Source: an uncultured Verrucomicrobiota bacterium
GTDB taxonomy: Bacteria > Verrucomicrobiota > Verrucomicrobiia > Limisphaerales > CAIMTB01
Direction: 5' to 3'
Length of the DNA: 64,000 nucleotides
Assembly (NCBI GenBank): GCA_964389135.1
Contig: CAYMDA010000002.1
Coordinates: 138,800 to 202,799 of the forward strand
Shown: positions 1 through 64,000 of the stretch, one piece after another
How the letters are laid out: each line of letters begins with the position of its first letter
Numbering within the stretch: position 1 is the first letter of the stretch
Notes under the pieces: generated by a model
Seen by the model: only the letters and a program-made list of their open reading frames with translations
Database searches by the model: none
Told to the model about the DNA's origin: nothing
Position numbers and translations under genes: made by a program

Positions 1-289
1 TGTACTCGCGGAGGAGCGCGCGGACGCTGGGGTACACCGGGTGGTCGCGGTCGAAGAAGACCGTGATGCGCACCTCGTTGGTGAGGCTCTGGAGGGCGCC
101 CAGGGTCAGGGCCGAGAGCCGGTAGTTGTTCGAGGCGCCCCAGTGGAACCTCGGGGCGTAGTGCCGGGCGAGGTAGTTGGACATCACCGCGAGGGCGATC
201 ACGGAGACGATGGACAGCGCCACGCTCGCCGCGATCGACAGGCGGCGCCACGGCGAGAAGCTGGTGGTGGAGGCGGGAACCGATCCCAT
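1..289 (-). CDS. GldG-like ABC-transporter auxiliary protein, N-terminal fragment (gene runs off the window start)
   Basis: My own minus-strand translation from ATG 287-289 gives MGSVPASTTSFSPWRRLSIAASVALSIVSVIALAVMSNYLARHYAPRFHWGASNNYRLSALTLGALQSLTNEVRITVFFDRDHP. It has one N-terminal TM helix, then the Y.LS..T...L..L...V.I.VF opening I associate with GldG/ABC_transp_aux proteins. It starts 3 nt after the permease stop. It is open-ended and so absent from the ORF track. Confidence 0.5.
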   Translation of the reverse strand, partial: MGSVPASTTSFSPWRRLSIAASVALSIVSVIALAVMSNYLARHYAPRFHWGASNNYRLSALTLGALQSLTNEVRITVFFDRDHPVYPSVRALLREY

Positions 290-292
290 GGC

Positions 293-1042
293 TTATCTCC
301 AGCGGCGGGCCTCGATGACCTTCAGGGTGAGGAACAGAAACACGACGGTGACGCTGAGGTGGAAGACCAGGTGCCGCACATCCACCACCCCGCGCGCGAA
401 TTCCCACATCTGCTCGACCAGCGACAAGTCGCGCAGGATCGCCGCGGTCCACGCGGAGCGGCCCGTGAGCGCGGGGGCCGCGAAGCTCAGCAGGAAAAGG
501 CTCACGCCGAGCGCCAGCGCGACGATCGCCGCGATGATCTGGTTGCGTGTCAGCGCGGAGGCGAACACGCCGAGGGCCACGTAGAGCGCGCCCAGCGAGA
601 TGATTCCGAGGAATGTGCTGGCGACGGCGCCCCAGTCCATGACGGAGCCGTCCGGCGTATAGCGGCGCACGATGAGGATGCACCCGAGCAGCGGGAGCCA
701 GAGCAGGATGTAGAAGCTCAGGGCGCCGGCGAACTTCCCGAACACCACCTGGAGGTCATTGACCGGTGTCGTCATCAGGGTTTCGTAGGTGCCGGTCGCC
801 CGCTCGGCCGCGAAGGTTCGCATGGTGATGATGGGCGTGGACAGCAGGAGGATCACCCAGAAGAAGAGCGAGCCGTAGAACAGTTCGGTCAGCGGGATGT
901 CGCTGGGTTCGCGCAGCGCGTCCACGATCAGGACGAAGCTGAAACCGAGCAGCAGAAGGACGGCCGCGAGCACGACGTAGCCGATCGGCGAGCCGAACGC
1001 GGCGGAGAACTCGCGGCGCCAGAGGGTCAGGAAGACGCGCAT
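293..1042 (-). CDS. ABC-2 type transporter permease (GldF-like)
   Basis: 249-aa ORF with ATG 1040-1042 and TAA 293-295. It has six hydrophobic spans, e.g. GYVVLAAVLLLLGFSFVLIV, LFFWVILLLSTPIITM and ALSFYILLWLPLLGCILIV. It starts 3 nt downstream of the ATPase stop. Confidence 0.8.
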   Translation of the reverse strand: MRVFLTLWRREFSAAFGSPIGYVVLAAVLLLLGFSFVLIVDALREPSDIPLTELFYGSLFFWVILLLSTPIITMRTFAAERATGTYETLMTTPVNDLQVVFGKFAGALSFYILLWLPLLGCILIVRRYTPDGSVMDWGAVASTFLGIISLGALYVALGVFASALTRNQIIAAIVALALGVSLFLLSFAAPALTGRSAWTAAILRDLSLVEQMWEFARGVVDVRHLVFHLSVTVVFLFLTLKVIEARRWR

Positions 1043-1045
1043 GGC

Positions 1046-2014
1046 CTATCGGGAGTCGTCGTCGGTTCGTTCCGTGCGGGTGAGGTGCACGAAGATGTCC
1101 TCGAGGGAGTGCCGGGTGAAGGTCAGCTCGCGCAGGCGCCAGCCGCGGTTGCGTGCCTCCTCATACACGCGCTCGCGGAGGTCAACGCCGTTCGCCGGCG
1201 TCAGGGCGCACCGGTAGTAGTCGCCGCTCGACGGGGCAAGGTTGAAGGACGCGATCTCGGGCATGGTCTCCCAGCATTCGCGCAGCTCGGTCTCCGGGGC
1301 CCGGATCTCGGCCACGACCTGGTTGCCGTCGCTCAGGGCGCCCTGCAGGTCCGCCGTGGTGCCGGCGGCGCGCACCCGCCCGCGGTGCATGATGAGCACG
1401 CGGGTGCAGGTCATCTCGACCTCCGGGAGGATGTGGCTCGAGAGGAGCACCGAGCGCCGCTGGGCGAGTTCCTTGATGAGCTGGCGGAGGGCGCGGATCT
1501 GGTTCGGGTCCAGCCCGATGGTCGGTTCGTCGAGGATGAGCAGGGGCGGGTCGTGGATGAGGGCGTCGGCGAGGCCGACGCGCTGGCGGTACCCCTTGGA
1601 AAGGGTCGCGATCAGGTGCCTGCTGACCTCGCGCAGCCCGCACAGTTCCTGGACGAGGTCCACCCGCTCGCGGCAGAGCGCCCCGTGAAGACCCTTCAGG
1701 CGGGCGCGAAACTTCAGGTACTCGCGGACGCGCATGTCCGTCGGCAGGGGATTGTTCTCGGGCATGTACCCGATGCGCCGGCGGACCTCGAGGGATTCGT
1801 GGAAGACGTCGTAGCCCACGACGCGGGCGGTGCCGGAGGTCGCGGGCAGGTAACCCGCGAGGATGCGCATGGTCGTGCTTTTCCCGGCGCCGTTGGGGCC
1901 GAGAAATCCGACGATCTCGCGCGGCCCGACCGTGAACGAGAGATTGTCCACGGCGGTGACGCGGCCGAAACGCCGGGTCAGCTTCGAGACTTCGATGACA
2001 ACGCCGGGAAGCAT
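1046..2014 (-). CDS. ABC transporter ATP-binding protein (GldA-like)
   Basis: Walker A GPNGAGKST, ABC signature LSKGYRQR, Walker B LLILDEPTIGLD, H-loop SSHIL. ATG at 2012-2014. Confidence 0.95.
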   Translation of the reverse strand: MLPGVVIEVSKLTRRFGRVTAVDNLSFTVGPREIVGFLGPNGAGKSTTMRILAGYLPATSGTARVVGYDVFHESLEVRRRIGYMPENNPLPTDMRVREYLKFRARLKGLHGALCRERVDLVQELCGLREVSRHLIATLSKGYRQRVGLADALIHDPPLLILDEPTIGLDPNQIRALRQLIKELAQRRSVLLSSHILPEVEMTCTRVLIMHRGRVRAAGTTADLQGALSDGNQVVAEIRAPETELRECWETMPEIASFNLAPSSGDYYRCALTPANGVDLRERVYEEARNRGWRLRELTFTRHSLEDIFVHLTRTERTDDDSR

Positions 2015-2095
2015 CGAGAGACAAAAAAAGTAGTCGCGGCCGAGGATCTCACGCCACGAGAAAATGTCCGACGGACCCGCGGTCCGCGGGGTCGC

Positions 2096-2971
2096 TCAGG
2101 AAGTCCCGAGCAGCTGGTGGTACTGCCGGATCCGGGCCAGCTCGGTGTGCATGTGGAGCTCGCGGTACGCGTGTTCCAGGTTGCCGCACATGCGCTGGAG
2201 CATGCGCCGGGAGCTGATGGGCTGGAGAAAGGCGGGATCGAACGGCCGGCCGAGCTGGTTGACGAACGCGATGCAGTCGGTCCGGCTGAGCAGGCGTCCT
2301 CCATTGAAGGCATCAACGTAGATCTCGCGGGTGGCCGCCTGGTAGCGGCAGACGAAGTGCGCGGGCAGGCCCACCCCGCTGAGGGGCAGGCCGAGACGGC
2401 GGCCGACCAGCATCACGATCGTGCAGAGGCTGATCGGGTTGCCGGATCGCCGGTCGATGACCCGGTTCAGGTAGCTGTTGTCCGGATGGTAGTAGTCCTC
2501 CTCGTCGCCACGGAGGCCGAGCTGCTGGAACAGCACGACGTGCAGGCCGGCGAGCACGCCGTCCACGTCCGCGCGGCTGGAGGGCAGCCATTCCTCGACC
2601 TGCCGCGCCCAGTCGTCGAGCACCGCGGCGTAGCCTTCGATGTTGATGTCCGGGTACTGCGTCTGGGCGAGACGGAAGGCCCCCTCCTCGAGGTCGAGAT
2701 CGCTCCCGCCCCGGCGGCAGAAGGCGAGCATGCGCTCGTGGGCCTCGCTCGCCGCGAAATGATGGAGCACCTCGCGGGCGCGCCGGCGGATCACCGGGTG
2801 ATCGCTGAGGGCATGGTGGCGGAGCCACGACGCGAGGCCGGGCCCCTCGTCCAGCAGACGCTGGCGCACCGCCTCGGCGACCTGCCCGTCCTCGTCATCG
2901 AGGAGCTTGAGCAGGGCGAGTCGCTGCGGCTCGGTGAGCGGCGTGGGCGGATGGTCGGGCGGGGGATTCAT
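2096..2971 (-). CDS. SirB1/YchA-like transglutaminase-fold protein with helical (TPR-like) tail
   Basis: 291-aa ORF. The core YYHPDNSYLNRVIDRRSGNPISLCTIVMLVGRRLGLPLSGVGLPAHFVCRY matches my memory of the UPF0162/SirB1 family. Confidence 0.65.
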   Translation of the reverse strand: MNPPPDHPPTPLTEPQRLALLKLLDDEDGQVAEAVRQRLLDEGPGLASWLRHHALSDHPVIRRRAREVLHHFAASEAHERMLAFCRRGGSDLDLEEGAFRLAQTQYPDINIEGYAAVLDDWARQVEEWLPSSRADVDGVLAGLHVVLFQQLGLRGDEEDYYHPDNSYLNRVIDRRSGNPISLCTIVMLVGRRLGLPLSGVGLPAHFVCRYQAATREIYVDAFNGGRLLSRTDCIAFVNQLGRPFDPAFLQPISSRRMLQRMCGNLEHAYRELHMHTELARIRQYHQLLGTS

Positions 2972-3110
2972 CCGGACACCCCGAGAGTGGCACGTGATCC
3001 GGGCGTTTCAAACGTGAATCCGTCATTTGTCACTTGCGAGCGCGGCGGGGCGGCTGTTCTTTGATCACCAAAGAAATCCGACGCCGCCGCGTCGCGAGAC
3101 CGGCGGCCGA

Positions 3111-3443
3111 ATGACTGGAGAGAACGGAAGCATGCAGCAACATGGAGGTGGCACGGCGTCCGGGCGCTACTCCGCGCGGCGGATGCACAAGCCAGTGAAC
3201 TTCTACTTCCACGCGCCCAAGGCGACCAGGGTCGCCATCGTCGGCGATTTCAACGACTGGAACCCGCACTCGCACCTGATGAAGCAGGGTCCCGACGGCG
3301 CATGGCACCTGCAGGTGCCGTTGCACCACGGGCATCACCAGTACCTCTTCCTGGTGGACGGCAAGCCGGAACTGGACCCGCGAGCGCAGGGAATCACGCG
3401 CAACGAGAGGAACGAGCGCGTGAGCCTGATGTCGGTGAGCTGA
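3111..3443 (+). CDS. Small CBM48 / AMPK-beta-type glycogen-binding (E-set) domain protein
   Basis: The track ORF begins at TTG 3027; I prefer ATG 3111 (3132 is an alternative). VAIVGDFNDWNPHSHLMKQGPDGAWHLQVPLHHGHHQYLFLVDGKPELDP follows the GDFNDW..G.W...L..G.Y.Y.F.VDG pattern. Confidence 0.7.
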   Translation: MTGENGSMQQHGGGTASGRYSARRMHKPVNFYFHAPKATRVAIVGDFNDWNPHSHLMKQGPDGAWHLQVPLHHGHHQYLFLVDGKPELDPRAQGITRNERNERVSLMSVS

Positions 3444-3684
3444 ACGGAGCCGAATTCCGGGGCGGCGGAACGGCAGGCGGTTTCCCCGCCCTCCCGCGCC
3501 CGGCGGCGCGCCGACGCGGAAACCCCCGTCGTGCGGCGCCGCCGCCGGCCCGCCTTCCACTTTCCTGCCTCCGCACCCTTCGGGCGCTTTCCGATGAAGG
3601 CGCGCGCGCTGCCTGCACGCCGTTGAATCACCCGGGACGGGCGTGATTGCGGAGGCCCCTCGGCGGCTGCTACCGTGCGCCCCG

Positions 3685-6039
3685 ATGGCCGTGCTTTCGG
3701 CAGAACCCCCGGCGAGCGAGCGCGTCCGTCCCTTCATTCCGTCCGCCGCGCGCCTCGCGGAGTTCACACCGCGGGCCGTGATCATGGGGACGCTGCTCGG
3801 GATCATCTTCGGCGCGTCGTCGCTGTACCTCGTGCTCAAGGTCGGCCTGACCGTGAGCGCCTCGATTCCGGTGGCCGTGATCTCGATCACGCTGTTCCGG
3901 CTGAGCACCCGGCTCTTCGGGACGAGGAGCGCGAGCATCCTCGAGAACAACATCGTGCAGACGGCGGGCTCGGCCGGGGAATCGATCGCCTTCGGCGTCG
4001 GCGTCACCATGCCGGCCATTCTCATTCTCGGCTTCGACCTCGAGATCGGGCGGGTGGTGCTGGTGGCCGTGCTCGGGGGCCTCCTCGGCATTCTCATGAT
4101 GATCCCGCTGCGGCGCGCGCTGATCGTCCATCAGCACGGCACGCTGAAGTACCCGGAGGGAACGGCCTGCGCGGAGGTCCTGAAGGCGGGAGCCGACGAG
4201 GAATCGCGCGCCGCGGCCGCGGGTGACGGCGAGCCCGGTGCGGCCGCGGACCTCGGCGCGCGTCTCGGCGCCGGCGCGCGCGTGATCTTCACCGGCTTCG
4301 GGATCGGCCTGGCCTACAACATCCTGATGAAGGCCCTCCGTCTGTGGCGCGACCTTCCCGAGAAGGTGTTCGGCGCCCCGTTCCGCGGCGCGTCCGTGGG
4401 CATCGAGGTGACTCCGGAGCTGCTGGGCGTGGGCTACATCATCGGGCCGCGGATCGCGTCGATCATGTGTGCGGGGGGCGTGCTCGCGTACCTTGTCCTG
4501 ATCCCGTCCATCGCCTTCTTCGGGGAGGGGCTGGCCCAGCCGCTGGCGCCGGGCGGGAAACTGATCTCGCAGATGAGCCCCGGGGAGATCCGGGATGCCT
4601 ACGTGCTGTACATCGGCGCGGGCGCGGTGGCAGCCGGCGGGCTGATCAGCGTCGTCCGCTCGTTGCCGATCATCGCCCGCGGGTTCATGGGCGGGCTGCG
4701 GGCCTTTTCCGAGAGCGGGCCGGGACGCGCGGGTCCGGGCCGCACGGACTGCGACCTCTCGACGCGCGTCGTCATTGGCGGGATCGTCCTGCTCCTCACG
4801 CTGATCGTCCTCGCGCGGCCCTTGAACGTGAACCTGCTGGGCGCGCTCCTGATCGTCCTGTTCGGGTTCCTGTTCGTCACGGTTTCGTCCCGCCTGACCG
4901 GCGAGATCGGTTCCTCGTCGAACCCGATTTCCGGGATGACCGTGGCGACGCTGCTGCTCACGTGCCTGATCTTCCTGGGCCTTGGCTGGACGGGACCGGA
5001 CTACTTCGTCGCGGCGCTGTCCATCGGCGGCATCGTCTGCATCGCCTCCTCGAATGGAGGAACGACGTCGCAGGACCTGAAGTCGGGGTTCCTCGTCGGG
5101 GCGACGCCGCGGCTTCAGCAGGTGGCCATCCTGATCGGGGCGCTGACCTCGGCGCTGGTGCTGGGGCCGATTCTGCTCCTGCTGAACAACACGGCCACGG
5201 TGTACGTGCCCGCGGCGGAGGTGGCGCCTGCCCTGCACACCGATCCGGCCGCGCTCGCGCGGAAGGAGTCGCTCCGGGGACCGCAGGCGGCCTCGGACCC
5301 CGGTGTTTACCGCGTGTGGCACAAGCTCGACACGGAGGGCGGCCCGTCGGGCAAGTACCTCGTGAACGAGGCGGGCGAGGCGGTGTGGCTCGTGGATCCC
5401 GGGATCAACGGAAGTTTCCGGACGCGGCCGGACGGCACCCAGGTCGAGAAGTTCGCCGCGCCGAAGGCGACGCTCGTGAGCTACATCATCAAGGGGATCC
5501 TCAACCGTGAGCTTCCATGGCACCTGGTGCTGCTCGGGGTGATGATCGCGGTCGTCCTCGAGATGTCGGGCATCCCCTCGCTGGCGTTCGCCGTCGGCGT
5601 GTACCTGCCGCTGTCGGCCTCGACCCCGATCCTCGCCGGCGGGGCGGTGCGGTGGTTCGCGGATCGGGGGCTCGGCAGACGGCGGCGAACGATGACTGCC
5701 GAGCAGCTTGGGGCCGAGAGCGACCGCAGCCCCGGCGTGCTCATGGCTTCCGGGTACATCGCCGGGGGAGCGATCGCCGGGATCGGGATCGCGCTGCTCG
5801 CGGCCGTGTGGCCCGGCGTCGCCTCGCGAATCGAGGAATGGTCGCTGGGGAACAATCCGTTCTACGGCACGGCGGCGCTGGAGGAGGGTGGACCCCTGGC
5901 CGGCCTCGGGGCGATGCTGGACCGGGCCGGACTGCTGAACGGCCTGCCGGACGTGCTCTCGCTGATACCCTTCGCCGCACTCGTGATCGTGCTGCTTCTC
6001 GTCGCGCGGGAACGGCTGCTGGCTCGGAGTGAGCCGTGA
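3685..6039 (+). CDS. OPT-superfamily oligopeptide transporter
   Basis: Track ORF is 3643-6039 (GTG start); I prefer ATG 3685. It is a polytopic membrane protein. The N-terminus EFTPRAVIMGTLLGIIFGASSLYLVLKVGLTVSASIP and a large soluble central loop are typical of bacterial OPT transporters. Confidence 0.85.
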   Translation: MAVLSAEPPASERVRPFIPSAARLAEFTPRAVIMGTLLGIIFGASSLYLVLKVGLTVSASIPVAVISITLFRLSTRLFGTRSASILENNIVQTAGSAGESIAFGVGVTMPAILILGFDLEIGRVVLVAVLGGLLGILMMIPLRRALIVHQHGTLKYPEGTACAEVLKAGADEESRAAAAGDGEPGAAADLGARLGAGARVIFTGFGIGLAYNILMKALRLWRDLPEKVFGAPFRGASVGIEVTPELLGVGYIIGPRIASIMCAGGVLAYLVLIPSIAFFGEGLAQPLAPGGKLISQMSPGEIRDAYVLYIGAGAVAAGGLISVVRSLPIIARGFMGGLRAFSESGPGRAGPGRTDCDLSTRVVIGGIVLLLTLIVLARPLNVNLLGALLIVLFGFLFVTVSSRLTGEIGSSSNPISGMTVATLLLTCLIFLGLGWTGPDYFVAALSIGGIVCIASSNGGTTSQDLKSGFLVGATPRLQQVAILIGALTSALVLGPILLLLNNTATVYVPAAEVAPALHTDPAALARKESLRGPQAASDPGVYRVWHKLDTEGGPSGKYLVNEAGEAVWLVDPGINGSFRTRPDGTQVEKFAAPKATLVSYIIKGILNRELPWHLVLLGVMIAVVLEMSGIPSLAFAVGVYLPLSASTPILAGGAVRWFADRGLGRRRRTMTAEQLGAESDRSPGVLMASGYIAGGAIAGIGIALLAAVWPGVASRIEEWSLGNNPFYGTAALEEGGPLAGLGAMLDRAGLLNGLPDVLSLIPFAALVIVLLLVARERLLARSEP

Positions 6040-8693
6040 TGACGGGGGTGCGGGCCGGCCGGCGGCCGGAAGCCGGATCCGCATCGGTGTCCGTGCGACG
6101 GCGGATCCTGTGCGCGGTCTTTCTCCTCTCGGGTGTGCCCGGCCTTGCGGCACAGCTCTCATGGGCCCGCGTCTTCAGCGCGGGGCTTGGTCACGAATGG
6201 CCCGCGCTGGTCGGCGTGGTGACCGCGTTCTTCGTCGGGATGGCGGCCGGCGCATGGATCCTCGACGGGCCCCTCGCGCGCAGCTCGAGACCGGCATGGT
6301 GGTACGCCGGACTCGAGTTCGGATGCGCCGTGTGGATCGTCGCGACATCCTTCGCGCTCCCTCAGGTCAACGCGCTCGCCGCGGAGTGGACCGGGATCGA
6401 GGCCGGCGCGCTCCGACAGACGGCGATCGCGTTCCTCGTTCCCTTCGCGCTCATCGCGCCCGCGACCGCGGCCCTGGGCGGCACGCTGCCCGCGATGGAA
6501 CGCGCCGTTGCGCCGCTGCAGCCGGACGGGCGCGCGGTGGCGCTCCTGTATGCCCTGAACACGGCGGGCGCCGTGCTGGGGGTGTGGCTGGCGATGGCAT
6601 TCGTCATGCCGCGGTTCGGATTTCGTGCGACGCTGTGGCTGGCGGCGGCCGTGCAGCTCGCGTGCGCCGGCGGCGCGATCCTCGCCTCCGGCATTTTCCG
6701 GACGGGTGACGATCGGGATTCGACTCGGACGCGCGTGAGGCCCCTCCCGAAACCCGTGGAGGCCGTGAAGACGCACGCGGGGCAGGGGACCGCCGGGGGG
6801 GACGCGGCCGCGCATGGACTCTCGCGACGGCGTCTGCACGCGACGGCGTGCTGGACGGGGTTCCTTGGAATGGGATTCGAGCTGCTCGGGGTGCGGGCCC
6901 TCGCGCAGGTGACGGAGAACACGATTCACACGTACGGCGCGGCGCTGGGCGTGTTCCTTGCCGGCACGGCGCTCGGGGCGGGATGGCTCCGCAGGCTGGA
7001 GCGGAGGGGCCGCGCGCCCGCGCTCGGGATCGTGGTGGCGGTGCCCGCGCTTCTCTGCGTGCTCGGGGGCGGGGTGATCGGGGCCAGTCCGCGGCTGCTC
7101 GAACCGCTCCGGGGCGCGGCGGGCCGGTGGGGATCGGAGGTGGTGCTTGCCGCGGCCGCGTTCCTGCTGCCGACCATGGGAATGGGCGCGGTCTTCAGCC
7201 GGGTCGTGCAGGTCATCCGGGACCAGGGCGGAGGCGTCGGCAGGGTGGTCGCATGGAACACCCTCGGCGCCGCGCTGGCGGGTCCCGCCGCGGTCGGCCT
7301 GCTCCTGCCGATCCTCGGGTTGCAGGTTTCACTCGCTTGCGTCTCCCTGGGCTATCTCGCCGCGGTACCGTGGCCTCCGGGAAGAACGGTTCTCGCCCTC
7401 GTGTGTCTCGCGGCGGGCGCGACGCCGTTCCTTCGCTTCGGAGAGCGGCTCCTCGAGGTGCCGCCCGGCGCGGAAGTGGTGCGGTTCGCGGAGGACCGTC
7501 TCGCCACGGTGGCGGTGATCCGGACGGCGGACGGCCACCGGGTTCTGAGGGTCAACAATCACTTTCAGCAGGGCGGCACGGCCACGGCGCTGGCGGCGCG
7601 GCGGCAGGGCCATCTCCCGCTCCTGCTCCATCCCGAGCCGCGGCGCGCGCTCTTTCTGGGCGTGGGAACCGGCGTCTCGATGGGCGCGGCGGCGGCATAT
7701 CCCGGCTTGAGCGCCGACGGGGTGGAACTTCTCGGCGCGGTGATCGAGGCGCTCCCGCTCTTCGAGCCGGAGAACAGGGCGCCCCAGGCGCGTCCGACGT
7801 TCCGGATCCTCGAGGGGGACGCGCGGCGGTTCGTGCGCGCCACCACCCGTCGGTACGATGTCATCGTGGGCGACCTGTACCACCCCGCGGAGGACGGCGC
7901 GGGCTTCCTGTACACGCGCGATCACTTCGAGGCCGTTCGCGACCGCCTCGCCCCGGGCGGCCTGTTCTGCCAGTGGATTCCCCTGCACCAGGTGACGCTG
8001 GAGGTGTTCTCCGACATGGCGCGGACGTTCGTCGAGGTTTTCCCCGGCGCCACGTTGTGGCTGCTGCGCTTCAACGTGGATGCGCCTGTCGTGGGGCTCG
8101 TCGGGGGACTCGCCCCGCTGCGTCTGGACCCTGCGGCCGTCGAGGCGCGGCTCAAGGAGGAGAACCTGGGGCCCGCCGCGGCGGAGGTCGCGTTCACGAG
8201 CGCTGTGCGCGTGCTCGGATGCCTGGTGGCCGGACCCGATTCGCTGCGGACCATCAGCGCCGGCGGATCCATCGCGACGGACGATCTTCCCCGGGTTCTG
8301 TTCCGTGCGCCGGAGGCGGTCTATCGCGCGACGGAATCGCCCGCCGCGCGGGTGATGACCCTGCTCGCGCGGGCCGATCCCGGGTTCACGGAGGTGATCG
8401 GGGAAGGTTCCGCGCCCGGACTGGCGGACCGCCTCGAAGCGTTTCGCGAGGCCCGTGATCTGCACCTGCGCGGTCTTGCGCGGGAGGAGGGCGAGGGTCC
8501 GCGCGCCGCGGTGGAGGAGTATCTCGCGAGCGCCGCGGCGAGCCCGGACTACACGGCCGGCTATGCGCAGGCCGTGCTCGTGGCCTCCGCCTACGCCCGG
8601 GAGGATCCGCCCCTGGCGCGAAGAATCCTCGAGGAACTGGTCCGCGCGCGGCCGGAGCAGCGGCTTGCGCGGGACCTGCTTCAGCGGCTTTGA
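6036..8693 (+). CDS. Fused polytopic membrane domain / spermidine-synthase-like methyltransferase-fold domain / helical C-terminal domain
   Basis: GTG 6036 overlaps the OPT stop (GTGA); ATG 6039 is the alternative. The N-terminal ~450 aa are hydrophobic. They are followed by LFLGVGTGVSM...YDVIVGDLYHP...LAPGGLFCQWIPLHQ, an aminopropyltransferase-like core. The C-terminus is TPR-like. Confidence 0.75.
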   Translation: MMTGVRAGRRPEAGSASVSVRRRILCAVFLLSGVPGLAAQLSWARVFSAGLGHEWPALVGVVTAFFVGMAAGAWILDGPLARSSRPAWWYAGLEFGCAVWIVATSFALPQVNALAAEWTGIEAGALRQTAIAFLVPFALIAPATAALGGTLPAMERAVAPLQPDGRAVALLYALNTAGAVLGVWLAMAFVMPRFGFRATLWLAAAVQLACAGGAILASGIFRTGDDRDSTRTRVRPLPKPVEAVKTHAGQGTAGGDAAAHGLSRRRLHATACWTGFLGMGFELLGVRALAQVTENTIHTYGAALGVFLAGTALGAGWLRRLERRGRAPALGIVVAVPALLCVLGGGVIGASPRLLEPLRGAAGRWGSEVVLAAAAFLLPTMGMGAVFSRVVQVIRDQGGGVGRVVAWNTLGAALAGPAAVGLLLPILGLQVSLACVSLGYLAAVPWPPGRTVLALVCLAAGATPFLRFGERLLEVPPGAEVVRFAEDRLATVAVIRTADGHRVLRVNNHFQQGGTATALAARRQGHLPLLLHPEPRRALFLGVGTGVSMGAAAAYPGLSADGVELLGAVIEALPLFEPENRAPQARPTFRILEGDARRFVRATTRRYDVIVGDLYHPAEDGAGFLYTRDHFEAVRDRLAPGGLFCQWIPLHQVTLEVFSDMARTFVEVFPGATLWLLRFNVDAPVVGLVGGLAPLRLDPAAVEARLKEENLGPAAAEVAFTSAVRVLGCLVAGPDSLRTISAGGSIATDDLPRVLFRAPEAVYRATESPAARVMTLLARADPGFTEVIGEGSAPGLADRLEAFREARDLHLRGLAREEGEGPRAAVEEYLASAAASPDYTAGYAQAVLVASAYAREDPPLARRILEELVRARPEQRLARDLLQRL

Positions 8694-8760
8694 GGCGGCC
8701 CGGGCATGACGCGCGGGTTTGCCTCCGGCGCGGCGGGTGGAATACAACCGCGGGAACCAC

Positions 8761-9651
8761 ATGAAGACCTCACGGCGGAGCTTTCTCGTCGCCACCGGCC
8801 TCGCGGCCGCGGCATGGAACCTGGAGCCGGCGGGCCGGGCGGCGGGGGCCGCATCGGGCGGGGGAGCAAACGCGGGTGGCCGCGCCATGCGGCTGGGGCT
8901 CGTGACCTACAACCTCGCCATGGCCTGGGATCTCCCCACGCTCATACGCAACTGCGAGGAGACGCGGTTCGAGGGCGTTGAGCTGCGCACGACCCATGCG
9001 CACGGGGTCGAGGTGGAGCTGTCGAAATCGCAGCGGGCGGAGGTGCGGAAGCGGTTCGCGGATTCACGGGTGGAACTGTACGGGCTTGGAAGCGCGTTCG
9101 ACTATCACACGCCCGATCCGGAGCGGCTGCGCCGGGACATTGACGCGACGAAGGACTACATCGTGCTGGCGGCGGACGTGGGCGCCTCCGGGGTCAAAGT
9201 GCGGCCCAACGCGCTTCCGCCGGAGGTCCCGGAGGAGAAGACCCTCGAGCAGATCGGGAAGGCGTTGAACGAGCTCGGAAGGTTCGCCGCCGACCACGGG
9301 CAGATGATCCGGCTCGAGGTGCACGGCCGTGGAACCAGCCTTCTGCCGAACATCCGGCGGATCATGGATGTCGCGGACCACCCGAACGTGGGCGTGTGCT
9401 GGAACTCGAACCAGACGGACCTCGAGGGCGAGGGGCTGGATCACAACTTCGACCTGGTGCGCGACCGCATCGTGGAGGTCCACATGCGCGACCTGTTCCT
9501 CGAGGAGTACCCGTGGCGGAGGCTGTTCGCCCGGCTCCGGCAGTCAGGTTACTCGGGGTATTGCCTTGCGGAGATTCCCGCGAGCACCGATCCGCTGCGG
9601 GTGATGCGGTACTACCGCGCGCTGTGGCTGGCCCTCCAGGAGTGTGAGTAG
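8761..9651 (+). CDS. Tat-exported sugar phosphate isomerase/epimerase (xylose-isomerase-like TIM barrel) family protein
   Basis: ATG 8761 lies inside track ORF 8719-9651. The twin-arginine signal is SRRSFLVATGLAAAAW. The remainder resembles AP-endonuclease-2/xylose-isomerase-like TIM barrel proteins. Confidence 0.8.
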   Translation: MKTSRRSFLVATGLAAAAWNLEPAGRAAGAASGGGANAGGRAMRLGLVTYNLAMAWDLPTLIRNCEETRFEGVELRTTHAHGVEVELSKSQRAEVRKRFADSRVELYGLGSAFDYHTPDPERLRRDIDATKDYIVLAADVGASGVKVRPNALPPEVPEEKTLEQIGKALNELGRFAADHGQMIRLEVHGRGTSLLPNIRRIMDVADHPNVGVCWNSNQTDLEGEGLDHNFDLVRDRIVEVHMRDLFLEEYPWRRLFARLRQSGYSGYCLAEIPASTDPLRVMRYYRALWLALQECE

Positions 9652-9664
9652 GGCGTGACGAGCG

Positions 9665-10981
9665 TCAGCCCGGCGTGCCGTGGAAGTGGATGACCGCCGC
9701 GGCGAGGCCAAGGAAGACGAGGAACCCGAGCACGTCGGTGAGCGTCGTCACGAAGATGCTGGAGGCGAGCGCCGGGTCGATGTTGCAGCGGCGCAGTCCG
9801 AACGGCACGAGCACCCCGGCGAGGGCGCCGATGATCTGGTTGAGGAGCATGGCGCCGCCGCAGACGAGCCCGAGCAGCATGCTGCCCTTCCAGCCGAAGC
9901 TCACGAATCCGATCGCCACCCCGAGCACGAATCCGTTGACGGCGCCGATCAGGAACTCCTTGCGGAGCGCCCGGATGGCGTCTCCCGGCGTGATTTCGCC
10001 CAGCGCGAAGCCCCGGATGATGACCGTGAGGGCCTGGATGCCGGCATTTCCGCCGACGGCCGAGATCAGGGGAAGGAAGATCACGAGGGCCGTCCAGCGT
10101 GAGATGGTGTCCTCGAAGACGCTGATGACGGCGCCGGCGACGCCGGTGGTGAGGAGATTGATCCCGAGCCATGGAAGGCGCTTCGCGACGGACTGCCGCC
10201 ACGGGGTGAGCAGGCGTTCCTCGCCGGACATGCCGACCATGAGCTGCATGTCCTCGGTCGCCTCGGTCTGCACCACGTGGATGGCGTCGCGGATCCGCAC
10301 GACGCCGACGAGGCGGCCGAGTTCATCCACCACGGGAAAGCCGAGGAAGCTGGTGTGCTGCATCAGCCGCGCGATGACCTCCTGGTCGTCGGTGACGCGG
10401 AGGAACTGCACCTCCGTGTTCATGATGTCCCGGACGCGTCGCTCGCCGGAGGCGAAGACGAGTTCGCGGAGCGAGACGACCCCGACGAGGCGGCCCTCGT
10501 TGTCCGTGACGTAGATGTAGGACACGTCATCGCTGCGGCGCGCCGGTTCGTTCCGGACACGGGAGAGGCACTCATCGACGGATTCATCCGCCGGCACCGC
10601 GATGAAGCGGTTGTCCATGATGCCGCCCGCCGATTCCGGCGGATACCGGAGCAGCGCCGAGACGGCGGCGGCGCGGATGGGCGGCAGGGAATCCAGGACG
10701 AGCACCCGGCGCTCGGGCGGCAGCATGCCGATGATGTCCGCGGCGAGGTTCCGCGGGACCGATTCGATGGAGGCCGCCAGGTCGGCGTCCGGGAGCGTCT
10801 CGAGCAGGCGCACGGCGTCCTCGACCGCGAGCTCGACGACAACGGCGCCGCGCTGCGCGGGAGTCATCTCCATGAAGATGGGAACCGCCTCGTCGACCGG
10901 GAGTCGCTCGAGGTGATCGGCGAGAGCCGGTGGTTCGAGCTCGCGCCAGTCCATCTCGATGGAGCGTTCGTTCTCGTGCAT
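9665..10981 (-). CDS. mgtE: Magnesium transporter MgtE
   Basis: 438 aa from ATG 10981 (alternative 11032). It has an MgtE N-domain, a CBS pair (IMDNRFIAVPADESV, IMNTEVQFLRVTDDQ) and a C-terminal channel domain (FLPLISAVGGNAGIQALT). The upstream 480 codons of track ORF 9665-12424 are antisense shadow of the next gene. Confidence 0.9.
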   Translation of the reverse strand: MHENERSIEMDWRELEPPALADHLERLPVDEAVPIFMEMTPAQRGAVVVELAVEDAVRLLETLPDADLAASIESVPRNLAADIIGMLPPERRVLVLDSLPPIRAAAVSALLRYPPESAGGIMDNRFIAVPADESVDECLSRVRNEPARRSDDVSYIYVTDNEGRLVGVVSLRELVFASGERRVRDIMNTEVQFLRVTDDQEVIARLMQHTSFLGFPVVDELGRLVGVVRIRDAIHVVQTEATEDMQLMVGMSGEERLLTPWRQSVAKRLPWLGINLLTTGVAGAVISVFEDTISRWTALVIFLPLISAVGGNAGIQALTVIIRGFALGEITPGDAIRALRKEFLIGAVNGFVLGVAIGFVSFGWKGSMLLGLVCGGAMLLNQIIGALAGVLVPFGLRRCNIDPALASSIFVTTLTDVLGFLVFLGLAAAVIHFHGTPG

Positions 10982-11086
10982 TGTGCGCCCGTCACCATCG
11001 AGACGGCTCGGGGGCCGCGTTGCAAGCGTCATGCGATTCCGCGCTTTTCCCTCCCGAACGCTTCTGGTTACCTGCGGACGCTTCCC

Positions 11087-14014
11087 ATGAAATCCATGCA
11101 AAGTGTTTGGCGTCGTGCCCTGCTGGCGGGTCTGAACGGCTGCCTGCTGGGCGGCGCAATCGCGGCCCAGGCCGCGAACATCGCGCCGCTCGGCACGGGA
11201 ATCCTCGGCGTGAATGACGACATCGACAGCGATGCCGGAACGCCCCATGCCAATGCCGGGACCCCCGCCAACATCAACGACGGGAATCTCACGACCCGGG
11301 TCGACACGTGGTTCGGCGGCAACCCGGATCTCATGAGCTATGTCGGCATCGTGTGGCCCGCGACCCGGTACGACCTGATCGAATCCCTTACCGTCACCCT
11401 TGCGACGTTCGCGGACGGCGGCTGGTTCGGATCCAATGGCGTGACCCCGACCCCGGGCCAGCCGCTCGAGTCCGGCTACGATCTCGCGGAGCCCACCGTC
11501 CAGATCAGCACCGACGGAGGGCAGACATGGACCACGGTTTCGCACACGTCCGACTACTATGAGGTGCTCGATGGCCACCTCATCGGCGGCGGCGGCCAGC
11601 CGAATCCCACGTCGGCCACGATCACCTTCACGCTGGACGAGCCCGTGTCGGAGATCGATGGCATTCGCATCATCGGCACCAACGGCGGCCTCGCAGGCGC
11701 CGATAACAACGGCTTCCTCGGCGTCTTCGAGCTTCAGGTGGAGGCGGTCCCCGCCGCCGATACCGACAACGACGGCATGGCGGATGCGTGGGAGAACGCG
11801 TTCGGCCTGAACGTCGGGGAGAACGACGCGGACGACGACGCCGACGACGACGGGCTGACGAACCTCGAGGAGTTCCTGGCGCAGTCCGATCCCACCGACG
11901 CGGACACCGACGGCGACGGCATCGGCGACGCCGAGGAGGTGAAGGTCCACGGCACGAGCCCCATCCATGCCGACACCGACGGCGACGGGCTCGACGACGG
12001 CGAAGAAATCAATGAGCACCACACGGATCCCACGCGCGCGGACACCGACGGCGACGGCCTGAGCGATGGCGACGAGGTCAGCGTGCATCAGACCAACCCC
12101 CTGCGCCGTGACAGCGACGCCGACAGCTACTGGGACGGTGAAGAGGTCGCCCGGGGCACGGATCCCAACGACCCCGCCGATGTGCCCACCAACATCGCGC
12201 CGCTGGGAACCGGCATCATCGGGGTGAATGACGCCATCGACGGCGACGCGGGCGCACCCAGACCGCACGCGGGCGCGGCGTCGAACGTCAACGACGGGAA
12301 CCTCGGAAGCCGCAGTGACACATGGTGGGGTGACGGCGACACGGACCAGGGACAGATCTACAGCTTCGTCGGCGTCACATGGCAGGAGCCGGTGCGCGCG
12401 CCGGTGCGCAGCGTGACCGTCCACTTCGCCACGTTCCTCGACGGCGGCTGGTTCGGCGTCGCGGAGTCGTCGCCCGGCCCGGGCGGCGTGCTGACGCCGG
12501 AGTATCTGGTCGAGCCGACCGTCCAGATCTCAACCGACTCCGGAGTCACCTGGGAAACCGTCGCTCACACCTCCGACTATCTCACCGTCGCGGACGGGCA
12601 TGGCATCGGGGGCGGCGAGAATCCGAATCCCAGCACCTTTGTGGCCACGTTCATCCTGGAGGAGCCCGCTTCCGAGATCACGGGAATCCGGGTCATCGGC
12701 GAGAACGGCGGCATCGCGGGCGCAGACGGGAACGGCTTCCTCGGCGTCTTCGAGATCGAGGTCAATGTCGGCCTCGACGCCACCTCGGACACGGACGGCG
12801 ATGGCATGCTCGATTCGTGGGAGATCGAGCACGGCCTCAATGTCGGCGAGAACGACGCCAGTGAGGACCCCGACGAGGACGGCCTCATGAACATCCAGGA
12901 GTACGCCTCGGGCACGGATCCGAACGAGGCGGACACCGACGGCGACGGGCTGAGCGACGGGGTCGAGGTGATGGATTACGGGACGAGCGCCGTGCTCGCC
13001 GACACCGACGGCGACGGTCTCACCGACGCCGAGGAGATCAACGAGACCGAGACCGATCCGCTTGTCGCGGACACCGACGGCGATGGTCTCACCGACGGCG
13101 AGGAGGTCAACGATCATGGCACGAATCCGAACGCCGTTGACACCGATGGCGACGGCTTCTCGGACCTCCTCGAGATCCGCCTCGGCAGCAACCCGGCCCT
13201 CGTCTCGGACCAGCCCGCCAACATTGCCTCGCTCGGCCTCGGCATCTCGGGCGTGAGCGACGACGAGACGGGCACCGGCACGCTCGTCTTCAACGCCGGC
13301 GTGCGCGAGAACATCAATGACGGGAACCTCGCGACACGCGTGGACACCTTCAGTTCCGCGGGTACGCTCAGCTTCGTCGGGATCCTCTTCGACGAACCGC
13401 CCGCCGACCCGATCGTCGCGCTCGAACTGAGCCACGCGATCTTCTTCGACGGCGGCTGGTTCGGCTTCAGCGGTGTCGGACCCGGCACGGGCGGACAGCT
13501 CAGCGCGGCCGAGCACCTGGTCGAACCGTCCGTGCAGGTCTCGACCGACGGCGGCGTCACATGGGAGACCGTGCCGCACACCTCGAATTACCTCGAGGCG
13601 CTCGACGGCCATGGTCTGCCCGACGTCGACTTCGGGCCTCCCACTCTCGTGACGGCGCGCTTCGACCTTGATGAGCCGCAGACGGGGATCAACGGAATCC
13701 GGATCATCGGACCCGAGGGCGGCACGGCCTCCGGCGGATTCATCGGCATCTTCGAGCTGGCGGTCCTGCGTGAGGGCACGTCCGGCGGCGGCGGCGACGG
13801 TCCCACCGTCGTCGTGGAGAGGTCCGACGCGGGGATCACGGTGACGTGGAACAGCGTGTCCGGCACCTCCTACCGGCTCGAGCGGTCCGCGGACCTCAAG
13901 ACATGGGCGACGGCGCAGGACGACATCGACGCCGGCGCCGGATCCAGCACGTCGGTCACCGTCACCAATGAAGGCGAGGAAGCCGCGTTCTTCCGGATCG
14001 TGGTTCTTCCCTGA
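11087..14014 (+). CDS. Secreted 975-aa tri-modular protein: 3 x (discoidin/galactose-binding-like domain), two of them followed by thrombospondin type-3 Ca-binding repeats, plus a C-terminal beta-sandwich module
   Basis: ATG 11087, in frame with track ORF 10277-14014. The Sec signal is MKSMQSVWRRALLAGLNGCLLGGAIAAQA. The opening ANIAPLGTGILGVND...NINDGNLTTRVDTW recurs three times. There are about 12 DTDGDGxxDxxE repeats. The protein ends in YRLERSADLKTW...FFRIVVLP. Confidence 0.85.
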   Translation: MKSMQSVWRRALLAGLNGCLLGGAIAAQAANIAPLGTGILGVNDDIDSDAGTPHANAGTPANINDGNLTTRVDTWFGGNPDLMSYVGIVWPATRYDLIESLTVTLATFADGGWFGSNGVTPTPGQPLESGYDLAEPTVQISTDGGQTWTTVSHTSDYYEVLDGHLIGGGGQPNPTSATITFTLDEPVSEIDGIRIIGTNGGLAGADNNGFLGVFELQVEAVPAADTDNDGMADAWENAFGLNVGENDADDDADDDGLTNLEEFLAQSDPTDADTDGDGIGDAEEVKVHGTSPIHADTDGDGLDDGEEINEHHTDPTRADTDGDGLSDGDEVSVHQTNPLRRDSDADSYWDGEEVARGTDPNDPADVPTNIAPLGTGIIGVNDAIDGDAGAPRPHAGAASNVNDGNLGSRSDTWWGDGDTDQGQIYSFVGVTWQEPVRAPVRSVTVHFATFLDGGWFGVAESSPGPGGVLTPEYLVEPTVQISTDSGVTWETVAHTSDYLTVADGHGIGGGENPNPSTFVATFILEEPASEITGIRVIGENGGIAGADGNGFLGVFEIEVNVGLDATSDTDGDGMLDSWEIEHGLNVGENDASEDPDEDGLMNIQEYASGTDPNEADTDGDGLSDGVEVMDYGTSAVLADTDGDGLTDAEEINETETDPLVADTDGDGLTDGEEVNDHGTNPNAVDTDGDGFSDLLEIRLGSNPALVSDQPANIASLGLGISGVSDDETGTGTLVFNAGVRENINDGNLATRVDTFSSAGTLSFVGILFDEPPADPIVALELSHAIFFDGGWFGFSGVGPGTGGQLSAAEHLVEPSVQVSTDGGVTWETVPHTSNYLEALDGHGLPDVDFGPPTLVTARFDLDEPQTGINGIRIIGPEGGTASGGFIGIFELAVLREGTSGGGGDGPTVVVERSDAGITVTWNSVSGTSYRLERSADLKTWATAQDDIDAGAGSSTSVTVTNEGEEAAFFRIVVLP
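11174..13790 (+). repeat. Three tandem in-frame coding modules (starts 11174, 12188, 13217; period ~1.01-1.03 kb)
   Basis: Each module opens (A/T)NIA(P/S)LG.GI.GV.D, then N(I/V)NDGNL..R.DT(W/F), FADGGWFG/FLDGGWFG/FFDGGWFG, EP(T/S)VQ(I/V)STD.G.TW(T/E)TV.HTS(D/N)Y, and GIR(I/V)IG..GG...GF(L/I)G(V/I)FE(L/I). Modules 1 and 2 carry six TSP3-like repeats each; module 3 has none. Confidence 0.8.
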
Positions 14015-14038
14015 TCCCGCCGGCGCGTGAGCATGCTC

Positions 14039-14070
14039 GCCCGGGATCCGCCGCGTGGCGGGTCCCGGGC
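14039..14070 (+). terminator. GC-rich hairpin after the tri-modular gene (no U tract)
   Basis: gcccgggatccgcc-gcgt-ggcgggtcccgggc forms a 14-bp stem (one G-U pair) with a 4-nt loop. It begins 24 nt after TGA 14012-14014. Confidence 0.4.
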
Positions 14071-14158
14071 GATTCGCTGCAAGGGGGTCGCTCCTCCCGG
14101 CGGATTGAGGGCTTCCCCGCGGCACGCCTGCGGGTTACCGTCGCCGCTCCCTGTCCCG

Positions 14159-17100
14159 ATGCGTGATCGAGCCTTGAACCTATGCCGGATTGCGGCGCTT
14201 TCCGGCGCCTGCGTCGTCGCGACGTTCCCGCTGGGAGCCGAGGAGGATCCGTTCGCCGCGAACGTGCGGCCCACGGACCCTCTCACGGCGGAAGAGCAGC
14301 TTCAGACGTTCGACCTGCCCGAGGGCTTCGTCGTCCAGCTCGTCGCGAGCGAGCCCGACATCAACAAGCCCATGAACCTCGCCTTCGACGCGATCGGGCG
14401 TCTCTGGGTGACGACCAGCCGTGAATACCCCCGCCCGGCACCCCCCGACCGTCCGGGACGCGACCGCGTGGTGGTGTTCGAGGACTTCGGCCCGGACGGC
14501 AGGGCCCGCAAGGTCACGACGTTCGCGGACGGGCTCAACATTCCGATCGGGATATATCCATTCCGATCCCCGTCGTCCGCGGGTGGCGAGGCGATCACCT
14601 GGAAGGCGATCGTCTGGTCCATCCCCCACATCTGGCTGATGGAGGACGTGGACGGGGACGGGCGCGCGGACCGGCGTGAGCCGCTGTACGGACCGTTCGA
14701 TCACACGCGGGACACGCATGGAAACCAGGCGAGCTTCCGCCGCGGCTTCGACGGCTGGCTCTACGCCACCCACGGCTACAACAACGACTCGCACGTCGCC
14801 GGCCGTGATGGTCACCGCGTGCACATGAACTCGGGCAACACCTACCGCATCCGCATGGACGGGGGGCGCATCGAGCACTTCACGTGGGGCCAGGTCAACC
14901 CGTTCGGCATGGACTGGGATCCCCAGGGCAACCTCTACACGAGCGACTGCCACAGTGAACCCATCTACATGCTCCAGCCGGGCGGATACTATCCCAGCTT
15001 CGGCAAACCCCATGACGGTCTCGGCTTCGCGCCCAGCATGATGGAGCAGATCCGCGGCTCCACCGCCATCGACGGCCTGTCCTTCTACGCCGATGATCTC
15101 TGGCCGCCGGAGTATCACGACAACATCTTCATCGGCGACGTCATGACCAGCCGCGTGTACCGCGACGCGGCCATCCCGCGCGGCTCGGGCCGCATCGCGC
15201 AGCCGCGCCCGGATCTCGTCGCGAGCCGGGACCCGTGGTTTCGTCCCGTGGACACCCGCCTTGGGCCCGACGGCGCCCTGTACATCGCCGACTTCTACAA
15301 CCGGATCATCGGTCACTACGAGGTGCCCCTCGACCATCCCGGGCGCGACCGCGAGCGCGGGCGCATCTGGCGGGTTTTCCCCGGGCAGGCCCGGCTTCGC
15401 CCTCCCGCGATCGCCCAGGATCTCCCGGGCCTCGTGGAGGAGCTCGCCTCGCCGAACCTCCCGCGGCGCCTGCTCGCCATGAACGATCTCGCGGATCGTT
15501 TCGGATCCCGGGCTGCGGGTGCGGTGCGGCGTGCCCTCGAGTCCCCGAGGAATCCGGAGCAGCGGGTCCACCTGCTGTGGCTGCTCGAACGCATGGGCGA
15601 GCTGTCCGGCGCGGAGCTTCTCTCCGCGGGTGCCGCCGACGAATCGATCGTCCGCATCCATGCTCTGCGCATGGTCACGGAACGGGCCCGGCGCCTCGCC
15701 GTCACGAGCCGGAGCGGTGAGGCCCCCGACCTCGGGGCGGAGGTGCGCGCGTTGGCCGTCCGCGCGCTTCGCGATCCCGATCCGCAGGTTCGCCGCTGCG
15801 CGACGGAGGCCCTGGGGGCGCTTCCGGCGCTGTCGGACATGCCGCCCCTGCTGGCATTGCGGCACGCGGTGCCGCAAGACGACCGGCACCTCCTGTATGC
15901 GGTGCGCCAGTCCCTCCGCAATCACCTGCAGCGGGACGAGATCCTCCATGCCGTGCTGGAGAGGCGATGGAATCCGCGGGACCTCGCAGTGCTGCTCGAC
16001 GTGGTGCCCGCGGTCTCCTCCGAGCTGGCGGCGCGATTCCTCATGACGCACCTCGACGCGTACGCGACGGACCGGGAGCGCCTGGGGCAGGCGCTGCTGC
16101 ACATCGCGCGGCACGGCGGCCTCCCCGAGATCGGCCGGCTCGCGGAACTCGCGCTCGAGCGCGCGGGAGACGACGTCGATTTCCAGTTGTCGCTCTTCAA
16201 CGCGGTCCGGCAGGGACTCGGCGCCCGCGGGGTCGAGCCGACCCCCAAAGTCAGGGCGTGGGGCGCCCAGCTCGCGGAGCGCCTGCTCGCCTCCGCCCGC
16301 GCCTCGAATGCGTGGGCATGGGAACCGATCGAGGGGACGCCGGCCGGCGCGAACCCGTGGGATTTCCAGGAGCGTCCGTGCGCGGATGGCCGGCCTGCCA
16401 TCCTGCTCTCCAGCCATCCGCGCGGGGAGCGGCTCACGGGCGTGCTGCGATCGCCCGAGTTTCGGGCGCCCGCGGAACTGTCGTTCCACCTCGCCGGACA
16501 TGACGGGGTGCCGGGCCGGCCCGCACAGGGCCTCAACTTCACCCGCCTTGTGGATGCGGAAACGGGGGAGGTCCTGGCGACCGCACCGGTGCCGCGCAGC
16601 GACACGGCGGTGGAGGTGCGGTGGGATCTCGCCTCGCACAAGGGGCGTGCGGTTCGGTTTGAGGCGGTGGATGGAGATTACGGATCGGCGTTCGCGTGGC
16701 TCGCCGTCGGGCGGTTCGGCCCCGGGGCGCCGGAGTGGCCGGATGTCGCACCCGCCGCGGCGGTCTCCCGGCAGGTGGCCGCCGCGGCGATTGCGGAGTC
16801 GCTCGGGCTGGAGAACGTCCGGGACGCGCTGCGCGCGATCGCGCGCGATCGCGGCGCGGACCCCGCCGCGCGCGCGGCGGCGGCGCGTGCCGTCGATCCG
16901 GACCCGGAGACGCGCGCGGTGGCGGAGATCGTCTCGGACGCGGCGCAGCCGTTCGCATGGCGCGTGCTCCTTGCCGATGCAAGGTTCGCGGAGCGCGGCG
17001 CGGATTTCACGGAGCGCGTGTGGAAGGACGCGCCGTACCGATTCCAGGTGCGGTATGCGGGCGTCGCGGCGTCCAGCGCCGAGCGCACGCGTGAGCTGGT

Positions 17101-17734
17101 GCGGGACATGGCGGAAGGCCGGGTCCCGGCGGGCCTGCTGTACGATGCGCGCCTCCGCGAGAGCCTTCGCAGGGCGGCGGATCCGGAGGCGAGAAGGCAG
17201 ATTGCGGAGCTGGTGGATGCGTTGCCGGACGAGGACGAGGCCCTTGGCCGCGCGATCGAGGAGAGGCGGGAGGCGTTCGCCCGCGCCGCGGCGGATCCTG
17301 CGCGCGGCCGCGAGGTCTTCGCGGCGGCGTGCGCGTCGTGCCACCGCATCGGCACCGAGGGCGGCCTCGTCGGGCCGCAGCTCACCGGCATCGGGACCCG
17401 GGGCGTCGAGCGCCTCTGCGAGGACATTCTGGCTCCCAACCGGAATGTGGATCGCGCGTTCTGGACCACGGTGCTCAATCTGAAGGACGGCGAGACGGTC
17501 ACGGGCCTGTTCCGGCGCGAGGAGGGAGATCTTCTCGTGCTCGCGAACGCGGCTGGTCTCGAGTTCACGGTTCCCAGGGGAGAGGTTGCGTCCCGTGAGG
17601 AATCCCGGGTTTCGCTGATGCCCGCCAACTACGGCGAGGCGCTTCCGCCCGAGGATTTCAATCACCTGCTTGCCTTTCTGATGGAGCAGCAGGGCGCCGT
17701 TTCCGCGGACACGCGCGCCGACGCAAGCCGTTGA
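14159..17734 (+). CDS. PVC-type membrane-bound-dehydrogenase-like / HEAT-repeat / C-terminal cytochrome c protein
   Basis: 1191 aa from ATG 14159 (signal [27 protein letters not shown]). The N-terminal propeller-like region contains [25 protein letters not shown]-like repeats follow ([15 protein letters not shown]). The C-terminus has the heme motif [22 protein letters not shown]. Confidence 0.85.
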
Positions 17735-17825
17735 TCCTGCGTTTCCTGCGGCCGCGGACACGCCTGTGCGGCAGAACGCCGCGTGCGCGCGTCCGCCTTC
17801 TGGCCTAGGCTCCCCAAAAATTGCG

Positions 17826-18530
17826 ATGAAGTACCAACCAATCCATGGCCCCGCCCGGCAGAAGCCGCAGGCGGCTTTCACGCTGATTGAACTCCTTGTC
17901 GTGATCGCGATCATCGCGATTCTCGCGAGCATGCTCCTGCCCGCGCTCGGCAAGGCGAAGGAGCAGGGGCACCGGACCGTCTGCACGAACAATCAGAAGC
18001 AACTGATGCTGGCGAGCCATCTGTACACCAACGACAACGATGAGTGGCTCGCCCACAACAACTGGGATTTCCAGCCGTACCCGGGCTGGCTGTGCACGCC
18101 ACCCTTCACGAAGCCGGAAACCAACATTCAGACCGGGTTGTTCTGGACATACCTCACGGCCTACAAGGTGTACCGCTGCCCCCTTGACCGCACAAACACG
18201 GTCCTGTTCCGCCAGCGCGGTCAGAAGTACTCCAGCTACATCATGAACGGGTCCATCACGTCGTACGAGGTCCGGCGACAGACCTATCGCATCAGCCAGT
18301 TCAAGCCCGACGCGATCATCATGTGGCAGGCGTTCGAGGGGAACCCGGCCGATTACAACGACGGATCCAGCTCGCCCAATGAGGGCATCACGAGGCTGCA
18401 CAACGTGGGCACGACGGTCGGAGTGATCGACAGCCATGTCGAATACATCAAGGTCGCCGAGTTCAACCGCGAGGCGACGCTCCGGCCCGGGCGACTCTGG
18501 AACGTGCCTGACAGTCCGACCGGCGAATGA
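17826..18530 (+). CDS. Prepilin-type N-terminal cleavage/methylation domain protein (DUF1559, H-X9-DG-like)
   Basis: ATG 17826. The N-terminus is [30 protein letters not shown]. The C-terminal [17 protein letters not shown] resembles the H-X9-DG motif, here H-X9-DS. Confidence 0.85.
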
Positions 18531-18558
18531 AACCTCGCGAGCTCACCTTCCTGCCACG

Positions 18559-19005
18559 ATGAAACCCCTCTCTTCGATCGCCACCGCGCTTCTCGGCGCG
18601 GCCCTGATTGCCGCCGGAGGATGCGGCGGTGACGGCGGCACGGCCAGGCTTGACCCGGACGCGCTCGAATCGGTGTTCCAGGATGCGCCGGCGGAAGCGG
18701 CGCCGGTCGAGGCCGCGGAACAGAGCACGACGGACACGATCCGAATGGGCGAGATCGCCGCAAGCGAGGTTCCCGTGAAGCAGCTCGCCACGCAGGCCGC
18801 CGAGGCGATCCGCAGGGACGACGTGGCGGAGGCGATGGTGCTGCTGGAGAACCTGCGCCGCGCCCGCACGCTCTCCCCCCAGCAGCTCACGGCCGTTCAG
18901 GATCAGATGGCGGCCTTCCAGACCGAAATCGCCCGCCGCGCCGAGGCAGGCGACGTGAAGGCGCAGCAGGCCATGGAACTGATGCGCCAGAAGACGCGCT
19001 GGTAA
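18559..19005 (+). CDS. Small helical lipoprotein, function unknown
   Basis: ATG 18559 lies 28 nt after the previous stop. The lipobox-like signal is MKPLSSIATALLGAALIAAGGC. The remainder is Ala/Glu/Gln-rich and helical. I recognise no family. Confidence 0.55.
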   Translation: MKPLSSIATALLGAALIAAGGCGGDGGTARLDPDALESVFQDAPAEAAPVEAAEQSTTDTIRMGEIAASEVPVKQLATQAAEAIRRDDVAEAMVLLENLRRARTLSPQQLTAVQDQMAAFQTEIARRAEAGDVKAQQAMELMRQKTRW

Positions 19006-19023
19006 GCTGACGCACCGCTCTTT

Positions 19024-19072
19024 CGGGCCGCCCCCCCTGCGCGCATGAGGCGGTGTCCGGGGGGGCGGCCCG
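19024..19072 (+). terminator. Perfect 14-bp G+C hairpin after the lipoprotein gene
   Basis: cgggccgccccccc (19024-19037) pairs perfectly with gggggggcggcccg (19059-19072). The loop is 21 nt. It starts 18 nt after TAA 19003-19005. No U tract follows. Confidence 0.45.
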
Positions 19073-19166
19073 TCCGCCGCCCGCCCGGGAATGCCCGGTG
19101 GAAGGCGGCGGAAGCCCACGGTCCGCTTTCCATGCCGGGCGGACTGTGCTAGCTGTCGCGCTGTTG

Positions 19167-20231
19167 ATGACCGCCAACTCTGTCGAACTGCGCAATCGGA
19201 TCGCCGAACTCCGAAGGCAGCGGCGGTGGCTGCCCAGCGTGGCCGCGCTGGGTTCGACCTTCACCATCCTTGCCGCGGCCTTCTGGGCGATCAGCGCGCA
19301 CCTGTCCTGGTGGACGGGCGTGGCCGCCTTCGTGGTGATCGGTTTCATGCAGTACCGGCTGGTGCTGGCGTCGCATGAGGCCACCCACAAGACGCTCCTG
19401 CACCCCGTGTGGCTCAACGAGTCGGTCGGACTCTTCTGCGCCTCGCTCGTGGGGGTGTCGCTGTTCAACTATCGCCGCGCCCACCTTGAGCATCACAAGT
19501 CACCGCAGAGCATCCAGGACGACATCGACGGGTACATCTATCGGCCGCTGATCCGCGCGCGCCCGGGATGGCCGCGCCTCGTGCTGCTGTTCACGGGCAA
19601 CTACGTGGACATCGCAATCAAGCTGCGCCGGAAGTTCATGGGCGACGGCGACCTCGAGGGCACGCACGCGCTGGCGGGATCGCAACCGCCGCGGCCCGCG
19701 GACCTTGTGAAGCAGATGGCACCGCTCGCGGTGACGCAGCTCTGTCTGGTCGCACTGTTCTGGTGGCGGATCGCATGGTGGGCGTACCCGGTCTTCTGGC
19801 TTCTGCCGATCTTCACGATCGCGCTGCAGCTCGATCGCATCCGCACCTTCCTCGAGCACGGGTACAACTACTTCTTTCCCGGACCGCCCGTGCCGGATCT
19901 CGCGGTGGCGCCGCAGAGCACGATCGACGTGGAGACGAACTTCCTCGAGCGCTACCTGTTCGCGCCGTTCGGCTTCAGTGATCACCAGGCGCACCACGCG
20001 CAGCTCACGGTGCCGTTCTACAATCTCCCGAGGCTGCGCGCGCTCCTCGAGGAGTACCAGCCCGGGTACGTGCGCCGGATTCGTGCGTCGTACCTGACGA
20101 TCCTGTGGCGGATGATCCGGGCGCCCTCCGCGGACGTGGCGGACGCCTCCGACGCGCGGGACGTGCCGGGTGCCTCGGAGGCCGAACGCGCCGGCGTCCT
20201 CGGCGGACGGCCGGACGCGGTGGCCGGCTGA
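19167..20231 (+). CDS. Membrane fatty-acid desaturase family protein
   Basis: Three His boxes, HEATH, HLEHH and HQAHH, with hydrophobic spans between them. ATG 19167 is preferred over the track start 19053. Confidence 0.85.
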   Translation: MTANSVELRNRIAELRRQRRWLPSVAALGSTFTILAAAFWAISAHLSWWTGVAAFVVIGFMQYRLVLASHEATHKTLLHPVWLNESVGLFCASLVGVSLFNYRRAHLEHHKSPQSIQDDIDGYIYRPLIRARPGWPRLVLLFTGNYVDIAIKLRRKFMGDGDLEGTHALAGSQPPRPADLVKQMAPLAVTQLCLVALFWWRIAWWAYPVFWLLPIFTIALQLDRIRTFLEHGYNYFFPGPPVPDLAVAPQSTIDVETNFLERYLFAPFGFSDHQAHHAQLTVPFYNLPRLRALLEEYQPGYVRRIRASYLTILWRMIRAPSADVADASDARDVPGASEAERAGVLGGRPDAVAG

Positions 20232-20233
20232 GA

Positions 20234-20262
20234 TCGCGGCGTGCCGCGACGCGACGCCGCGA
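20234..20262. terminator. Hairpin between convergent desaturase and DUF1501 genes
   Basis: tcgcggcgt (20234-20242) pairs with acgccgcga (20254-20262): a 9-bp stem with an 11-nt loop. It fills most of the 41-nt convergent gap. Confidence 0.35.
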
Positions 20263-20272
20263 GAGGCTTGCC

Positions 20273-21694
20273 TCAGGCGAACAGTTCGGTCACGGCGGAC
20301 GCCTTCACAAGTTCGCGCGGCTGGTTCAGGTGGTTGTACACCAGCGTTTCCGGGGCGATGCCGAACGCGTGATAGATGGTGGCGAGCAGTTCCGTGGGGT
20401 GAACCGGGGATTCGAGCGGGCTGGACGCCGTCTTGTCGGACCTGCCGTGCACGTACCCGGCCTTGATCCCGGCGCCGCCGATCACCGCGGTGTAACAGTA
20501 GGGCCAGTGATCGCGGCCGTCGGGGCTGTTGCTGTTGCCCGACGTGCTCACGCCCTTCTCGGGGCTGCGGCCGAACTCGCCGACGGCCACGACGAGGGTC
20601 TCCGAGAGCAACCCTCGTTCCGAGAGGTCCCTGAACAACGCGCTGAGGCCCTGGTCGAGCATCGGGGCGGCCTGGTTCTTCATCCGCTCATACAGTCCGA
20701 CGTGCACGTCCCATGAGTGGTTGTCGGAGTTGGCGATCTTGGGCCAGATGACCTCGACGACACGAGTGCCCGCCTCGATGAGCCTGCGCGCCAGAAGACA
20801 GCTCTGGCCGAACGTGTTGCGGCCGTAGCGGTCGCGCAGCGAATCGGGTTCGCGGGACAGGTCGAATGCCTCGCGCGCCTTGCCCGAGACGATGAGACTG
20901 AGGGCGCGCTGATAGTACTCGTCGAGGTCGTGCTGCTCGACGGCCTTCTCGATCTCGGGCATCGCCGCGGTGAGCGTGTCGCGAAGACGCGCGCGGCGCT
21001 CCAGGCGGTAGGCGAACACCTCCTGCGGCAGCTTGAGATCCTCGGTCCGGATGCGGTCCATCTTGGACATGTCCATGTCATCGCCCTCCGGGTAGAGGTA
21101 GTAGGGATCGAAGGCGCGCCCGAGAAAGCCGGCCGTCCCGCCCTTGCCGACGACATTGGATTCCTGGAGGGGCCGCGGAAGCATCACGAAGGGAAGCATC
21201 GGCTCGGTCACCGGCTTGAGCCGCACGATGTTGGAGCCGAAGTTCGGGAAGTCCCTGGCATTGGGCGGCTCGAGCTGCCCCGACGGCGACACCTTGTCGG
21301 TCGTGTAGCCGGTCATGATCTGGTAGATGGCGGCCGTGTGATTGAAGAGGCCGTTCGGTGTGTAGCTCATCGACCGGATCATCGTGAACTGGTCGTTCAC
21401 CTCGGCGAGGCGGGGCAGCAGCTCGGTGAAGTGAACGCCGGGGATTCGCGTGGGGATCGTGCTGAAGGGGCTGCGGATCTTGTCGGGAACGTTCTCCTTG
21501 GGATCCCACAGGTCGATGTGACTGGGGCCGCCTTGCAGGTACACCATGATGACGCTCTTCGCGCGGCCCCAGCCCGGGCCGCCGCCCGGGGGCCGGGCGG
21601 ACGCGCGGGCGTTCAGGTTGAGCAGCTGGCCGAGCGAGAGTCCGAGCAGCGACGAGCCGCCGATGCGCAGCAGGTCGCGGCGGGTCATTCGCAT
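20273..21694 (-). CDS. DUF1501 (sulfatase-fold) protein, Tat-exported
   Basis: Tat signal [19 protein letters not shown]. Contains [10 protein letters not shown] and NHSWDVH-type motifs typical of DUF1501. It lies 72 nt downstream of the PSD1-type gene. Confidence 0.9.
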
Positions 21695-21766
21695 TTCGGC
21701 GTCGCAGAGGTCGGAGCAGGTGCCGCCGGGGATTCGGATCATGGCTGGAGCGGGGTGAGGGTGGCT

Positions 21767-24700
21767 TCAGTGGTTGAAGAGGAAGGCGGGCGTGTTGATC
21801 AGCGCCCATGCGAGGTCCTGGGCTGCCGTGAGGCGCCGGGACTCGAGCTGGCGCGCGCTGAGTTCGAGGTCCTCGCGCAACTGGAGCAGCGCCGGATCGA
21901 CCGGAACCGGCCGGCTGGCGCGCTCGAGGTTGCGTTCGAGCTCCCGGAGCCGCGGGTCCTCCGGGAGCGGGCGTTGCGCCAGCTCGAGCTCGAAACCACG
22001 GCGCAGCGCCTCGGGATCCCCGGACCGGATGTGGGACAGCAGGCGTTCCACGTGCGCCTCCGTCCGCTTGCGCGGGGGCAGGTCGAGGATCTCGGCGACG
22101 GCGGCCGGCAGCCCCGGTTCGGTGGGCGCCGAGTTCGTCGTGATCCACAGTCGGAATCTCCCGATCTCGTGGGGCGCCTCGTAGGCGTGAACGAGGCTGA
22201 ACCGGAGGACGGTTCCGTTCGTGTCGCCGACGGGATTCTCGAAGGCGAAGGCGGCCCAGTGCGGGCGCGCGGCGGCGTCGCCGCCGATGCTCCAGCCCTC
22301 GCGGCGTCCCTGCTCGATGATGCCGTCGAACGTGTGGCGGAGGTCCATTCCGGGTGCGGTGACGTCCGCCGCGGCGTCGGTGAGTTTCACGCGGGTGAAC
22401 GTCTCGGCATTCGTGAGCGACGCCGACTCCACGATGAACTCCGAGAGGAGGAAATCACCCTCCCTGTGTCCCGGTCCGAAACCCGGGAGGCTCGCATCGG
22501 GAAGGACCTCGAGACGAACGCCCGTGATTCCGGAGAGCGCGGTCTCTGCCGTGACGACGTACCGCGGCAGCTCGCCGCCGCTGGCCGTCGAGCGTATGGA
22601 ACCGTCGGGTCGCTTCTCGAGGGACGCGGAGCCGCTCACGCGCAGGTCCTTCGGTTCGAGGGGAATCCACCGCGGGCCGGGCCCGGCGTCCCCGGAACGC
22701 GCGAGTTCGGCGGCGCGGGAGCGCAGGGCAGGCTCGAGCTCCGCCACGGCGGCCTCGGCGAGGGCGATCCTTTCAAGGCGTTCGCGCTGGGCTGCGGCCA
22801 CGGCCGGGGCCCGCTCGAGAAGGTGCGCGGCGAGCTCCCGCTCGGCGCGGGTGATTTCGTCGAGGCGCCTGCGTTCGAGCCCGGGCCGGCGCGCGGCCCA
22901 TTCCGCCTCGGCGGCCCCGACGGCCTTCTCGAGGCGCGCGTGCTCGTCCTCGAGGGAACGCATGAACTGGCTGAAGGCATCCACCTCCGAGGCCCGGGGC
23001 GGCCGATTCAGGATGCGCAGGTAAAGGGCCTCCGTGATCTCGCGGGGGTCCGTTACGGAATCCGCGATGCGGACGAGGGCGTTCTCGGGGTCCTGGATCG
23101 CCTGGGCGACGGCGGGGCCGCTCAGGAGGGACATGACGGAGCTCAGCTTGATGTCGTTGCTGCGCTCGCATTCGCAGGCGCTCTCCCGCGGGGGCCGCCC
23201 GAGCGTGGCGAGGAACCCGCCGGGCAGGTCCACCGCGGAATCGATGAGCTGCGCGGCGCGGATGCCCTCGGCGCCGTCGGGGAATCGCGGCGTTGCGCCG
23301 GTGACCCGGTACACGGAATCGAGGAGCACCTCCGCCGGGAGGCGCCGCGCCAACGCGTGGGAGTAGTTGACGGTGTCATCCTCGTTCCATTGGTGGGTCT
23401 CGATGGACAGCTGGTAGGTGCGGGACTGGCAGATCTGGCGGAGAATGTGGCGCGTGTTGAATCCGCTCTCGATGAATTCGCGGGTGAGGTGTTCGAGCAG
23501 CTCGGGGTTGCTGGGGGGATTGCCGGCGCGAATGTCATCGAGCGGCTCGATCAGGCCGACGCCCATCAGGTAGCCCCAGAGGCGGTTCACGTAGGAGAGC
23601 GCGAAGTAGGGATTGTCCGGGGCGGTGATCCATTCGGCAAGACGCCCGCGGCGGGTCGCGTTCGGGTCCGGTTCGGCCGGTCCCGCGGGGAAGGGGAACG
23701 CGGGCTCGACCGGTTGTCCCGTGCGATCGTGGATGACGCTGCCCTCGCCGGCGTCGCTCACGATCTCGAAGAGGGGGCGGGCGCCCTCGACGGCGCTGCC
23801 ACCCACGCGGCGATTGCCGCTCGCCTCATCGCGGGAGAACTTCACCTGCGCGAAGAACTGGGCGAGTTCGTAGTACTGGTCCTGGGTCCAGCGCTCGAAC
23901 GGGTGGTCGTGGCACTTGTTGCAGTTGAACCGGGTCGCGAGGAAGAGGTGGGTGGTGTTCTCCATCGCCTCGGTGGGTTCGCGAAGGATCTTCCAGTACG
24001 AGGCGGCGGGATTCTCGCGGTTCGATCCGGAGGCGCTGAGGAGCTGGCGCACCATGCGGTCGTAGGGCACGTCGTCCTGGATCTGGCGGCGGATCCAGTC
24101 GCGAAAGATACGGGCGCCCTCGACGCCGAGGAACTTGCGGTTCACCTGGAGAAGATCGGCCCACTTGTTCGCCCAGTGATCGACGTAGGCATCGCTGTGG
24201 AGGAGGCGTTCGATGAGGGCGTCGCGCTTGCTGCGCCGGTCGCGCGGGTTGGCGAGGAAATCGCGGACCTCGTCGGGGGAGGGGGGCAGGCCCGTGAGGT
24301 CGAGGTACACGCGGCGGACGAACTCGGCGTCGCTGCAGAGGTCGCTCGGGAGGAGCTTCATGCGGCGCCACTTGGCGGCGACGAGTTCATCGATGCGGTT
24401 GTGAATCGGCGGGTCGGCCCAGACGAAGCCGGTCCGGTCGCCCATCACGGTCACGGTCGTGGCGGCGTAGCTTCCCTCGAACCGGGCGAGCAGGGGCGCC
24501 TCGCCGCGGCGGAGGGTTGAGACCAGGCCGGTGGAATCGACCTGCGCGACCTCGGAGTTGCCGCTCTCGATGAACGCCTCGGCGGTGACGTCGCGCCTCT
24601 CGCCGTCCGCGTAGGTCGCCACCACGCGCATCTGCTGGCGCGCGCCGATGGCCTGCACGACCGGGTTCTCGGGAAGGATCTCGATCCGCGTGACGCGCGG

Positions 24701-26920
24701 TGTGTCGAGGCTGAGGCGTGCGCCGTTCGCGATCCACTGCCGGAGGATGGCGTACTCGCGCGAGTCGGGAGTCGTGCGTTGTCCGCCCTCGTGCGGAACG
24801 GTGGCGGTGGCCTTGAGCAGGACGAGGCTCTCGTCGGGTGAAGCGAAGTTCACCCTGCGGGCGGCCAGATCGTCCGTGATCGAGCGCACGTCGAAGACCG
24901 GGTCGTAACCGCGGAGGGAGAGCTTGAAGCCGTTCTTGCCCTCGCGGGCGCCGTGGCACGTGCCGGCACTGCAGCCGAGCTTGGCGAGGACCGGGTTGAC
25001 GTCGTGGATGAAGTCGGCCTCGAACAGGGCGGAAGGCAGGTCGATCTCGACGGGAACCTCCGCCAGCAGCTCCCCGAGGTGCAGGCGGAGCGTGCGCCGA
25101 TCCGGGATCGCCTGGGAGGGGCTTGCCGCGGGATCAGGGTCGACGCTGAGCAGACCGCCCGGCGTGGCCCGGAGGCGGTATCCCGTCGTCTCGGGCAGCT
25201 CGTACCGAGCGATGCGGGTGACATCGACGCTGTCCCCGGAGGCGAGTGTCGCCGTGACGACAAGCTGGACCTGGTCATTGCGGCTCGTGAAACGGATTGT
25301 CGCGGGCGAAACCGTCAGGCCCGTGACGCGCGTGCCCGGGGGCAGCGACTCGAACGCCTTCCTCTCGTCCGCGATGGGCGCGCGCCGCGCGATGACAATC
25401 GGCTGGGCCGGAGGCTCGTCCTCGAGGGGGGCCGCCGCGAACACGCTCCGTAATTCCCCGGTCTCGGCGTTCAGGAGCAGCACGACGCCGCGGCTGGTGC
25501 CGGCCGCGATGGTCCGTCCGTCCGGGCTGAACGCCACGGAGTAAACGGCGGCCGTGGGCGACTCGAACTTGTGGAGGAGCCGGACGTCCGCGGTGACGAA
25601 GGCCTCGATGGCCTCGCGTTCCTCCCGGGTGTACTCGCCGCTCGTCTTCCGGTAGGCGTTGAGGACGGTTTCCGGGATCGTGGGATCGAACTCGGCGGCG
25701 TAGATCTGGATCGTGCCGCGATCGTCGAGCCCCGCGGCGGCGGCGATGCGCCCTCCATCCGGGCTGTAATCGACCCCGAAGATGCGGCCCTCGATCTCCG
25801 GAAAGCGGCGGAGAAGATTGGCATTGTCCCCGATCTTGCGCGCCACCTGGCGGAAGATCCGGTAGATTTGCGGCTGGCCGTCGGCCCCGCCCACGAGGAT
25901 CTCATCGCGGACCGGGTGGCGGGCGACGGACTGGAGCCCCCCCCGCAGGGCTCCCGGGGTGATCGACGTGATGTTGTCGATGAAGCGCTGCGTGGGCACC
26001 TCGGTCAGCTTGGCCGTCATGTCGCGGCCGACGGAGATCACGTGCGAGCCGTCCGCGGAGAAGACCGTGTCGAGCACCCAGTCCTCGTGAGCCATCTGCT
26101 GCAGGACCTGGCGGCCGGAGGCGGCCTCGATGGCGCGGACCGTCTTGTCGGAGCAGCCGAATGACACGATGCGTCCGTCGGGCGACCAGTGGACGCCGTA
26201 CACCGTGTCGTGACCCACGGTGACGGAGGTTCGGAGCTCGCGACGCTCCACGTCCCAGACCTGGATCTCGCCCATGCGCGCCGGGAGACCGCCGGCGACG
26301 GCGAGCCATCGGCCATCGGGGGAGAAGCGCACCGACTGAATGCGCTCGGCGAGGCCGATCAGCCGGGCGGCGATGCCCGAGCCGTCGGCGTGATGGAGGA
26401 GCACCTCATGAAAACCGGCCACGGCAATCCAGCGGCCGTCGGGAGAGTAATCGAGCGAGGTGATCACCGGCGGGCTGGAGTATCGCGGCGGGTTGGCGGG
26501 GTCGAAGGCGCGGATGCGCGAGGGCGGCGTGTCGTCGCGGGCCCCCTCCGCGATCCAGCGGCGGATCAGGTCGATCTCGGCCTCGCCCAGGGGCTCCTCG
26601 TTGCGGGGCATTTCCGCCTTCCCGTCGACCGGAGTGATCTGCGCGACCAGATGGCTGCCGTCCGGATTTCCCGGAAGCACGGGTGGTTCGCCGCTGTCGC
26701 CGGCGGTGAGGAGCCGGCTGAACTCGGTGACCACGTAGCCGCCCTTGTCCTTGGCGGGCTGATGGCATCCGGCGCAGCGCGCCTGGAGCAGCGGCCGGAT
26801 CTGGCGGTGAAAGCTGACCGCTTCGGGTGTGCCGGTCGATTCGGCGCCAGACAGCGGGAGGTGGGAGAAGACGAATGTGGCCGCGAGCGCAAGGGCCAGC
26901 CGGGACGAAGCGCGCTTCAT
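21767..26920 (-). CDS. Planctomycete-type cytochrome c (PSCyt1) / WD40 propeller / PSCyt2 (DUF1549) / PSD1 (DUF1553) protein with long coiled-coil C-terminal extension
   Basis: 1717 aa from ATG 26920 (signal MKRASSRLALALAATFVFSHL). Motifs seen: CAGCHQPAKDKGG, WD40-like blades, CSAGTCHGAREGKNGFKLSLRGYDP, FNCNKCHDHPFERWTQDQYY and NPELLEHLTREFIESGFNTRHILRQICQSRTYQLS. It ends in INTPAFLFNH. Confidence 0.9.
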   Translation of the reverse strand: MKRASSRLALALAATFVFSHLPLSGAESTGTPEAVSFHRQIRPLLQARCAGCHQPAKDKGGYVVTEFSRLLTAGDSGEPPVLPGNPDGSHLVAQITPVDGKAEMPRNEEPLGEAEIDLIRRWIAEGARDDTPPSRIRAFDPANPPRYSSPPVITSLDYSPDGRWIAVAGFHEVLLHHADGSGIAARLIGLAERIQSVRFSPDGRWLAVAGGLPARMGEIQVWDVERRELRTSVTVGHDTVYGVHWSPDGRIVSFGCSDKTVRAIEAASGRQVLQQMAHEDWVLDTVFSADGSHVISVGRDMTAKLTEVPTQRFIDNITSITPGALRGGLQSVARHPVRDEILVGGADGQPQIYRIFRQVARKIGDNANLLRRFPEIEGRIFGVDYSPDGGRIAAAAGLDDRGTIQIYAAEFDPTIPETVLNAYRKTSGEYTREEREAIEAFVTADVRLLHKFESPTAAVYSVAFSPDGRTIAAGTSRGVVLLLNAETGELRSVFAAAPLEDEPPAQPIVIARRAPIADERKAFESLPPGTRVTGLTVSPATIRFTSRNDQVQLVVTATLASGDSVDVTRIARYELPETTGYRLRATPGGLLSVDPDPAASPSQAIPDRRTLRLHLGELLAEVPVEIDLPSALFEADFIHDVNPVLAKLGCSAGTCHGAREGKNGFKLSLRGYDPVFDVRSITDDLAARRVNFASPDESLVLLKATATVPHEGGQRTTPDSREYAILRQWIANGARLSLDTPRVTRIEILPENPVVQAIGARQQMRVVATYADGERRDVTAEAFIESGNSEVAQVDSTGLVSTLRRGEAPLLARFEGSYAATTVTVMGDRTGFVWADPPIHNRIDELVAAKWRRMKLLPSDLCSDAEFVRRVYLDLTGLPPSPDEVRDFLANPRDRRSKRDALIERLLHSDAYVDHWANKWADLLQVNRKFLGVEGARIFRDWIRRQIQDDVPYDRMVRQLLSASGSNRENPAASYWKILREPTEAMENTTHLFLATRFNCNKCHDHPFERWTQDQYYELAQFFAQVKFSRDEASGNRRVGGSAVEGARPLFEIVSDAGEGSVIHDRTGQPVEPAFPFPAGPAEPDPNATRRGRLAEWITAPDNPYFALSYVNRLWGYLMGVGLIEPLDDIRAGNPPSNPELLEHLTREFIESGFNTRHILRQICQSRTYQLSIETHQWNEDDTVNYSHALARRLPAEVLLDSVYRVTGATPRFPDGAEGIRAAQLIDSAVDLPGGFLATLGRPPRESACECERSNDIKLSSVMSLLSGPAVAQAIQDPENALVRIADSVTDPREITEALYLRILNRPPRASEVDAFSQFMRSLEDEHARLEKAVGAAEAEWAARRPGLERRRLDEITRAERELAAHLLERAPAVAAAQRERLERIALAEAAVAELEPALRSRAAELARSGDAGPGPRWIPLEPKDLRVSGSASLEKRPDGSIRSTASGGELPRYVVTAETALSGITGVRLEVLPDASLPGFGPGHREGDFLLSEFIVESASLTNAETFTRVKLTDAAADVTAPGMDLRHTFDGIIEQGRREGWSIGGDAAARPHWAAFAFENPVGDTNGTVLRFSLVHAYEAPHEIGRFRLWITTNSAPTEPGLPAAVAEILDLPPRKRTEAHVERLLSHIRSGDPEALRRGFELELAQRPLPEDPRLRELERNLERASRPVPVDPALLQLREDLELSARQLESRRLTAAQDLAWALINTPAFLFNH

Positions 26921-26953
26921 GATGGGTGGCGATGGCGACCGGCAAGGTCGAAA

Positions 26954-26968
26954 TGGCACGGGAGATGC
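26954..26968 (+). promoter_or_regulatory. Candidate sigma-54 (-24/-12) promoter upstream of the methyltransferase gene
   Basis: TGGCACGGGAGATGC compared with consensus TGGCACG-N4-TTGC: the GG and GC are correctly spaced and only one core mismatch is present. It is intergenic, 137 nt upstream of ATG 27105 and correctly oriented. Confidence 0.3.
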
Positions 26969-27104
26969 GTGACACTAACCGGCGCCATGAGCCGACCGCA
27001 AGCGCGGCATGGGATGAAATGCCGCGCGGACGATCGGGCTGCGGGAGGGCGCATCACGTTGGCATGGCGCAATCGATCCCGGGCGATTACGGTCTCGCGC
27101 CCCG

Positions 27105-28100
27105 ATGGCAGATGGTTCGTCCCATACGCAGGTGCGGCAGGCGCAGTGTCTTGTCTGCGGCGGCGCCGAGGCCCGCGTCCGAGTCGTGGCGCCGGACTTC
27201 GAGTACGCCTGCCGCGAGGGCGAGTGGACCCTCGTGGAGTGTGTGCGGTGCGGGCACGTGTTCATCGACCCGATGCCGTCGGTGCAGGAGGTGCCCGCCC
27301 TCTATCCGCCCGGGTACTACACCGTCAATCCGGACTCGCCCATCCACATGGAAGGTCCCGTCGTCGAGGCCAAGATGGTGAAGGACGCCGAGAACCTGCG
27401 CAGACAGCTTGGGGGCCGGCGGGTTCGATCGATCGTGGACATCGGCGGCGGAAATCTGACGCGCCTTGCGCGGTTCCGGGAGGTGTTCAGTCGCGGGCAG
27501 TCCTCGCCGGTGGAGGCGATCTGCCTCGATCTGCAGTTCGAGGCCGCCGCCGTCGCACGCGCGGCGGAGTCCGGGATCCGCTGCGTCGTGGGCAACGTGG
27601 AGAACGATCTCGGGGCGCTGCGGGATGGCGGACACGACCTGGTGATCATGCGTCAGTTGATCGAGCACCTCCGTGATCCGCGGGCGGCCCTTCACGAGGT
27701 GAGGCGGAAGCTTTCCCCGGACGGCGTGCTCGTCGTGGAGACCCCCAACCGCGGCGGCTGGGATTACCGTCTTTTCGGAAGGCGCTACTGGGGCGGCTAC
27801 CATGTGCCCCGGCACTTTCACCTGTTCGACCTCGAGTCCCTCGCGCGCCTGCTGCGCGAGACCGGCTACGTGGTCGAACGACAGGTGTGCACGCCGTCGA
27901 TCGCGTTCTGGGTGATCAGTTTCCGGAACGCGCTCGGACTGAACTCCCTGCGGCGCGGGTCATCCCGGTGGGAGTTTCTGACGCTGAAGAGCCTGCCCGT
28001 GGCGGGCACGTTCTACGTGCTGGACCTTCTCTGGACCATGCTCGGCGGACGCACGTCGAACCAGGTCGCCCTCGCGCGGCCCGAAGGCGGGCGCGAATGA
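27105..28100 (+). CDS. Class I SAM-dependent methyltransferase with N-terminal Cys4 zinc-ribbon
   Basis: CLVCGG...CVRCGH forms the zinc ribbon. Motif I is VDIGGGNLTRLA, with a later LVIMRQLIEHL. The substrate cannot be inferred. Confidence 0.75.
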   Translation: MADGSSHTQVRQAQCLVCGGAEARVRVVAPDFEYACREGEWTLVECVRCGHVFIDPMPSVQEVPALYPPGYYTVNPDSPIHMEGPVVEAKMVKDAENLRRQLGGRRVRSIVDIGGGNLTRLARFREVFSRGQSSPVEAICLDLQFEAAAVARAAESGIRCVVGNVENDLGALRDGGHDLVIMRQLIEHLRDPRAALHEVRRKLSPDGVLVVETPNRGGWDYRLFGRRYWGGYHVPRHFHLFDLESLARLLRETGYVVERQVCTPSIAFWVISFRNALGLNSLRRGSSRWEFLTLKSLPVAGTFYVLDLLWTMLGGRTSNQVALARPEGGRE

Positions 28101-28156
28101 ACGCGCCGTGGCGGCGGGCGACGGCGACGGCCGCGGCGCGGGGCGGGTGCGCCCGC

Positions 28157-28912
28157 TCAGAGGCCCGTCGGGAAATCGAGAAACTCCCATGGCAGGCGGA
28201 AGCGCCGGGAAAGGTGCTCGGCGAGCGCCTTCACCCCGAAGGTTTCCGTGGCATAGTGACCGCCGTAGAGGACGTTGATGCCGAGTTCCTCGGCCACGAC
28301 GGCGGACCAGTGCGGGCCCTCGCCCGTGATGAAGGTGTCGATGCCCGCCGCCGCGGCCTCGCGCAGTTCGGCGCCCGCTCCGCCGGTCACGATCCCGACG
28401 TGATGACAGACTTCCGGCCCCGAAGGGAGCACGACGGGGGCGGCGCCCGTGGCGGCCTGCAGACGGCGCGCGAGTTCGTCACGCGGGATTCTCCGGGTGG
28501 CCCGGCGGCCGATCATCCGGCCCCTGGCCTCGAAGAAGGGCGAGGTGCGGGAGAAGCCGAGGGCCCGCGCGAGCAACGCGGAGTTTCCGATCTCGGGGTG
28601 CGCATCGAGGGGCAGGTGCGAGCTGTACACCGCGAGATCGTGGCCGAGGAGCACCCGGAGGAGTTCCATGCGGCGGCCGGTCCACGGCTGCTGAGGCGAC
28701 CAGAAGAGGCCGTGGTGCACGAGCAGGAGGTCCGCGCCCGCGTCGATGGCCGCGCGGACGGTGGCGTGCCGCGCATCGACCGCGGCGGCGATGCGTGTGA
28801 TCCTGCCGGAATTCTCGACCTGGAGCCCGTTCACGGCTCCGTCCCAGTCCCGGAATTCGTGCGTGCGAAGGATCGAGTTGCAGTGATCGACAATTTGTTG
28901 GAGCAGTGGCAT
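28157..28912 (-). CDS. Nif3-like dinuclear metal centre protein (GTP cyclohydrolase 1 type 2 family)
   Basis: 251 aa from ATG 28912. Motifs GAVNGLQVENSG, ADLLLVHHGLFW and YGGHYATETFG. Confidence 0.85.
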   Translation of the reverse strand: MPLLQQIVDHCNSILRTHEFRDWDGAVNGLQVENSGRITRIAAAVDARHATVRAAIDAGADLLLVHHGLFWSPQQPWTGRRMELLRVLLGHDLAVYSSHLPLDAHPEIGNSALLARALGFSRTSPFFEARGRMIGRRATRRIPRDELARRLQAATGAAPVVLPSGPEVCHHVGIVTGGAGAELREAAAAGIDTFITGEGPHWSAVVAEELGINVLYGGHYATETFGVKALAEHLSRRFRLPWEFLDFPTGL

Positions 28913-28982
28913 GGGCGCGAGACGATCGCAGTCAGGTGTGACGCCGCGCGGATGGGCGCCGTGAGAATTCACGGGGCGCGCA

Positions 28983-29010
28983 TTGCATCCACGGTCAGCG
29001 CCCGTATAGT
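28983..29010 (+). promoter_or_regulatory. Candidate sigma-70-type promoter for speA
   Basis: TTGCAT (28983-28988), a 16-nt spacer, then TATAGT (29005-29010). It lies 37 nt upstream of ATG 29047, in the divergent gap between the Nif3-like gene and speA. Confidence 0.4.
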
Positions 29011-29046
29011 CGCGCGCGCGTTTCACGTGTCGAATCGAGATTCGAA

Positions 29047-30987
29047 ATGAGCGACACTTCGTCGTCTGGAGCTCCCTCCTGGAGCATCGAGGCCGCCCGT
29101 TCCCTGTACAACATCGACCGATGGGGAGCCGGCTACTTTGATATCAACGCGGAAGGTCATGTCGTCGCGCGTCCCTTGCAGGAGCGCGGCGCGGCGGTGG
29201 ACATGACCGTGATCATCGAGGAGGCGCGCGGGCGAGGGTTGAAATTCCCGCTCCTGGTGCGGTTCCAGGACATACTCCGCCACCGGGTCCAGGCGATCAA
29301 CGAGGCGTTTCGCACGGCGATCAACGAGTTCGGCTACCAGGGCAGGTACCGAGGCGTTTTTCCCATCAAGGTCAACCAGCTGCGGGAGGTCGTGGAGGAG
29401 ATCCTCGATGCGGGAAGGCCGTATTCCTTCGGTCTCGAGGTGGGCAGCAAGCCGGAGATGTTCGCCGCGCTCGCGCTCCAGGCGCAGGCGGGCAGCCTGA
29501 TCGTGTGCAACGGGTACAAGGACACCGCCTACATCCGCATGGCGCTCCTCGGCATCAAGCTGGGCAAGAAGGTGATCCTCGTCATCGAGAAGCTGGAGGA
29601 ACTGCGCCAGATCATCGCGATCTCCAGGCAGATGGGAGTCGAACCGCAGATCGGCGTGCGGGTGCGGCTGCTCGCGAAAGGCGCCGGAAAATGGGCCGAA
29701 AGCGGCGGTGAGAACGCCAAGTTCGGTCTCAGCACGGTGGAACTCCTCGCCGCATGCGAGTGCCTGCGGAGCGAGGGGCTCTCCCACTGCTTCCGGCTCG
29801 TGCACTTCCACATCGGGTCGCAGGTGCCGGACATCCTGACGGTCAAAAAGGCGGTGCAGGAGGCGGCGCGGTATTACGCCAAGCTCCACAAGATGGGTTT
29901 CTCGCCCGAGTTCCTCGACGTCGGCGGCGGCCTCGGCGTTGACTACGATGGAAGTCATTCGGCGTCCGACAGTTCCACGAACTATTCGCTCCAGGAATAC
30001 GCGAACGACGTCGTGTACTACATCGCCGACGTTTGCAACGCGGAGAAGGTCCCGCACCCGGACATCGTGAGCGAGAGCGGACGCGCGATCGTGGCGCACC
30101 ACAGCGTGCTGATCGTCGAGGTGTTCGGGTCGATCCACAAGACGGGCCTGGCGGAGACGCTCACCTACGGCGACCAGGAGCACGCCCTCGTGAAGGAGCT
30201 GCTCGACATGCGGAAGAACCTCCACAAGCTCAACAAGCTGGAGGCGTTCCACGATGCCGCGGAACGCCGGGAGGACGCCCACAACATGTTCGTGCTGGGC
30301 CTGATGGATCTGCAGGACAAGGCGAAGATCGAGGCGTTGTACTGGCAGATCAGCCAGGCGGTCGTCGCGAGCTTCAAGGGGCAGGCGTATGTCCCGGAGG
30401 AGATCCGCCGCCTCGAGGACAGCCTGGGCGACCAGTACCTGTGCAATTTCTCCGTGTTCCAGTCGCTGCTGGACCACTGGGCGCTCGGGCAGCTCTTTCC
30501 GATCATGCCGCTGGACCGCCTCGACGAACTGCCGTCGCGGGAGACGACGCTCGTGGACATCACGTGCGACTCGGACGGGCAGATCAACAAGTTCATCGAC
30601 CTGCGCGACGTCCGCGACACGCTGCCCGTGCACGAGCTTCGGCAGAACGGTCATGGCGCGGAGCCGTACTATCTCGGCTTCTTCCTGATGGGCGCCTACC
30701 AGGACATCATGGGCGACCTGCACAACCTCTTCGGGCGGGTCAACGAGCTCCACGTCTTCCTGGAGCCCGATGAGCCTGCGGGCTACTACGTCGAGGAGAT
30801 CATCGAGGGCGGAACCGTGATGCAGGCCCTCACCTCCGTGCAGTATGACGAGCACGAACTCAAGAGGCAGATGAAGGCGCAGATGGACGCGGCGATCAAA
30901 TCGGACCGCCTCAAGCCGAGCGAGGCGATGCGGCTGCTCGACGACTACGAGCGGGGCCTGAAGGAATACACCTACCTGTCCTCTTGA
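29047..30987 (+). CDS. speA: Biosynthetic arginine decarboxylase
   Basis: 646 aa. The N-terminus is SIEAARSLYNIDRWGAGYFDINAEGHVV. The PLP-lysine motif is FPIKVNQ. The length and C-terminal region are typical of SpeA. Confidence 0.95.
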   Translation: MSDTSSSGAPSWSIEAARSLYNIDRWGAGYFDINAEGHVVARPLQERGAAVDMTVIIEEARGRGLKFPLLVRFQDILRHRVQAINEAFRTAINEFGYQGRYRGVFPIKVNQLREVVEEILDAGRPYSFGLEVGSKPEMFAALALQAQAGSLIVCNGYKDTAYIRMALLGIKLGKKVILVIEKLEELRQIIAISRQMGVEPQIGVRVRLLAKGAGKWAESGGENAKFGLSTVELLAACECLRSEGLSHCFRLVHFHIGSQVPDILTVKKAVQEAARYYAKLHKMGFSPEFLDVGGGLGVDYDGSHSASDSSTNYSLQEYANDVVYYIADVCNAEKVPHPDIVSESGRAIVAHHSVLIVEVFGSIHKTGLAETLTYGDQEHALVKELLDMRKNLHKLNKLEAFHDAAERREDAHNMFVLGLMDLQDKAKIEALYWQISQAVVASFKGQAYVPEEIRRLEDSLGDQYLCNFSVFQSLLDHWALGQLFPIMPLDRLDELPSRETTLVDITCDSDGQINKFIDLRDVRDTLPVHELRQNGHGAEPYYLGFFLMGAYQDIMGDLHNLFGRVNELHVFLEPDEPAGYYVEEIIEGGTVMQALTSVQYDEHELKRQMKAQMDAAIKSDRLKPSEAMRLLDDYERGLKEYTYLSS

Positions 30988-31100
30988 CGTCGCGATACAC
31001 CACCGAGGCCTCCCCGGGTGCGACATTGTCCGCGGGCGAGGCCTGCGTTCCTCCGGCGCAGGGCCGGGGCGGCGCAGAGACGGGGGCGCTCATCTCCGCG

Positions 31101-31739
31101 ATGCGCGGGCTCACCGCGGTGTTCTGGGGCCTGCCGCTGGCGCTGCTCGCGTTCGCGAGGCATTTCGTGGTGCTCTGGCCGACGGTTTACGATCTCCTGC
31201 TGCCGATCGTGGCGTCGGGCCTGCTGCTGTTCGGCGTGAGTTCCATGGGCCGGATGCATCCGCGGGAGCGGATCTGGCAGCGGTCGGTGTTCACGGCTCA
31301 GCTGCTGGCGCTGGTGCTGACGGGGCTGTCGCCCTTCCTCTTCCTCTGGAGCAGGGCTCCATCGGTGCCGTTCTACGCGCGGGCGGTGCTGATGATCGTG
31401 GGGGTGGCGTTCGCGCTGATGATCGCGCTCACGCGCATGCTCGCGCGGCTGTCCGCCCTGCTTCCGGACGACACGGCGCGCGCGGACGCGCGCCTGTTCC
31501 ATCTCGTGTCGAGCTACGTGGTGCTGCTCCTGGCCGGGATCGGGGTGTGGGTGTACCTCCGGGTGGCGCCGATCTCGCTGAACAATCTGCTCGCACTGCC
31601 GCGCCAGCCGTTCGGCTTCGCGCGGCAGGCGTTTCTGCTGCTGCTGGCGCTGGTGCCGGTGGCCATGGCGATGTCGGTCTCCTGGAAGCTGAAGGAGGTG
31701 GCGATGGCCGTGGTTGTCGGATCGCGCCGATCAGGGTAG
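31101..31739 (+). CDS. Polytopic membrane protein, unknown function
   Basis: 212 aa from ATG 31101; the track start TTG 30984 overlaps the speA stop. It has about six hydrophobic spans and strong G/C preference at codon position 3. I recognise no family. Confidence 0.6.
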   Translation: MRGLTAVFWGLPLALLAFARHFVVLWPTVYDLLLPIVASGLLLFGVSSMGRMHPRERIWQRSVFTAQLLALVLTGLSPFLFLWSRAPSVPFYARAVLMIVGVAFALMIALTRMLARLSALLPDDTARADARLFHLVSSYVVLLLAGIGVWVYLRVAPISLNNLLALPRQPFGFARQAFLLLLALVPVAMAMSVSWKLKEVAMAVVVGSRRSG

Positions 31740-31793
31740 GTTACGCCCCAGCATGCGGTGCGGGGGTCTCCAACCGGACTCCCGAACCAGGCC

Positions 31794-31952
31794 CTAGTGG
31801 GTCTGGCAGCCGTACCGGATGAACAACGCGAGGAACCCGATGATGGCGAGGATAAGCAGCCAGACGCCGTACCCGTGCGCCGCGAGCGCCAGCGCAAGCC
31901 CAAGGACGAATGCGATCGCCAGAATCACGAGCGATGCCCAGACAAAGTTCAT
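31794..31952 (-). CDS. 52-aa two-helix membrane protein (resembles the lmo0937-type small membrane protein family)
   Basis: My own translation gives MNFVWASLVILAIAFVLGLALALAAHGYGVWLLILAIIGFLALFIRYGCQTH, with ATG 31950-31952 and TAG 31794-31796. It is below the 60-aa cutoff of the ORF track. Confidence 0.5.
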   Translation of the reverse strand: MNFVWASLVILAIAFVLGLALALAAHGYGVWLLILAIIGFLALFIRYGCQTH

Positions 31953-32039
31953 GCCCGTCATCGTACCCGTTAGCGCGTCCGGCTCAAGCGGTGAATAGGA
32001 GGTTGGGGGCGTAGAGCGGACCTGCTGCTCTCGAAGGGC

Positions 32040-33720
32040 AGGACGAGCGAATCGTCGAAATAGTCAGTTCACCAATCGTAATTGAGTATGGAAGTATTGC
32101 TGATTGTACTTGCTATCGTGTCGCAACTCGCTGGTTCCGAGTTCTTGGCGATCGGTGTTACTCCAAATGAGCCCGATGGGCTGTCCGATCGCGCCTCTGT
32201 GCATATTGACGGGGTCACGAGGCTAGGAGATGGCCGAATGGAGCGATAGTTCGGCGGCTCCTCTGTGCCTACCGAATGCGCCAAATACATAGGCGCCCGT
32301 CCTCGGTGAGTGCGCTGAGCGCGCTTCCGTCTGGCGCCAGTTTGAGAGTGGCTACACCTTCGTCGCCGGTAGGAGGGTTTCGCTGCTCTATATCTAGCGT
32401 AGCGATCTCCTCAAAGCCGGGGATCCGCCAAATAATAACTCGGCCGTCAGCTCCACCAGAGATCAACCGATTGTTTTCTAGGCTGAACAGCAGACTTTGA
32501 ACGAATCTTCGATGATTCGTAAGGGGTGGAAGCCACTTCGATCTGGCGCGATCCCATATTGCGATAGTAGCATCGTTGTAGATGGCAGCAGCAAGCCATC
32601 GCCCATCGGAGGACAACGCAAGCGCTTGCACCTCGCCATCCGCCCTTGCTACGTCTTCTAAGATCTCGCCGGATTCTACGTGTCGCCTCCGTATTAAGCC
32701 TGCAGTATTTCCAGTCCAGAACTCACGTGAATCCGCGGTGAACGCGATTCCGTAAGTTGATTCTCCACTTTGATCAGTTACATTCGTTACTCGTCCTGAC
32801 TCCAAGTCAATGATGTGTAGTTGACCGGCATTTCCGCTGACGATGACCTTTGTTTGAGTTGGGGAAACGCCCCATGCGTCCATCGAGAATTCCCCTGGGA
32901 GGCCGGAAAAGACAATGTCTTGAGTCCCGTTCTTGAGGTCGACTCTCTTGATCGTCCAGTCGCTCGTGAACGCCCATAGAACATCGCCGGACTTGGAGAA
33001 AGCGATAGGCTGGAAGACTCCTTCTATTCTTTCGTGAAACTCCAAATCATTTGCGGAAACTAGCGCGATTCTTCCTGAGGCATCGGTGACAGCGACAGTT
33101 CGGGCAGACGGATCGAAGACCATATCGCCATGAACGTCACCGAACACCCCTTCGAGCGCTGAGCGCTGCTGGGGCGGTGGTATCCTGAATGCCCGAATAT
33201 TTCCTGAATCATCGGCTCCGAAGACGATCTTGCTGTCTGGACTCCATGCTACAGCCGCGGCGGGTCTCCCCAGACCGCGATGAAAAGCTTCAAGCTTGCC
33301 GGTTTCTACGTCCCAAACGCCAATTGCCTGATCAGCGCCAGCTGTTGCAAGCTTACCGCCTCGCAATGAGAATGCAGCATCTTGGACTCGAGCTGTGTGC
33401 CCGGTGAGGAGTCGCGGTTCGGAGGATTCAGAGCTAAATAGGATTGGAGTTAGGCCTCCAACATTGACGGCAAAATGACGTCCGTCGGGTGAGCATCGGA
33501 GCCAGACAATTCGTCCGCTGACCGAACTCGACCATGATTTGGTAGTCGCTAGGAGGTCTACATAGGCAACCATTCGCTCCCGAAGTGCTCCCTCCTCTTT
33601 GAACAGGCCGATTGCGATTCCTGATCCGTCAGGAAATGCATCCATCGCCGAGACGCGGAAATCTGGCCAGCTTGCCGAGACGTTGAATTGCGCTGTCGGT
33701 GGCGCGGCATTTGCAGCATC
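32040..33720. other. Low-GC compositional island (42-57 % vs 63-68 % flanks) covering the 3' half of the kinase gene and its 3' flank
   Basis: Hand counts per 60-nt line: 32041 = 43 %, 32521 = 52 %, 32761 = 42 %, 33001 = 43 %, 33421 = 47 %, 33541 = 55 %, 33601 = 57 %. For comparison, 31981 = 63 %, 33781 = 67 % and 34021 = 67 %. Confidence 0.8.
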
Positions 33721-35211
33721 GATCACGCTCAAGATCCAATCTCCCGGCGGTGGAGAGACGACGAGGTAGTGGCTGTTGGAGAGGAGCGAGATGAGTCTCT
33801 GACCGGTGTTGATGCGGCCGAGGGGGCCGTTGGTGGGGGATTCGAAGCGGAGGGCGCGGATGGGTTCGTCGACGACGATTCGCCCGTCCTCGGTGAAGCC
33901 TCCGAGGACCTTGGCGTTGTCGAACACGCGGACGATGCGGCCGGTCTGGATGTCCCAGATCCCGACGCGGTCGTCATTGAACGACGCGGCGAGCCAGCGG
34001 CCGCCCGGATCGACGGCGAGCTTGCGGATTCCCACCCCGTTCGTGAGGGCCTCGAACGGTGTTCCCTCGCCCTGGACCTCGCGGTTCAGGATCGACCACT
34101 CGAGCCCGCGTAGATCGCGTTCACCCGGGGCGGGGATCTGCCGTTCGAGGGCGGCGCGGGCGCGGCCGAGGTCGCCGCTCGCCTTGGCGAGCTGGGCGAC
34201 GGCGAGATCGGAACGGTAGAGCGCGAGGCGGGTGCGCTGGTTGGCCTTGCCGAGCACCTGGGAGCGCCAGATCAACAGGCCGACGATCGCGCAGGCGATG
34301 GTGATGCCGAACGCCGCGGCGACCGCGATGCGACGGAACCGGCGGCGCAGGTTCTCGTAGAACGCGACCGATTTGCCCGCCTGGACGAGCTCGAGCTCGC
34401 GGGCGAGAACCGCGGCCGACGCCTGCCGCTCCCTTGGATCGGGATGGCACGCGCGCAGGACGATCGAGTTGATCTCGCGCAGGAGAGCGGAATCCGAGCC
34501 TTCGATCAGCTCCTCGGGAAGGCGCGGGAACTCCATGCGGTCGAGCCCCGTCGAGAGTTCGTAGAGGACCTTGCCGAAGCTGTAGACATCGCCGCTGATC
34601 GATCCCGGCCCCTCGGGGGGGACATACCCGGGGGTGCCGACGCAGGTCATGGTGGCCTCCGTCGCCGCGACGAGCCCGACATCGGCGAGCTTGGGCACCT
34701 GCTGCACGAAGATGATGTTCGACGGCTTGATGTCTCGATGCACCAGCCGCACCTCGTGGAGCACGGCGAGGCCGCGGGCGAGCTCGAGCGCGATCTGGAT
34801 GCATTCGGCCGCGGGCAGGCGGCCGCGCCGGGCGAAGAGCTCCTTGAGGGTCAGGGGGACGTACCGGTCGGGATCGATCGCGGAGCCGGCCTCCGCGTCG
34901 TCGGCGGGCTCCATGACGTAGTAGAAGTAGCCGGCGGCGTCGTTGCGCCCGACGTGGAGCAGCGCAAGCTGGCGGGGCCGTCCCGACACCGCGGCCTGGA
35001 AGCGGCTGATGCCCTCGAGTTCGCGCAGGAAGGGACGCTCGTCCTCGAAGCGGGAGCGGCGCACGATCTTGATGACCCTGAAGACGCCGGTGACGCTGCG
35101 CGCGAGCCAGACCTCCCCGTAGCTGCCGCGGCCGATGGGGCGGAGCAGGGTGTAATCCGGGATGTGGGGTGGTTCGGGCGTCTCCGGCATCACGCTCGGC
35201 GGGTCACGCAT
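32269..35211 (-). CDS. Transmembrane receptor Ser/Thr protein kinase with large WD40/beta-propeller ectodomain
   Basis: Kinase motifs: GRGSYGEVWLA, FRVIKIV, HRDIKPSNI, LADVGLV and GTPGYVPPE. There is a single TM helix, IAVAAAFGITIACAIVGLLIW, at about residue 300. It is followed by ~650 aa of WD40-like blades (GRWLAASFNDDRVGIWD, GKLATAGADQAIGVWD, RLISGGADGRVIIWR). Confidence 0.9.
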   Translation of the reverse strand: MRDPPSVMPETPEPPHIPDYTLLRPIGRGSYGEVWLARSVTGVFRVIKIVRRSRFEDERPFLRELEGISRFQAAVSGRPRQLALLHVGRNDAAGYFYYVMEPADDAEAGSAIDPDRYVPLTLKELFARRGRLPAAECIQIALELARGLAVLHEVRLVHRDIKPSNIIFVQQVPKLADVGLVAATEATMTCVGTPGYVPPEGPGSISGDVYSFGKVLYELSTGLDRMEFPRLPEELIEGSDSALLREINSIVLRACHPDPRERQASAAVLARELELVQAGKSVAFYENLRRRFRRIAVAAAFGITIACAIVGLLIWRSQVLGKANQRTRLALYRSDLAVAQLAKASGDLGRARAALERQIPAPGERDLRGLEWSILNREVQGEGTPFEALTNGVGIRKLAVDPGGRWLAASFNDDRVGIWDIQTGRIVRVFDNAKVLGGFTEDGRIVVDEPIRALRFESPTNGPLGRINTGQRLISLLSNSHYLVVSPPPGDWILSVIDAANAAPPTAQFNVSASWPDFRVSAMDAFPDGSGIAIGLFKEEGALRERMVAYVDLLATTKSWSSSVSGRIVWLRCSPDGRHFAVNVGGLTPILFSSESSEPRLLTGHTARVQDAAFSLRGGKLATAGADQAIGVWDVETGKLEAFHRGLGRPAAAVAWSPDSKIVFGADDSGNIRAFRIPPPQQRSALEGVFGDVHGDMVFDPSARTVAVTDASGRIALVSANDLEFHERIEGVFQPIAFSKSGDVLWAFTSDWTIKRVDLKNGTQDIVFSGLPGEFSMDAWGVSPTQTKVIVSGNAGQLHIIDLESGRVTNVTDQSGESTYGIAFTADSREFWTGNTAGLIRRRHVESGEILEDVARADGEVQALALSSDGRWLAAAIYNDATIAIWDRARSKWLPPLTNHRRFVQSLLFSLENNRLISGGADGRVIIWRIPGFEEIATLDIEQRNPPTGDEGVATLKLAPDGSALSALTEDGRLCIWRIR

Positions 35212-35851
35212 CCACGGCGCCGTGGTCGAGCCGGTTCCGGATCGCGGCGAGTTCCGCGCGGAGCTGGCGGCCGACCCGATGGCGGACCACGTAAACCAGG
35301 GCGGGCGTCATGCGGAAGAACTTGGCGACCTTGGCGGGCGGCCATTCGTCCACGATGAGCATCTGGAAGATCTGGAGGTCGCGCGGGTTCACCTTGTGCT
35401 GGAGGCGCTCGAGCGCGGCGCGGATGAGTTCGCGCCGCGCGTCCGCCTCCAGGGTCGCCTCCACGTCGTCGGGGGCGCTGACGCGGCGGACCGCGGAGTT
35501 GGCGCCCGACTCGGTCACGTCACCCATGGACTCGAGCTCGAGGCGCCCGCGCTCGCGGATCTTGTCATCGGCGCGCCAGCGTGCCAGCTGATACAGCCAC
35601 CGGCGGAACGATCCGGCGCGGGAGGCGGGTTCGAAATCGTGAATGGTTTCCGCGATCCGCTTGAAGACCTCCTGGGCCACTTCCTCGGCCTCGGCGTTGG
35701 AAAGGCCGCGCTTTCGGGCGAGACCGCGGACGACGCGCTCGTACGTGCGGTAGAACTGGTTCCAGCTCTCCGCATCGTCCAGGTCCCGCAGCCGCATGAG
35801 GAGGCTGGCGCGGGTTTCCAGGGAGTCGTCGGCGGACGTTGGGCAGCTCAT
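35204..35851 (-). CDS. ECF-type RNA polymerase sigma-70 family factor
   Basis: 215 aa. Region 2 is WNQFYRTYERVVRGLARKRGLSNAEAEEVAQEVFKRI. The region 4 HTH is PPAKVAKFFRMTPALVYVVRHRV. Its TGA 35204-35206 lies inside the kinase start (ATGCGTGA, an 8-nt overlap). Confidence 0.9.
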   Translation of the reverse strand: MSCPTSADDSLETRASLLMRLRDLDDAESWNQFYRTYERVVRGLARKRGLSNAEAEEVAQEVFKRIAETIHDFEPASRAGSFRRWLYQLARWRADDKIRERGRLELESMGDVTESGANSAVRRVSAPDDVEATLEADARRELIRAALERLQHKVNPRDLQIFQMLIVDEWPPAKVAKFFRMTPALVYVVRHRVGRQLRAELAAIRNRLDHGAVDA

Positions 35852-36006
35852 GACCTTGGCAGAGCGAATGCTCGTCGGGCGATGCCTTCTTTATTTGCCA
35901 CTCCCGGGCGATTGCGACAACCCCGAACTGTGACTGTGACGTGCCTGCATCGCTGCGGGATCACGACGGTCGGGGCGGGGTGCGGAAATGCGGGACGGCG
36001 CGGCGC

Positions 36007-37188
36007 TCAGGCGACCAGGCGGTACCAGTTGTCCCGCTGGCGGGGCTCCCAGCCGAGCTCCGAGATGAGCCGGCGCATGTCCGCGACGGACATGCGGTAG
36101 GTCGTTCCGGCGGCGCTGACGACGTTCTCCTCGAGCATGATGCTGCCGAGGTCGTTCGCGCCGTACGTGAGGGCGATCTGGCCGATCTCCTGTCCCTGCG
36201 TCACCCACGAGCTCTGGATGCTCGGGATGTTGTCCAGGTAGATGCGGGCGAGCGCCTGCATGCGAAGGTATTCATGGGCCCCGGCCGGAGGCGCCTTCAG
36301 GACCGCGTTGTCGGGCTGGAAGGTCCAGCAGATGAAGGCGGTGAAGGCGCCGCCCGAGAGGGTGCCCTGCTCGAGCGCGTGCGCGTAGGCGGCGGCGCGG
36401 CTGATGGGATCGGGCGGGCCGGGGAGCTGGAGCCTTTCGAGGGAGACATCCTGCTGTCGGCGAACGACCTCCAGGTGCGCGAGCCGGTCGTCGAGGGACT
36501 CGACGTGCCCGAACATCATGGTGGCGGTGCTCGCGAGGCCGAGGCGATGGGCGTGGTCCATGACGCTCATCCAGTCGTCGGTCATCGCCTTGAGCGGGGA
36601 AATGCGCCGGCGAACGGCGTCGACGAGGATTTCGCCGCCCCCTCCGGGGATGCTGCCGAGGCCGGCCGCGGCGAAGTCACGGAGGACCTGCTCGACGGGT
36701 TCGTCAAAGAACTCGGAAAACGCGACGAACTCGCTGGGACTGAAGCCATGGACGTTGAAGCCGGGGAAGGTGTCCCGGACATGGCTGAGCAGGTCGAGGT
36801 ACCACTGCTTGGTGAGGCGGGGGTGGTGGCCGCCCTGCAGGAGGATCTGGGTGCCGCCGTGCTCGATCGTCTCGCGGATCTTCTGGTCGAGTTCGTCGAG
36901 GGAGAGGACGTACGAGTCCGGATCCTTCTCCGTCCGCCAGAAGGCGCAGAACTTGCAATAGACGTTGCAGACGTTGGTGTAGTTGACGTTGCGGTCGACG
37001 ATGTAGGTGACGGTGTCGGCTCCGCGGCCGTCGTGGAGGGAGCGGCGGACGAGGGCCCGGCGATGGTCCGCGAGCGCGCCGAGTTCCTCGAGCGGAAGCT
37101 GAAGCAGGGCGCGGGCTTCCGCTGCGTCGATGCGTTTGCCGTCCCAGACGCGCTGGCAGAGGTCGTCGATGGAAGCGTCCTGAACCAC
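36007..37188 (-). CDS. Futalosine-pathway radical SAM enzyme, MqnC/MqnE family (MqnC-like)
   Basis: Radical-SAM CX3CX2C motif (NVCNVYCKFCAF). The C-terminal SSWVTQG...GANDLGSIMLEENVVSAAG is typical of CofH/MqnC/MqnE. The start appears to be GTG 37188. Confidence 0.8.
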   Translation of the reverse strand: MVQDASIDDLCQRVWDGKRIDAAEARALLQLPLEELGALADHRRALVRRSLHDGRGADTVTYIVDRNVNYTNVCNVYCKFCAFWRTEKDPDSYVLSLDELDQKIRETIEHGGTQILLQGGHHPRLTKQWYLDLLSHVRDTFPGFNVHGFSPSEFVAFSEFFDEPVEQVLRDFAAAGLGSIPGGGGEILVDAVRRRISPLKAMTDDWMSVMDHAHRLGLASTATMMFGHVESLDDRLAHLEVVRRQQDVSLERLQLPGPPDPISRAAAYAHALEQGTLSGGAFTAFICWTFQPDNAVLKAPPAGAHEYLRMQALARIYLDNIPSIQSSWVTQGQEIGQIALTYGANDLGSIMLEENVVSAAGTTYRMSVADMRRLISELGWEPRQRDNWYRLVA

Positions 37189-37263
37189 GGGCGGCAGATT
37201 AGCGCGTCGGGGCCGGACCTGCGAGTCCCCGGTGCGTGCGGGACCGGGCGGCGGCCGGATCGG

Positions 37264-37557
37264 TCATTCCTCGTCGAACTTCCGGACGCAGATCAGTTCC
37301 TCGAGCGCGTTGAGGGCGTCGTCCGCGTCCTCGCCCGAGGCGAGCAGGCGCAGCTGACTGCCGGGCCCCGCCGCGAGCATCATCAGGCCCATGATGCTCT
37401 TGCCGTTGATGCGCTCGCCGTCCTTCTCGACGACGATCTCGCTGCGGAAGCGGCTCGCGATGCGGACGAACATGGCGGCGGGACGCGCATGGATCCCGAG
37501 ACGGTTTTGAACCGTCAGGTCACGACTGACTGAATGAGTGGGGTTCCTTCCTCCCAT
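37264..37557 (-). CDS. ptsH: HPr-family phosphocarrier protein
   Basis: GIHARPA is the His-15 site and GKSIMGLMML is the Ser-46-type site. ATG 37557 is preferred over TTG 37569. Confidence 0.9.
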   Translation of the reverse strand: MGGRNPTHSVSRDLTVQNRLGIHARPAAMFVRIASRFRSEIVVEKDGERINGKSIMGLMMLAAGPGSQLRLLASGEDADDALNALEELICVRKFDEE

Positions 37558-37800
37558 CGCCGCGCTCAAGAATGGAAACAGACGGACTCCGTGGCCAGAG
37601 AAATCACGGAGCGGACCGCATGGGACCGGCGCCCGCGGAGGCCCGTTCTCCGTTCGTCATGAGGAGTTTCCGTCTGGCGATCCGACATGGTCGGAGGCGG
37701 GGGATGGGAGTCCGGAAGCGCGCGGACGATGCGGTGCGGAACGCGGGGACGTTCCCGGGTATTCCCTCCGTGGCGGGCCGGGGCCGACCCGTGATCCCCG

Positions 37801-37836
37801 CGAAAACGGCGCCGGCGGGTTCACCCGCGCGGCGCC
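37801..37836 (-). terminator. Candidate intrinsic terminator of glnA
   Basis: On the minus strand, GGCGCCGCGCGGG-TGAA-CCCGCCGGCGCC forms 12 bp with one bulge and is followed by GTTTTCG. It starts 49 nt after the glnA stop (37886-37888). Confidence 0.5.
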
Positions 37837-37885
37837 GTCGAGTCACCTCCGGACCGCGCGGGCCGGGGCGGTGTGCCGGATCAGA

Positions 37886-39298
37886 TCAGCAGTCGTAGTA
37901 GAGGTAGAACTCGTACGGATGGGGGCGGAGGCGGATGGCGTCGTGTTCCTTCCGCTTCTGCTCGATCCACATGTCGATGAATTCGCGCGTGAAGACATCG
38001 CCCTTGAGAAGGAACTCGTGGTCGTTCTGGAGGGCGTCGAGCGCCTCGGAGAGCGAACCGGGGACCTTGGGCACGCGGGCGAGTTCCTCCGGCGGAAGCT
38101 CGTAGAGGTTCTTGTCCATGGGCTCGCCGGGATCGATCTTGTTGAGGATGCCGTCGAGTCCCGCCATCAGCAGCGCGGAGTAGCAGAGGTAGGGATTGGC
38201 GGCCGGATCGGGCGGACGGTACTCGATGCGCTTGGCCTTGGGGTTCTCGCTGAAGGTTGGGATGCGGATCGCGGCGGAGCGGTTGCGCGCCGAGTATGCG
38301 AGGTTGACGGGCGCCTCGTAGCCCGGGACGAGCCGCTTGTAGCTGTTGACCGTGGGGTTGCAGAGGGCGCAGAGGGCGCCGGCGTGCTTGAGGATGCCGC
38401 CGATGTAGTAGAGCGCCATCTGGGAGAGGCCGGCGTACTCGCTGCCGGCGAAGAGCGGCTTGCCCTTCTTCCAGAGGGACTGGTGGGTGTGCATGCCGGA
38501 GCCGTTGTCGCCGAAGAGCGGCTTGGGCATGAACGTGACGGTCTTGCCGTGCTTCCGGGCGGTGTTCTTGATGATGTACTTGTAGAGCATCATCGTGTCC
38601 GCCGTCTTGACGAGGGTGTCGAAGCGGAAGTCGATTTCGGCCTGGCCGGCGGTGGCGACCTCGTGGTGCTGGCGTTCGACCTTGATGCCGAGCTGCTCCA
38701 TCACGAGGACCATCTCGGTGCGGAGATCCTGCTGGGTGTCTGCCGGCGCGACCGGGAAGTAGCCTTCCTTGTGGCGGATCTTGTAGCCGAGGTTCGGCAT
38801 TTCATCGCGGCCGGTGTTCCAGATGCCCTCCTCGCTGTCGACCGAGTAGTAGCAGCCGTTGCTGCGGGCCTCGTACTGGACGTTGTCGAAGATGAAGAAC
38901 TCCGCCTCGGGCCCGAAGTAGGCGACATCGGCGATGCCGGTGCTCTCGAGATACTTCTCGGCCTTCTGCGCGATGCCGCGGGGGTCGCGGGCGTAGGGTT
39001 CCTTGGTTCCGGTCTCGGCGATGGTGCAGGTGAGGCTGAGCGTGGGGACCGCGCAGAACGGGTCCATGAACGCGGAGGAGGGGTCGGGCATGGCGAGCAT
39101 GTCGCTGGCCTCGATCGACTTCCAGCCGCGGATCGAGGAGCCGTCGAAGCCGAAGCCCTCCTCGAACACCTCGGGGGTGAGCTCGGCGACGGGCACGCTG
39201 AAGTGCTGCCACGTTCCGAAGGTGTCCACGAACTTCACGTCCACGATCTTGGCGCCGGAACTCTGCGCCAGGTCGATTACCTGCTTGGGGGTCGTCAT
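37886..39298 (-). CDS. glnA: Glutamine synthetase type I
   Basis: 470 aa. Motifs FDGSSIRGW and [18 protein letters not shown]. The adenylylation-type Tyr motif is [10 protein letters not shown]. Confidence 0.97.
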
Positions 39299-39395
39299 TG
39301 TTGTGTCTCTTGGTGCGCTGCGGTTTTGGGTTTGCGCCGGTCCGTGACAGCGCGGTCGGCCGGAGCAGAGTGTGTTGGTTGACTGGGTCCCGTGT

Positions 39396-39428
39396 CACGG
39401 CCCGCCGGCGGGGGGCCGGCGGGCCGTG
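39396..39428 (-). terminator. Perfect 14-bp G+C hairpin between amt and glnA (no U tract)
   Basis: cacggcccgccggc-ggggg-gccggcgggccgtg. It lies 8 nt after the amt stop (39437-39439) and 97 nt before the glnA ATG. Confidence 0.45.
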
Positions 39429-39436
39429 GGCGGCGG

Positions 39437-40846
39437 TCAGGCGTGGTGATATCCCTCCTCGCCGTGCTCGGCGAGATCGAGTCCCGCGGTTTCGATATCC
39501 TCGGTGGGCCGCAGTCCGAGGGCGGCCTTCACGATGAAGGCGATGACCACCGTCGCGACGACGGAGAGCACGAGGGTGAGCAGGATGGCCTTCAGCTGGT
39601 TGAGCACGAGGCCGTCGGCCACCTCCGCCACGAACGGGTTGGTGTCCGCGTCCGCGAGCAGGCCGGTCATGAGCGCGCCGAGCGTTCCGCCGACGCCGTG
39701 CACTCCGAAGGTGTCCAGGGCGTCATCGTACCCGAGCCACTGCTTGAGCTTCCAGCACGCGAGGAACGGCAGCACGCCGCCGACGAGGCCGATGATCATG
39801 GCGCCCGTGGTGTTGATGAACCCGCAAGCGGGCGTGACGACGACCAGGCCGGCCACCACGCCCGAGCAGAAGCCGAGCACGCTCGGCTTCCCTTTGATGA
39901 TCCATTCGCAGACGCCCCACGTGAAGCTGGCGGTCGCCGCGGCGAGCGTGGTCATGATGAAGGCGTTTGCCGCGATCGCGTCGGCCGCGAGGGCGCTGCC
40001 GGCGTTGAAGCCGTACCAGCCGACCCAGAGCATGCCCGTGCCGATCATGCACAGCACCATGCTGTGCGGCGGCATGGGTTCACGGCCGTAGCCCCGCCGC
40101 GGTCCGAGGATGATGCAGAGCGCCAGCGCTGACCAGCCCGACGACATGTGCACCACCGTGCCGCCCGCGAAGTCGAGGGCCCGGATGGGCGCGTCCGGAT
40201 TGGCGCCGCACATGAGGCCGCCGCCCGCCCAGACCATGTGGGCGAGCGGGAAGTAGACGGCGAACATCCAGATCAGGATGAAGAGCATGAGCGCGGAGTA
40301 CTTCATGCGCTCGGCGACGGCGCCGACGATCAGGGCCGGCGTGATGATCGCGAAGGTGAGCTGGAAGGTCGCCCAGACGTTGTTCGAGATCCAGTTGCTG
40401 CCCATCCCGACCTCGTGGCCCGTGACGCCGCGCAGCAGAAGGTGCGCGGTGCCTCCGAGGATCGAGTTGCCCTCGCTGAACGCGAGGCTGTAGCCGCAGA
40501 GCCACCAGAGGATCGTGACCATCCCGGCGATTCCGAGGCACTGGGCCATGACGGAGAGGACGTTCTTGCGGCGGACGAGCCCGCCATAGAAGAGGGCGAG
40601 GCCGGGCAGCGTCATGAAGAGCACGAGGGCCGTCGCGGTCATCTGCCAGGCGTTGTGCCCGGGCCCCGGCCCCGGAACGGCGGAGTCGCCCCCGGTCTCG
40701 AGGCGCGCGCCGTTGTTGATGTACGCCTCGAGGTCGGCGAGACGATCCTCGACCGAGCGGGTCGTCTCGGCGGCGCCCAGGTCGAGCGGGGCCGCGAACG
40801 CGATCGCGAGGAACAGCAGGAGTGCGAGGAGTGTGCGTGGGGGCAT
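39437..40846 (-). CDS. amt: Ammonium transporter (Amt family), distal paralogue
   Basis: 469 aa from ATG 40846 (signal MPPRTLLALLLFLAIAFAAPL). The Amt signature is LDFAGGTVVHMSSGWSALALCIILGPRRG. Confidence 0.9.
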   Translation of the reverse strand: MPPRTLLALLLFLAIAFAAPLDLGAAETTRSVEDRLADLEAYINNGARLETGGDSAVPGPGPGHNAWQMTATALVLFMTLPGLALFYGGLVRRKNVLSVMAQCLGIAGMVTILWWLCGYSLAFSEGNSILGGTAHLLLRGVTGHEVGMGSNWISNNVWATFQLTFAIITPALIVGAVAERMKYSALMLFILIWMFAVYFPLAHMVWAGGGLMCGANPDAPIRALDFAGGTVVHMSSGWSALALCIILGPRRGYGREPMPPHSMVLCMIGTGMLWVGWYGFNAGSALAADAIAANAFIMTTLAAATASFTWGVCEWIIKGKPSVLGFCSGVVAGLVVVTPACGFINTTGAMIIGLVGGVLPFLACWKLKQWLGYDDALDTFGVHGVGGTLGALMTGLLADADTNPFVAEVADGLVLNQLKAILLTLVLSVVATVVIAFIVKAALGLRPTEDIETAGLDLAEHGEEGYHHA

Positions 40847-40939
40847 TGCTGAGGGGGTAGGCTTGGAATCGAGAAGGGGGGAGCCGTGGCTTCGCAGGTC
40901 AGCCCGTCGATGCGGCACGGCTCCCCCGAACCCGGTTTC

Positions 40940-42301
40940 TCAGCGCTCGGCCACCGCCTGGAAGTAGGGGTAGGCCTCGTTGGCGTGTTCGCCGATGTCG
41001 AGCCCGAGGTTCTCCTCCTCAGGGCTCACCCGCAGGCCCGTCGCGACCTTCAGGATCAGGAAGGCGCAGAGGGCGAAGATCAGCGTGAAGGCGCCCACGG
41101 CGACGATGCCGATGATCTGGGTGACGAGCTGGGCGCCGCCGGCGAGCTGGCCGAAGAGGCCGACGGCGAGCGTGCCCCAGATTCCGCAGGTGAGGTGGAC
41201 CGAGATGGCGCCGACCGGATCATCGATCCGCATGCGGTCGAGGAACAGGACGGACAGCACCACGAGGATTCCCGAGATCAGGCCGATGATGACGGAGGAG
41301 GCGGGCGCCATCTGATCAGCGCCGGCGGTGATGCCGACGAGACCCGCGAGGATGCCGTTGAGCACCATGGAGTGGTCGGGCTTCTTGAGCAGCAGCCACG
41401 AGGTCGCCATCGCGCCGATCGCCCCCGCCGCGGCCGCGAGGTTGGTGGTCACGAGGACGAGGGAGGTCATCGCCGGATCGGCCGAGAGCACCGAGCCGCC
41501 GTTGAACCCGAACCAGCCGAGCCACAGGAGGAACACGCCAATTGTCGCCAGGGGCATGCTGTGGCCTGGAATCGGGAGGGGGCGTCCGTCCTTGCTGTAC
41601 TTGCCCAGGCGCGGCCCGAGGATGATCGCGCCCGCGAGCGCGCCCCAGCCGCCGACCGAGTGCACGAGGGTGGAACCCGCGAAGTCATAGAACGGCGTCT
41701 CGAGCGTGGCGAGCCAGCCGCCGCCCCACTTCCAGAAGCCGGTGATCGGATAGGACAGGGTGACGAACACCGCGGAGAAGATGAGGAACGGCCCGAGCTT
41801 GACGCGCTCCGCCACGGCGCCCGAGACGATGGTCGCGGCGGTCGCGGCGAACATTCCCTGGAAGAGGAAGTCGGTCCAGTAGGTGTACCCCGCATTGTAG
41901 GCATCGGTGAGCGAGCCCACCTCATCCGTCACGGACACGCCGAATCCCCCGAAGCCGAACCATTTCCCGGCGAAGGCTTCCCCGGGATACATCAGGTTGA
42001 AGCCCGCGATCGTGTAGGTCAGCAGGCCGATGCACGGAATGAGGGTGTTCTTGAAGAGGATGTTGACCGTGTTCTTGGACCGGGTGAGTCCCGATTCCAC
42101 CGAGGCGAACCCGAGGTGCATGATGAACACCAGGCAGGTCGCGACCATCATCCAGATGTTGTTGGCCGTGAAGATGGTGTAACCCGCGGATTCCTTGAAG
42201 GCATCGACCGACTCATAGGCTGGCGTGTCCGCGGAGGCGAGGCACGCGGAGGCCCCGAGGGCGGCCGCGCAGAGGGCGAGGGGGAGTAACTTCAGTTTCA
42301 T
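40940..42301 (-). CDS. amtB: Ammonium transporter (Amt family), glnK-adjacent
   Basis: 453 aa from ATG 42301 (signal MKLKLLPLALCAAALGASACLASA). The signature is YDFAGSTLVHSVGGWGALAGAIILGPRLG. It starts 46 nt after the glnK stop. Confidence 0.9.
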   Translation of the reverse strand: MKLKLLPLALCAAALGASACLASADTPAYESVDAFKESAGYTIFTANNIWMMVATCLVFIMHLGFASVESGLTRSKNTVNILFKNTLIPCIGLLTYTIAGFNLMYPGEAFAGKWFGFGGFGVSVTDEVGSLTDAYNAGYTYWTDFLFQGMFAATAATIVSGAVAERVKLGPFLIFSAVFVTLSYPITGFWKWGGGWLATLETPFYDFAGSTLVHSVGGWGALAGAIILGPRLGKYSKDGRPLPIPGHSMPLATIGVFLLWLGWFGFNGGSVLSADPAMTSLVLVTTNLAAAAGAIGAMATSWLLLKKPDHSMVLNGILAGLVGITAGADQMAPASSVIIGLISGILVVLSVLFLDRMRIDDPVGAISVHLTCGIWGTLAVGLFGQLAGGAQLVTQIIGIVAVGAFTLIFALCAFLILKVATGLRVSPEEENLGLDIGEHANEAYPYFQAVAER

Positions 42302-42347
42302 GGGGTCGGGGAGGAGGTGATCGAGATGTGTGTTGCGGAGAGGAGGA

Positions 42348-42734
<387 letters not shown>

Positions 42735-42881
42735 TCATCCCTGCCGGCCCCGTGAGGATGATTCCCAGTTGCGGCCGGCCCGGTTTTCCCGGAGGCGTTG
42801 CGGACCGGACGGCGCCTACCCCCGCGGGAACCGCCCGGTCCGAACACCAGTCGGACGTGATTTCTCACGCCGCGGCCGTTG

Positions 42882-42898
42882 AGCACCCGGCATGCCAA
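42882..42898 (-). promoter_or_regulatory. Candidate sigma-54 promoter for glnK-amt operon
   Basis: The minus strand reads TTGGCATGCCGGGTGCT. GG and GC are spaced as in TGGCAC-N5-TTGCW. It lies about 185 nt upstream of glnK ATG 42686. Confidence 0.3.
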
Positions 42899-42990
42899 AC
42901 GGTGGTCAGAGCCCGGGGAATCCCGCGCCGCACCGCCCCCGACAGCCTCAGCCCATGGCGCGATCCATCCCGCGCCGCCCGCACCAGCGC

Positions 42991-43062
42991 GGTTCCGAAC
43001 GGTTTCCGAGACGCTTCCCGCAGGAAACATCCCGGCTGCTGAACCGGAACACGTACGGAACC
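42991..43062. promoter_or_regulatory. Imperfect 18-nt dyad (possible enhancer/UAS) upstream of the sigma-54 candidate
   Basis: GGTTCCGAACGGTTTCCG (42991-43008) and CGGAACACGTACGGAACC (43045-43062) are complementary at 15 of 18 positions. Each arm is itself two CGGAAC-like half-sites. A TTCC-N4-GGAA element lies at 43015-43026. Confidence 0.3.
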
Positions 43063-43207
43063 CCCATCGCATTCATGGAGACCCTGAACGGTGTCGTTTT
43101 TTGATCAGGGAGCGCCGTTTGATGCAGCCCGGGCTGCGGCGGCGGGCACGACGCGGAGGCCCGCGCGCGGCGGCAGGCGCCGGCGCCCCTGCGGTCCCGG
43201 TCGTTAA

Positions 43208-45496
43208 TCAGGGGCTCAGAATGCGCCGCAGCTCGAGGGCCGGACCGTAGCCGGGTTCCAGTTCGAGAACGCGTTCGACGGCGATCAGGGCGTCCCGTGG
43301 CCGCCCTTGCTGCGCGAGGATGGTGGCGCGCGCGTAGGGGATGCGCGGGTCCCGCGGATTGGCCTGTTCGGCGCGAAGGAGGGAGTCCATCGCGTCCTCG
43401 GTGCGTCCCGCCGCGTGGAGAGCGAGTCCGAGGTTGTAGAGCGCGCGGTCGTGACGGGGATCGAGTCGGGCGGCCTCCGTGAGGGAGTCGATTGCCTGCT
43501 GGGGCTGCCCGGCCTCGTTCCATGCGAGGCCAAGGCGGTAGTGGGCTTCCGCGCTGTCCGGGTCCGTGCGCGCGGCTTCGCGGGCCTGGGCGAGGGCGTC
43601 CATGACGCGCCCGGCGGCGCTGAGTGCGACCGCGTAATCGAGGCGAATGCCGGAGGAACCCGGGTCCCATCGCAGGGCGCGTTCGTAGTGGTCCAGGGCG
43701 GCGTCGATGCGGCCGCGGGACCACTCGAAGGCGGCGAGCTGTGCCTGGCCGGCGGGCTGGTCCGAGTTGATCTCGAGCATGCGGCGGAGGTCCCGGCCCG
43801 CGGGCGAATCGAGATTCAGCCTGGCGCGGAGCGCCCATGCCGCGGCGATCCGGACGGAGCGAACCGGATCCTCGAGGAGGGAAGTCATGCGGTCGGTCAC
43901 CGCCTGCTCGCCGGCCTCGGCAAGCGGGGCGAGCGCCTGTGCCGCGCGCGTGCGGACAAGCGGGTGCCCGTCAGCGAGCGCGCGCTGCAGGGTCTCGGCC
44001 ACTTCGGGACGGCTTGCCCATGGCTCGAGCATGGCGGCGAGGGAGGCCCGCCAGTATGGGGTTTCGGCGGGTTGGATCAGCTTCAGGAGGTCGGGCACCG
44101 CCGCTTCGGATCCCTGGCGCGCGGCCGCGATGGCGAGGGCGCGCCGTCGCGCGTGGCGCTCCATGCGGGGCCCGTACCATTGCTCGCAGGCGTCGAGGGC
44201 CCACTGCGCGTCGCGGTCCGTGTGGCAGCGGTTGCAGGCGTTGGGAACGCCGGCGCGCAGGGTGAGGAGCGGATCGGGCGTGGTGAAGCCGTGGTCATGC
44301 CGCGGATGGCGCTGCATGTACACGGTCTGCGGCATGTGACAGTTGACGCAGAGACTGCCGGCGCTTTCGGGCGCATGAAACGTGTGCCGGGCCGGGTCGA
44401 TGATCGGGGAACCGGGGCGGCTGCCGTCGTGGCACTGGAGGCAGAGCTGGTTTCCCTGCAGGCGGGTGCGTCCGCTGTGCGGATCGTGGCAGTCCGTGCA
44501 GGTCACGCCCGCGGCGTGCATGCGGCTTCCGAGGAAGGGGGCGAACTCGTAGTCCTCCTCGAGGATCTGTCCATCGGGATGGAAGAGGTGCTGGTGGTCG
44601 ACGATGGAGAGGAGGAAGTGATCCCAGAACGAATCGCCCGGCGCGAAATCGCCGGTGACCTCGCCGCGGCGCGCGTGGCAGGGGGCGCAGTTCTCCATGT
44701 GCACCGCGGGAGTGAACTGGGCGAGGGTCGGGTCGGGCCCGCGGCCCTGCTCGCGGCGCTGCCACTCCACGTGCTTCCTCATGGGCCCGTGGCAGGACTC
44801 GCATCCGACCCCGAGCTCGGCCATGGCGGTGGCGTACGTGTCGCCTTCGGGCTGGTAGTTCTTCTGGAAGCCCGTGTTGTGGCAGGTGCCGCACATGGAG
44901 TTCCAGTTCATGCCGCGGCCCGACCAGTGGCCCCATTCGCCGGGCTGCCGGTCTTCGTCGCCGAAGACAGTGAACCACTCGCGGGCGAGCGGATCGTAGG
45001 CGGCCTCAACGGCCTGGAGGCGGCCGCCGTCGGCCGGGACGAGGTACTGGCGCAGCGGCGAGTGCCCGATGACCCGTTCCACCCGCAACGGTTCCGAGTC
45101 CTGCCCGCCGTGCAAGTCGATGAGGAAATCGTCGTCGAACCGGACCGAGGTGGCCTGGGAGCCGTGCCGCAGCGTGCGGGGGGGATCGAAGGCCTCCTGA
45201 TCGAGTGCGGGGTGCGGCGGGCGTTCGGCGAGGTGATGATGGGACTGCCGCCAGAGCGCGAAGGCATCCGCATGGCAGTCGCGGCAGGATGCCGAGCCCG
45301 CATACTCGTCGAGCATCGTCGTCCGCGGACCGGAGTCACGGGCGATGGCACGCGTTCCGGACTCGGGCGACGACCGGGGCCACAGGAGCCATGCCACGAT
45401 CGCGAGCGCGATCACGCCCGCCGCGGCGAGCGCCAGCGGCCTGGATCGATTGGTTCGCGGAGCCTGTCCGCGGGAGGGTTTTTTCTTTCGCGCCAT
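43208..45496 (-). CDS. Octaheme c-type cytochrome (cytochrome c554-like multiheme family) fused to HEAT/TPR repeats
   Basis: 762 aa from ATG 45496 (signal anchor [19 protein letters not shown]). There are eight CxxCH motifs: CRDCH, CGTCH, CESCH, CAPCH, CTDCH, CLQCH, CVNCH and CNRCH. The C-terminal ~300 aa are TPR-like ([24 protein letters not shown]...). Confidence 0.85.
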
Positions 45497-45662
45497 GCTG
45501 CGGCTGATCGGAGACGGCGACGATGCCGGGAGGTGGCGGGGTGGCGCAACCACGGGGCGCCGTGGCATGCGGAGGAAGGTCGCGGCGGGCGGAGCGATCG
45601 GGCCTCGCGCGCGGGCGGGCATGGCTTGGCGCGGTCGCGCCCGCCATGCATCCTTTCGCGCC

Positions 45663-47303
45663 ATGGCGCACCATTCGCTGGCGGGAAGGAAGGCTCCGGC
45701 GGAGCTGCTGGTCGATGTCGCGAAACTCGAACGTGACTATTACGAACTGCGGCCGGACGGGTCTGATCCGTCGCAGGCGGTGGCGTTTGGAACGAGCGGG
45801 CACCGGGGCACGTCCAGCGCGGGCACGTTCAACGAGGCGCACATCCTTGCGATCACGCAGGCGATCTGCGAGTACCGCCGCGCGGAGGGCGTGACGGGCC
45901 CGCTCTTCATGGGCATGGACACGCATGCCCTTTCGCGGCACGCGCACCGGACGGCGCTGGAGGTGCTCGCCGGCAACGGGGTCGAGGTCGCGATCCAGCA
46001 GGGCGGCGGGTACACGCCGACGCCGGCGGTGTCCCACGCGATCCTGGCCCACAACCGGGGCAGGGGCACCGGAAAGGCCGACGGCATCATCATCACGCCG
46101 TCGCACAACCCGCCCGCCGACGGGGGCTTCAAGTACAACCCGCCGTACGGGGGACCGGCCCAGAGCGACGCGACGCAGTGGATCCAGAACCGGGCGAACG
46201 AGCTCCTGCGCGGAGGCAATCGGGGGGTCCTCCGGGAGCCGTACGAACGCGCGATCCGCGCACCGGGGACGCGGGAGCGCGACTTCTGCGCGCCGTACGT
46301 GGAGGATCTTCCCGCGGTGATCGACCTTGCCCGCATCCGCGAGGCGCGGGTCTCGATCGGCGTGGATCCCCTCGGCGGGGCCTCCGTCGGATACTGGCAG
46401 CCGATCGCCGAGAAGTACGGACTCGACCTCACGGTGGTGAATCCGGCCGTGGACCCGCAGTTCGCGTTCATGACGGTGGACCACGACGGGAAGATCCGGA
46501 TGGACTGCTCGAGCCCCCATGCCATGGCGGGGCTCATCGCGATGAAGGACCGTTTCCAGGTGGCCTTCGGCAACGATCCGGACGCTGACCGCCACGGCAT
46601 TGTGACGCCGGAGGGCCTGATGAATCCGAACCACTTCCTCGCCGTCGCGATTCACTATCTCTCGACCCACCGGCCGCAGTGGCCCGCCGCGGGGCGCATC
46701 GGCAAGACGGTGGTGAGCTCGAGCGTGATCGACCGGGTGGTGCACGGACTGAACCGGCCGCTCTACGAGGTGCCCGTCGGGTTCAAGTGGTTCGCGCCGG
46801 GACTGTATGACGGCTCGCTCCTTTTCGGTGGCGAGGAAAGCGCCGGCGCGAGCTTCCAGCGCATGGACGGCACCGCGTGGAGCACCGACAAGGACGGGTT
46901 GATCCTCGCGCTGCTCGCCGCGGAAATCGCCGCGGTGACCGGGAGGAACCCGGCGCAGTATTACGCCGAGCTGACCCGGACCCACGGCGCGCCGAGCTAC
47001 ACGCGCATCGACGCGCCGGTCACCCCGGCGCAGAAGGAGGCGTTCAGGCGGCTCACGGCCGAGTCACTCCCCGTGCGCGAGATCGCGGGCGATCCGGTGG
47101 TCCGCGTGCTCACGCGCGCGCCGGGGAACAACGAACCCATCGGGGGAATCAAGGTGGAGACGCGGGAGGGATGGTTCGCCGCGCGCCCCTCGGGAACGGA
47201 GAACCTGTACAAGCTTTATGCCGAGAGTTTTCGGGGTGAGGATCACCTCGAGCGAATTGTCAGGGACGCGAGGCAGGTCCTTGCCACGGTCCTCGGCGGG
47301 TGA
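45663..47303 (+). CDS. pgm: Phosphoglucomutase, alpha-D-glucose phosphate-specific
   Basis: 546 aa from ATG 45663. Motifs [11 protein letters not shown] and [15 protein letters not shown] (phosphoserine loop). The length matches enterobacterial Pgm. The upstream part of track ORF 45345-47303 is not coding. Confidence 0.95.
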
Positions 47304-47365
47304 GACGGCAGGATGCGTCCGCCCACTGACTGGCTGCCTATCTTCAATGACTCCATCACTGACCC

Positions 47366-48268
47366 ATGAGTAGTGTTCTGATCGTCGGATCCACGGCGCT
47401 CGATTCCATCAAGACCCCGAAGGCCGAGAAACCGCGTCTGCTGGGCGGATCCGCAAGTCATGCCGCGATCGCCGCAAGCCTCTTTGCGCCGGTGAAACTG
47501 GTGGGAATCGTGGGCGACGACTTTCCCCGCCGGTACATCTCGCTGTTCCGCAACCGCGGCATCGACCTCGAGGGACTCCGCGTCGAGCCCGGAAAGACAT
47601 TTCACTGGTCCGGCGAGTACGAGATGAACATGAACCACCGGCGTACGCTGAACACGGAGCTCGGCGTGTTCGAGAACTTCACGCCGGACCTGCCGGAGTC
47701 GTACCGCGACGCGCCGTTCGTTCTCCTGGGCAACATCGGGCCGGACCTGCAGCATCGTGTCCTCGACCAGGTCCGGAGGCCCGCGTTCGTGATCGCGGAC
47801 ACGATGGACCTGTGGATCAACATCGCGCTTCCCTCCCTGCTGGACCTTCTCAAGCGCGTCGACGCCTTCGTCCTGAACGACAGCGAGGCGCACGCGATCA
47901 CGCGGGAGGACAACGTGTTCGTGTCGATCAAGCGGCTCCACAGGCTGGGGCCGCGCCACGTCATCGTGAAGCTCGGTTCACACGGTTCGATCCTGAGCGG
48001 GCCGGACGGCCTGTTCCTGTGCCCCGCGTTTCCCCTGAGCCGCGTGCTCGATCCGACCGGCGCGGGGGACGCCTTCGTCGGCGCGCTCGTCGGATACCTC
48101 GCCAGCGCGGGTGGCGACATCAACGGCAACCTGCGCCGCGCCATGATCCACGGTTCGGTGGTCGCCGCCTTCTCGTGCGAGGGCTATGGCGTGACCCGGA
48201 TCGCGAGGGCGAAGCGCGACGAGGTGATTCGCCGCGTCGGCGAGCTGGAGCGCCTTTCGCGCTTCTGA
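47366..48268 (+). CDS. PfkB-family carbohydrate kinase
   Basis: 300 aa. The C-terminal DPTGAGDAFVGALVG motif and ribokinase-like fold pattern are present. The substrate is unknown. Confidence 0.85.
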   Translation: MSSVLIVGSTALDSIKTPKAEKPRLLGGSASHAAIAASLFAPVKLVGIVGDDFPRRYISLFRNRGIDLEGLRVEPGKTFHWSGEYEMNMNHRRTLNTELGVFENFTPDLPESYRDAPFVLLGNIGPDLQHRVLDQVRRPAFVIADTMDLWINIALPSLLDLLKRVDAFVLNDSEAHAITREDNVFVSIKRLHRLGPRHVIVKLGSHGSILSGPDGLFLCPAFPLSRVLDPTGAGDAFVGALVGYLASAGGDINGNLRRAMIHGSVVAAFSCEGYGVTRIARAKRDEVIRRVGELERLSRF

Positions 48269-48281
48269 AGCGCGCGGTTCC

Positions 48282-48317
48282 GCCGCGGCCCCGGGGACAA
48301 CCCCGCGGGGCCGCGGC
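48282..48317. terminator. GC hairpin between convergent PfkB-kinase and oxidoreductase genes
   Basis: gccgcggccccgggg-acaac-cccgcggggccgcggc forms 15 bp with a 1-nt bulge. It is followed by a (GCC)5 run. Confidence 0.4.
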
Positions 48318-48340
48318 CGCCGCCGCCGCCGTCCCGCAGC

Positions 48341-49627
48341 CTAGAGGCGGGGTTCCCAGCCGGGACGGTACTCGCGTGACCAGAGCTTCTCGGCCTCGGG
48401 ATCGTCGAGGATCCGGCGCTTCTCGGGGTCGAAGTGGATCACGCGGCCCACACGGTACGCGATGTTCCCGAGGTGACACAGGAGGGTGCTCTTCTGGCCC
48501 TCCTCGATGTCCTGGTTCAGGGGTGCGTCACGACGGATGGCGTCGATGAAATTCCGGAGGTGGACGACGTCCCCCGACGGACCCTTGCCCGAGGCCGTCT
48601 CCGCGCCCTTCGGATCGAAGATCCGGTAACCGTCTCCCTCCTGCACGAGGCAGCCGTTCTCGCCGTAGAACGAGACGAAGGGCAGGCGTTCGTGGCGGCG
48701 CGGATTGCAGGAGCTGTGATCGAAGGAGGCGCCGCAATCGCCGAAGTCGAAGGTGGCGATCCCGGTGTCGGGGGTTTCCTGGTCGTCGTCGTGATGGTAG
48801 CGGCCGCCGAGGTAGGTGATGCGGCGGGGCAGGTCCGCGTTCAGACCCCACCGGGCGAGATCCAGCGCGTGGATGCCGTTGTTGGCGAGTTCGCCTCCTC
48901 CCCAGTGCCAGCGCCAGTGCCAGTTGTAGTGGACGAGGTTGTCCAGGTACGGCCGCTCGGGGACCGGGCCCTGCCAGAGATTGTAGTCGAGCGCCTCGGG
49001 AATGGGCGCGGGCTGCCCCCGGCCGATGGGCGGACGGAGGTTGCTGTAGTACGTGCGGGCGAAGAGCACCCGGCCAATCGCGCCCTCCCGCAGCCGCTGC
49101 ATGGCCTCGATCACGCCCGGCCAGCTTCGGCGCTGGGTGCCCATCTGCACCTTGCGGTTGTGCTTGCGCGCGGCTTCCACCATGAGCTCGCCCTCGCGCG
49201 GGTTGTGGCTGCCCGGCTTCTCGACGTACACATGCTTCCCGGCGGAGCACGCCAGGATCGTCGCGGGCGCGTGCCAGTAGTTCGGGGCCGCGATCACGAT
49301 CGCGTCCACCTCCGCGTCGTCGAGGATGTGACGGAAATCCTGCGTGGCGCGGGGCTCGCCGCCCTGGCCCTGGCGCGCGGCCTGGCTGGTCGCCTCCGCC
49401 AGTCGCCGCCGGTCCACGTCGCACACCCAGCGGATCTCGACACCCTCGATCTGCTGGAGACCGCGGATGAGATCGCGTCCGCGGCCGAGTCCCATCACGC
49501 CGACGACGACCCGGTTGGATGGCGCGTCCGCGGCGAGGGCACGAGCGCGCAGGGCATGAACCGCGAGCCCTGCGGTGGCGGCGGAAGTGGCATGGAAGAA
49601 CGTGCGGCGATTCATGGCGGTGCTCAT
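48341..49627 (-). CDS. Tat-exported Gfo/Idh/MocA-family oxidoreductase
   Basis: Tat signal NRRTFFHATSAATAGLAVHA. The Rossmann motif is VVGVMGLGRGR. The C-terminal region is typical of Gfo/Idh/MocA proteins. Confidence 0.9.
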   Translation of the reverse strand: MSTAMNRRTFFHATSAATAGLAVHALRARALAADAPSNRVVVGVMGLGRGRDLIRGLQQIEGVEIRWVCDVDRRRLAEATSQAARQGQGGEPRATQDFRHILDDAEVDAIVIAAPNYWHAPATILACSAGKHVYVEKPGSHNPREGELMVEAARKHNRKVQMGTQRRSWPGVIEAMQRLREGAIGRVLFARTYYSNLRPPIGRGQPAPIPEALDYNLWQGPVPERPYLDNLVHYNWHWRWHWGGGELANNGIHALDLARWGLNADLPRRITYLGGRYHHDDDQETPDTGIATFDFGDCGASFDHSSCNPRRHERLPFVSFYGENGCLVQEGDGYRIFDPKGAETASGKGPSGDVVHLRNFIDAIRRDAPLNQDIEEGQKSTLLCHLGNIAYRVGRVIHFDPEKRRILDDPEAEKLWSREYRPGWEPRL

Positions 49628-49808
49628 CTCGGATCGGGAATCGTTCCGGGCGGTGTAACAGGTGCGGCGCCGTGCATAAAGGCAATTGGAACCCGGGGCA
49701 TGGTCCGGCCCGGGGCCGGTGCTTCGACAGGCCTTCGCCCGTGCGCCCGTGCCCGCGTGATCCGGCGACGGCGCTTGCCATCCCGATCCGGTTCGTTTGA
49801 ATCACGCC

Positions 49809-51110
49809 ATGAACTCGGAAGCCTGCCGCCGGCGAACGCCCTGTCGAATTCCGGCCATCTTCAGCTTCGCGGCCGCATCCCTCGTGGCGCTGGGAAGCGC
49901 CGCGGACTGGCCGCGCTGGCGCGGCCCGCAGGACAACGGGAGCACCGAATCCTCGAATCTCCCGGTGACCTGGGATGAGTCGAACATCGTCTGGAAGGCG
50001 CCCCTCCCGGGCAAGGGTTGCTCCACGCCGGTGGTCTGGAAGGATCGGATCTTCGCGACCGCGCCCGTGAACGGGAAGGACGCGGTCCTCGCATTCGACA
50101 CCGACGGGAATCGCCTCTGGGAGACGACGTTCGGAAGTGAGTCCCCGGGCAAGCATCGAAACGGATCGGGCAGCAACGCCTCACCCGTGACGGATGGCGA
50201 CGGTGTGTTCGTGTACTTCAAGAGCGGCACGCTGGCCGCACTGGAGTTCGACGGCTCGATCCGCTGGCAGACCAATCTCGTGGAGCGGTTCGGACGTGAC
50301 ACGCTCTACTGGGACCACGGGACGTCCCCGGTCCTGACGATGGACCACGTCATCTTCGCGCGCATGCACAACGGCGGTTCGTGGCTCGCGGCGTTCGACA
50401 AGAAGACCGGCGCGCTGAACTGGAAGGTGGACCGCAACTACGAGACACCCACGGAATGCGACCACGGGTACACGACGCCCGTCGTGCTCGAGGAGAACGG
50501 CCAGGAGGCGATCCTGGTGTGGGGTGCCGAGCATCTCACCGCCCATTCGGCGAAGGACGGCAGCCTGCTGTGGGAGTGCGGCGGCTTCAATCCGCGCAAG
50601 GACGAATACTGGCCTGCCGTGGCTTCACCCGTCGTGGCGGGAGACATGGTGGTCGTGCCGTACGGCCGCGCGGATCGCAACACGCCGAGGCTGCACGGAG
50701 TCCGGCGCGGCGGCACCGGCGACGTCACGGACTCGCACCGCGTCTGGATGCGGGATGACATGGGCGCATTCGTCCCGACCCCCGCCGAGCGCGGAGGTCT
50801 CGTTTACGTCCTGCGGGACCGCGGTCAGATCGAATGCATCGATCCCGCGACGGGAAAGGCCCTCTGGAGCGATGAGTTCCCGCGGGATCGCGCCAACTAC
50901 TACGCGTCCCCGCTCGTGGCGGGCGACAAGCTCTACGCGATCCGGGAGGACGGCGTCGTGTTCGTTGCCTCGGTCGGCGACGGTTTCCGCGTGCTTGCGG
51001 AGAACAAGATGGGCGAACGCGTCATCGCCTCCCCGGTCCCGCTGAAGGACCGCCTGCTCATCCGTGGCGAGGAACACCTCTACTGCCTTGCAGCCGAACC
51101 CGCCCGGTGA
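49809..51110 (+). CDS. PQQ-like beta-propeller repeat protein (BamB-like family)
   Basis: ATG 49809. After the signal peptide comes ADWPRWRGPQDNGS, a hallmark opening of this family. Repeated propeller blades follow. Confidence 0.85.
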   Translation: MNSEACRRRTPCRIPAIFSFAAASLVALGSAADWPRWRGPQDNGSTESSNLPVTWDESNIVWKAPLPGKGCSTPVVWKDRIFATAPVNGKDAVLAFDTDGNRLWETTFGSESPGKHRNGSGSNASPVTDGDGVFVYFKSGTLAALEFDGSIRWQTNLVERFGRDTLYWDHGTSPVLTMDHVIFARMHNGGSWLAAFDKKTGALNWKVDRNYETPTECDHGYTTPVVLEENGQEAILVWGAEHLTAHSAKDGSLLWECGGFNPRKDEYWPAVASPVVAGDMVVVPYGRADRNTPRLHGVRRGGTGDVTDSHRVWMRDDMGAFVPTPAERGGLVYVLRDRGQIECIDPATGKALWSDEFPRDRANYYASPLVAGDKLYAIREDGVVFVASVGDGFRVLAENKMGERVIASPVPLKDRLLIRGEEHLYCLAAEPAR

Positions 51111-51988
51111 AGCGATTCAGTCCGGCGTTTCGGGGGGCGGCCCTGCCTGCCGCCGTCGCACTCGCGGGATGCATCATCCCTGCGGGCGCCGCGACCCTCA
51201 CCGTGCCGTTGACGGTCAATCCCCAGGAGTCGCAGCTCACCACCGGGCTGTGCGTGCAGGATGACTGCTCGTCCGACACGCACCCGCTCGCGGGGGAAAT
51301 CCGCTTGCGCATCGGGTGCGAGAGCCCGCCGCGGGAGGCCGCCCTCGCGGATCTGAGGCTGGCTGCGACGACGAATCACGTCGCGAACATCGACCTCGGG
51401 TTCGGCGGGCGCGTCTCGGCGCTGCTGGAGGGGCTCGTGATCCGCCATGCAATTCCCGGAGATGCACTTCCTCCGGCCCCGGTCACGAACGGGCAGGTGA
51501 TGTTCGAGGGCGTGCCCACGCTGCTCGCGGGCACGCTCGCCTACGACGCCGCGGGACTCGCGTGCGTGGTGGTCCAGCTCGCCGGCCTGCAGTGCGTGGA
51601 CTCACTGGACCTCTCGGACCGCTCCACCAACACGATCCGGGAGCTAGCCGCCACCCTCGAGGTCAGCGGCGGCCGCGTGACGCTCCGCGGAAGCTTCGAT
51701 TTCCAGGAGTTCATCGACGCTGAACAGCCGGCGCTCGGACACGTGGAGGGACGCGCGGAGTTCGTGGCGTCGGGCGAGCTTCGCCCCCAACTCGCCATCG
51801 CGGCCGAGGGGAACGGGCTGCACCTGCGCTGGTGCCGTGTCTTCGAGGGATTCGTACTGGAACACGCCGACTCGCTTCGTGGCGAGTGGACCACGGTGAA
51901 TGCGCCCCCGGAGGCGGACGGCGACGAATGGCGGACCACGATTCCCGCGGACGTGGCGGCAGGCTATTACCGCCTGCGATCGAACTAG
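51107..51988 (+). CDS. Lipoprotein-like secreted protein, unknown function, with C-terminal ...W...YYRLR beta-sandwich module
   Basis: GTG 51107 overlaps the propeller gene stop (GTGA). The signal/lipobox is AAVALAGC. The C-terminus is LHLRWCRVFEGFVLEHADSLRGEWTTV...AAGYYRLRSN. Confidence 0.6.
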   Translation: MKRFSPAFRGAALPAAVALAGCIIPAGAATLTVPLTVNPQESQLTTGLCVQDDCSSDTHPLAGEIRLRIGCESPPREAALADLRLAATTNHVANIDLGFGGRVSALLEGLVIRHAIPGDALPPAPVTNGQVMFEGVPTLLAGTLAYDAAGLACVVVQLAGLQCVDSLDLSDRSTNTIRELAATLEVSGGRVTLRGSFDFQEFIDAEQPALGHVEGRAEFVASGELRPQLAIAAEGNGLHLRWCRVFEGFVLEHADSLRGEWTTVNAPPEADGDEWRTTIPADVAAGYYRLRSN

Positions 51989-52379
51989 GAAACGAACGGG
52001 ACACCCGGGGGCGCCTGCGTTGTCACTTCTCTGCGCTCATCGCGCGGCGCTTGCTTCCTCGGGCGGAGCGTCCTCGGTGTGCGCGGCGATCGCCCGGCGG
52101 TGGCCGAACGGATCCTCGATCACGCCCGGCCGATTGCCGTGGCACCGTGGAACCGGGCAGGCTGCGGCAGTCTCGAGCCTGCGGCACGCGCGTTCGACCT
52201 GCCGATCTGCCGATCAACGTTCTCCACGCACAGCATGAGGAACGACGGCGCGCCCCTGATCGAGCTGCGGCGCGATGGGGTGAGAGCCCCCGGGAATCGG
52301 CTGGACTCCATGGCTTCGCTGCCGGGGGCGGTTCGCGTCGTGAGCGGGGAGGGGAGCGGCACGCGTCATCCCTCTGACG

Positions 52380-53702
52380 TCATGATCCCTGGTCTTTCGG
52401 CGCCTCGGGCTGCGCGCCCTCTTCCGCCTCGTCCTCCACGCGGGGCGCGGGATCCGCTTCCTTTCCGGGTTTCCCGGCCCTTGGCTGCTCTCCCGCGTGA
52501 TAGATGCGCGCGAGTTCGAGGAGAAGCTCCTCGAGGTTCTGGTCGTATGCGTCGGGGTCGAGAGCCTGCTTGCGATCGCGCAGCTTCGAGATCTCGCGCT
52601 CGATCTCGTCACGGCGGGCGCGCGTCTCGGGGGAGAGGGCGAGCTCGAGGGGGCTCCGCACGAGGTGAAACTGGTGGGCGCGGAGTCCGTCCACAGGCGC
52701 GTCGTCGCGGGGTTTTCGCGTGGCGCGAAGGCCGCGGTACCAGTCGGGCGGCGTGCCGAGGCCGTCCCCGGTGTCCTCGATCAGGGGATGTTCCGTCGCG
52801 AGACGGCCCTCCGTCTTGTAGAAGTCGGCCGTGGCATAGGCGGCGCTGAGGAACGCCTCGAGAAGCGAAGTCTGGTTGTCGCCGTCGAGGTCGGACGCCG
52901 GGTTCCCGATCGCGGCGGCGAAGAACTGTCCGAACCGGGTGAAGTTCTGTTCATGACCGCTCCGCGTGGCGGTGATGATGACACGATTGGTGCCTGCGAG
53001 CGCGGGGAGGAACGGAGCGCTCGACGACGCGGTGTTGATGATGGCCAGGGGCCGGGTGAACGGCCGGAGCCACTCGGCAAGGTCGGAAGCGGCGAGGTCG
53101 GGGCCGCGGAGATTGAAGCGCGCGATCTCGCCGTCGAACGTTCCGTGTCCGATGAGGACGATCCACAGCTCCGAATGCCCGTCCCGCGGCTCGGCTTCAA
53201 TGGCGGCGCGCAGGCGGTCGAGGTCCGAGGGCCCGGATTCCGGAGGCTCGCCGGTGCCGGGCTGCGACGAACCCTCGGCCCCGGCGATCTTCCCTTCCTC
53301 CTCGGGCTTCTCCGGCGGGGCGGGGTCGTCGGGCCGGGTCGCCTCTTGGGACTTCGATGACTTCCCGGGCTCGAACGGCGGATCCGCACTCTCCCGGCCG
53401 TCGGCGGGGGAGGCCTCGGGCCCGGCAGGTGAGCGCGGCGCAACGTCGATGTTGGTGGTGCCGATGAGCGTGACCGGGATGCCGGCGGAGCGGCACAACG
53501 CCTCCCATGCGTGCACCTGGGCGACGAACTGGCGTCCGAACTCGGGCTCACCGGGCGCGCCGAGCACGAGCAGCACGCGTGGTCCGTCGCCACCGGCGGC
53601 CGCGTCGGGCGGCCCGCCCGGCGTGGGAGTGTGTCCGTGTCCAGGCCAGAGCCCGGCGAGCAGCGCGGCGCAGAGGGCGGGGAGGATCGGGAGACGACTC
53701 AC
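52380..53702 (-). CDS. Exported protein colinear with clan-CD legumain (C13)-like peptidases, Cys position occupied by Ser
   Basis: I prefer GTG 53702, which gives a GTGA overlap with the upstream stop, over track ATG 53732. It has a signal peptide and an acidic/Pro-rich insert. These are followed by [13 protein letters not shown]...[13 protein letters not shown]...[14 protein letters not shown]...[14 protein letters not shown]. Confidence 0.65.
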   Translation of the reverse strand: [440 protein letters not shown]

Positions 53703-56071
53703 GGGAGGCCTTTCCAGCGGCGCAGTCCCCACTCGGCGATGAAGCAGGCAAGCGCCATGCCGAACAGGAGGGGCGTGTGCCAGATGGGTCGGGTGTAGGC
53801 TTCCATCACGGGCGCGGCCCGCAGCGGCAGCCGGCGCACGAAACTCGTCAGCTCATCCGGCCTGACGATGGCGCCCCCTGTTTTCCGGGCGATTTCCTCG
53901 AGCAGCGCGATGTTGGGGCTCAGCGAACGGAACTCGTCCGCGGCGGGGTTGTGGGCCCATCCGGACTCCGCGCGGCCGTACTCGGCGCCGACGTCATTCG
54001 TGACGTAAGCCGTCGAGCGAAAGCCCCCCGCCTCCCGGGGCAGGAAGGTCGCCTCGTAGAGTCCAGGCTCGGTGGCCGAGGGCTCGGCACGCAGGCGGAT
54101 CACGTTGGTGCCGGGAGCGGATCCCGCCGGACCGGCGAACTGAACCGGCTGCACCTCGACGGTGACGGAGGCGTTGTCGAGCGGGCGAAACTGCGGGTCA
54201 CGGACGCGCGTCTGGAGCCGGACGGCGCCGAGCGGGTCGCCGGGAACGGGTTCGACGGCGAGTTCGACCGCGCTGGGCACATCGGCCACGAGCCAGCGGA
54301 CGAGCTGGCGCCAGGACTGTTCGAAATCCTCGCGCGCGGCGGGGTCCTGCATGCCCCAGCGCCAGAAATCGCCGATGAGCATCGCGGCCGTGCGGCCCCG
54401 GCCGAAGCGCTGCGTGACGAGCGCAGGGATCTCGGCGCCGGTCGAATCGCGTGCCACGGCGATGACGCTCGCGCCGGGCTTCACGCTGCGAACGCGGTTC
54501 ATGACGCGGAACGCGGGCATGGCGTCGAGTCGCTGGCGCTCGGATTCCTCGCGGTCCCGCACGCGCGCCCACGGCTCGAGCCAGCCCTCGCGGGCGAGCT
54601 GGAATCGTACGGCGGTCTCGGCGGGTGGCGGGTCGGGGCGGTCAAGATAGACGGGGAGCATGTCGCCGATGGGCGTCCGGTGGTAGTCGCCCTCGTGGAA
54701 ACACTCCATCCCGCCGAGCATCAGGACGCCTCCGCCGCGCTCGGAGGCGAAGCGCTGGAGAAGGGCCGCCTGGTCGGGGCCGAAGAAGGCGGCCTCCACG
54801 TCATCGAGAATGACCGCGTGATATGAGAACAGGTCCTCGGCCGTGCGCGGGAATCCACTGCGCAGCTCGAGCTCGTCGCGCGTGTTGAGACGCACCAGCA
54901 CCGGTTCGTCGTAGCGCGCGACCTCCTCGGGCGCCTGGGCGCCGAACCCGCGGAAGAGCGGGTTGCTGGTCTCGCCCGCGCGACCGCGGAACTCGAACTT
55001 GGGCTCCCGTTTCGCGACCCGAATGAGGGCGACGAGCTGGATCTGCGGATCGCTCTGGACGGAGCGGTTCAGGAACTTGAACTCCCAGTTGGGACGCCCC
55101 GCCACGTAGAGCACGCGGTAGGGGCCGCCTCCGCGGTCCACGGCGATGACGCGGCTGTTGTTCGCCAGCGTCGCCTCCTCGAGGCTGGTCCGCTGTTCCT
55201 CGGGACGCGGCTCGTCGCGCGCGGCGACCTGCAGTTCATAGAAAACGAGGCCGGAGGACTCCGGGCGCGGCTGAATCCGGAAGGGAACGGTGTCGCCCCC
55301 ACCGCGGACGGTCAGGGTCCGTTCCTCGACGACCTTGCCGCTGGTGTCCCGCAGGCGCGCCACGAGCTGTTCGCCGCCGAAGCCATGCGCGCTGGCCTCG
55401 GCCTGGATCGAAATGGGCTGGTCCTCGAAGGCCGACTGGCTCACGGACAATCGCGAGATCGAGATGTCGCGGATCGCGTCCCTCCGACCCACCACCACGG
55501 GGTAAACAGGCGGAACGCCCGAGAGATCGGGAAGCGCGCCGGTGACATCCGTGGCGTTGCCGTCGGTGAACAGGAGCACGCCGGCGAGCGGCCGGCCGCG
55601 CAATCGATCGGCGAGCGTCTGAAGCGCGGTGACGATCGCGGAGGAGCGTCCGTCGTAGGCAAGCTCGGTGAAGTCCACCACGCCCTGGAGCCGCGCGTCG
55701 AAGATGTACCGGCGCACGTCGAAGTTCTCCGCGAGCTCCGCCTGCCAGCCGTCCGCCGGGCTTCCGAGCCACTGACGGAGCATCTCGCCGCGGGAGACCG
55801 GATCGGAGGGGTCGCGGATCTGCAGACCCTGGCTGTTGTCCGCGACGATTGCGAAGAGGTTCGCGCCCGGGCGCGCGCGCTGGGCGGAGCGGAGCGGCTC
55901 GAGCAGACAGAAGGCGAGGGCGGCGATGCCGAGAAGCTTCAGCCCGGCGCAGAGCCAGCGCAGGCTGAAGAACCGCTGCGGCCCGTAACCCCACGCGAGA
56001 ATGCCCAGGCCCAGTGCGACGATGCCCAGCGCGGGCCAGAGCCATGACCATGACGCGAAGGTGAGGTTCAT
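53699..56071 (-). CDS. Membrane protein with VWA-like and class-I glutamine-amidotransferase-like (DUF1355-like) domains
   Basis: 790 aa. The N-terminus has TM helices (WLWPALGIVALGLGILAWGY, LLGIAALAFCLL). Other motifs are AGVLLFTDGNATD and GGGVLMLGGMECFHEGDYHRTPIGDMLPVYL. Confidence 0.75.
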   Translation of the reverse strand: MNLTFASWSWLWPALGIVALGLGILAWGYGPQRFFSLRWLCAGLKLLGIAALAFCLLEPLRSAQRARPGANLFAIVADNSQGLQIRDPSDPVSRGEMLRQWLGSPADGWQAELAENFDVRRYIFDARLQGVVDFTELAYDGRSSAIVTALQTLADRLRGRPLAGVLLFTDGNATDVTGALPDLSGVPPVYPVVVGRRDAIRDISISRLSVSQSAFEDQPISIQAEASAHGFGGEQLVARLRDTSGKVVEERTLTVRGGGDTVPFRIQPRPESSGLVFYELQVAARDEPRPEEQRTSLEEATLANNSRVIAVDRGGGPYRVLYVAGRPNWEFKFLNRSVQSDPQIQLVALIRVAKREPKFEFRGRAGETSNPLFRGFGAQAPEEVARYDEPVLVRLNTRDELELRSGFPRTAEDLFSYHAVILDDVEAAFFGPDQAALLQRFASERGGGVLMLGGMECFHEGDYHRTPIGDMLPVYLDRPDPPPAETAVRFQLAREGWLEPWARVRDREESERQRLDAMPAFRVMNRVRSVKPGASVIAVARDSTGAEIPALVTQRFGRGRTAAMLIGDFWRWGMQDPAAREDFEQSWRQLVRWLVADVPSAVELAVEPVPGDPLGAVRLQTRVRDPQFRPLDNASVTVEVQPVQFAGPAGSAPGTNVIRLRAEPSATEPGLYEATFLPREAGGFRSTAYVTNDVGAEYGRAESGWAHNPAADEFRSLSPNIALLEEIARKTGGAIVRPDELTSFVRRLPLRAAPVMEAYTRPIWHTPLLFGMALACFIAEWGLRRWKGLP

Positions 56072-56182
56072 GGCTTGTCGTGGGTCAGCGAAAGCCCTGC
56101 GACCGGGCGGCGGGCACGCCCGTGTGGGATGGATCCGGGGAGAGAGTGATCAGGGGCGATCCGCATGGTGTTGCGTCCGAAA

Positions 56183-59100
56183 CTACCGGTCCCTGCCGAG
56201 TTCCTCGTAATAACGCCGTACCAGCTCACTGAAACGCGCCGGCACCGGATCCCGATCGATCGGCAGGAGCGCATCGTCCGACGTTCGCCGGGCCAGCTCG
56301 GCGTCCAGTTCCCGGCGGACTTCCACGAGCGGGTTCAGGATCTCGAGCTGAACGACCGCCCAGTCCGGCTTCCTGAGCGCGCGCCGCACCTCCAGCCGGG
56401 TCAGGCGCGCGCGCTCCCTGGCGGTGGCCACCTGGTCGCGGAGTTCCGGCATGTCGATGAGCTCCTCCACCTCGCGCAGGCGATCCGACCACGGCCCGAA
56501 GCCCTCCGAAGTGATGGGGCCGCCAGCCTGCGTTTCCGGACCGCCCGCATCCGCCCCGAGCAGCTCGTCGAGATCAAGGCCGCCGGGCCCGCCACCGCGG
56601 GAATTGCCGGAGGCGTCCGGGGATCCCCCGCGACCACCGCGCGCAAGGCGCGGGCCGTCGTCGGAACCACCCCGACCACCGCCACCGGACGGCTGATCGC
56701 CTCCACCCTGACCCTGGCCTTGCTGACCCTGACCCTGGCCTTCGCCTTGCTGGCCCTCCCCCTGCTGTTCGCCCGACTGGCCCTGGCCGCCGGCCTGTTG
56801 TCCTTCGCCCTGCTGCTGATCCTGACCCTGGCCCCCACCCTGACCCTGGCCCTGCTGGGCCTGACCCCGTTCGCCCTGGCCTTGCCCCTGGGGATTCTGT
56901 CCGTCCTGTCCCTGACTCGCCTGCCTGCCGTCCCCGGCGTCCTGTCCGTCCTGCGCTCCTTCGCCGGTCGCGTTCTGCCGGGATGGATCGCCGGGTCCGC
57001 GTCCTGCCTGCTGCGGATCCGAGGGCTGGCCGCCGCCGGCCGAGGCGAACTGGTTGGTGGTGGCGTTTCGGATTTCGCTCCGGAGCTGTTCGGCGAGCGC
57101 CTCGAGTTCGTCGCGCGCGAGGCGCAGCGCGCTGGTGTCGTCGCCGAGCACGCTTTCGGCGGCGCGCTCGACGCCGCGCCGGACGGATTCGAGATTGGCG
57201 AGGGCACGTTGGGCGGCCTCGCCGGCCTCGGGGACGAAACCCTCGCGAAGAATGTCCGCCGCGGACGCGATGGACTTGGCGTCGCCCTGCTCCGCGTGTT
57301 CCCGGAGCTGCTGGTACAGGCGCTGGGTCATGCGGCCGCGGTCGATCAGCTCCTGCTGGAGCTGCCGGACCGCCTGCGACTCGTCCTGGCTGAACTGACG
57401 CAGCGTGTCGTAGAGGTGCTCGGAAACGAGCGGTTCGGAGCCTTCCGCGGCCTGGGAAAGCTGCGCGGCGCGCTGCACGAGGTTCGTGAGGCGGGCCTGC
57501 TGTTGTTCCAGTCGCTCGAGAACGGACTCGGGCACGTCGGGCGTGCCGAGGGCACGGCGCCCGCCCTGGTTTCGATTGGCGAGCTCGCTGACGATCTCCT
57601 CCTGCTGGCGCTCGAGTTCGCGCGCGGCGGCGCGCATTTCGCGCAGGTCCTCGGCGAACTCGCTGGAGTTCTGCCGGCGCAGGTCATCGCGCATGGTCTG
57701 GAGCTGGCGCTGGGCGCGGGTGCCGGCGGCGACGGCCTGGGAAATCTCCCCTTCGCCGGTTGCCTCGTTGGCACGCTGCATGTCCTGGCGTGCCTGCTCG
57801 AGCTGCTGCCGCAGCTCGGACATGCTGGACTGGTTCTCGGGCCGCTGGGTTCGCTGCTCGAGTTCGTCGAGGTCGGCGAGCGCGCGCTGCTGTTCCTCCT
57901 GGAGGCGCTTGAGCTGGCGCCGGAGTTCCTCGCGCTCGGCCTCCGTGCGCGCCTCCTGGAGGGCGGTCTGCAGCTCCTTGAGGCGCTGGTTAAGGTCCTG
58001 CTGGCGGCGGGCGAGCTCCTGGAGGCGATTGAGCACCTGCAGCTGCTCGCGCCGTTCCTGGGAGACCGGGGACTGAGCCTGGCGCTGCGTCTCGTAGCGG
58101 TTTTCGGACCGGGAGAGCTCGAGCTGATCCAGCTGTCGCTGATTGCCTCCGCCGCCGCCTCCGCCGCCGCCCCCGCGGCTCCGAGTCACCTCGGTTTCCC
58201 GGGCCTGCAGCCGCAGGAGAGCCTGGTAGGCGGCCTGTTCCGCCTCGAGCGCCGTGGCGAGCGCGGGGATGGAATCCGCGGCATCCCCGAGACGAACCAC
58301 CGCGAGGCTCATGTTCTCGATGACCTCCTCCCACTGAGCGCCCATGCGCGGGTCGCGGGCCTGTGCCGCCGCGGAATCGGCGCGATCCATCGCGTGCGCC
58401 TGCGAGTCCCGCACGACGACGACGTCGGACTTGTATCCCTCGCTGACGGCGCGGTGTTCGCGCTGCAGCTTCCACGTTGCCGTGATGATCTGCTTCTGAA
58501 GGCGGATGAGGTTCTCCGTCTCGCCTCCCCCCCCGCCGGCGCCCTGCTGGTTCTGCTCCTCGCCGCCCGAGTTCATCGCCTCGCGGAAGATCTCGTCGAA
58601 GGGACGCACCTCCGCGAAGAGCAGGTCGCTCGTCGTGCGGCGCACGTTGCCGTCGGGACCGATGTCATCCGCCCAGACGAACCACGAGATGAGTTCATCG
58701 GGCCGGACGCCGAGTTCCTCGAGTTTCAGCAGGTGCCGGAACGGGCGCCGTTCGGTCGCGGGCGTGCCGGTGCCGAGCTCGATCGTCCGGGTGGGGCTGC
58801 CTACGAGCGTGAACCCGATCCCGTGGGCGAGCACTCCGAAGTCATCCCACACCGTGCCCTCGAAGCGCACCTCCTCGAGTGCGGACGGTCGGATGTCGCC
58901 GCGGGGCGAGGCGAGTTTGATCTCGGGCGTGCGGTTCGGCAGAACCTCGAAGAAGAAGGGATCCGCCACCTTGTTCGTCCGGCCGTCCGCGTCGGTGAGC
59001 ACCAGGCTGTACGTGCCGCGAGTCTCGAGGGGAAAGGCGGGAAGGCTCGCGGCCGGGGCGTTCTCAGCGAGCGCCAGCGGGACATCGGGGACTCCCTCGG

Positions 59101-60061
59101 TTCGCGAGACCAGGACAGCCGACACGACTGGCTTGTTGAGCTGCAGGGCGAGGTCGAGGCGTGAACCTTCAACGGCCGTGACCCGGCGGGTGTTCTCGAC
59201 CCGCCGGCTCTGCTGCCCGGTGTACTCGGGGAAGGTGATCGTGGCGTCGGCGCGTTCCAGGCGGGGGTGCTCGAAGACACGGACCTTGTAGGAGCGCGTG
59301 CGCCTGCCGCCGTACTCGATCCGGTAGTTCGTGTCGTCCGTGATGCCGTCGATGGTCGCGCCGAAGACGGGATCGGACAGGCTGCGCTGGAGTGGAACGC
59401 GCCTTTCGGTGGCCTCGCTGGAGCCGAGCACCAGTTCGGCGGAGGCGGGCGGCTCATCACCGAACCGGGCGAGGACGACAAGGCTCATGCCCCGCTCGAG
59501 TTCGGTGTCACCGGGCGTGATCTCCACGCCGGATGTCCGTACGAGGAGGGGGGAGCCCGTGAGGCCGCCCGGCGGGCGGAGGGTCCACAGCGCGAAGACG
59601 AAGATCGCGAGCGTGGCGACCTGGGTGAGCTGGGCGGCCGCGATGCGACGTCCGGGCACCACGGCGGGCCACGAGTGCGTCCGGCTGTGGGCCACCGCGT
59701 CGCGGAGCACGCGGCGCTGGAGGTAGCCGAGGGGGACGTCCGGATCCGCGTGCTGCTGGGCCGCGGTCAGCACCAGTCCCTCGAGCTCGGGATGTGCGCG
59801 TTCCACCTCGCGGGCGGCGGTGAGATGGTTGAAACCGCGGGCGGCTCGGATGCCCGCGAGCAGGGCGATCCCGATCCCGATCAGGCCGACGATCGGAATG
59901 GCCAGGGGCGACGCCCAGCCGAGCGCCCGCTGGACGCCGAGGACGACGAGGGCGAACAGCGCGGCGATGAGCCAGCCGCCGGCGAGTCCCCGCCAGAAGT
60001 GATGCTGCCGCTGACGTGAGGTGACGGGTTCGAGGCGACTGCGCAGGAGCCTTTCAGTCAT
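56183..60061 (-). CDS. 1292-aa membrane protein: N-terminal TM helices, beta-rich region, long coiled coil, Gln/Gly low-complexity tract (DUF4175 / TIGR02302-like architecture)
   Basis: ATG 60061 overlaps the upstream stop (ATGA). TM helices include WLIAALFALVVLGV and AIPIVGLIGIGIALLAGI. There are several hundred residues of heptad-like E/R/Q/L sequence, then a GQGQ tract. The protein ends in PVPARFSELVRRYYEELG. Confidence 0.8.
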   Translation of the reverse strand: MTERLLRSRLEPVTSRQRQHHFWRGLAGGWLIAALFALVVLGVQRALGWASPLAIPIVGLIGIGIALLAGIRAARGFNHLTAAREVERAHPELEGLVLTAAQQHADPDVPLGYLQRRVLRDAVAHSRTHSWPAVVPGRRIAAAQLTQVATLAIFVFALWTLRPPGGLTGSPLLVRTSGVEITPGDTELERGMSLVVLARFGDEPPASAELVLGSSEATERRVPLQRSLSDPVFGATIDGITDDTNYRIEYGGRRTRSYKVRVFEHPRLERADATITFPEYTGQQSRRVENTRRVTAVEGSRLDLALQLNKPVVSAVLVSRTEGVPDVPLALAENAPAASLPAFPLETRGTYSLVLTDADGRTNKVADPFFFEVLPNRTPEIKLASPRGDIRPSALEEVRFEGTVWDDFGVLAHGIGFTLVGSPTRTIELGTGTPATERRPFRHLLKLEELGVRPDELISWFVWADDIGPDGNVRRTTSDLLFAEVRPFDEIFREAMNSGGEEQNQQGAGGGGGETENLIRLQKQIITATWKLQREHRAVSEGYKSDVVVVRDSQAHAMDRADSAAAQARDPRMGAQWEEVIENMSLAVVRLGDAADSIPALATALEAEQAAYQALLRLQARETEVTRSRGGGGGGGGGGNQRQLDQLELSRSENRYETQRQAQSPVSQERREQLQVLNRLQELARRQQDLNQRLKELQTALQEARTEAEREELRRQLKRLQEEQQRALADLDELEQRTQRPENQSSMSELRQQLEQARQDMQRANEATGEGEISQAVAAGTRAQRQLQTMRDDLRRQNSSEFAEDLREMRAAARELERQQEEIVSELANRNQGGRRALGTPDVPESVLERLEQQQARLTNLVQRAAQLSQAAEGSEPLVSEHLYDTLRQFSQDESQAVRQLQQELIDRGRMTQRLYQQLREHAEQGDAKSIASAADILREGFVPEAGEAAQRALANLESVRRGVERAAESVLGDDTSALRLARDELEALAEQLRSEIRNATTNQFASAGGGQPSDPQQAGRGPGDPSRQNATGEGAQDGQDAGDGRQASQGQDGQNPQGQGQGERGQAQQGQGQGGGQGQDQQQGEGQQAGGQGQSGEQQGEGQQGEGQGQGQQGQGQGGGDQPSGGGGRGGSDDGPRLARGGRGGSPDASGNSRGGGPGGLDLDELLGADAGGPETQAGGPITSEGFGPWSDRLREVEELIDMPELRDQVATARERARLTRLEVRRALRKPDWAVVQLEILNPLVEVRRELDAELARRTSDDALLPIDRDPVPARFSELVRRYYEELGRDR
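56700..56960 (-). repeat. Cryptic hexamer repeat (CTGACC/CTGGCC on + strand) encoding the Gln/Gly tract
   Basis: The plus strand reads ccctgaccctggccttgctgaccctgaccctggcc...ctgaccctggcccccaccctgaccctggccctgctgggcctgacc. It translates on the minus strand to QGQGQGERGQAQQGQGQGGGQGQDQQQGEGQQAGGQGQSGEQQGEGQQGEGQGQGQQGQGQGGG. Confidence 0.7.
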
Positions 60062-62148
60062 GGGGCACGCTCCTCTCCGGTTGCCATGCGCCGACTCTGC
60101 CATGCCGCGACCGCGGACTCCACGAGGAGCACCACGAGCGCGGCGAGCACCAGCCAGCGCCACAGTTTCTGGCGGCCCTCGGCTTCGATGGCGGCCAGTT
60201 GGATTTTTCGTTCGGAAGTGGGTCCCTCGAGCCCGACGGGTTCCGTCCGCACGGGCGCTCCGAAGCCCTCGAGGGTCTCCAGGGCCAGCGGCTGCGATCG
60301 CGATTCCGCGCCGTCGATGTTGACCGCGAAACGCCACGAGTCGTCCCCCGAAACCGCCGTGTAGATCCCGGGAATCGCGGTGTTTGTGAACACGCCCGCC
60401 GCGGCCGGCACCACCGACTCCGTTCCGTCGGGCAGGCGGATGCGGCACTCGTCGGCCGTCTCTGGAAGCGGGACCGGATCGCCGACGGTGACGACCGCCA
60501 GCGCGGCGCCCGACGCATGGCTGCCCAGTTCGATCATCGAGAAGAGCAGGGGCACGAACTTCGTGGAAAGCGCGAGCTGGCTGTCATCGGGGTGCCACCC
60601 GCTGGCAAGGACGAAGGCGCGGCCCTCTCCGAGGGGCTGTTCCATGAGCGCCGGGTCTCCGGAATCGAAGCGCCAGATGACGCGCGCGTCCGCCGGCGGT
60701 TCGAGGCGGCGGTAGCGCCAGAAGTGGATCCCGGTGAAGTCGCTGTAGCGCGGGTCGGCGAACGGTGCGAGGAGCGGATGGCTGAAATCGACGGCGCCGA
60801 GCATCGCGTAGTTCCGCGGCTGGACCTCGGTGGCGGCCGCGAAGCCGCCTCCGAGCACCGGCGCGAGCGACGCGAAGGTCTCGGCGGACCTGGGCGCCAC
60901 GACCAGGGTCTTGCCTCCGCGAACCTGCGCCGCGAGGCGGTCCGCGATCGCGGGCGAGACGGGGTCGGCGACGAAGTAGAATCGCGCGCCCTCGATCGCC
61001 GTGGAATCCGGGGCGCCGCCCGGCGGGTGCGGATTGACGTGAACGGCGAACGTTCCTCGGGAGGGAAGCGCACGCAGGAGGTAGAACAGCGGCTGACGGG
61101 CCTCGTCCGGCGACTCGTTTCCGAAGTAGAGCGCGGGGACGGCCAGGGTCCTGGGCGGGACGATGAAGACGCGGTTGTCGAACTCCACGTCGTCGCCGCG
61201 CAGGAGGATCTGGCTGGCGGATTCGTCCTCGGGAACGGCAAGGGCGACCGTTCGGGTCTGCCCGGGCGGCACCCGGACTTCCTCCGCCCGGCCGACGTAG
61301 CCATCCGCGCCCGCCCATCCCACGTCAAAGCGGTCTTCGGTGGAATCCGGGGCGTTCACGACCCGCACCCGGACGACGGCCTGGGTGCCCGGGTTGAGGG
61401 TGGATGGGTCGAGGACAAGCTGGAGGCCCGCGTTCCCCGGGGTGGACGGCTTCACCGGCTCAACGGCGACTTCCACCCCGCGCGGCCAGTCGAACGCCTG
61501 GAGGCGGTCGAGGCGGCTGCCCTCCTGAAAATCCGTGATGACCACGACGCGCATGGGCCCCGGTGCCGTGCGGTCCGCGGTTTCGACCAGGAGCTCCGAG
61601 GCGGCGGCGAGGGCGTCATCGAGATGGGTTGCGCCCCATCCCGGCTCGACATCGGCCATGCGGCTCCGGAGCAGCGCGTCGCGTTCCCCGAACGGGGTGG
61701 CCTGCCATTCCGTGAACGCGACCAGGGGACGGCTCTGGCGGTCGAACGTCCACGCGGCGAGTTCATCGGCCGCGGTCAGCGCGCGCGCATGGCGGAGGGC
61801 CCGCTCCCTTGCGGCATCCCACAGTCCGGGCCGGCGCATGCTCGCGCTGGTGTCGAGCAGGAGGACGACGCGGCGCGGCGGCCGGGCCGACGGATCCGCC
61901 ATCGCGCTGCGCTTGAGAAAGGGCCTCGCGAAACCGAAGGCGAGCAGCGCGAGGATGAGGCATCGCAGCGCGAGCAGCAGCAGGTCCTCGAGGCGGCTGC
62001 GCTGCGTGACCCTCGGGGGGGAGGGCGGCAGGAAGAGCAGCGAGCTGAACTGCGTCCGCTGGCGGGTCGTGCGGCGAATGAGGTGAAAGACGAGCGGGAA
62101 GAGCACGGCGGCGCCGCCGAGGAGGAACAATGGCGCGAGGAAGCTCAT
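60058..62148 (-). CDS. BatA-type N-terminal double-TM domain / von Willebrand factor A domain protein
   Basis: MSFLAPLFLLGGAAVLFPLVFHLIRR...LLLLALRCLILALLAFGFARPFL is the aerotolerance-regulator N-terminal (TIGR02226-type) domain. The MIDAS-like motif is VVLLLDTSASM. ATG 62148 overlaps the DUF58 stop (ATGA). Confidence 0.85.
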   Translation of the reverse strand: MSFLAPLFLLGGAAVLFPLVFHLIRRTTRQRTQFSSLLFLPPSPPRVTQRSRLEDLLLLALRCLILALLAFGFARPFLKRSAMADPSARPPRRVVLLLDTSASMRRPGLWDAARERALRHARALTAADELAAWTFDRQSRPLVAFTEWQATPFGERDALLRSRMADVEPGWGATHLDDALAAASELLVETADRTAPGPMRVVVITDFQEGSRLDRLQAFDWPRGVEVAVEPVKPSTPGNAGLQLVLDPSTLNPGTQAVVRVRVVNAPDSTEDRFDVGWAGADGYVGRAEEVRVPPGQTRTVALAVPEDESASQILLRGDDVEFDNRVFIVPPRTLAVPALYFGNESPDEARQPLFYLLRALPSRGTFAVHVNPHPPGGAPDSTAIEGARFYFVADPVSPAIADRLAAQVRGGKTLVVAPRSAETFASLAPVLGGGFAAATEVQPRNYAMLGAVDFSHPLLAPFADPRYSDFTGIHFWRYRRLEPPADARVIWRFDSGDPALMEQPLGEGRAFVLASGWHPDDSQLALSTKFVPLLFSMIELGSHASGAALAVVTVGDPVPLPETADECRIRLPDGTESVVPAAAGVFTNTAIPGIYTAVSGDDSWRFAVNIDGAESRSQPLALETLEGFGAPVRTEPVGLEGPTSERKIQLAAIEAEGRQKLWRWLVLAALVVLLVESAVAAWQSRRMATGEERAP

Positions 62149-63104
62149 AGGCTCATCCGCGCCCCGCCGGGCGCGAAACGGCGCACGCCGCGTCCCCGGC
62201 GCGTGCGGTCACGCAGGAATTGAAACAGCCCGTGCTCGAGGGGCTGGTGGGTCATGAGGCGATGCCATGCCACGCCGAGGCGCTGGCAGAGGGCGCGCAG
62301 GCTCGCGGTGTGCGCCTCGAGGCGCTCCCGGTACCGCGAGCGGACGGCGGCGGGGTCCACGAACAGCGTCCGGCCGGTCTCCATGTCCTCGAACCACGAA
62401 GGCTGCTCGAAGGCGAGCGACAGCTCGACCGGGTCCAGCACCTGAAACACCGAGAGCTCATGGCCGGCGGCCGTGAGCACCGTGAGGCTCTGCTCGAGAC
62501 GATCGAGCGGCGCGAGCAGGTCCGAGATGAGAACGATGAGGCCGCGTTTCCGGATGATCTCGGCGGCGCGCTGGAGCGGCGAGATGAGATCGGTCGTGCG
62601 GCCGCCCGCGGCCGTTTCCAGCGTGAGCATGAGCCGCCGGAGGTGCCCGATGCGATGGCGCGCGGGCAGGTAATCCCGCACCCGCTCGTCGAACGTGAGC
62701 AGGCCGGTGGCGTCGCCCTGCCGGTGCAGGAAGAACGCGAGCGTCGCGGCCAGCGTGGCCGCGTACTCGGCCTTCGTGTGGCCCACGGATCCGAGCGTCA
62801 TGGAGCGGCTCTGATCGACGAGGAGATGACAGCGGAGGTTCGTCTCGTCCTCGAAGCGCTTCACGAAGTGGCGGTCGCTGCGGGCGAGCACGCGCCAGTC
62901 GAGGTACCGGAGGTCCTCGCCCGGCGTGTACTGGCGGTACTCCGTGAACTCGACGGAGAACCCGTGGTAGGGGCTGCGGTGCAGCCCCGAGGTGAAGCCC
63001 TCGACGACGACACGCGCGCGCCACTCGAGATTGCGAATGGCCATGAGCACGCCCGGATCGACGAAGTCGGGCCGGGCGCCCGGCGTGCCGGAGGCGGAGC
63101 TCAT
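62145..63104 (-). CDS. DUF58 domain protein
   Basis: 319 aa from ATG 63104, which overlaps the MoxR stop (ATGA). Contains HRSPYHGFSVEFTEYRQYTPGEDLRYLDWRVLARSDRHFVKRFEDE, the DUF58 core motif. Confidence 0.9.
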   Translation of the reverse strand: MSSASGTPGARPDFVDPGVLMAIRNLEWRARVVVEGFTSGLHRSPYHGFSVEFTEYRQYTPGEDLRYLDWRVLARSDRHFVKRFEDETNLRCHLLVDQSRSMTLGSVGHTKAEYAATLAATLAFFLHRQGDATGLLTFDERVRDYLPARHRIGHLRRLMLTLETAAGGRTTDLISPLQRAAEIIRKRGLIVLISDLLAPLDRLEQSLTVLTAAGHELSVFQVLDPVELSLAFEQPSWFEDMETGRTLFVDPAAVRSRYRERLEAHTASLRALCQRLGVAWHRLMTHQPLEHGLFQFLRDRTRRGRGVRRFAPGGARMSL

Positions 63105-64000
63105 CGGGTGAGGGGCGGCTTGACCGAATCGAGCAGGCGCTGGATGACGTCCTCGACCCGGACGTTCTCCGCCTCGGCCCGGTAGTTCAGCAGGAGGCGG
63201 TGGCGCAGGGTCGGCGCGGCGAGCGCCCGGATGTCGTCCATCGTCACGTGGGCGCGCCCGCGCAGAAGCGCGCGCGCCTTCGACCCGAGGATGAGGAACT
63301 GGGCGGCGCGCGTGCCCGCGCCCCACGTCACCCATTCGCGGACGAACTCGAAGCCGCCGCCGGCGGAGGGGCGGGAGGCGGCGGCGAGCCGTACGGCGTA
63401 CCGGACGAGCTCCTCGGCCACGGGGACCTGGCGGACGATCTCGTGGAAGCGGAGGACGTCCTCGCCCGTGAACACCGGCTCGATGGGTTCGGCTGCGCGA
63501 CTGGTCGTCCGGAGGATGACCTCGACCTCCTCGTCCTCGGGGAGATAGTCCACGATCACGTTGAACATGAACCGGTCGAGCTGCGCCTCGGGAAGGGGGT
63601 AGGTTCCCTCCATCTCGATCGGGTTCTGCGTCGCGAGCACGAAGAACGGCGGCGTGATCGTGTGGCGCACGCCCGCCGCGGTGACCTGATGCTCCTGCAT
63701 GGCCTCCAGCAGGGCGGACTGCGTCTTCGGCGGGGTGCGGTTGATTTCGTCGGCCAGGATCATGTTGGCGAAGATCGGGCCCGGGATGAAGGTCATGCGC
63801 CGCTCGCCGGCGATCTCCTGGAGAATCTCGGTGCCCGTGATGTCCGCCGGCATGAGGTCCGGCGTGAACTGGATGCGCTGGAACTTCAGGTGGAAGATCT
63901 GCGCGATCGACTTCACGAGGAGCGTCTTGGCGAGGCCCGGCGCGCCCGTGATGAGGCAGTGACCGCCGGCGATGAGGGCGACGAGGATCTGTTCGATCAC
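63101..64000 (-). CDS. MoxR-family AAA+ ATPase (5' end beyond window)
   Basis: Walker A is GAPGLAKT. Also present: RIQFTPDLMPADITGTEI and ILADEINRTPPKTQSALLEAMQE (Walker B / AAA_3). It is truncated at position 64000. Confidence 0.95.
   Translation of the reverse strand: MIEQILVALIAGGHCLITGAPGLAKTLLVKSIAQIFHLKFQRIQFTPDLMPADITGTEILQEIAGERRMTFIPGPIFANMILADEINRTPPKTQSALLEAMQEHQVTAAGVRHTITPPFFVLATQNPIEMEGTYPLPEAQLDRFMFNVIVDYLPEDEEVEVILRTTSRAAEPIEPVFTGEDVLRFHEIVRQVPVAEELVRYAVRLAAASRPSAGGGFEFVREWVTWGAGTRAAQFLILGSKARALLRGRAHVTMDDIRALAAPTLRHRLLLNYRAEAENVRVEDVIQRLLDSVKPPLTR

Follow-up and report, generated by a model that had tools for sequence, protein, structure and literature searches.

A GC-poor, hypervariable sensor segment within the receptor kinase gene of a Verrucomicrobiota sigma-factor/kinase locus

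Why does a single uninterrupted reading frame change base composition abruptly in its middle? The 64,000-nucleotide stretch of Verrucomicrobiota DNA analysed here (the window) carries a 980-aa receptor Ser/Thr kinase ORF (32269..35211, minus strand), the distal half of which lies in a tract of low GC. The original prediction, made from the sequence alone, read this as foreign DNA that had replaced the ligand-sensing module by recombination and named an assembly chimera as an alternative. The low GC reported at 32040-33720 was confirmed (GC 0.544; 100-nt windows of 0.45-0.65). Sliding GC (200 nt) was 0.50-0.60 across ~31,900-33,800 and 0.62-0.75 on both sides, 1-kb windows fell below 0.63 at 32-34 kb only, and 31962-33756 had a GC of 0.550 against 0.691±0.019 for 1,173 other windows of the same length (minimum 0.633; z = -7.3). 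The sliding-GC and GC3 check proposed at the outset thus gave a strongly deviant profile, GC3 of the ORF dropping from 0.91 to 0.52. The maximum-likelihood GC3 change point lay at codon 485 (~33756; 2-lnL support 33753-33765; lnL gain ~96), within the predicted range of codons 475-500, and the frame runs intact across it, as had also been predicted. In 150-codon bins, GC3 was 0.874±0.057 in the other ORFs of the window and 0.61, 0.51 and 0.53 in the distal kinase bins. The 3' nucleotide change point was placed at 31902 (range 31813-32059), beyond the kinase stop codon; low GC continues to ~31,96x, in keeping with a tract that runs through the stop into the 3' flank. The tract therefore extends from ~31,96x to ~33,79x, slightly wider than first delimited. 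Its 3' edge is a GC-poor spacer (31962..32087, no strand assigned; 100-nt GC 0.45-0.60) that is unalignable to relatives, and the non-coding gaps of the window had a GC of 0.63-0.72.

The two compositional parts of the gene were compared with its protein architecture. Codons 1-485 (33757..35211, minus strand; GC3 0.907) encode a Hanks-type kinase domain (Pkinase, residues 20-222), a transmembrane (TM) helix (~residues 295-317) and the first ~2.5 blades of propeller 1, and the genome-typical composition originally described for the kinase domain, TM helix and early ectodomain held. Codons 486-980 plus the stop (32269..33756, minus strand; GC3 0.521) encode the remainder of propeller 1 and the whole of propeller 2; the ORF is intact, with a pN much lower than pS. 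Pfam WD40 and Beta-prop families matched the sensor part, the AF2 model (pLDDT 79.6) contained ~28 and ~27 strands on either side of a low-confidence linker, and the top Foldseek matches were 2ymu, 1nr0 (two seven-bladed propellers) and 4nsx. The sensor is, on this model, a tandem WD40 beta-propeller of two seven-bladed propellers. The composition boundary falls within the first propeller rather than at a domain border, so that the segment does not correspond to a clean swap of a ligand-sensing module. An overlapping or antisense gene was rejected as a cause of the odd codon positions: the other frames have no long ORFs, and GC1, GC2 and GC3 are all flat.

The kinase gene is embedded in a conserved neighbourhood. 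Upstream lies an ECF-type sigma factor gene (35204..35851, minus strand; Pfam Sigma70_r2, TIGR02937 sigma70-ECF; GC3 0.89), followed by an MqnC-like radical-SAM gene (36007..37188, minus strand; TIGR03699, 427 bits). The end of the sigma gene, with its stop codon, runs 8 nt into the start of the kinase gene, and no anti-sigma gene separates them. Homology and gene context suggest a pathway in which a signal sensed by the periplasmic tandem propeller leads the Hanks kinase in the cytoplasm to activate the ECF sigma factor with which it is co-transcribed. Sigma adjoins kinase in all orthologous loci reaching far enough upstream (64-76% aa identity), the MqnC-like gene adjoins sigma in the seven loci extending that far (77-84% identical), and MqnC-sigma-kinase synteny is kept in all loci long enough to show it. 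Downstream, a 251-aa conserved hypothetical gene (30984..31739, plus strand) and an arginine decarboxylase gene (29047-30987) follow the kinase in five loci. The former is conserved in loci L012, L013, L016 and L011 at 50-70% aa identity, and the latter is 86-88% identical in L012/L013 and 36% in L016. Neither the 251-aa protein nor the two small ORFs described below had a Pfam or NCBIfam match.

An assembly chimera, joining two organisms within the kinase ORF, would account for the sharp compositional step, and metagenome contigs of relatives do often break near it. Nine independently assembled contigs from eight runs nevertheless matched the window with one mismatch in total, spanning both junctions together, and five independent Logan contigs code for exactly this 980-aa protein. 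At least six other species have the same architecture, again with the frame intact. The chimera is refuted, with practically no probability left to it.

A recent horizontal acquisition would mean that a GC-poorer foreign segment replaced the sensor half in this genome and has not yet ameliorated. The sharp-edged atypical composition agrees with this, as do the failure of the distal half to align with the distal halves of the nearest relatives and the recombinational replacement seen in the kinase family (below). It is contradicted by the relatives themselves. At ~14 of ~14 orthologous Verrucomicrobiota loci with the same MqnC-sigma-kinase neighbourhood, GC3 fell from 0.75-0.92 to 0.32-0.57 at the same place. 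In a codon alignment of 12 sequences (9 distinct alleles), the kinase domain had a GC3 of 0.67-0.97 and the distal part, in 30-codon bins, one of 0.3-0.7; the dip recurred in the nucleotide GC of L014, L016 and L018, and L032 and L033 dropped from ~0.75 to 0.32-0.33. The alignment of orthologues that accompanied the original prediction as a proposed check thus showed a conserved kinase half and a divergent distal half, with the low GC kept in all of them, an outcome that the original prediction had itself named as refuting acquisition.

The state is also old. At identical residues, codon differences reached 0.77-1.07 of the value expected at saturation, in either half and for every pair tested. 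Synonymous sites are thus saturated between alleles, and low GC is an old, maintained, stationary state. (Comparison of dS between the two halves was abandoned as uninformative on rates, every available pair being saturated after codon-bias correction.) Low GC is a long-standing property of every allele and not the trace of a recent import. It is not a general property of WD40 sensors or of sigma-linked kinases, since three paralogous sigma/kinase pairs had no GC3 step and another WD40 protein in the window had a GC3 of 0.89.

Searches for a source pointed the same way. The distal half did not have nearest relatives of a different taxonomy: its close relatives all belong to this kinase family (37-50% identity) and comprise P0001-P0004, which are metagenome-derived, and nine MAG loci, eight labelled Verrucomicrobiota and one, a short contig that is likely mis-binned, labelled Vicinamibacterales. 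No donor outside the family was found in 5.8 billion proteins, the best non-family match to the distal half being 26% identical, and viral contigs yielded no match to it. A stand-alone WD40 donor gene, suggested by the best distal-half matches of 498-507 aa, was rejected, as the DNA frame of these runs upstream into a TM and kinase part; the apparently free-standing matches come from cut contigs or mis-called genes. Several database entries are ~500-aa "stand-alone WD40 proteins" produced by splitting the gene at the composition step. The amino-acid make-up of the window allele is nearly the same in its distal and N-terminal halves (GARP 0.33 vs 0.36; FYMINK 0.176 vs 0.177). The original remark that no integrase, tRNA or flanking direct repeats were visible was borne out by scans of the window and neighbouring genes: the window holds no tRNA genes and no meaningful repeats, no repeat pairs involve the tract, and the neighbours scanned are housekeeping genes with no mobility genes among them. 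No Rfam families were found. The segment fails the usual tests for an island in every respect except atypical composition, being present and GC-poor in the orthologues and having neither mobility hallmarks nor relatives in other taxa. Recent acquisition is largely refuted and very improbable; of the reading first proposed, the mosaic gene with a recombination-replaced distal part stands, and the recent foreign origin and the clean module do not.

The nature of the low GC was then considered at the level of codons. Selection that favours rare codons or an AT-rich mRNA over the distal part, e.g. for slower translation during propeller export and folding or for limited expression, would agree with the retention of the step in all orthologues and with a distal codon usage opposite to the strong preference of the genome for C-ending codons. 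It does not agree with GC3 being independent of residue conservation (the same at invariant and variable residues), an observation that also ruled out translational-accuracy selection. Nor does it agree with the covariation of GC at positions 1 and 2 with GC3 across alleles (r = 0.86) and the accompanying shift in amino-acid content, with the low GC of the non-coding spacer, with the GC-rich first 2.5 blades of the same propeller, or with the normal usage of the paralogous WD40 sensor kinases and the other WD40 protein of the window. Base use at 4-fold sites in the distal half is near uniform. The low GC is a DNA-level character and not a result of codon selection, which is highly unlikely as the explanation.

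The step in composition is matched by a step in divergence. Orthologues were 75-97% identical in the kinase domain and 30-52% identical (aa) in the distal part (38-48% in one comparison set), and the identity step coincided with the GC3 step in each pair. Nucleotide similarity of the window to its relatives ends at 33794-33826 (L016, L008, L032) or 33979 (L012) and starts again at ~31700 for the two with an alignable 251-aa gene, L016 and L012; the distal half of the window's kinase gene matched no relative at the nucleotide level.

Three pairs of close relatives carry very different distal parts between near-identical or closely similar flanks, two of them known from short or truncated contigs. 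L011 and L013, on contigs without the 5' junction, are 99.45% identical over 909 bp of flank, their distal parts being 39% identical (aa) with no nucleotide match and their spacers 589 and 264 nt long. L020 is 100% identical to L018/L019 over its terminal 83 bp, the only flank overlap available, and the distal parts are 44% identical. L020 and L019 come from one metagenome. L032 and L033 match at 88.7% across the 1386 bp leading to the "GQRLY" codons (flanks 87-89% at the nucleotide level overall), where the 5' break falls exactly at the GC3 boundary; 1000 and 1874 nt without similarity follow, after which similarity resumes at 86.6% over 164 bp at the counterpart of a 55-aa ORF (below). Their proteins are 94% identical in the N-terminal part and 31% in the C-terminal part. 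The three pairs indicate replacement of the whole cassette by recombination in the conserved flanks.

Accelerated evolution in place, or targeted hypermutation, would instead invoke a raised local mutation rate with no exchange of alleles. In the closest pairs the distal part evolves at ~7-10 times the rate of the kinase domain, and the near-uniform 4-fold sites and the tracking of GC3 by GC12 are also compatible with such a process. In clade A the distal part follows the N-terminal tree (L009-L018 76%, L014-L015 74%), so that much of the divergence could be fast evolution in situ. For L011/L013, however, the contrast between flanks and distal parts would need a rate excess of more than 100-fold with knife-edge borders; the spacers of that pair differ in length, as do the stretches between the break points of L032/L033. 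No reverse transcriptase (among the neighbours scanned), template repeat or silent cassette was found within 10 kb, and the variable region is ~1.8 kb long, against ~0.1 kb for the target of a diversity-generating retroelement. Accelerated evolution or hypermutation without exchange is accordingly unlikely.

The species of the window was represented by one allele only, on nine contigs; very different alleles were seen in related lineages. Other alleles of the species were sought through the exact sigma and 251-aa proteins, and all contigs recovered were essentially identical. With a single allele sampled, polymorphism and replacement are shown for the relatives and not for the lineage of the window.

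The reading that we favour, and consider probable, is that the tract is the variable cassette of a conserved Verrucomicrobiota sigma-factor/receptor-kinase locus, swapped between close relatives. The ECF sigma gene and the first 485 kinase codons would evolve slowly with the composition of the genome. The ~495 distal codons and ~300 nt of 3' flank with a small convergent ORF would form a hypervariable segment existing as many deeply diverged alleles (30-52% aa identity). Homologous recombination, crossing over in the conserved flanking sequences, would pass the whole segment from one close relative to another, and diversifying or frequency-dependent selection acting on propeller recognition may maintain the alleles. 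Replacement of the whole cassette would form no heteroduplex inside it. The cassette could thereby avoid whatever force, linked to recombination (GC-biased conversion or selection of greater efficacy), holds the rest of these genomes at high GC, and would then drift toward an AT-biased mutational equilibrium. Escape from recombination-linked GC enrichment is our preferred reading of the low GC; an association between recombination and GC3 in bacteria has been described by Lassalle et al. 2015 (PMC4450053).

The same static picture would also arise from a GC-poor reservoir that has escaped sampling, or from selection acting directly for AT-richness. The former supposes that a source such as GC-poor relatives, or a mobile element carrying the cassette, supplies cassettes again and again, each residing too briefly to ameliorate. 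Replacement of the cassette is real, some alleles are very GC-poor with an AT-shifted protein (L033, GC3 0.33 and FYMINK 0.25), and the family is rare in databases and hence thinly sampled. Every sampled copy reaching the boundary nonetheless has a GC-rich context and a GC-rich N-terminal half, neither GC-poor genomes nor viral contigs yielded a copy of the family, and alleles in different hosts are saturated relative to one another. We regard such a reservoir as improbable.

Two small ORFs lie at the 3' side of the cassette. An unannotated 53-aa ORF (32088..32249, plus strand), convergent to the kinase gene and within the low-GC tract, encodes a protein that is hydrophobic at its N-terminus, varies in its middle and ends in a G-x-R-L-x-D-(G/R) tail. 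A counterpart in the same orientation and position was found in all 11 of the other 11 distinct loci that reach it (tblastn of the window ORF, E = 1e-7 against L008 and 3e-6 against L016), and pN/pS was 0.15-0.25 in two close pairs. In two conspecific pairs the allele-linked differences were confined to its last ~10 codons; the bulk of the ORF thus lies outside the swapped segment, and only these C-terminal codons travel with it. None of the tests run supported a role as an immunity gene. The second, a 55-aa ORF predicted to have two TM segments (MNFVW...FIRYGCQTH; 31794..31961, minus strand), is called in Logan contigs, lies in the GC-rich conserved flank and has a homologue in L012.

The locus was compared with known polymorphic and kinase-linked systems. 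In the agr locus of S. aureus (agrB-D-C; PMC10482373) and in the comQXP pherotypes of B. subtilis (PMC4408185), a hypervariable region ends within a receptor kinase gene and alleles differ between close strains. The present locus shares with them a sharp-bordered hypervariable region ending within the kinase gene, with a variable sensor and a conserved kinase part; very different alleles in closely related organisms, here in related lineages rather than in the species of the window; and, lying within the variable segment or at its edge, a small ORF whose N-terminus is hydrophobic. It differs in pairing a Hanks-type Ser/Thr kinase with an ECF sigma factor instead of a histidine kinase with a response regulator, in having a predicted periplasmic tandem beta-propeller and not a polytopic membrane domain as sensor, in lacking a signal-processing gene and in the position of its small ORF, mostly outside the swapped segment. 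The very large GC3 contrast of 0.9 vs 0.3-0.55 is a measurement on the Verrucomicrobiota locus alone.

The gene order resembles that of EcfP/PknT (Vibrio parahaemolyticus) and EcfK/PknS (Xanthomonas citri), of group ECF43 and related kinase-linked groups, in which the ECF sigma factor is activated by the adjacent Ser/Thr kinase (PMC8999054, PMC7826278): the gene of an ECF sigma factor directly adjoins that of a transmembrane Hanks kinase, in the present case with an overlap, and an anti-sigma gene is absent from between them. In ECF43, as described in PMC8999054, region 2.2 has a phospho-acceptor Thr in place of the acidic DAED motif. The region 2.2 motif of the sigma factor described here is NAEAEEVAQEVF; it has NAEAEE at that place (sequence LSNAEAEEVAQEVF), and acidic residues are present, unlike in ECF43. 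By this motif the sigma factor resembles other kinase-linked ECF groups, of undescribed mechanism, rather than ECF43. The consulted parts of PMC8999054 and PMC7826278 make no mention of a hypervariable sensor cassette.

Deeply diverged low-GC alleles at a fixed chromosomal place between conserved flanks are a feature shared with loci of other bacteria. The O-antigen, pilin, flagellin and pyoverdine loci of P. aeruginosa are GC-poor, hypervariable loci under diversifying selection in a GC-rich bacterium, with diverged alleles of atypical codon usage at a fixed place and conserved flanks that permit homologous replacement. Those loci comprise whole genes or clusters for surface structures, whereas the Verrucomicrobiota segment starts mid-domain in a probably periplasmic signalling protein, and its composition step is found across many species of the phylum. 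In Rhs/CdiA polymorphic toxins the core is conserved, and a C-terminal tip that differs in GC can be replaced together with a small downstream gene. The intragenic composition step and the replacement of the C-terminal part and the small downstream gene as a unit are alike, but the variable parts of the present family are mutually homologous (the same double propeller), contain no toxin domain and are accompanied by a convergent small ORF.

A bolder interpretation, which we consider rather unlikely, is that Verrucomicrobiota use the locus, with its Hanks kinase and ECF sigma factor, for a form of self/non-self or "dialect" signalling not described before. The swappable double propeller would be the specificity determinant, kept polymorphic by frequency-dependent selection, and its cognate partner would be the C-terminal R-L-x-D tail of the small convergent protein, travelling with the cassette. 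The GC3 step would then be a natural experiment indicating that recombination-linked processes, and not mutation bias or codon selection, keep these genomes GC-rich.

What looked like foreign DNA or a chimera is a conserved feature of the whole family, which composition-based detection of horizontal transfer and gene callers misread. It suggests that, in an uncultured group, the sensor of a Ser/Thr-kinase/ECF-sigma pathway carries a polymorphism of the recognition type, for which we know of no precedent in this type of signalling. A single reading frame here holds two long-term synonymous equilibria (GC3 of ~0.9 and ~0.3-0.55) at the same expression level and with the same tRNA pool, and the kinase gene therefore offers an unusually clean test of whether high GC is upheld by biased gene conversion or linked selection, or by mutation bias or codon selection.

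The tract lies over the 3' half of a kinase ORF (32269..35211, minus strand, 980 aa) and its 3' flank. Overall GC of the window is 0.686; 32-34 kb alone falls below 0.63 in 1-kb windows, and in 200-nt windows GC is 0.50-0.60 over ~31,900-33,800, against 0.62-0.75 on either side. GC of 31962-33756 is 0.550, whereas the remaining windows of equal length average 0.691±0.019 and none is below 0.633 (z = -7.3). GC3 of the kinase ORF is 0.907 in codons 1-485 (N-half) and 0.521 in codons 486-980 (distal half), with the change point placed by likelihood at codon 485 (window ~33756; support 33753-33765; lnL gain ~96), and GC1 and GC2 change little along the gene. In 150-codon bins, distal GC3 is 0.61, 0.51 and 0.53 versus 0.874±0.057 for other ORFs in the window. 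Low GC extends ~300 nt beyond the kinase stop codon into a GC-poor spacer; non-coding gaps elsewhere in the window have GC of 0.63-0.72. A low-GC tract in the distal half of the kinase gene had thus been correctly predicted, and its location at 32040-33720 stands, with limits set slightly too narrow. GC3 is also low (0.56) in the first 150 codons (about 59999-60448) of a 1421-aa ORF (56183-60448, minus strand) at normal nucleotide GC, where a start codon set too far upstream by crude ORF picking is most likely, and not a second low-GC3 patch.

Five contigs, each assembled independently, carry the exact 980-aa protein. Agreement with the window is essentially exact (a single mismatch overall) across nine contigs from eight sequencing runs, which together span both tract edges, leaving the suspicion of an assembly chimera unsupported. 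The feature is real, statistically extreme and no artefact. Independent Logan assemblies of different runs share end points at 30687, inside the arginine decarboxylase gene (five contigs), at 38411-38507, and at 33523 and 33535, inside the GC-poor segment (two contigs); these could reflect a repeat, strain variation or a drop in coverage.

The kinase carries an N-terminal Hanks-type domain (Pfam Pkinase, residues 20-222), a hydrophobic helix (residues ~295-317) and WD40-type repeats over the remaining ~660 residues. In the AlphaFold model of residues 364-980 (pLDDT 79.6) these form two propellers of ~7 blades each, with a weak linker (protein residues ~681-693) between them; the tandem seven-bladed propellers 2ymu, 1nr0 and 4nsx match best in structure. 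Codon 485 lies within roughly the third blade of propeller 1, so the GC3 step does not mark a domain border; replacement of a module at such a border is unsupported. The stop codon of an ECF sigma factor gene (35204-35851, minus strand) overlaps the kinase gene start by 8 nt. Pairs of ECF sigma and Ser/Thr kinase genes are already known, and in group ECF43 the sigma is phosphorylated by its kinase (PMC8999054; PMC7826278). An acidic motif, NAEAEE (NAEAEEVAQEVF), is kept in region 2.2 of the window sigma (residues ~50-65), whereas ECF43 proteins lack the acidic region 2.2 motif. The window sigma resembles other kinase-linked groups more than ECF43 proper; should the kinase control it, the mechanism may not be the one used by EcfP/PknT. 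Paralogues of the kinase domain at 50-62% identity are numerous in Verrucomicrobiota, with TPR, TolB-like, FG-GAP, lectin and TIR sensors among their fusion partners, and each paralogue inspected (3/3, L022 and L024 among the loci) adjoins its own ECF sigma gene. Sigma-linked Ser/Thr kinases are thus greatly expanded in the phylum.

Scanning collections of genomes and metagenomes, supplemented by look-ups, yielded ~14 distinct orthologous loci, almost all in Verrucomicrobiota MAGs. They have an MqnC-sigma-kinase neighbourhood in common, followed in five loci by the conserved hypothetical 251-aa gene (30984..31739, plus strand, in the window) and, where the locus extends far enough, by arginine decarboxylase. 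Every one shows the drop in GC3: the kinase part has 0.75-0.92 and the distal part 0.32-0.57, with the step at a position that shifts slightly by lineage (residue ~330 to ~480). The step is absent from three of three paralogous sigma/kinase pairs, whose sensors are of TPR or WD40 type, and from another WD40 protein within the window. In all orthologue pairs, codons for the same amino acid differ, in both halves, to 0.77-1.07 of the extent expected at saturation. Each half thus has a stationary composition, and the low GC is no relic that has yet to ameliorate. Foreign DNA, the source originally suggested for the distal half, is unsupported, since every orthologous locus has a GC-poor distal part and compositions are stationary.

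A search with the distal half alone returned four proteins at 38-44% identity, the next matches falling to 26%, and three of the four looked like free-standing WD40 proteins of ~500 aa. For two of these matches (P0003 and P0004) the reading frame extends upstream to reach the TM segment and, on the contig of P0004, the kinase part as well, so that stand-alone proteins were rejected in favour of cut contigs or genes split by callers at the compositional step. Such splitting accounts for these "WD40 repeat proteins" and for spurious opposite-strand ORFs over the GC-rich N-half; it was seen in contigs L005/L006 (592-2088), L033 (1421-2926) and L001-L004, and database entries for the kinase family are therefore often truncated.

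Identity among orthologues is 75-97% in the kinase domain, 45-83% in the membrane-proximal part and 38-48% in the distal part, and in each pair the drop coincides with that of GC3. Nucleotide similarity to the window ends at 33794-33826 for three relatives and at 33979 for a fourth; in the two with an alignable 251-aa gene it starts again near 31700. The stretch that cannot be aligned corresponds essentially to the low-GC tract. Replacement, not gradual divergence, is evident in three pairs of loci. L011 and L013, from different studies, are 99.45% identical over 909 bp downstream, yet their distal halves share 39% protein identity and no nucleotide match, and their spacers measure 589 versus 264 nt. 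L020 is 100% identical to L018/L019 over its last 83 bp, with distal halves at 44%; L020 and L019 come from the same metagenome. The N-halves of L032 and L033 align gap-free at 88.7% identity over 1386 bp, the match stopping abruptly at the "GQRLY" codons (window residues ~470-476, the GC3 boundary); past the break there is no similarity over 1000 versus 1874 nt, then 86.6% identity again, and the proteins are 94% identical in the N-terminal part and 31% in the C-terminal part. With like flanks and unlike distal halves in three pairs, the original prediction of a mosaic gene made by recombination was right in kind. The distal identity matrix is near star-like (30-52%), except for L009-L018 (76%) and L014-L015 (74%), whose N-halves group likewise; therefore vertical descent with fast change and whole-allele replacement both occur. 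Searches for a reverse transcriptase, repeats, silent copies, tRNA genes, Rfam families and viral relatives were all negative, in keeping with the earlier remark that tRNA genes and flanking repeats were missing.

Most loci have an intact distal ORF, and with pN well under pS the propellers are therefore functional. Lesions confined to the distal GC-poor half, with an intact N-half, occur in L016 (6330-7850, at least four frameshifts), L014 (~6891-6908, one frameshift) and L032 (5190-6190, a ~125-aa deletion and truncation), and represent either sensor decay in some lineages or long-read indel errors in an AT-richer stretch. The 3.1-kb contig L011 (JBIKWH010000461.1) is filed under a MAG labelled Vicinamibacterales (Acidobacteriota), yet it carries a Verrucomicrobiota kinase and is the contig matching L013, a Verrucomicrobiota MAG contig; judged on this match it is probably mis-binned.

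An unannotated 53-aa ORF (32088-32249, plus strand; MEVLLIVLAIVSQLAGSEF...GVTRLGDGRMER) lies inside the tract, convergent with the kinase gene, whose stop codon is 19 nt away. Counterparts stand at the same place in 11/11 other distinct loci reaching that far; their N-terminus is hydrophobic, the middle varies and the C-terminus ends in a G-x-R-L-x-D tail. With pN/pS of 0.15-0.25, the ORF is under purifying selection. No Pfam or NCBIfam family matches it, and it is a possible partner of the propeller. In each of the two conspecific pairs, the 3' break precedes its stop by ~10 codons; the cassette thus takes along the tail of the ORF only, and these last ~10 codons are the sole part that differs with the kinase allele. 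Between the cassette and the 251-aa gene is a 55-aa ORF (31794-31961, minus strand; MNFVW...FIRYGCQTH) with two predicted TM helices and no family match; L012 has it too, as do L032/L033, whose nucleotide similarity resumes there.

Several features of composition argue against codon selection. GC3 is independent of residue conservation (0.48 at invariant distal sites; 0.81-0.84 at variable kinase sites); four-fold sites are C 0.6-0.8, G 0.1-0.3 and A+T below 0.16 in the GC-rich part and near-uniform in the distal part (A 0.30, C 0.29, G 0.19, T 0.22); GC at positions 1+2 and amino-acid content track GC3 across alleles (r = 0.86, slope 0.45); and the spacer is GC-poor as well. A directional pressure on the DNA of the segment is preferred. 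According to Lassalle et al. (PMC4450053), GC3 is higher in genes that recombine, in most of the bacteria studied. We prefer the view that the segment escapes a GC-raising force linked to recombination: swapping whole cassettes would form heteroduplex in the flanks only, and inside the cassette GC-biased repair would be missing and selection less effective, so that AT-biased mutation would prevail. An unsampled GC-poor reservoir supplying the cassettes is a possible alternative source of the low GC, as is direct selection for AT-richness.

The feature is best described as an allelic specificity cassette, or mosaic gene: a conserved sigma/kinase locus bears a sharply bounded, deeply polymorphic, GC-poor cassette that is replaceable via recombination in conserved flanks. 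We infer that diversifying or frequency-dependent selection maintains its alleles, acting on recognition by the periplasmic propellers. We know of no earlier description of such a cassette in this signalling class and phylum. The closest functional analogues are the hypervariable regions of agrB-D-C (PMC10482373) and comQXP (PMC4408185), whose borders likewise fall inside a receptor kinase gene. With its unusually clean compositional contrast, this locus allows the cause of high GC to be tested.
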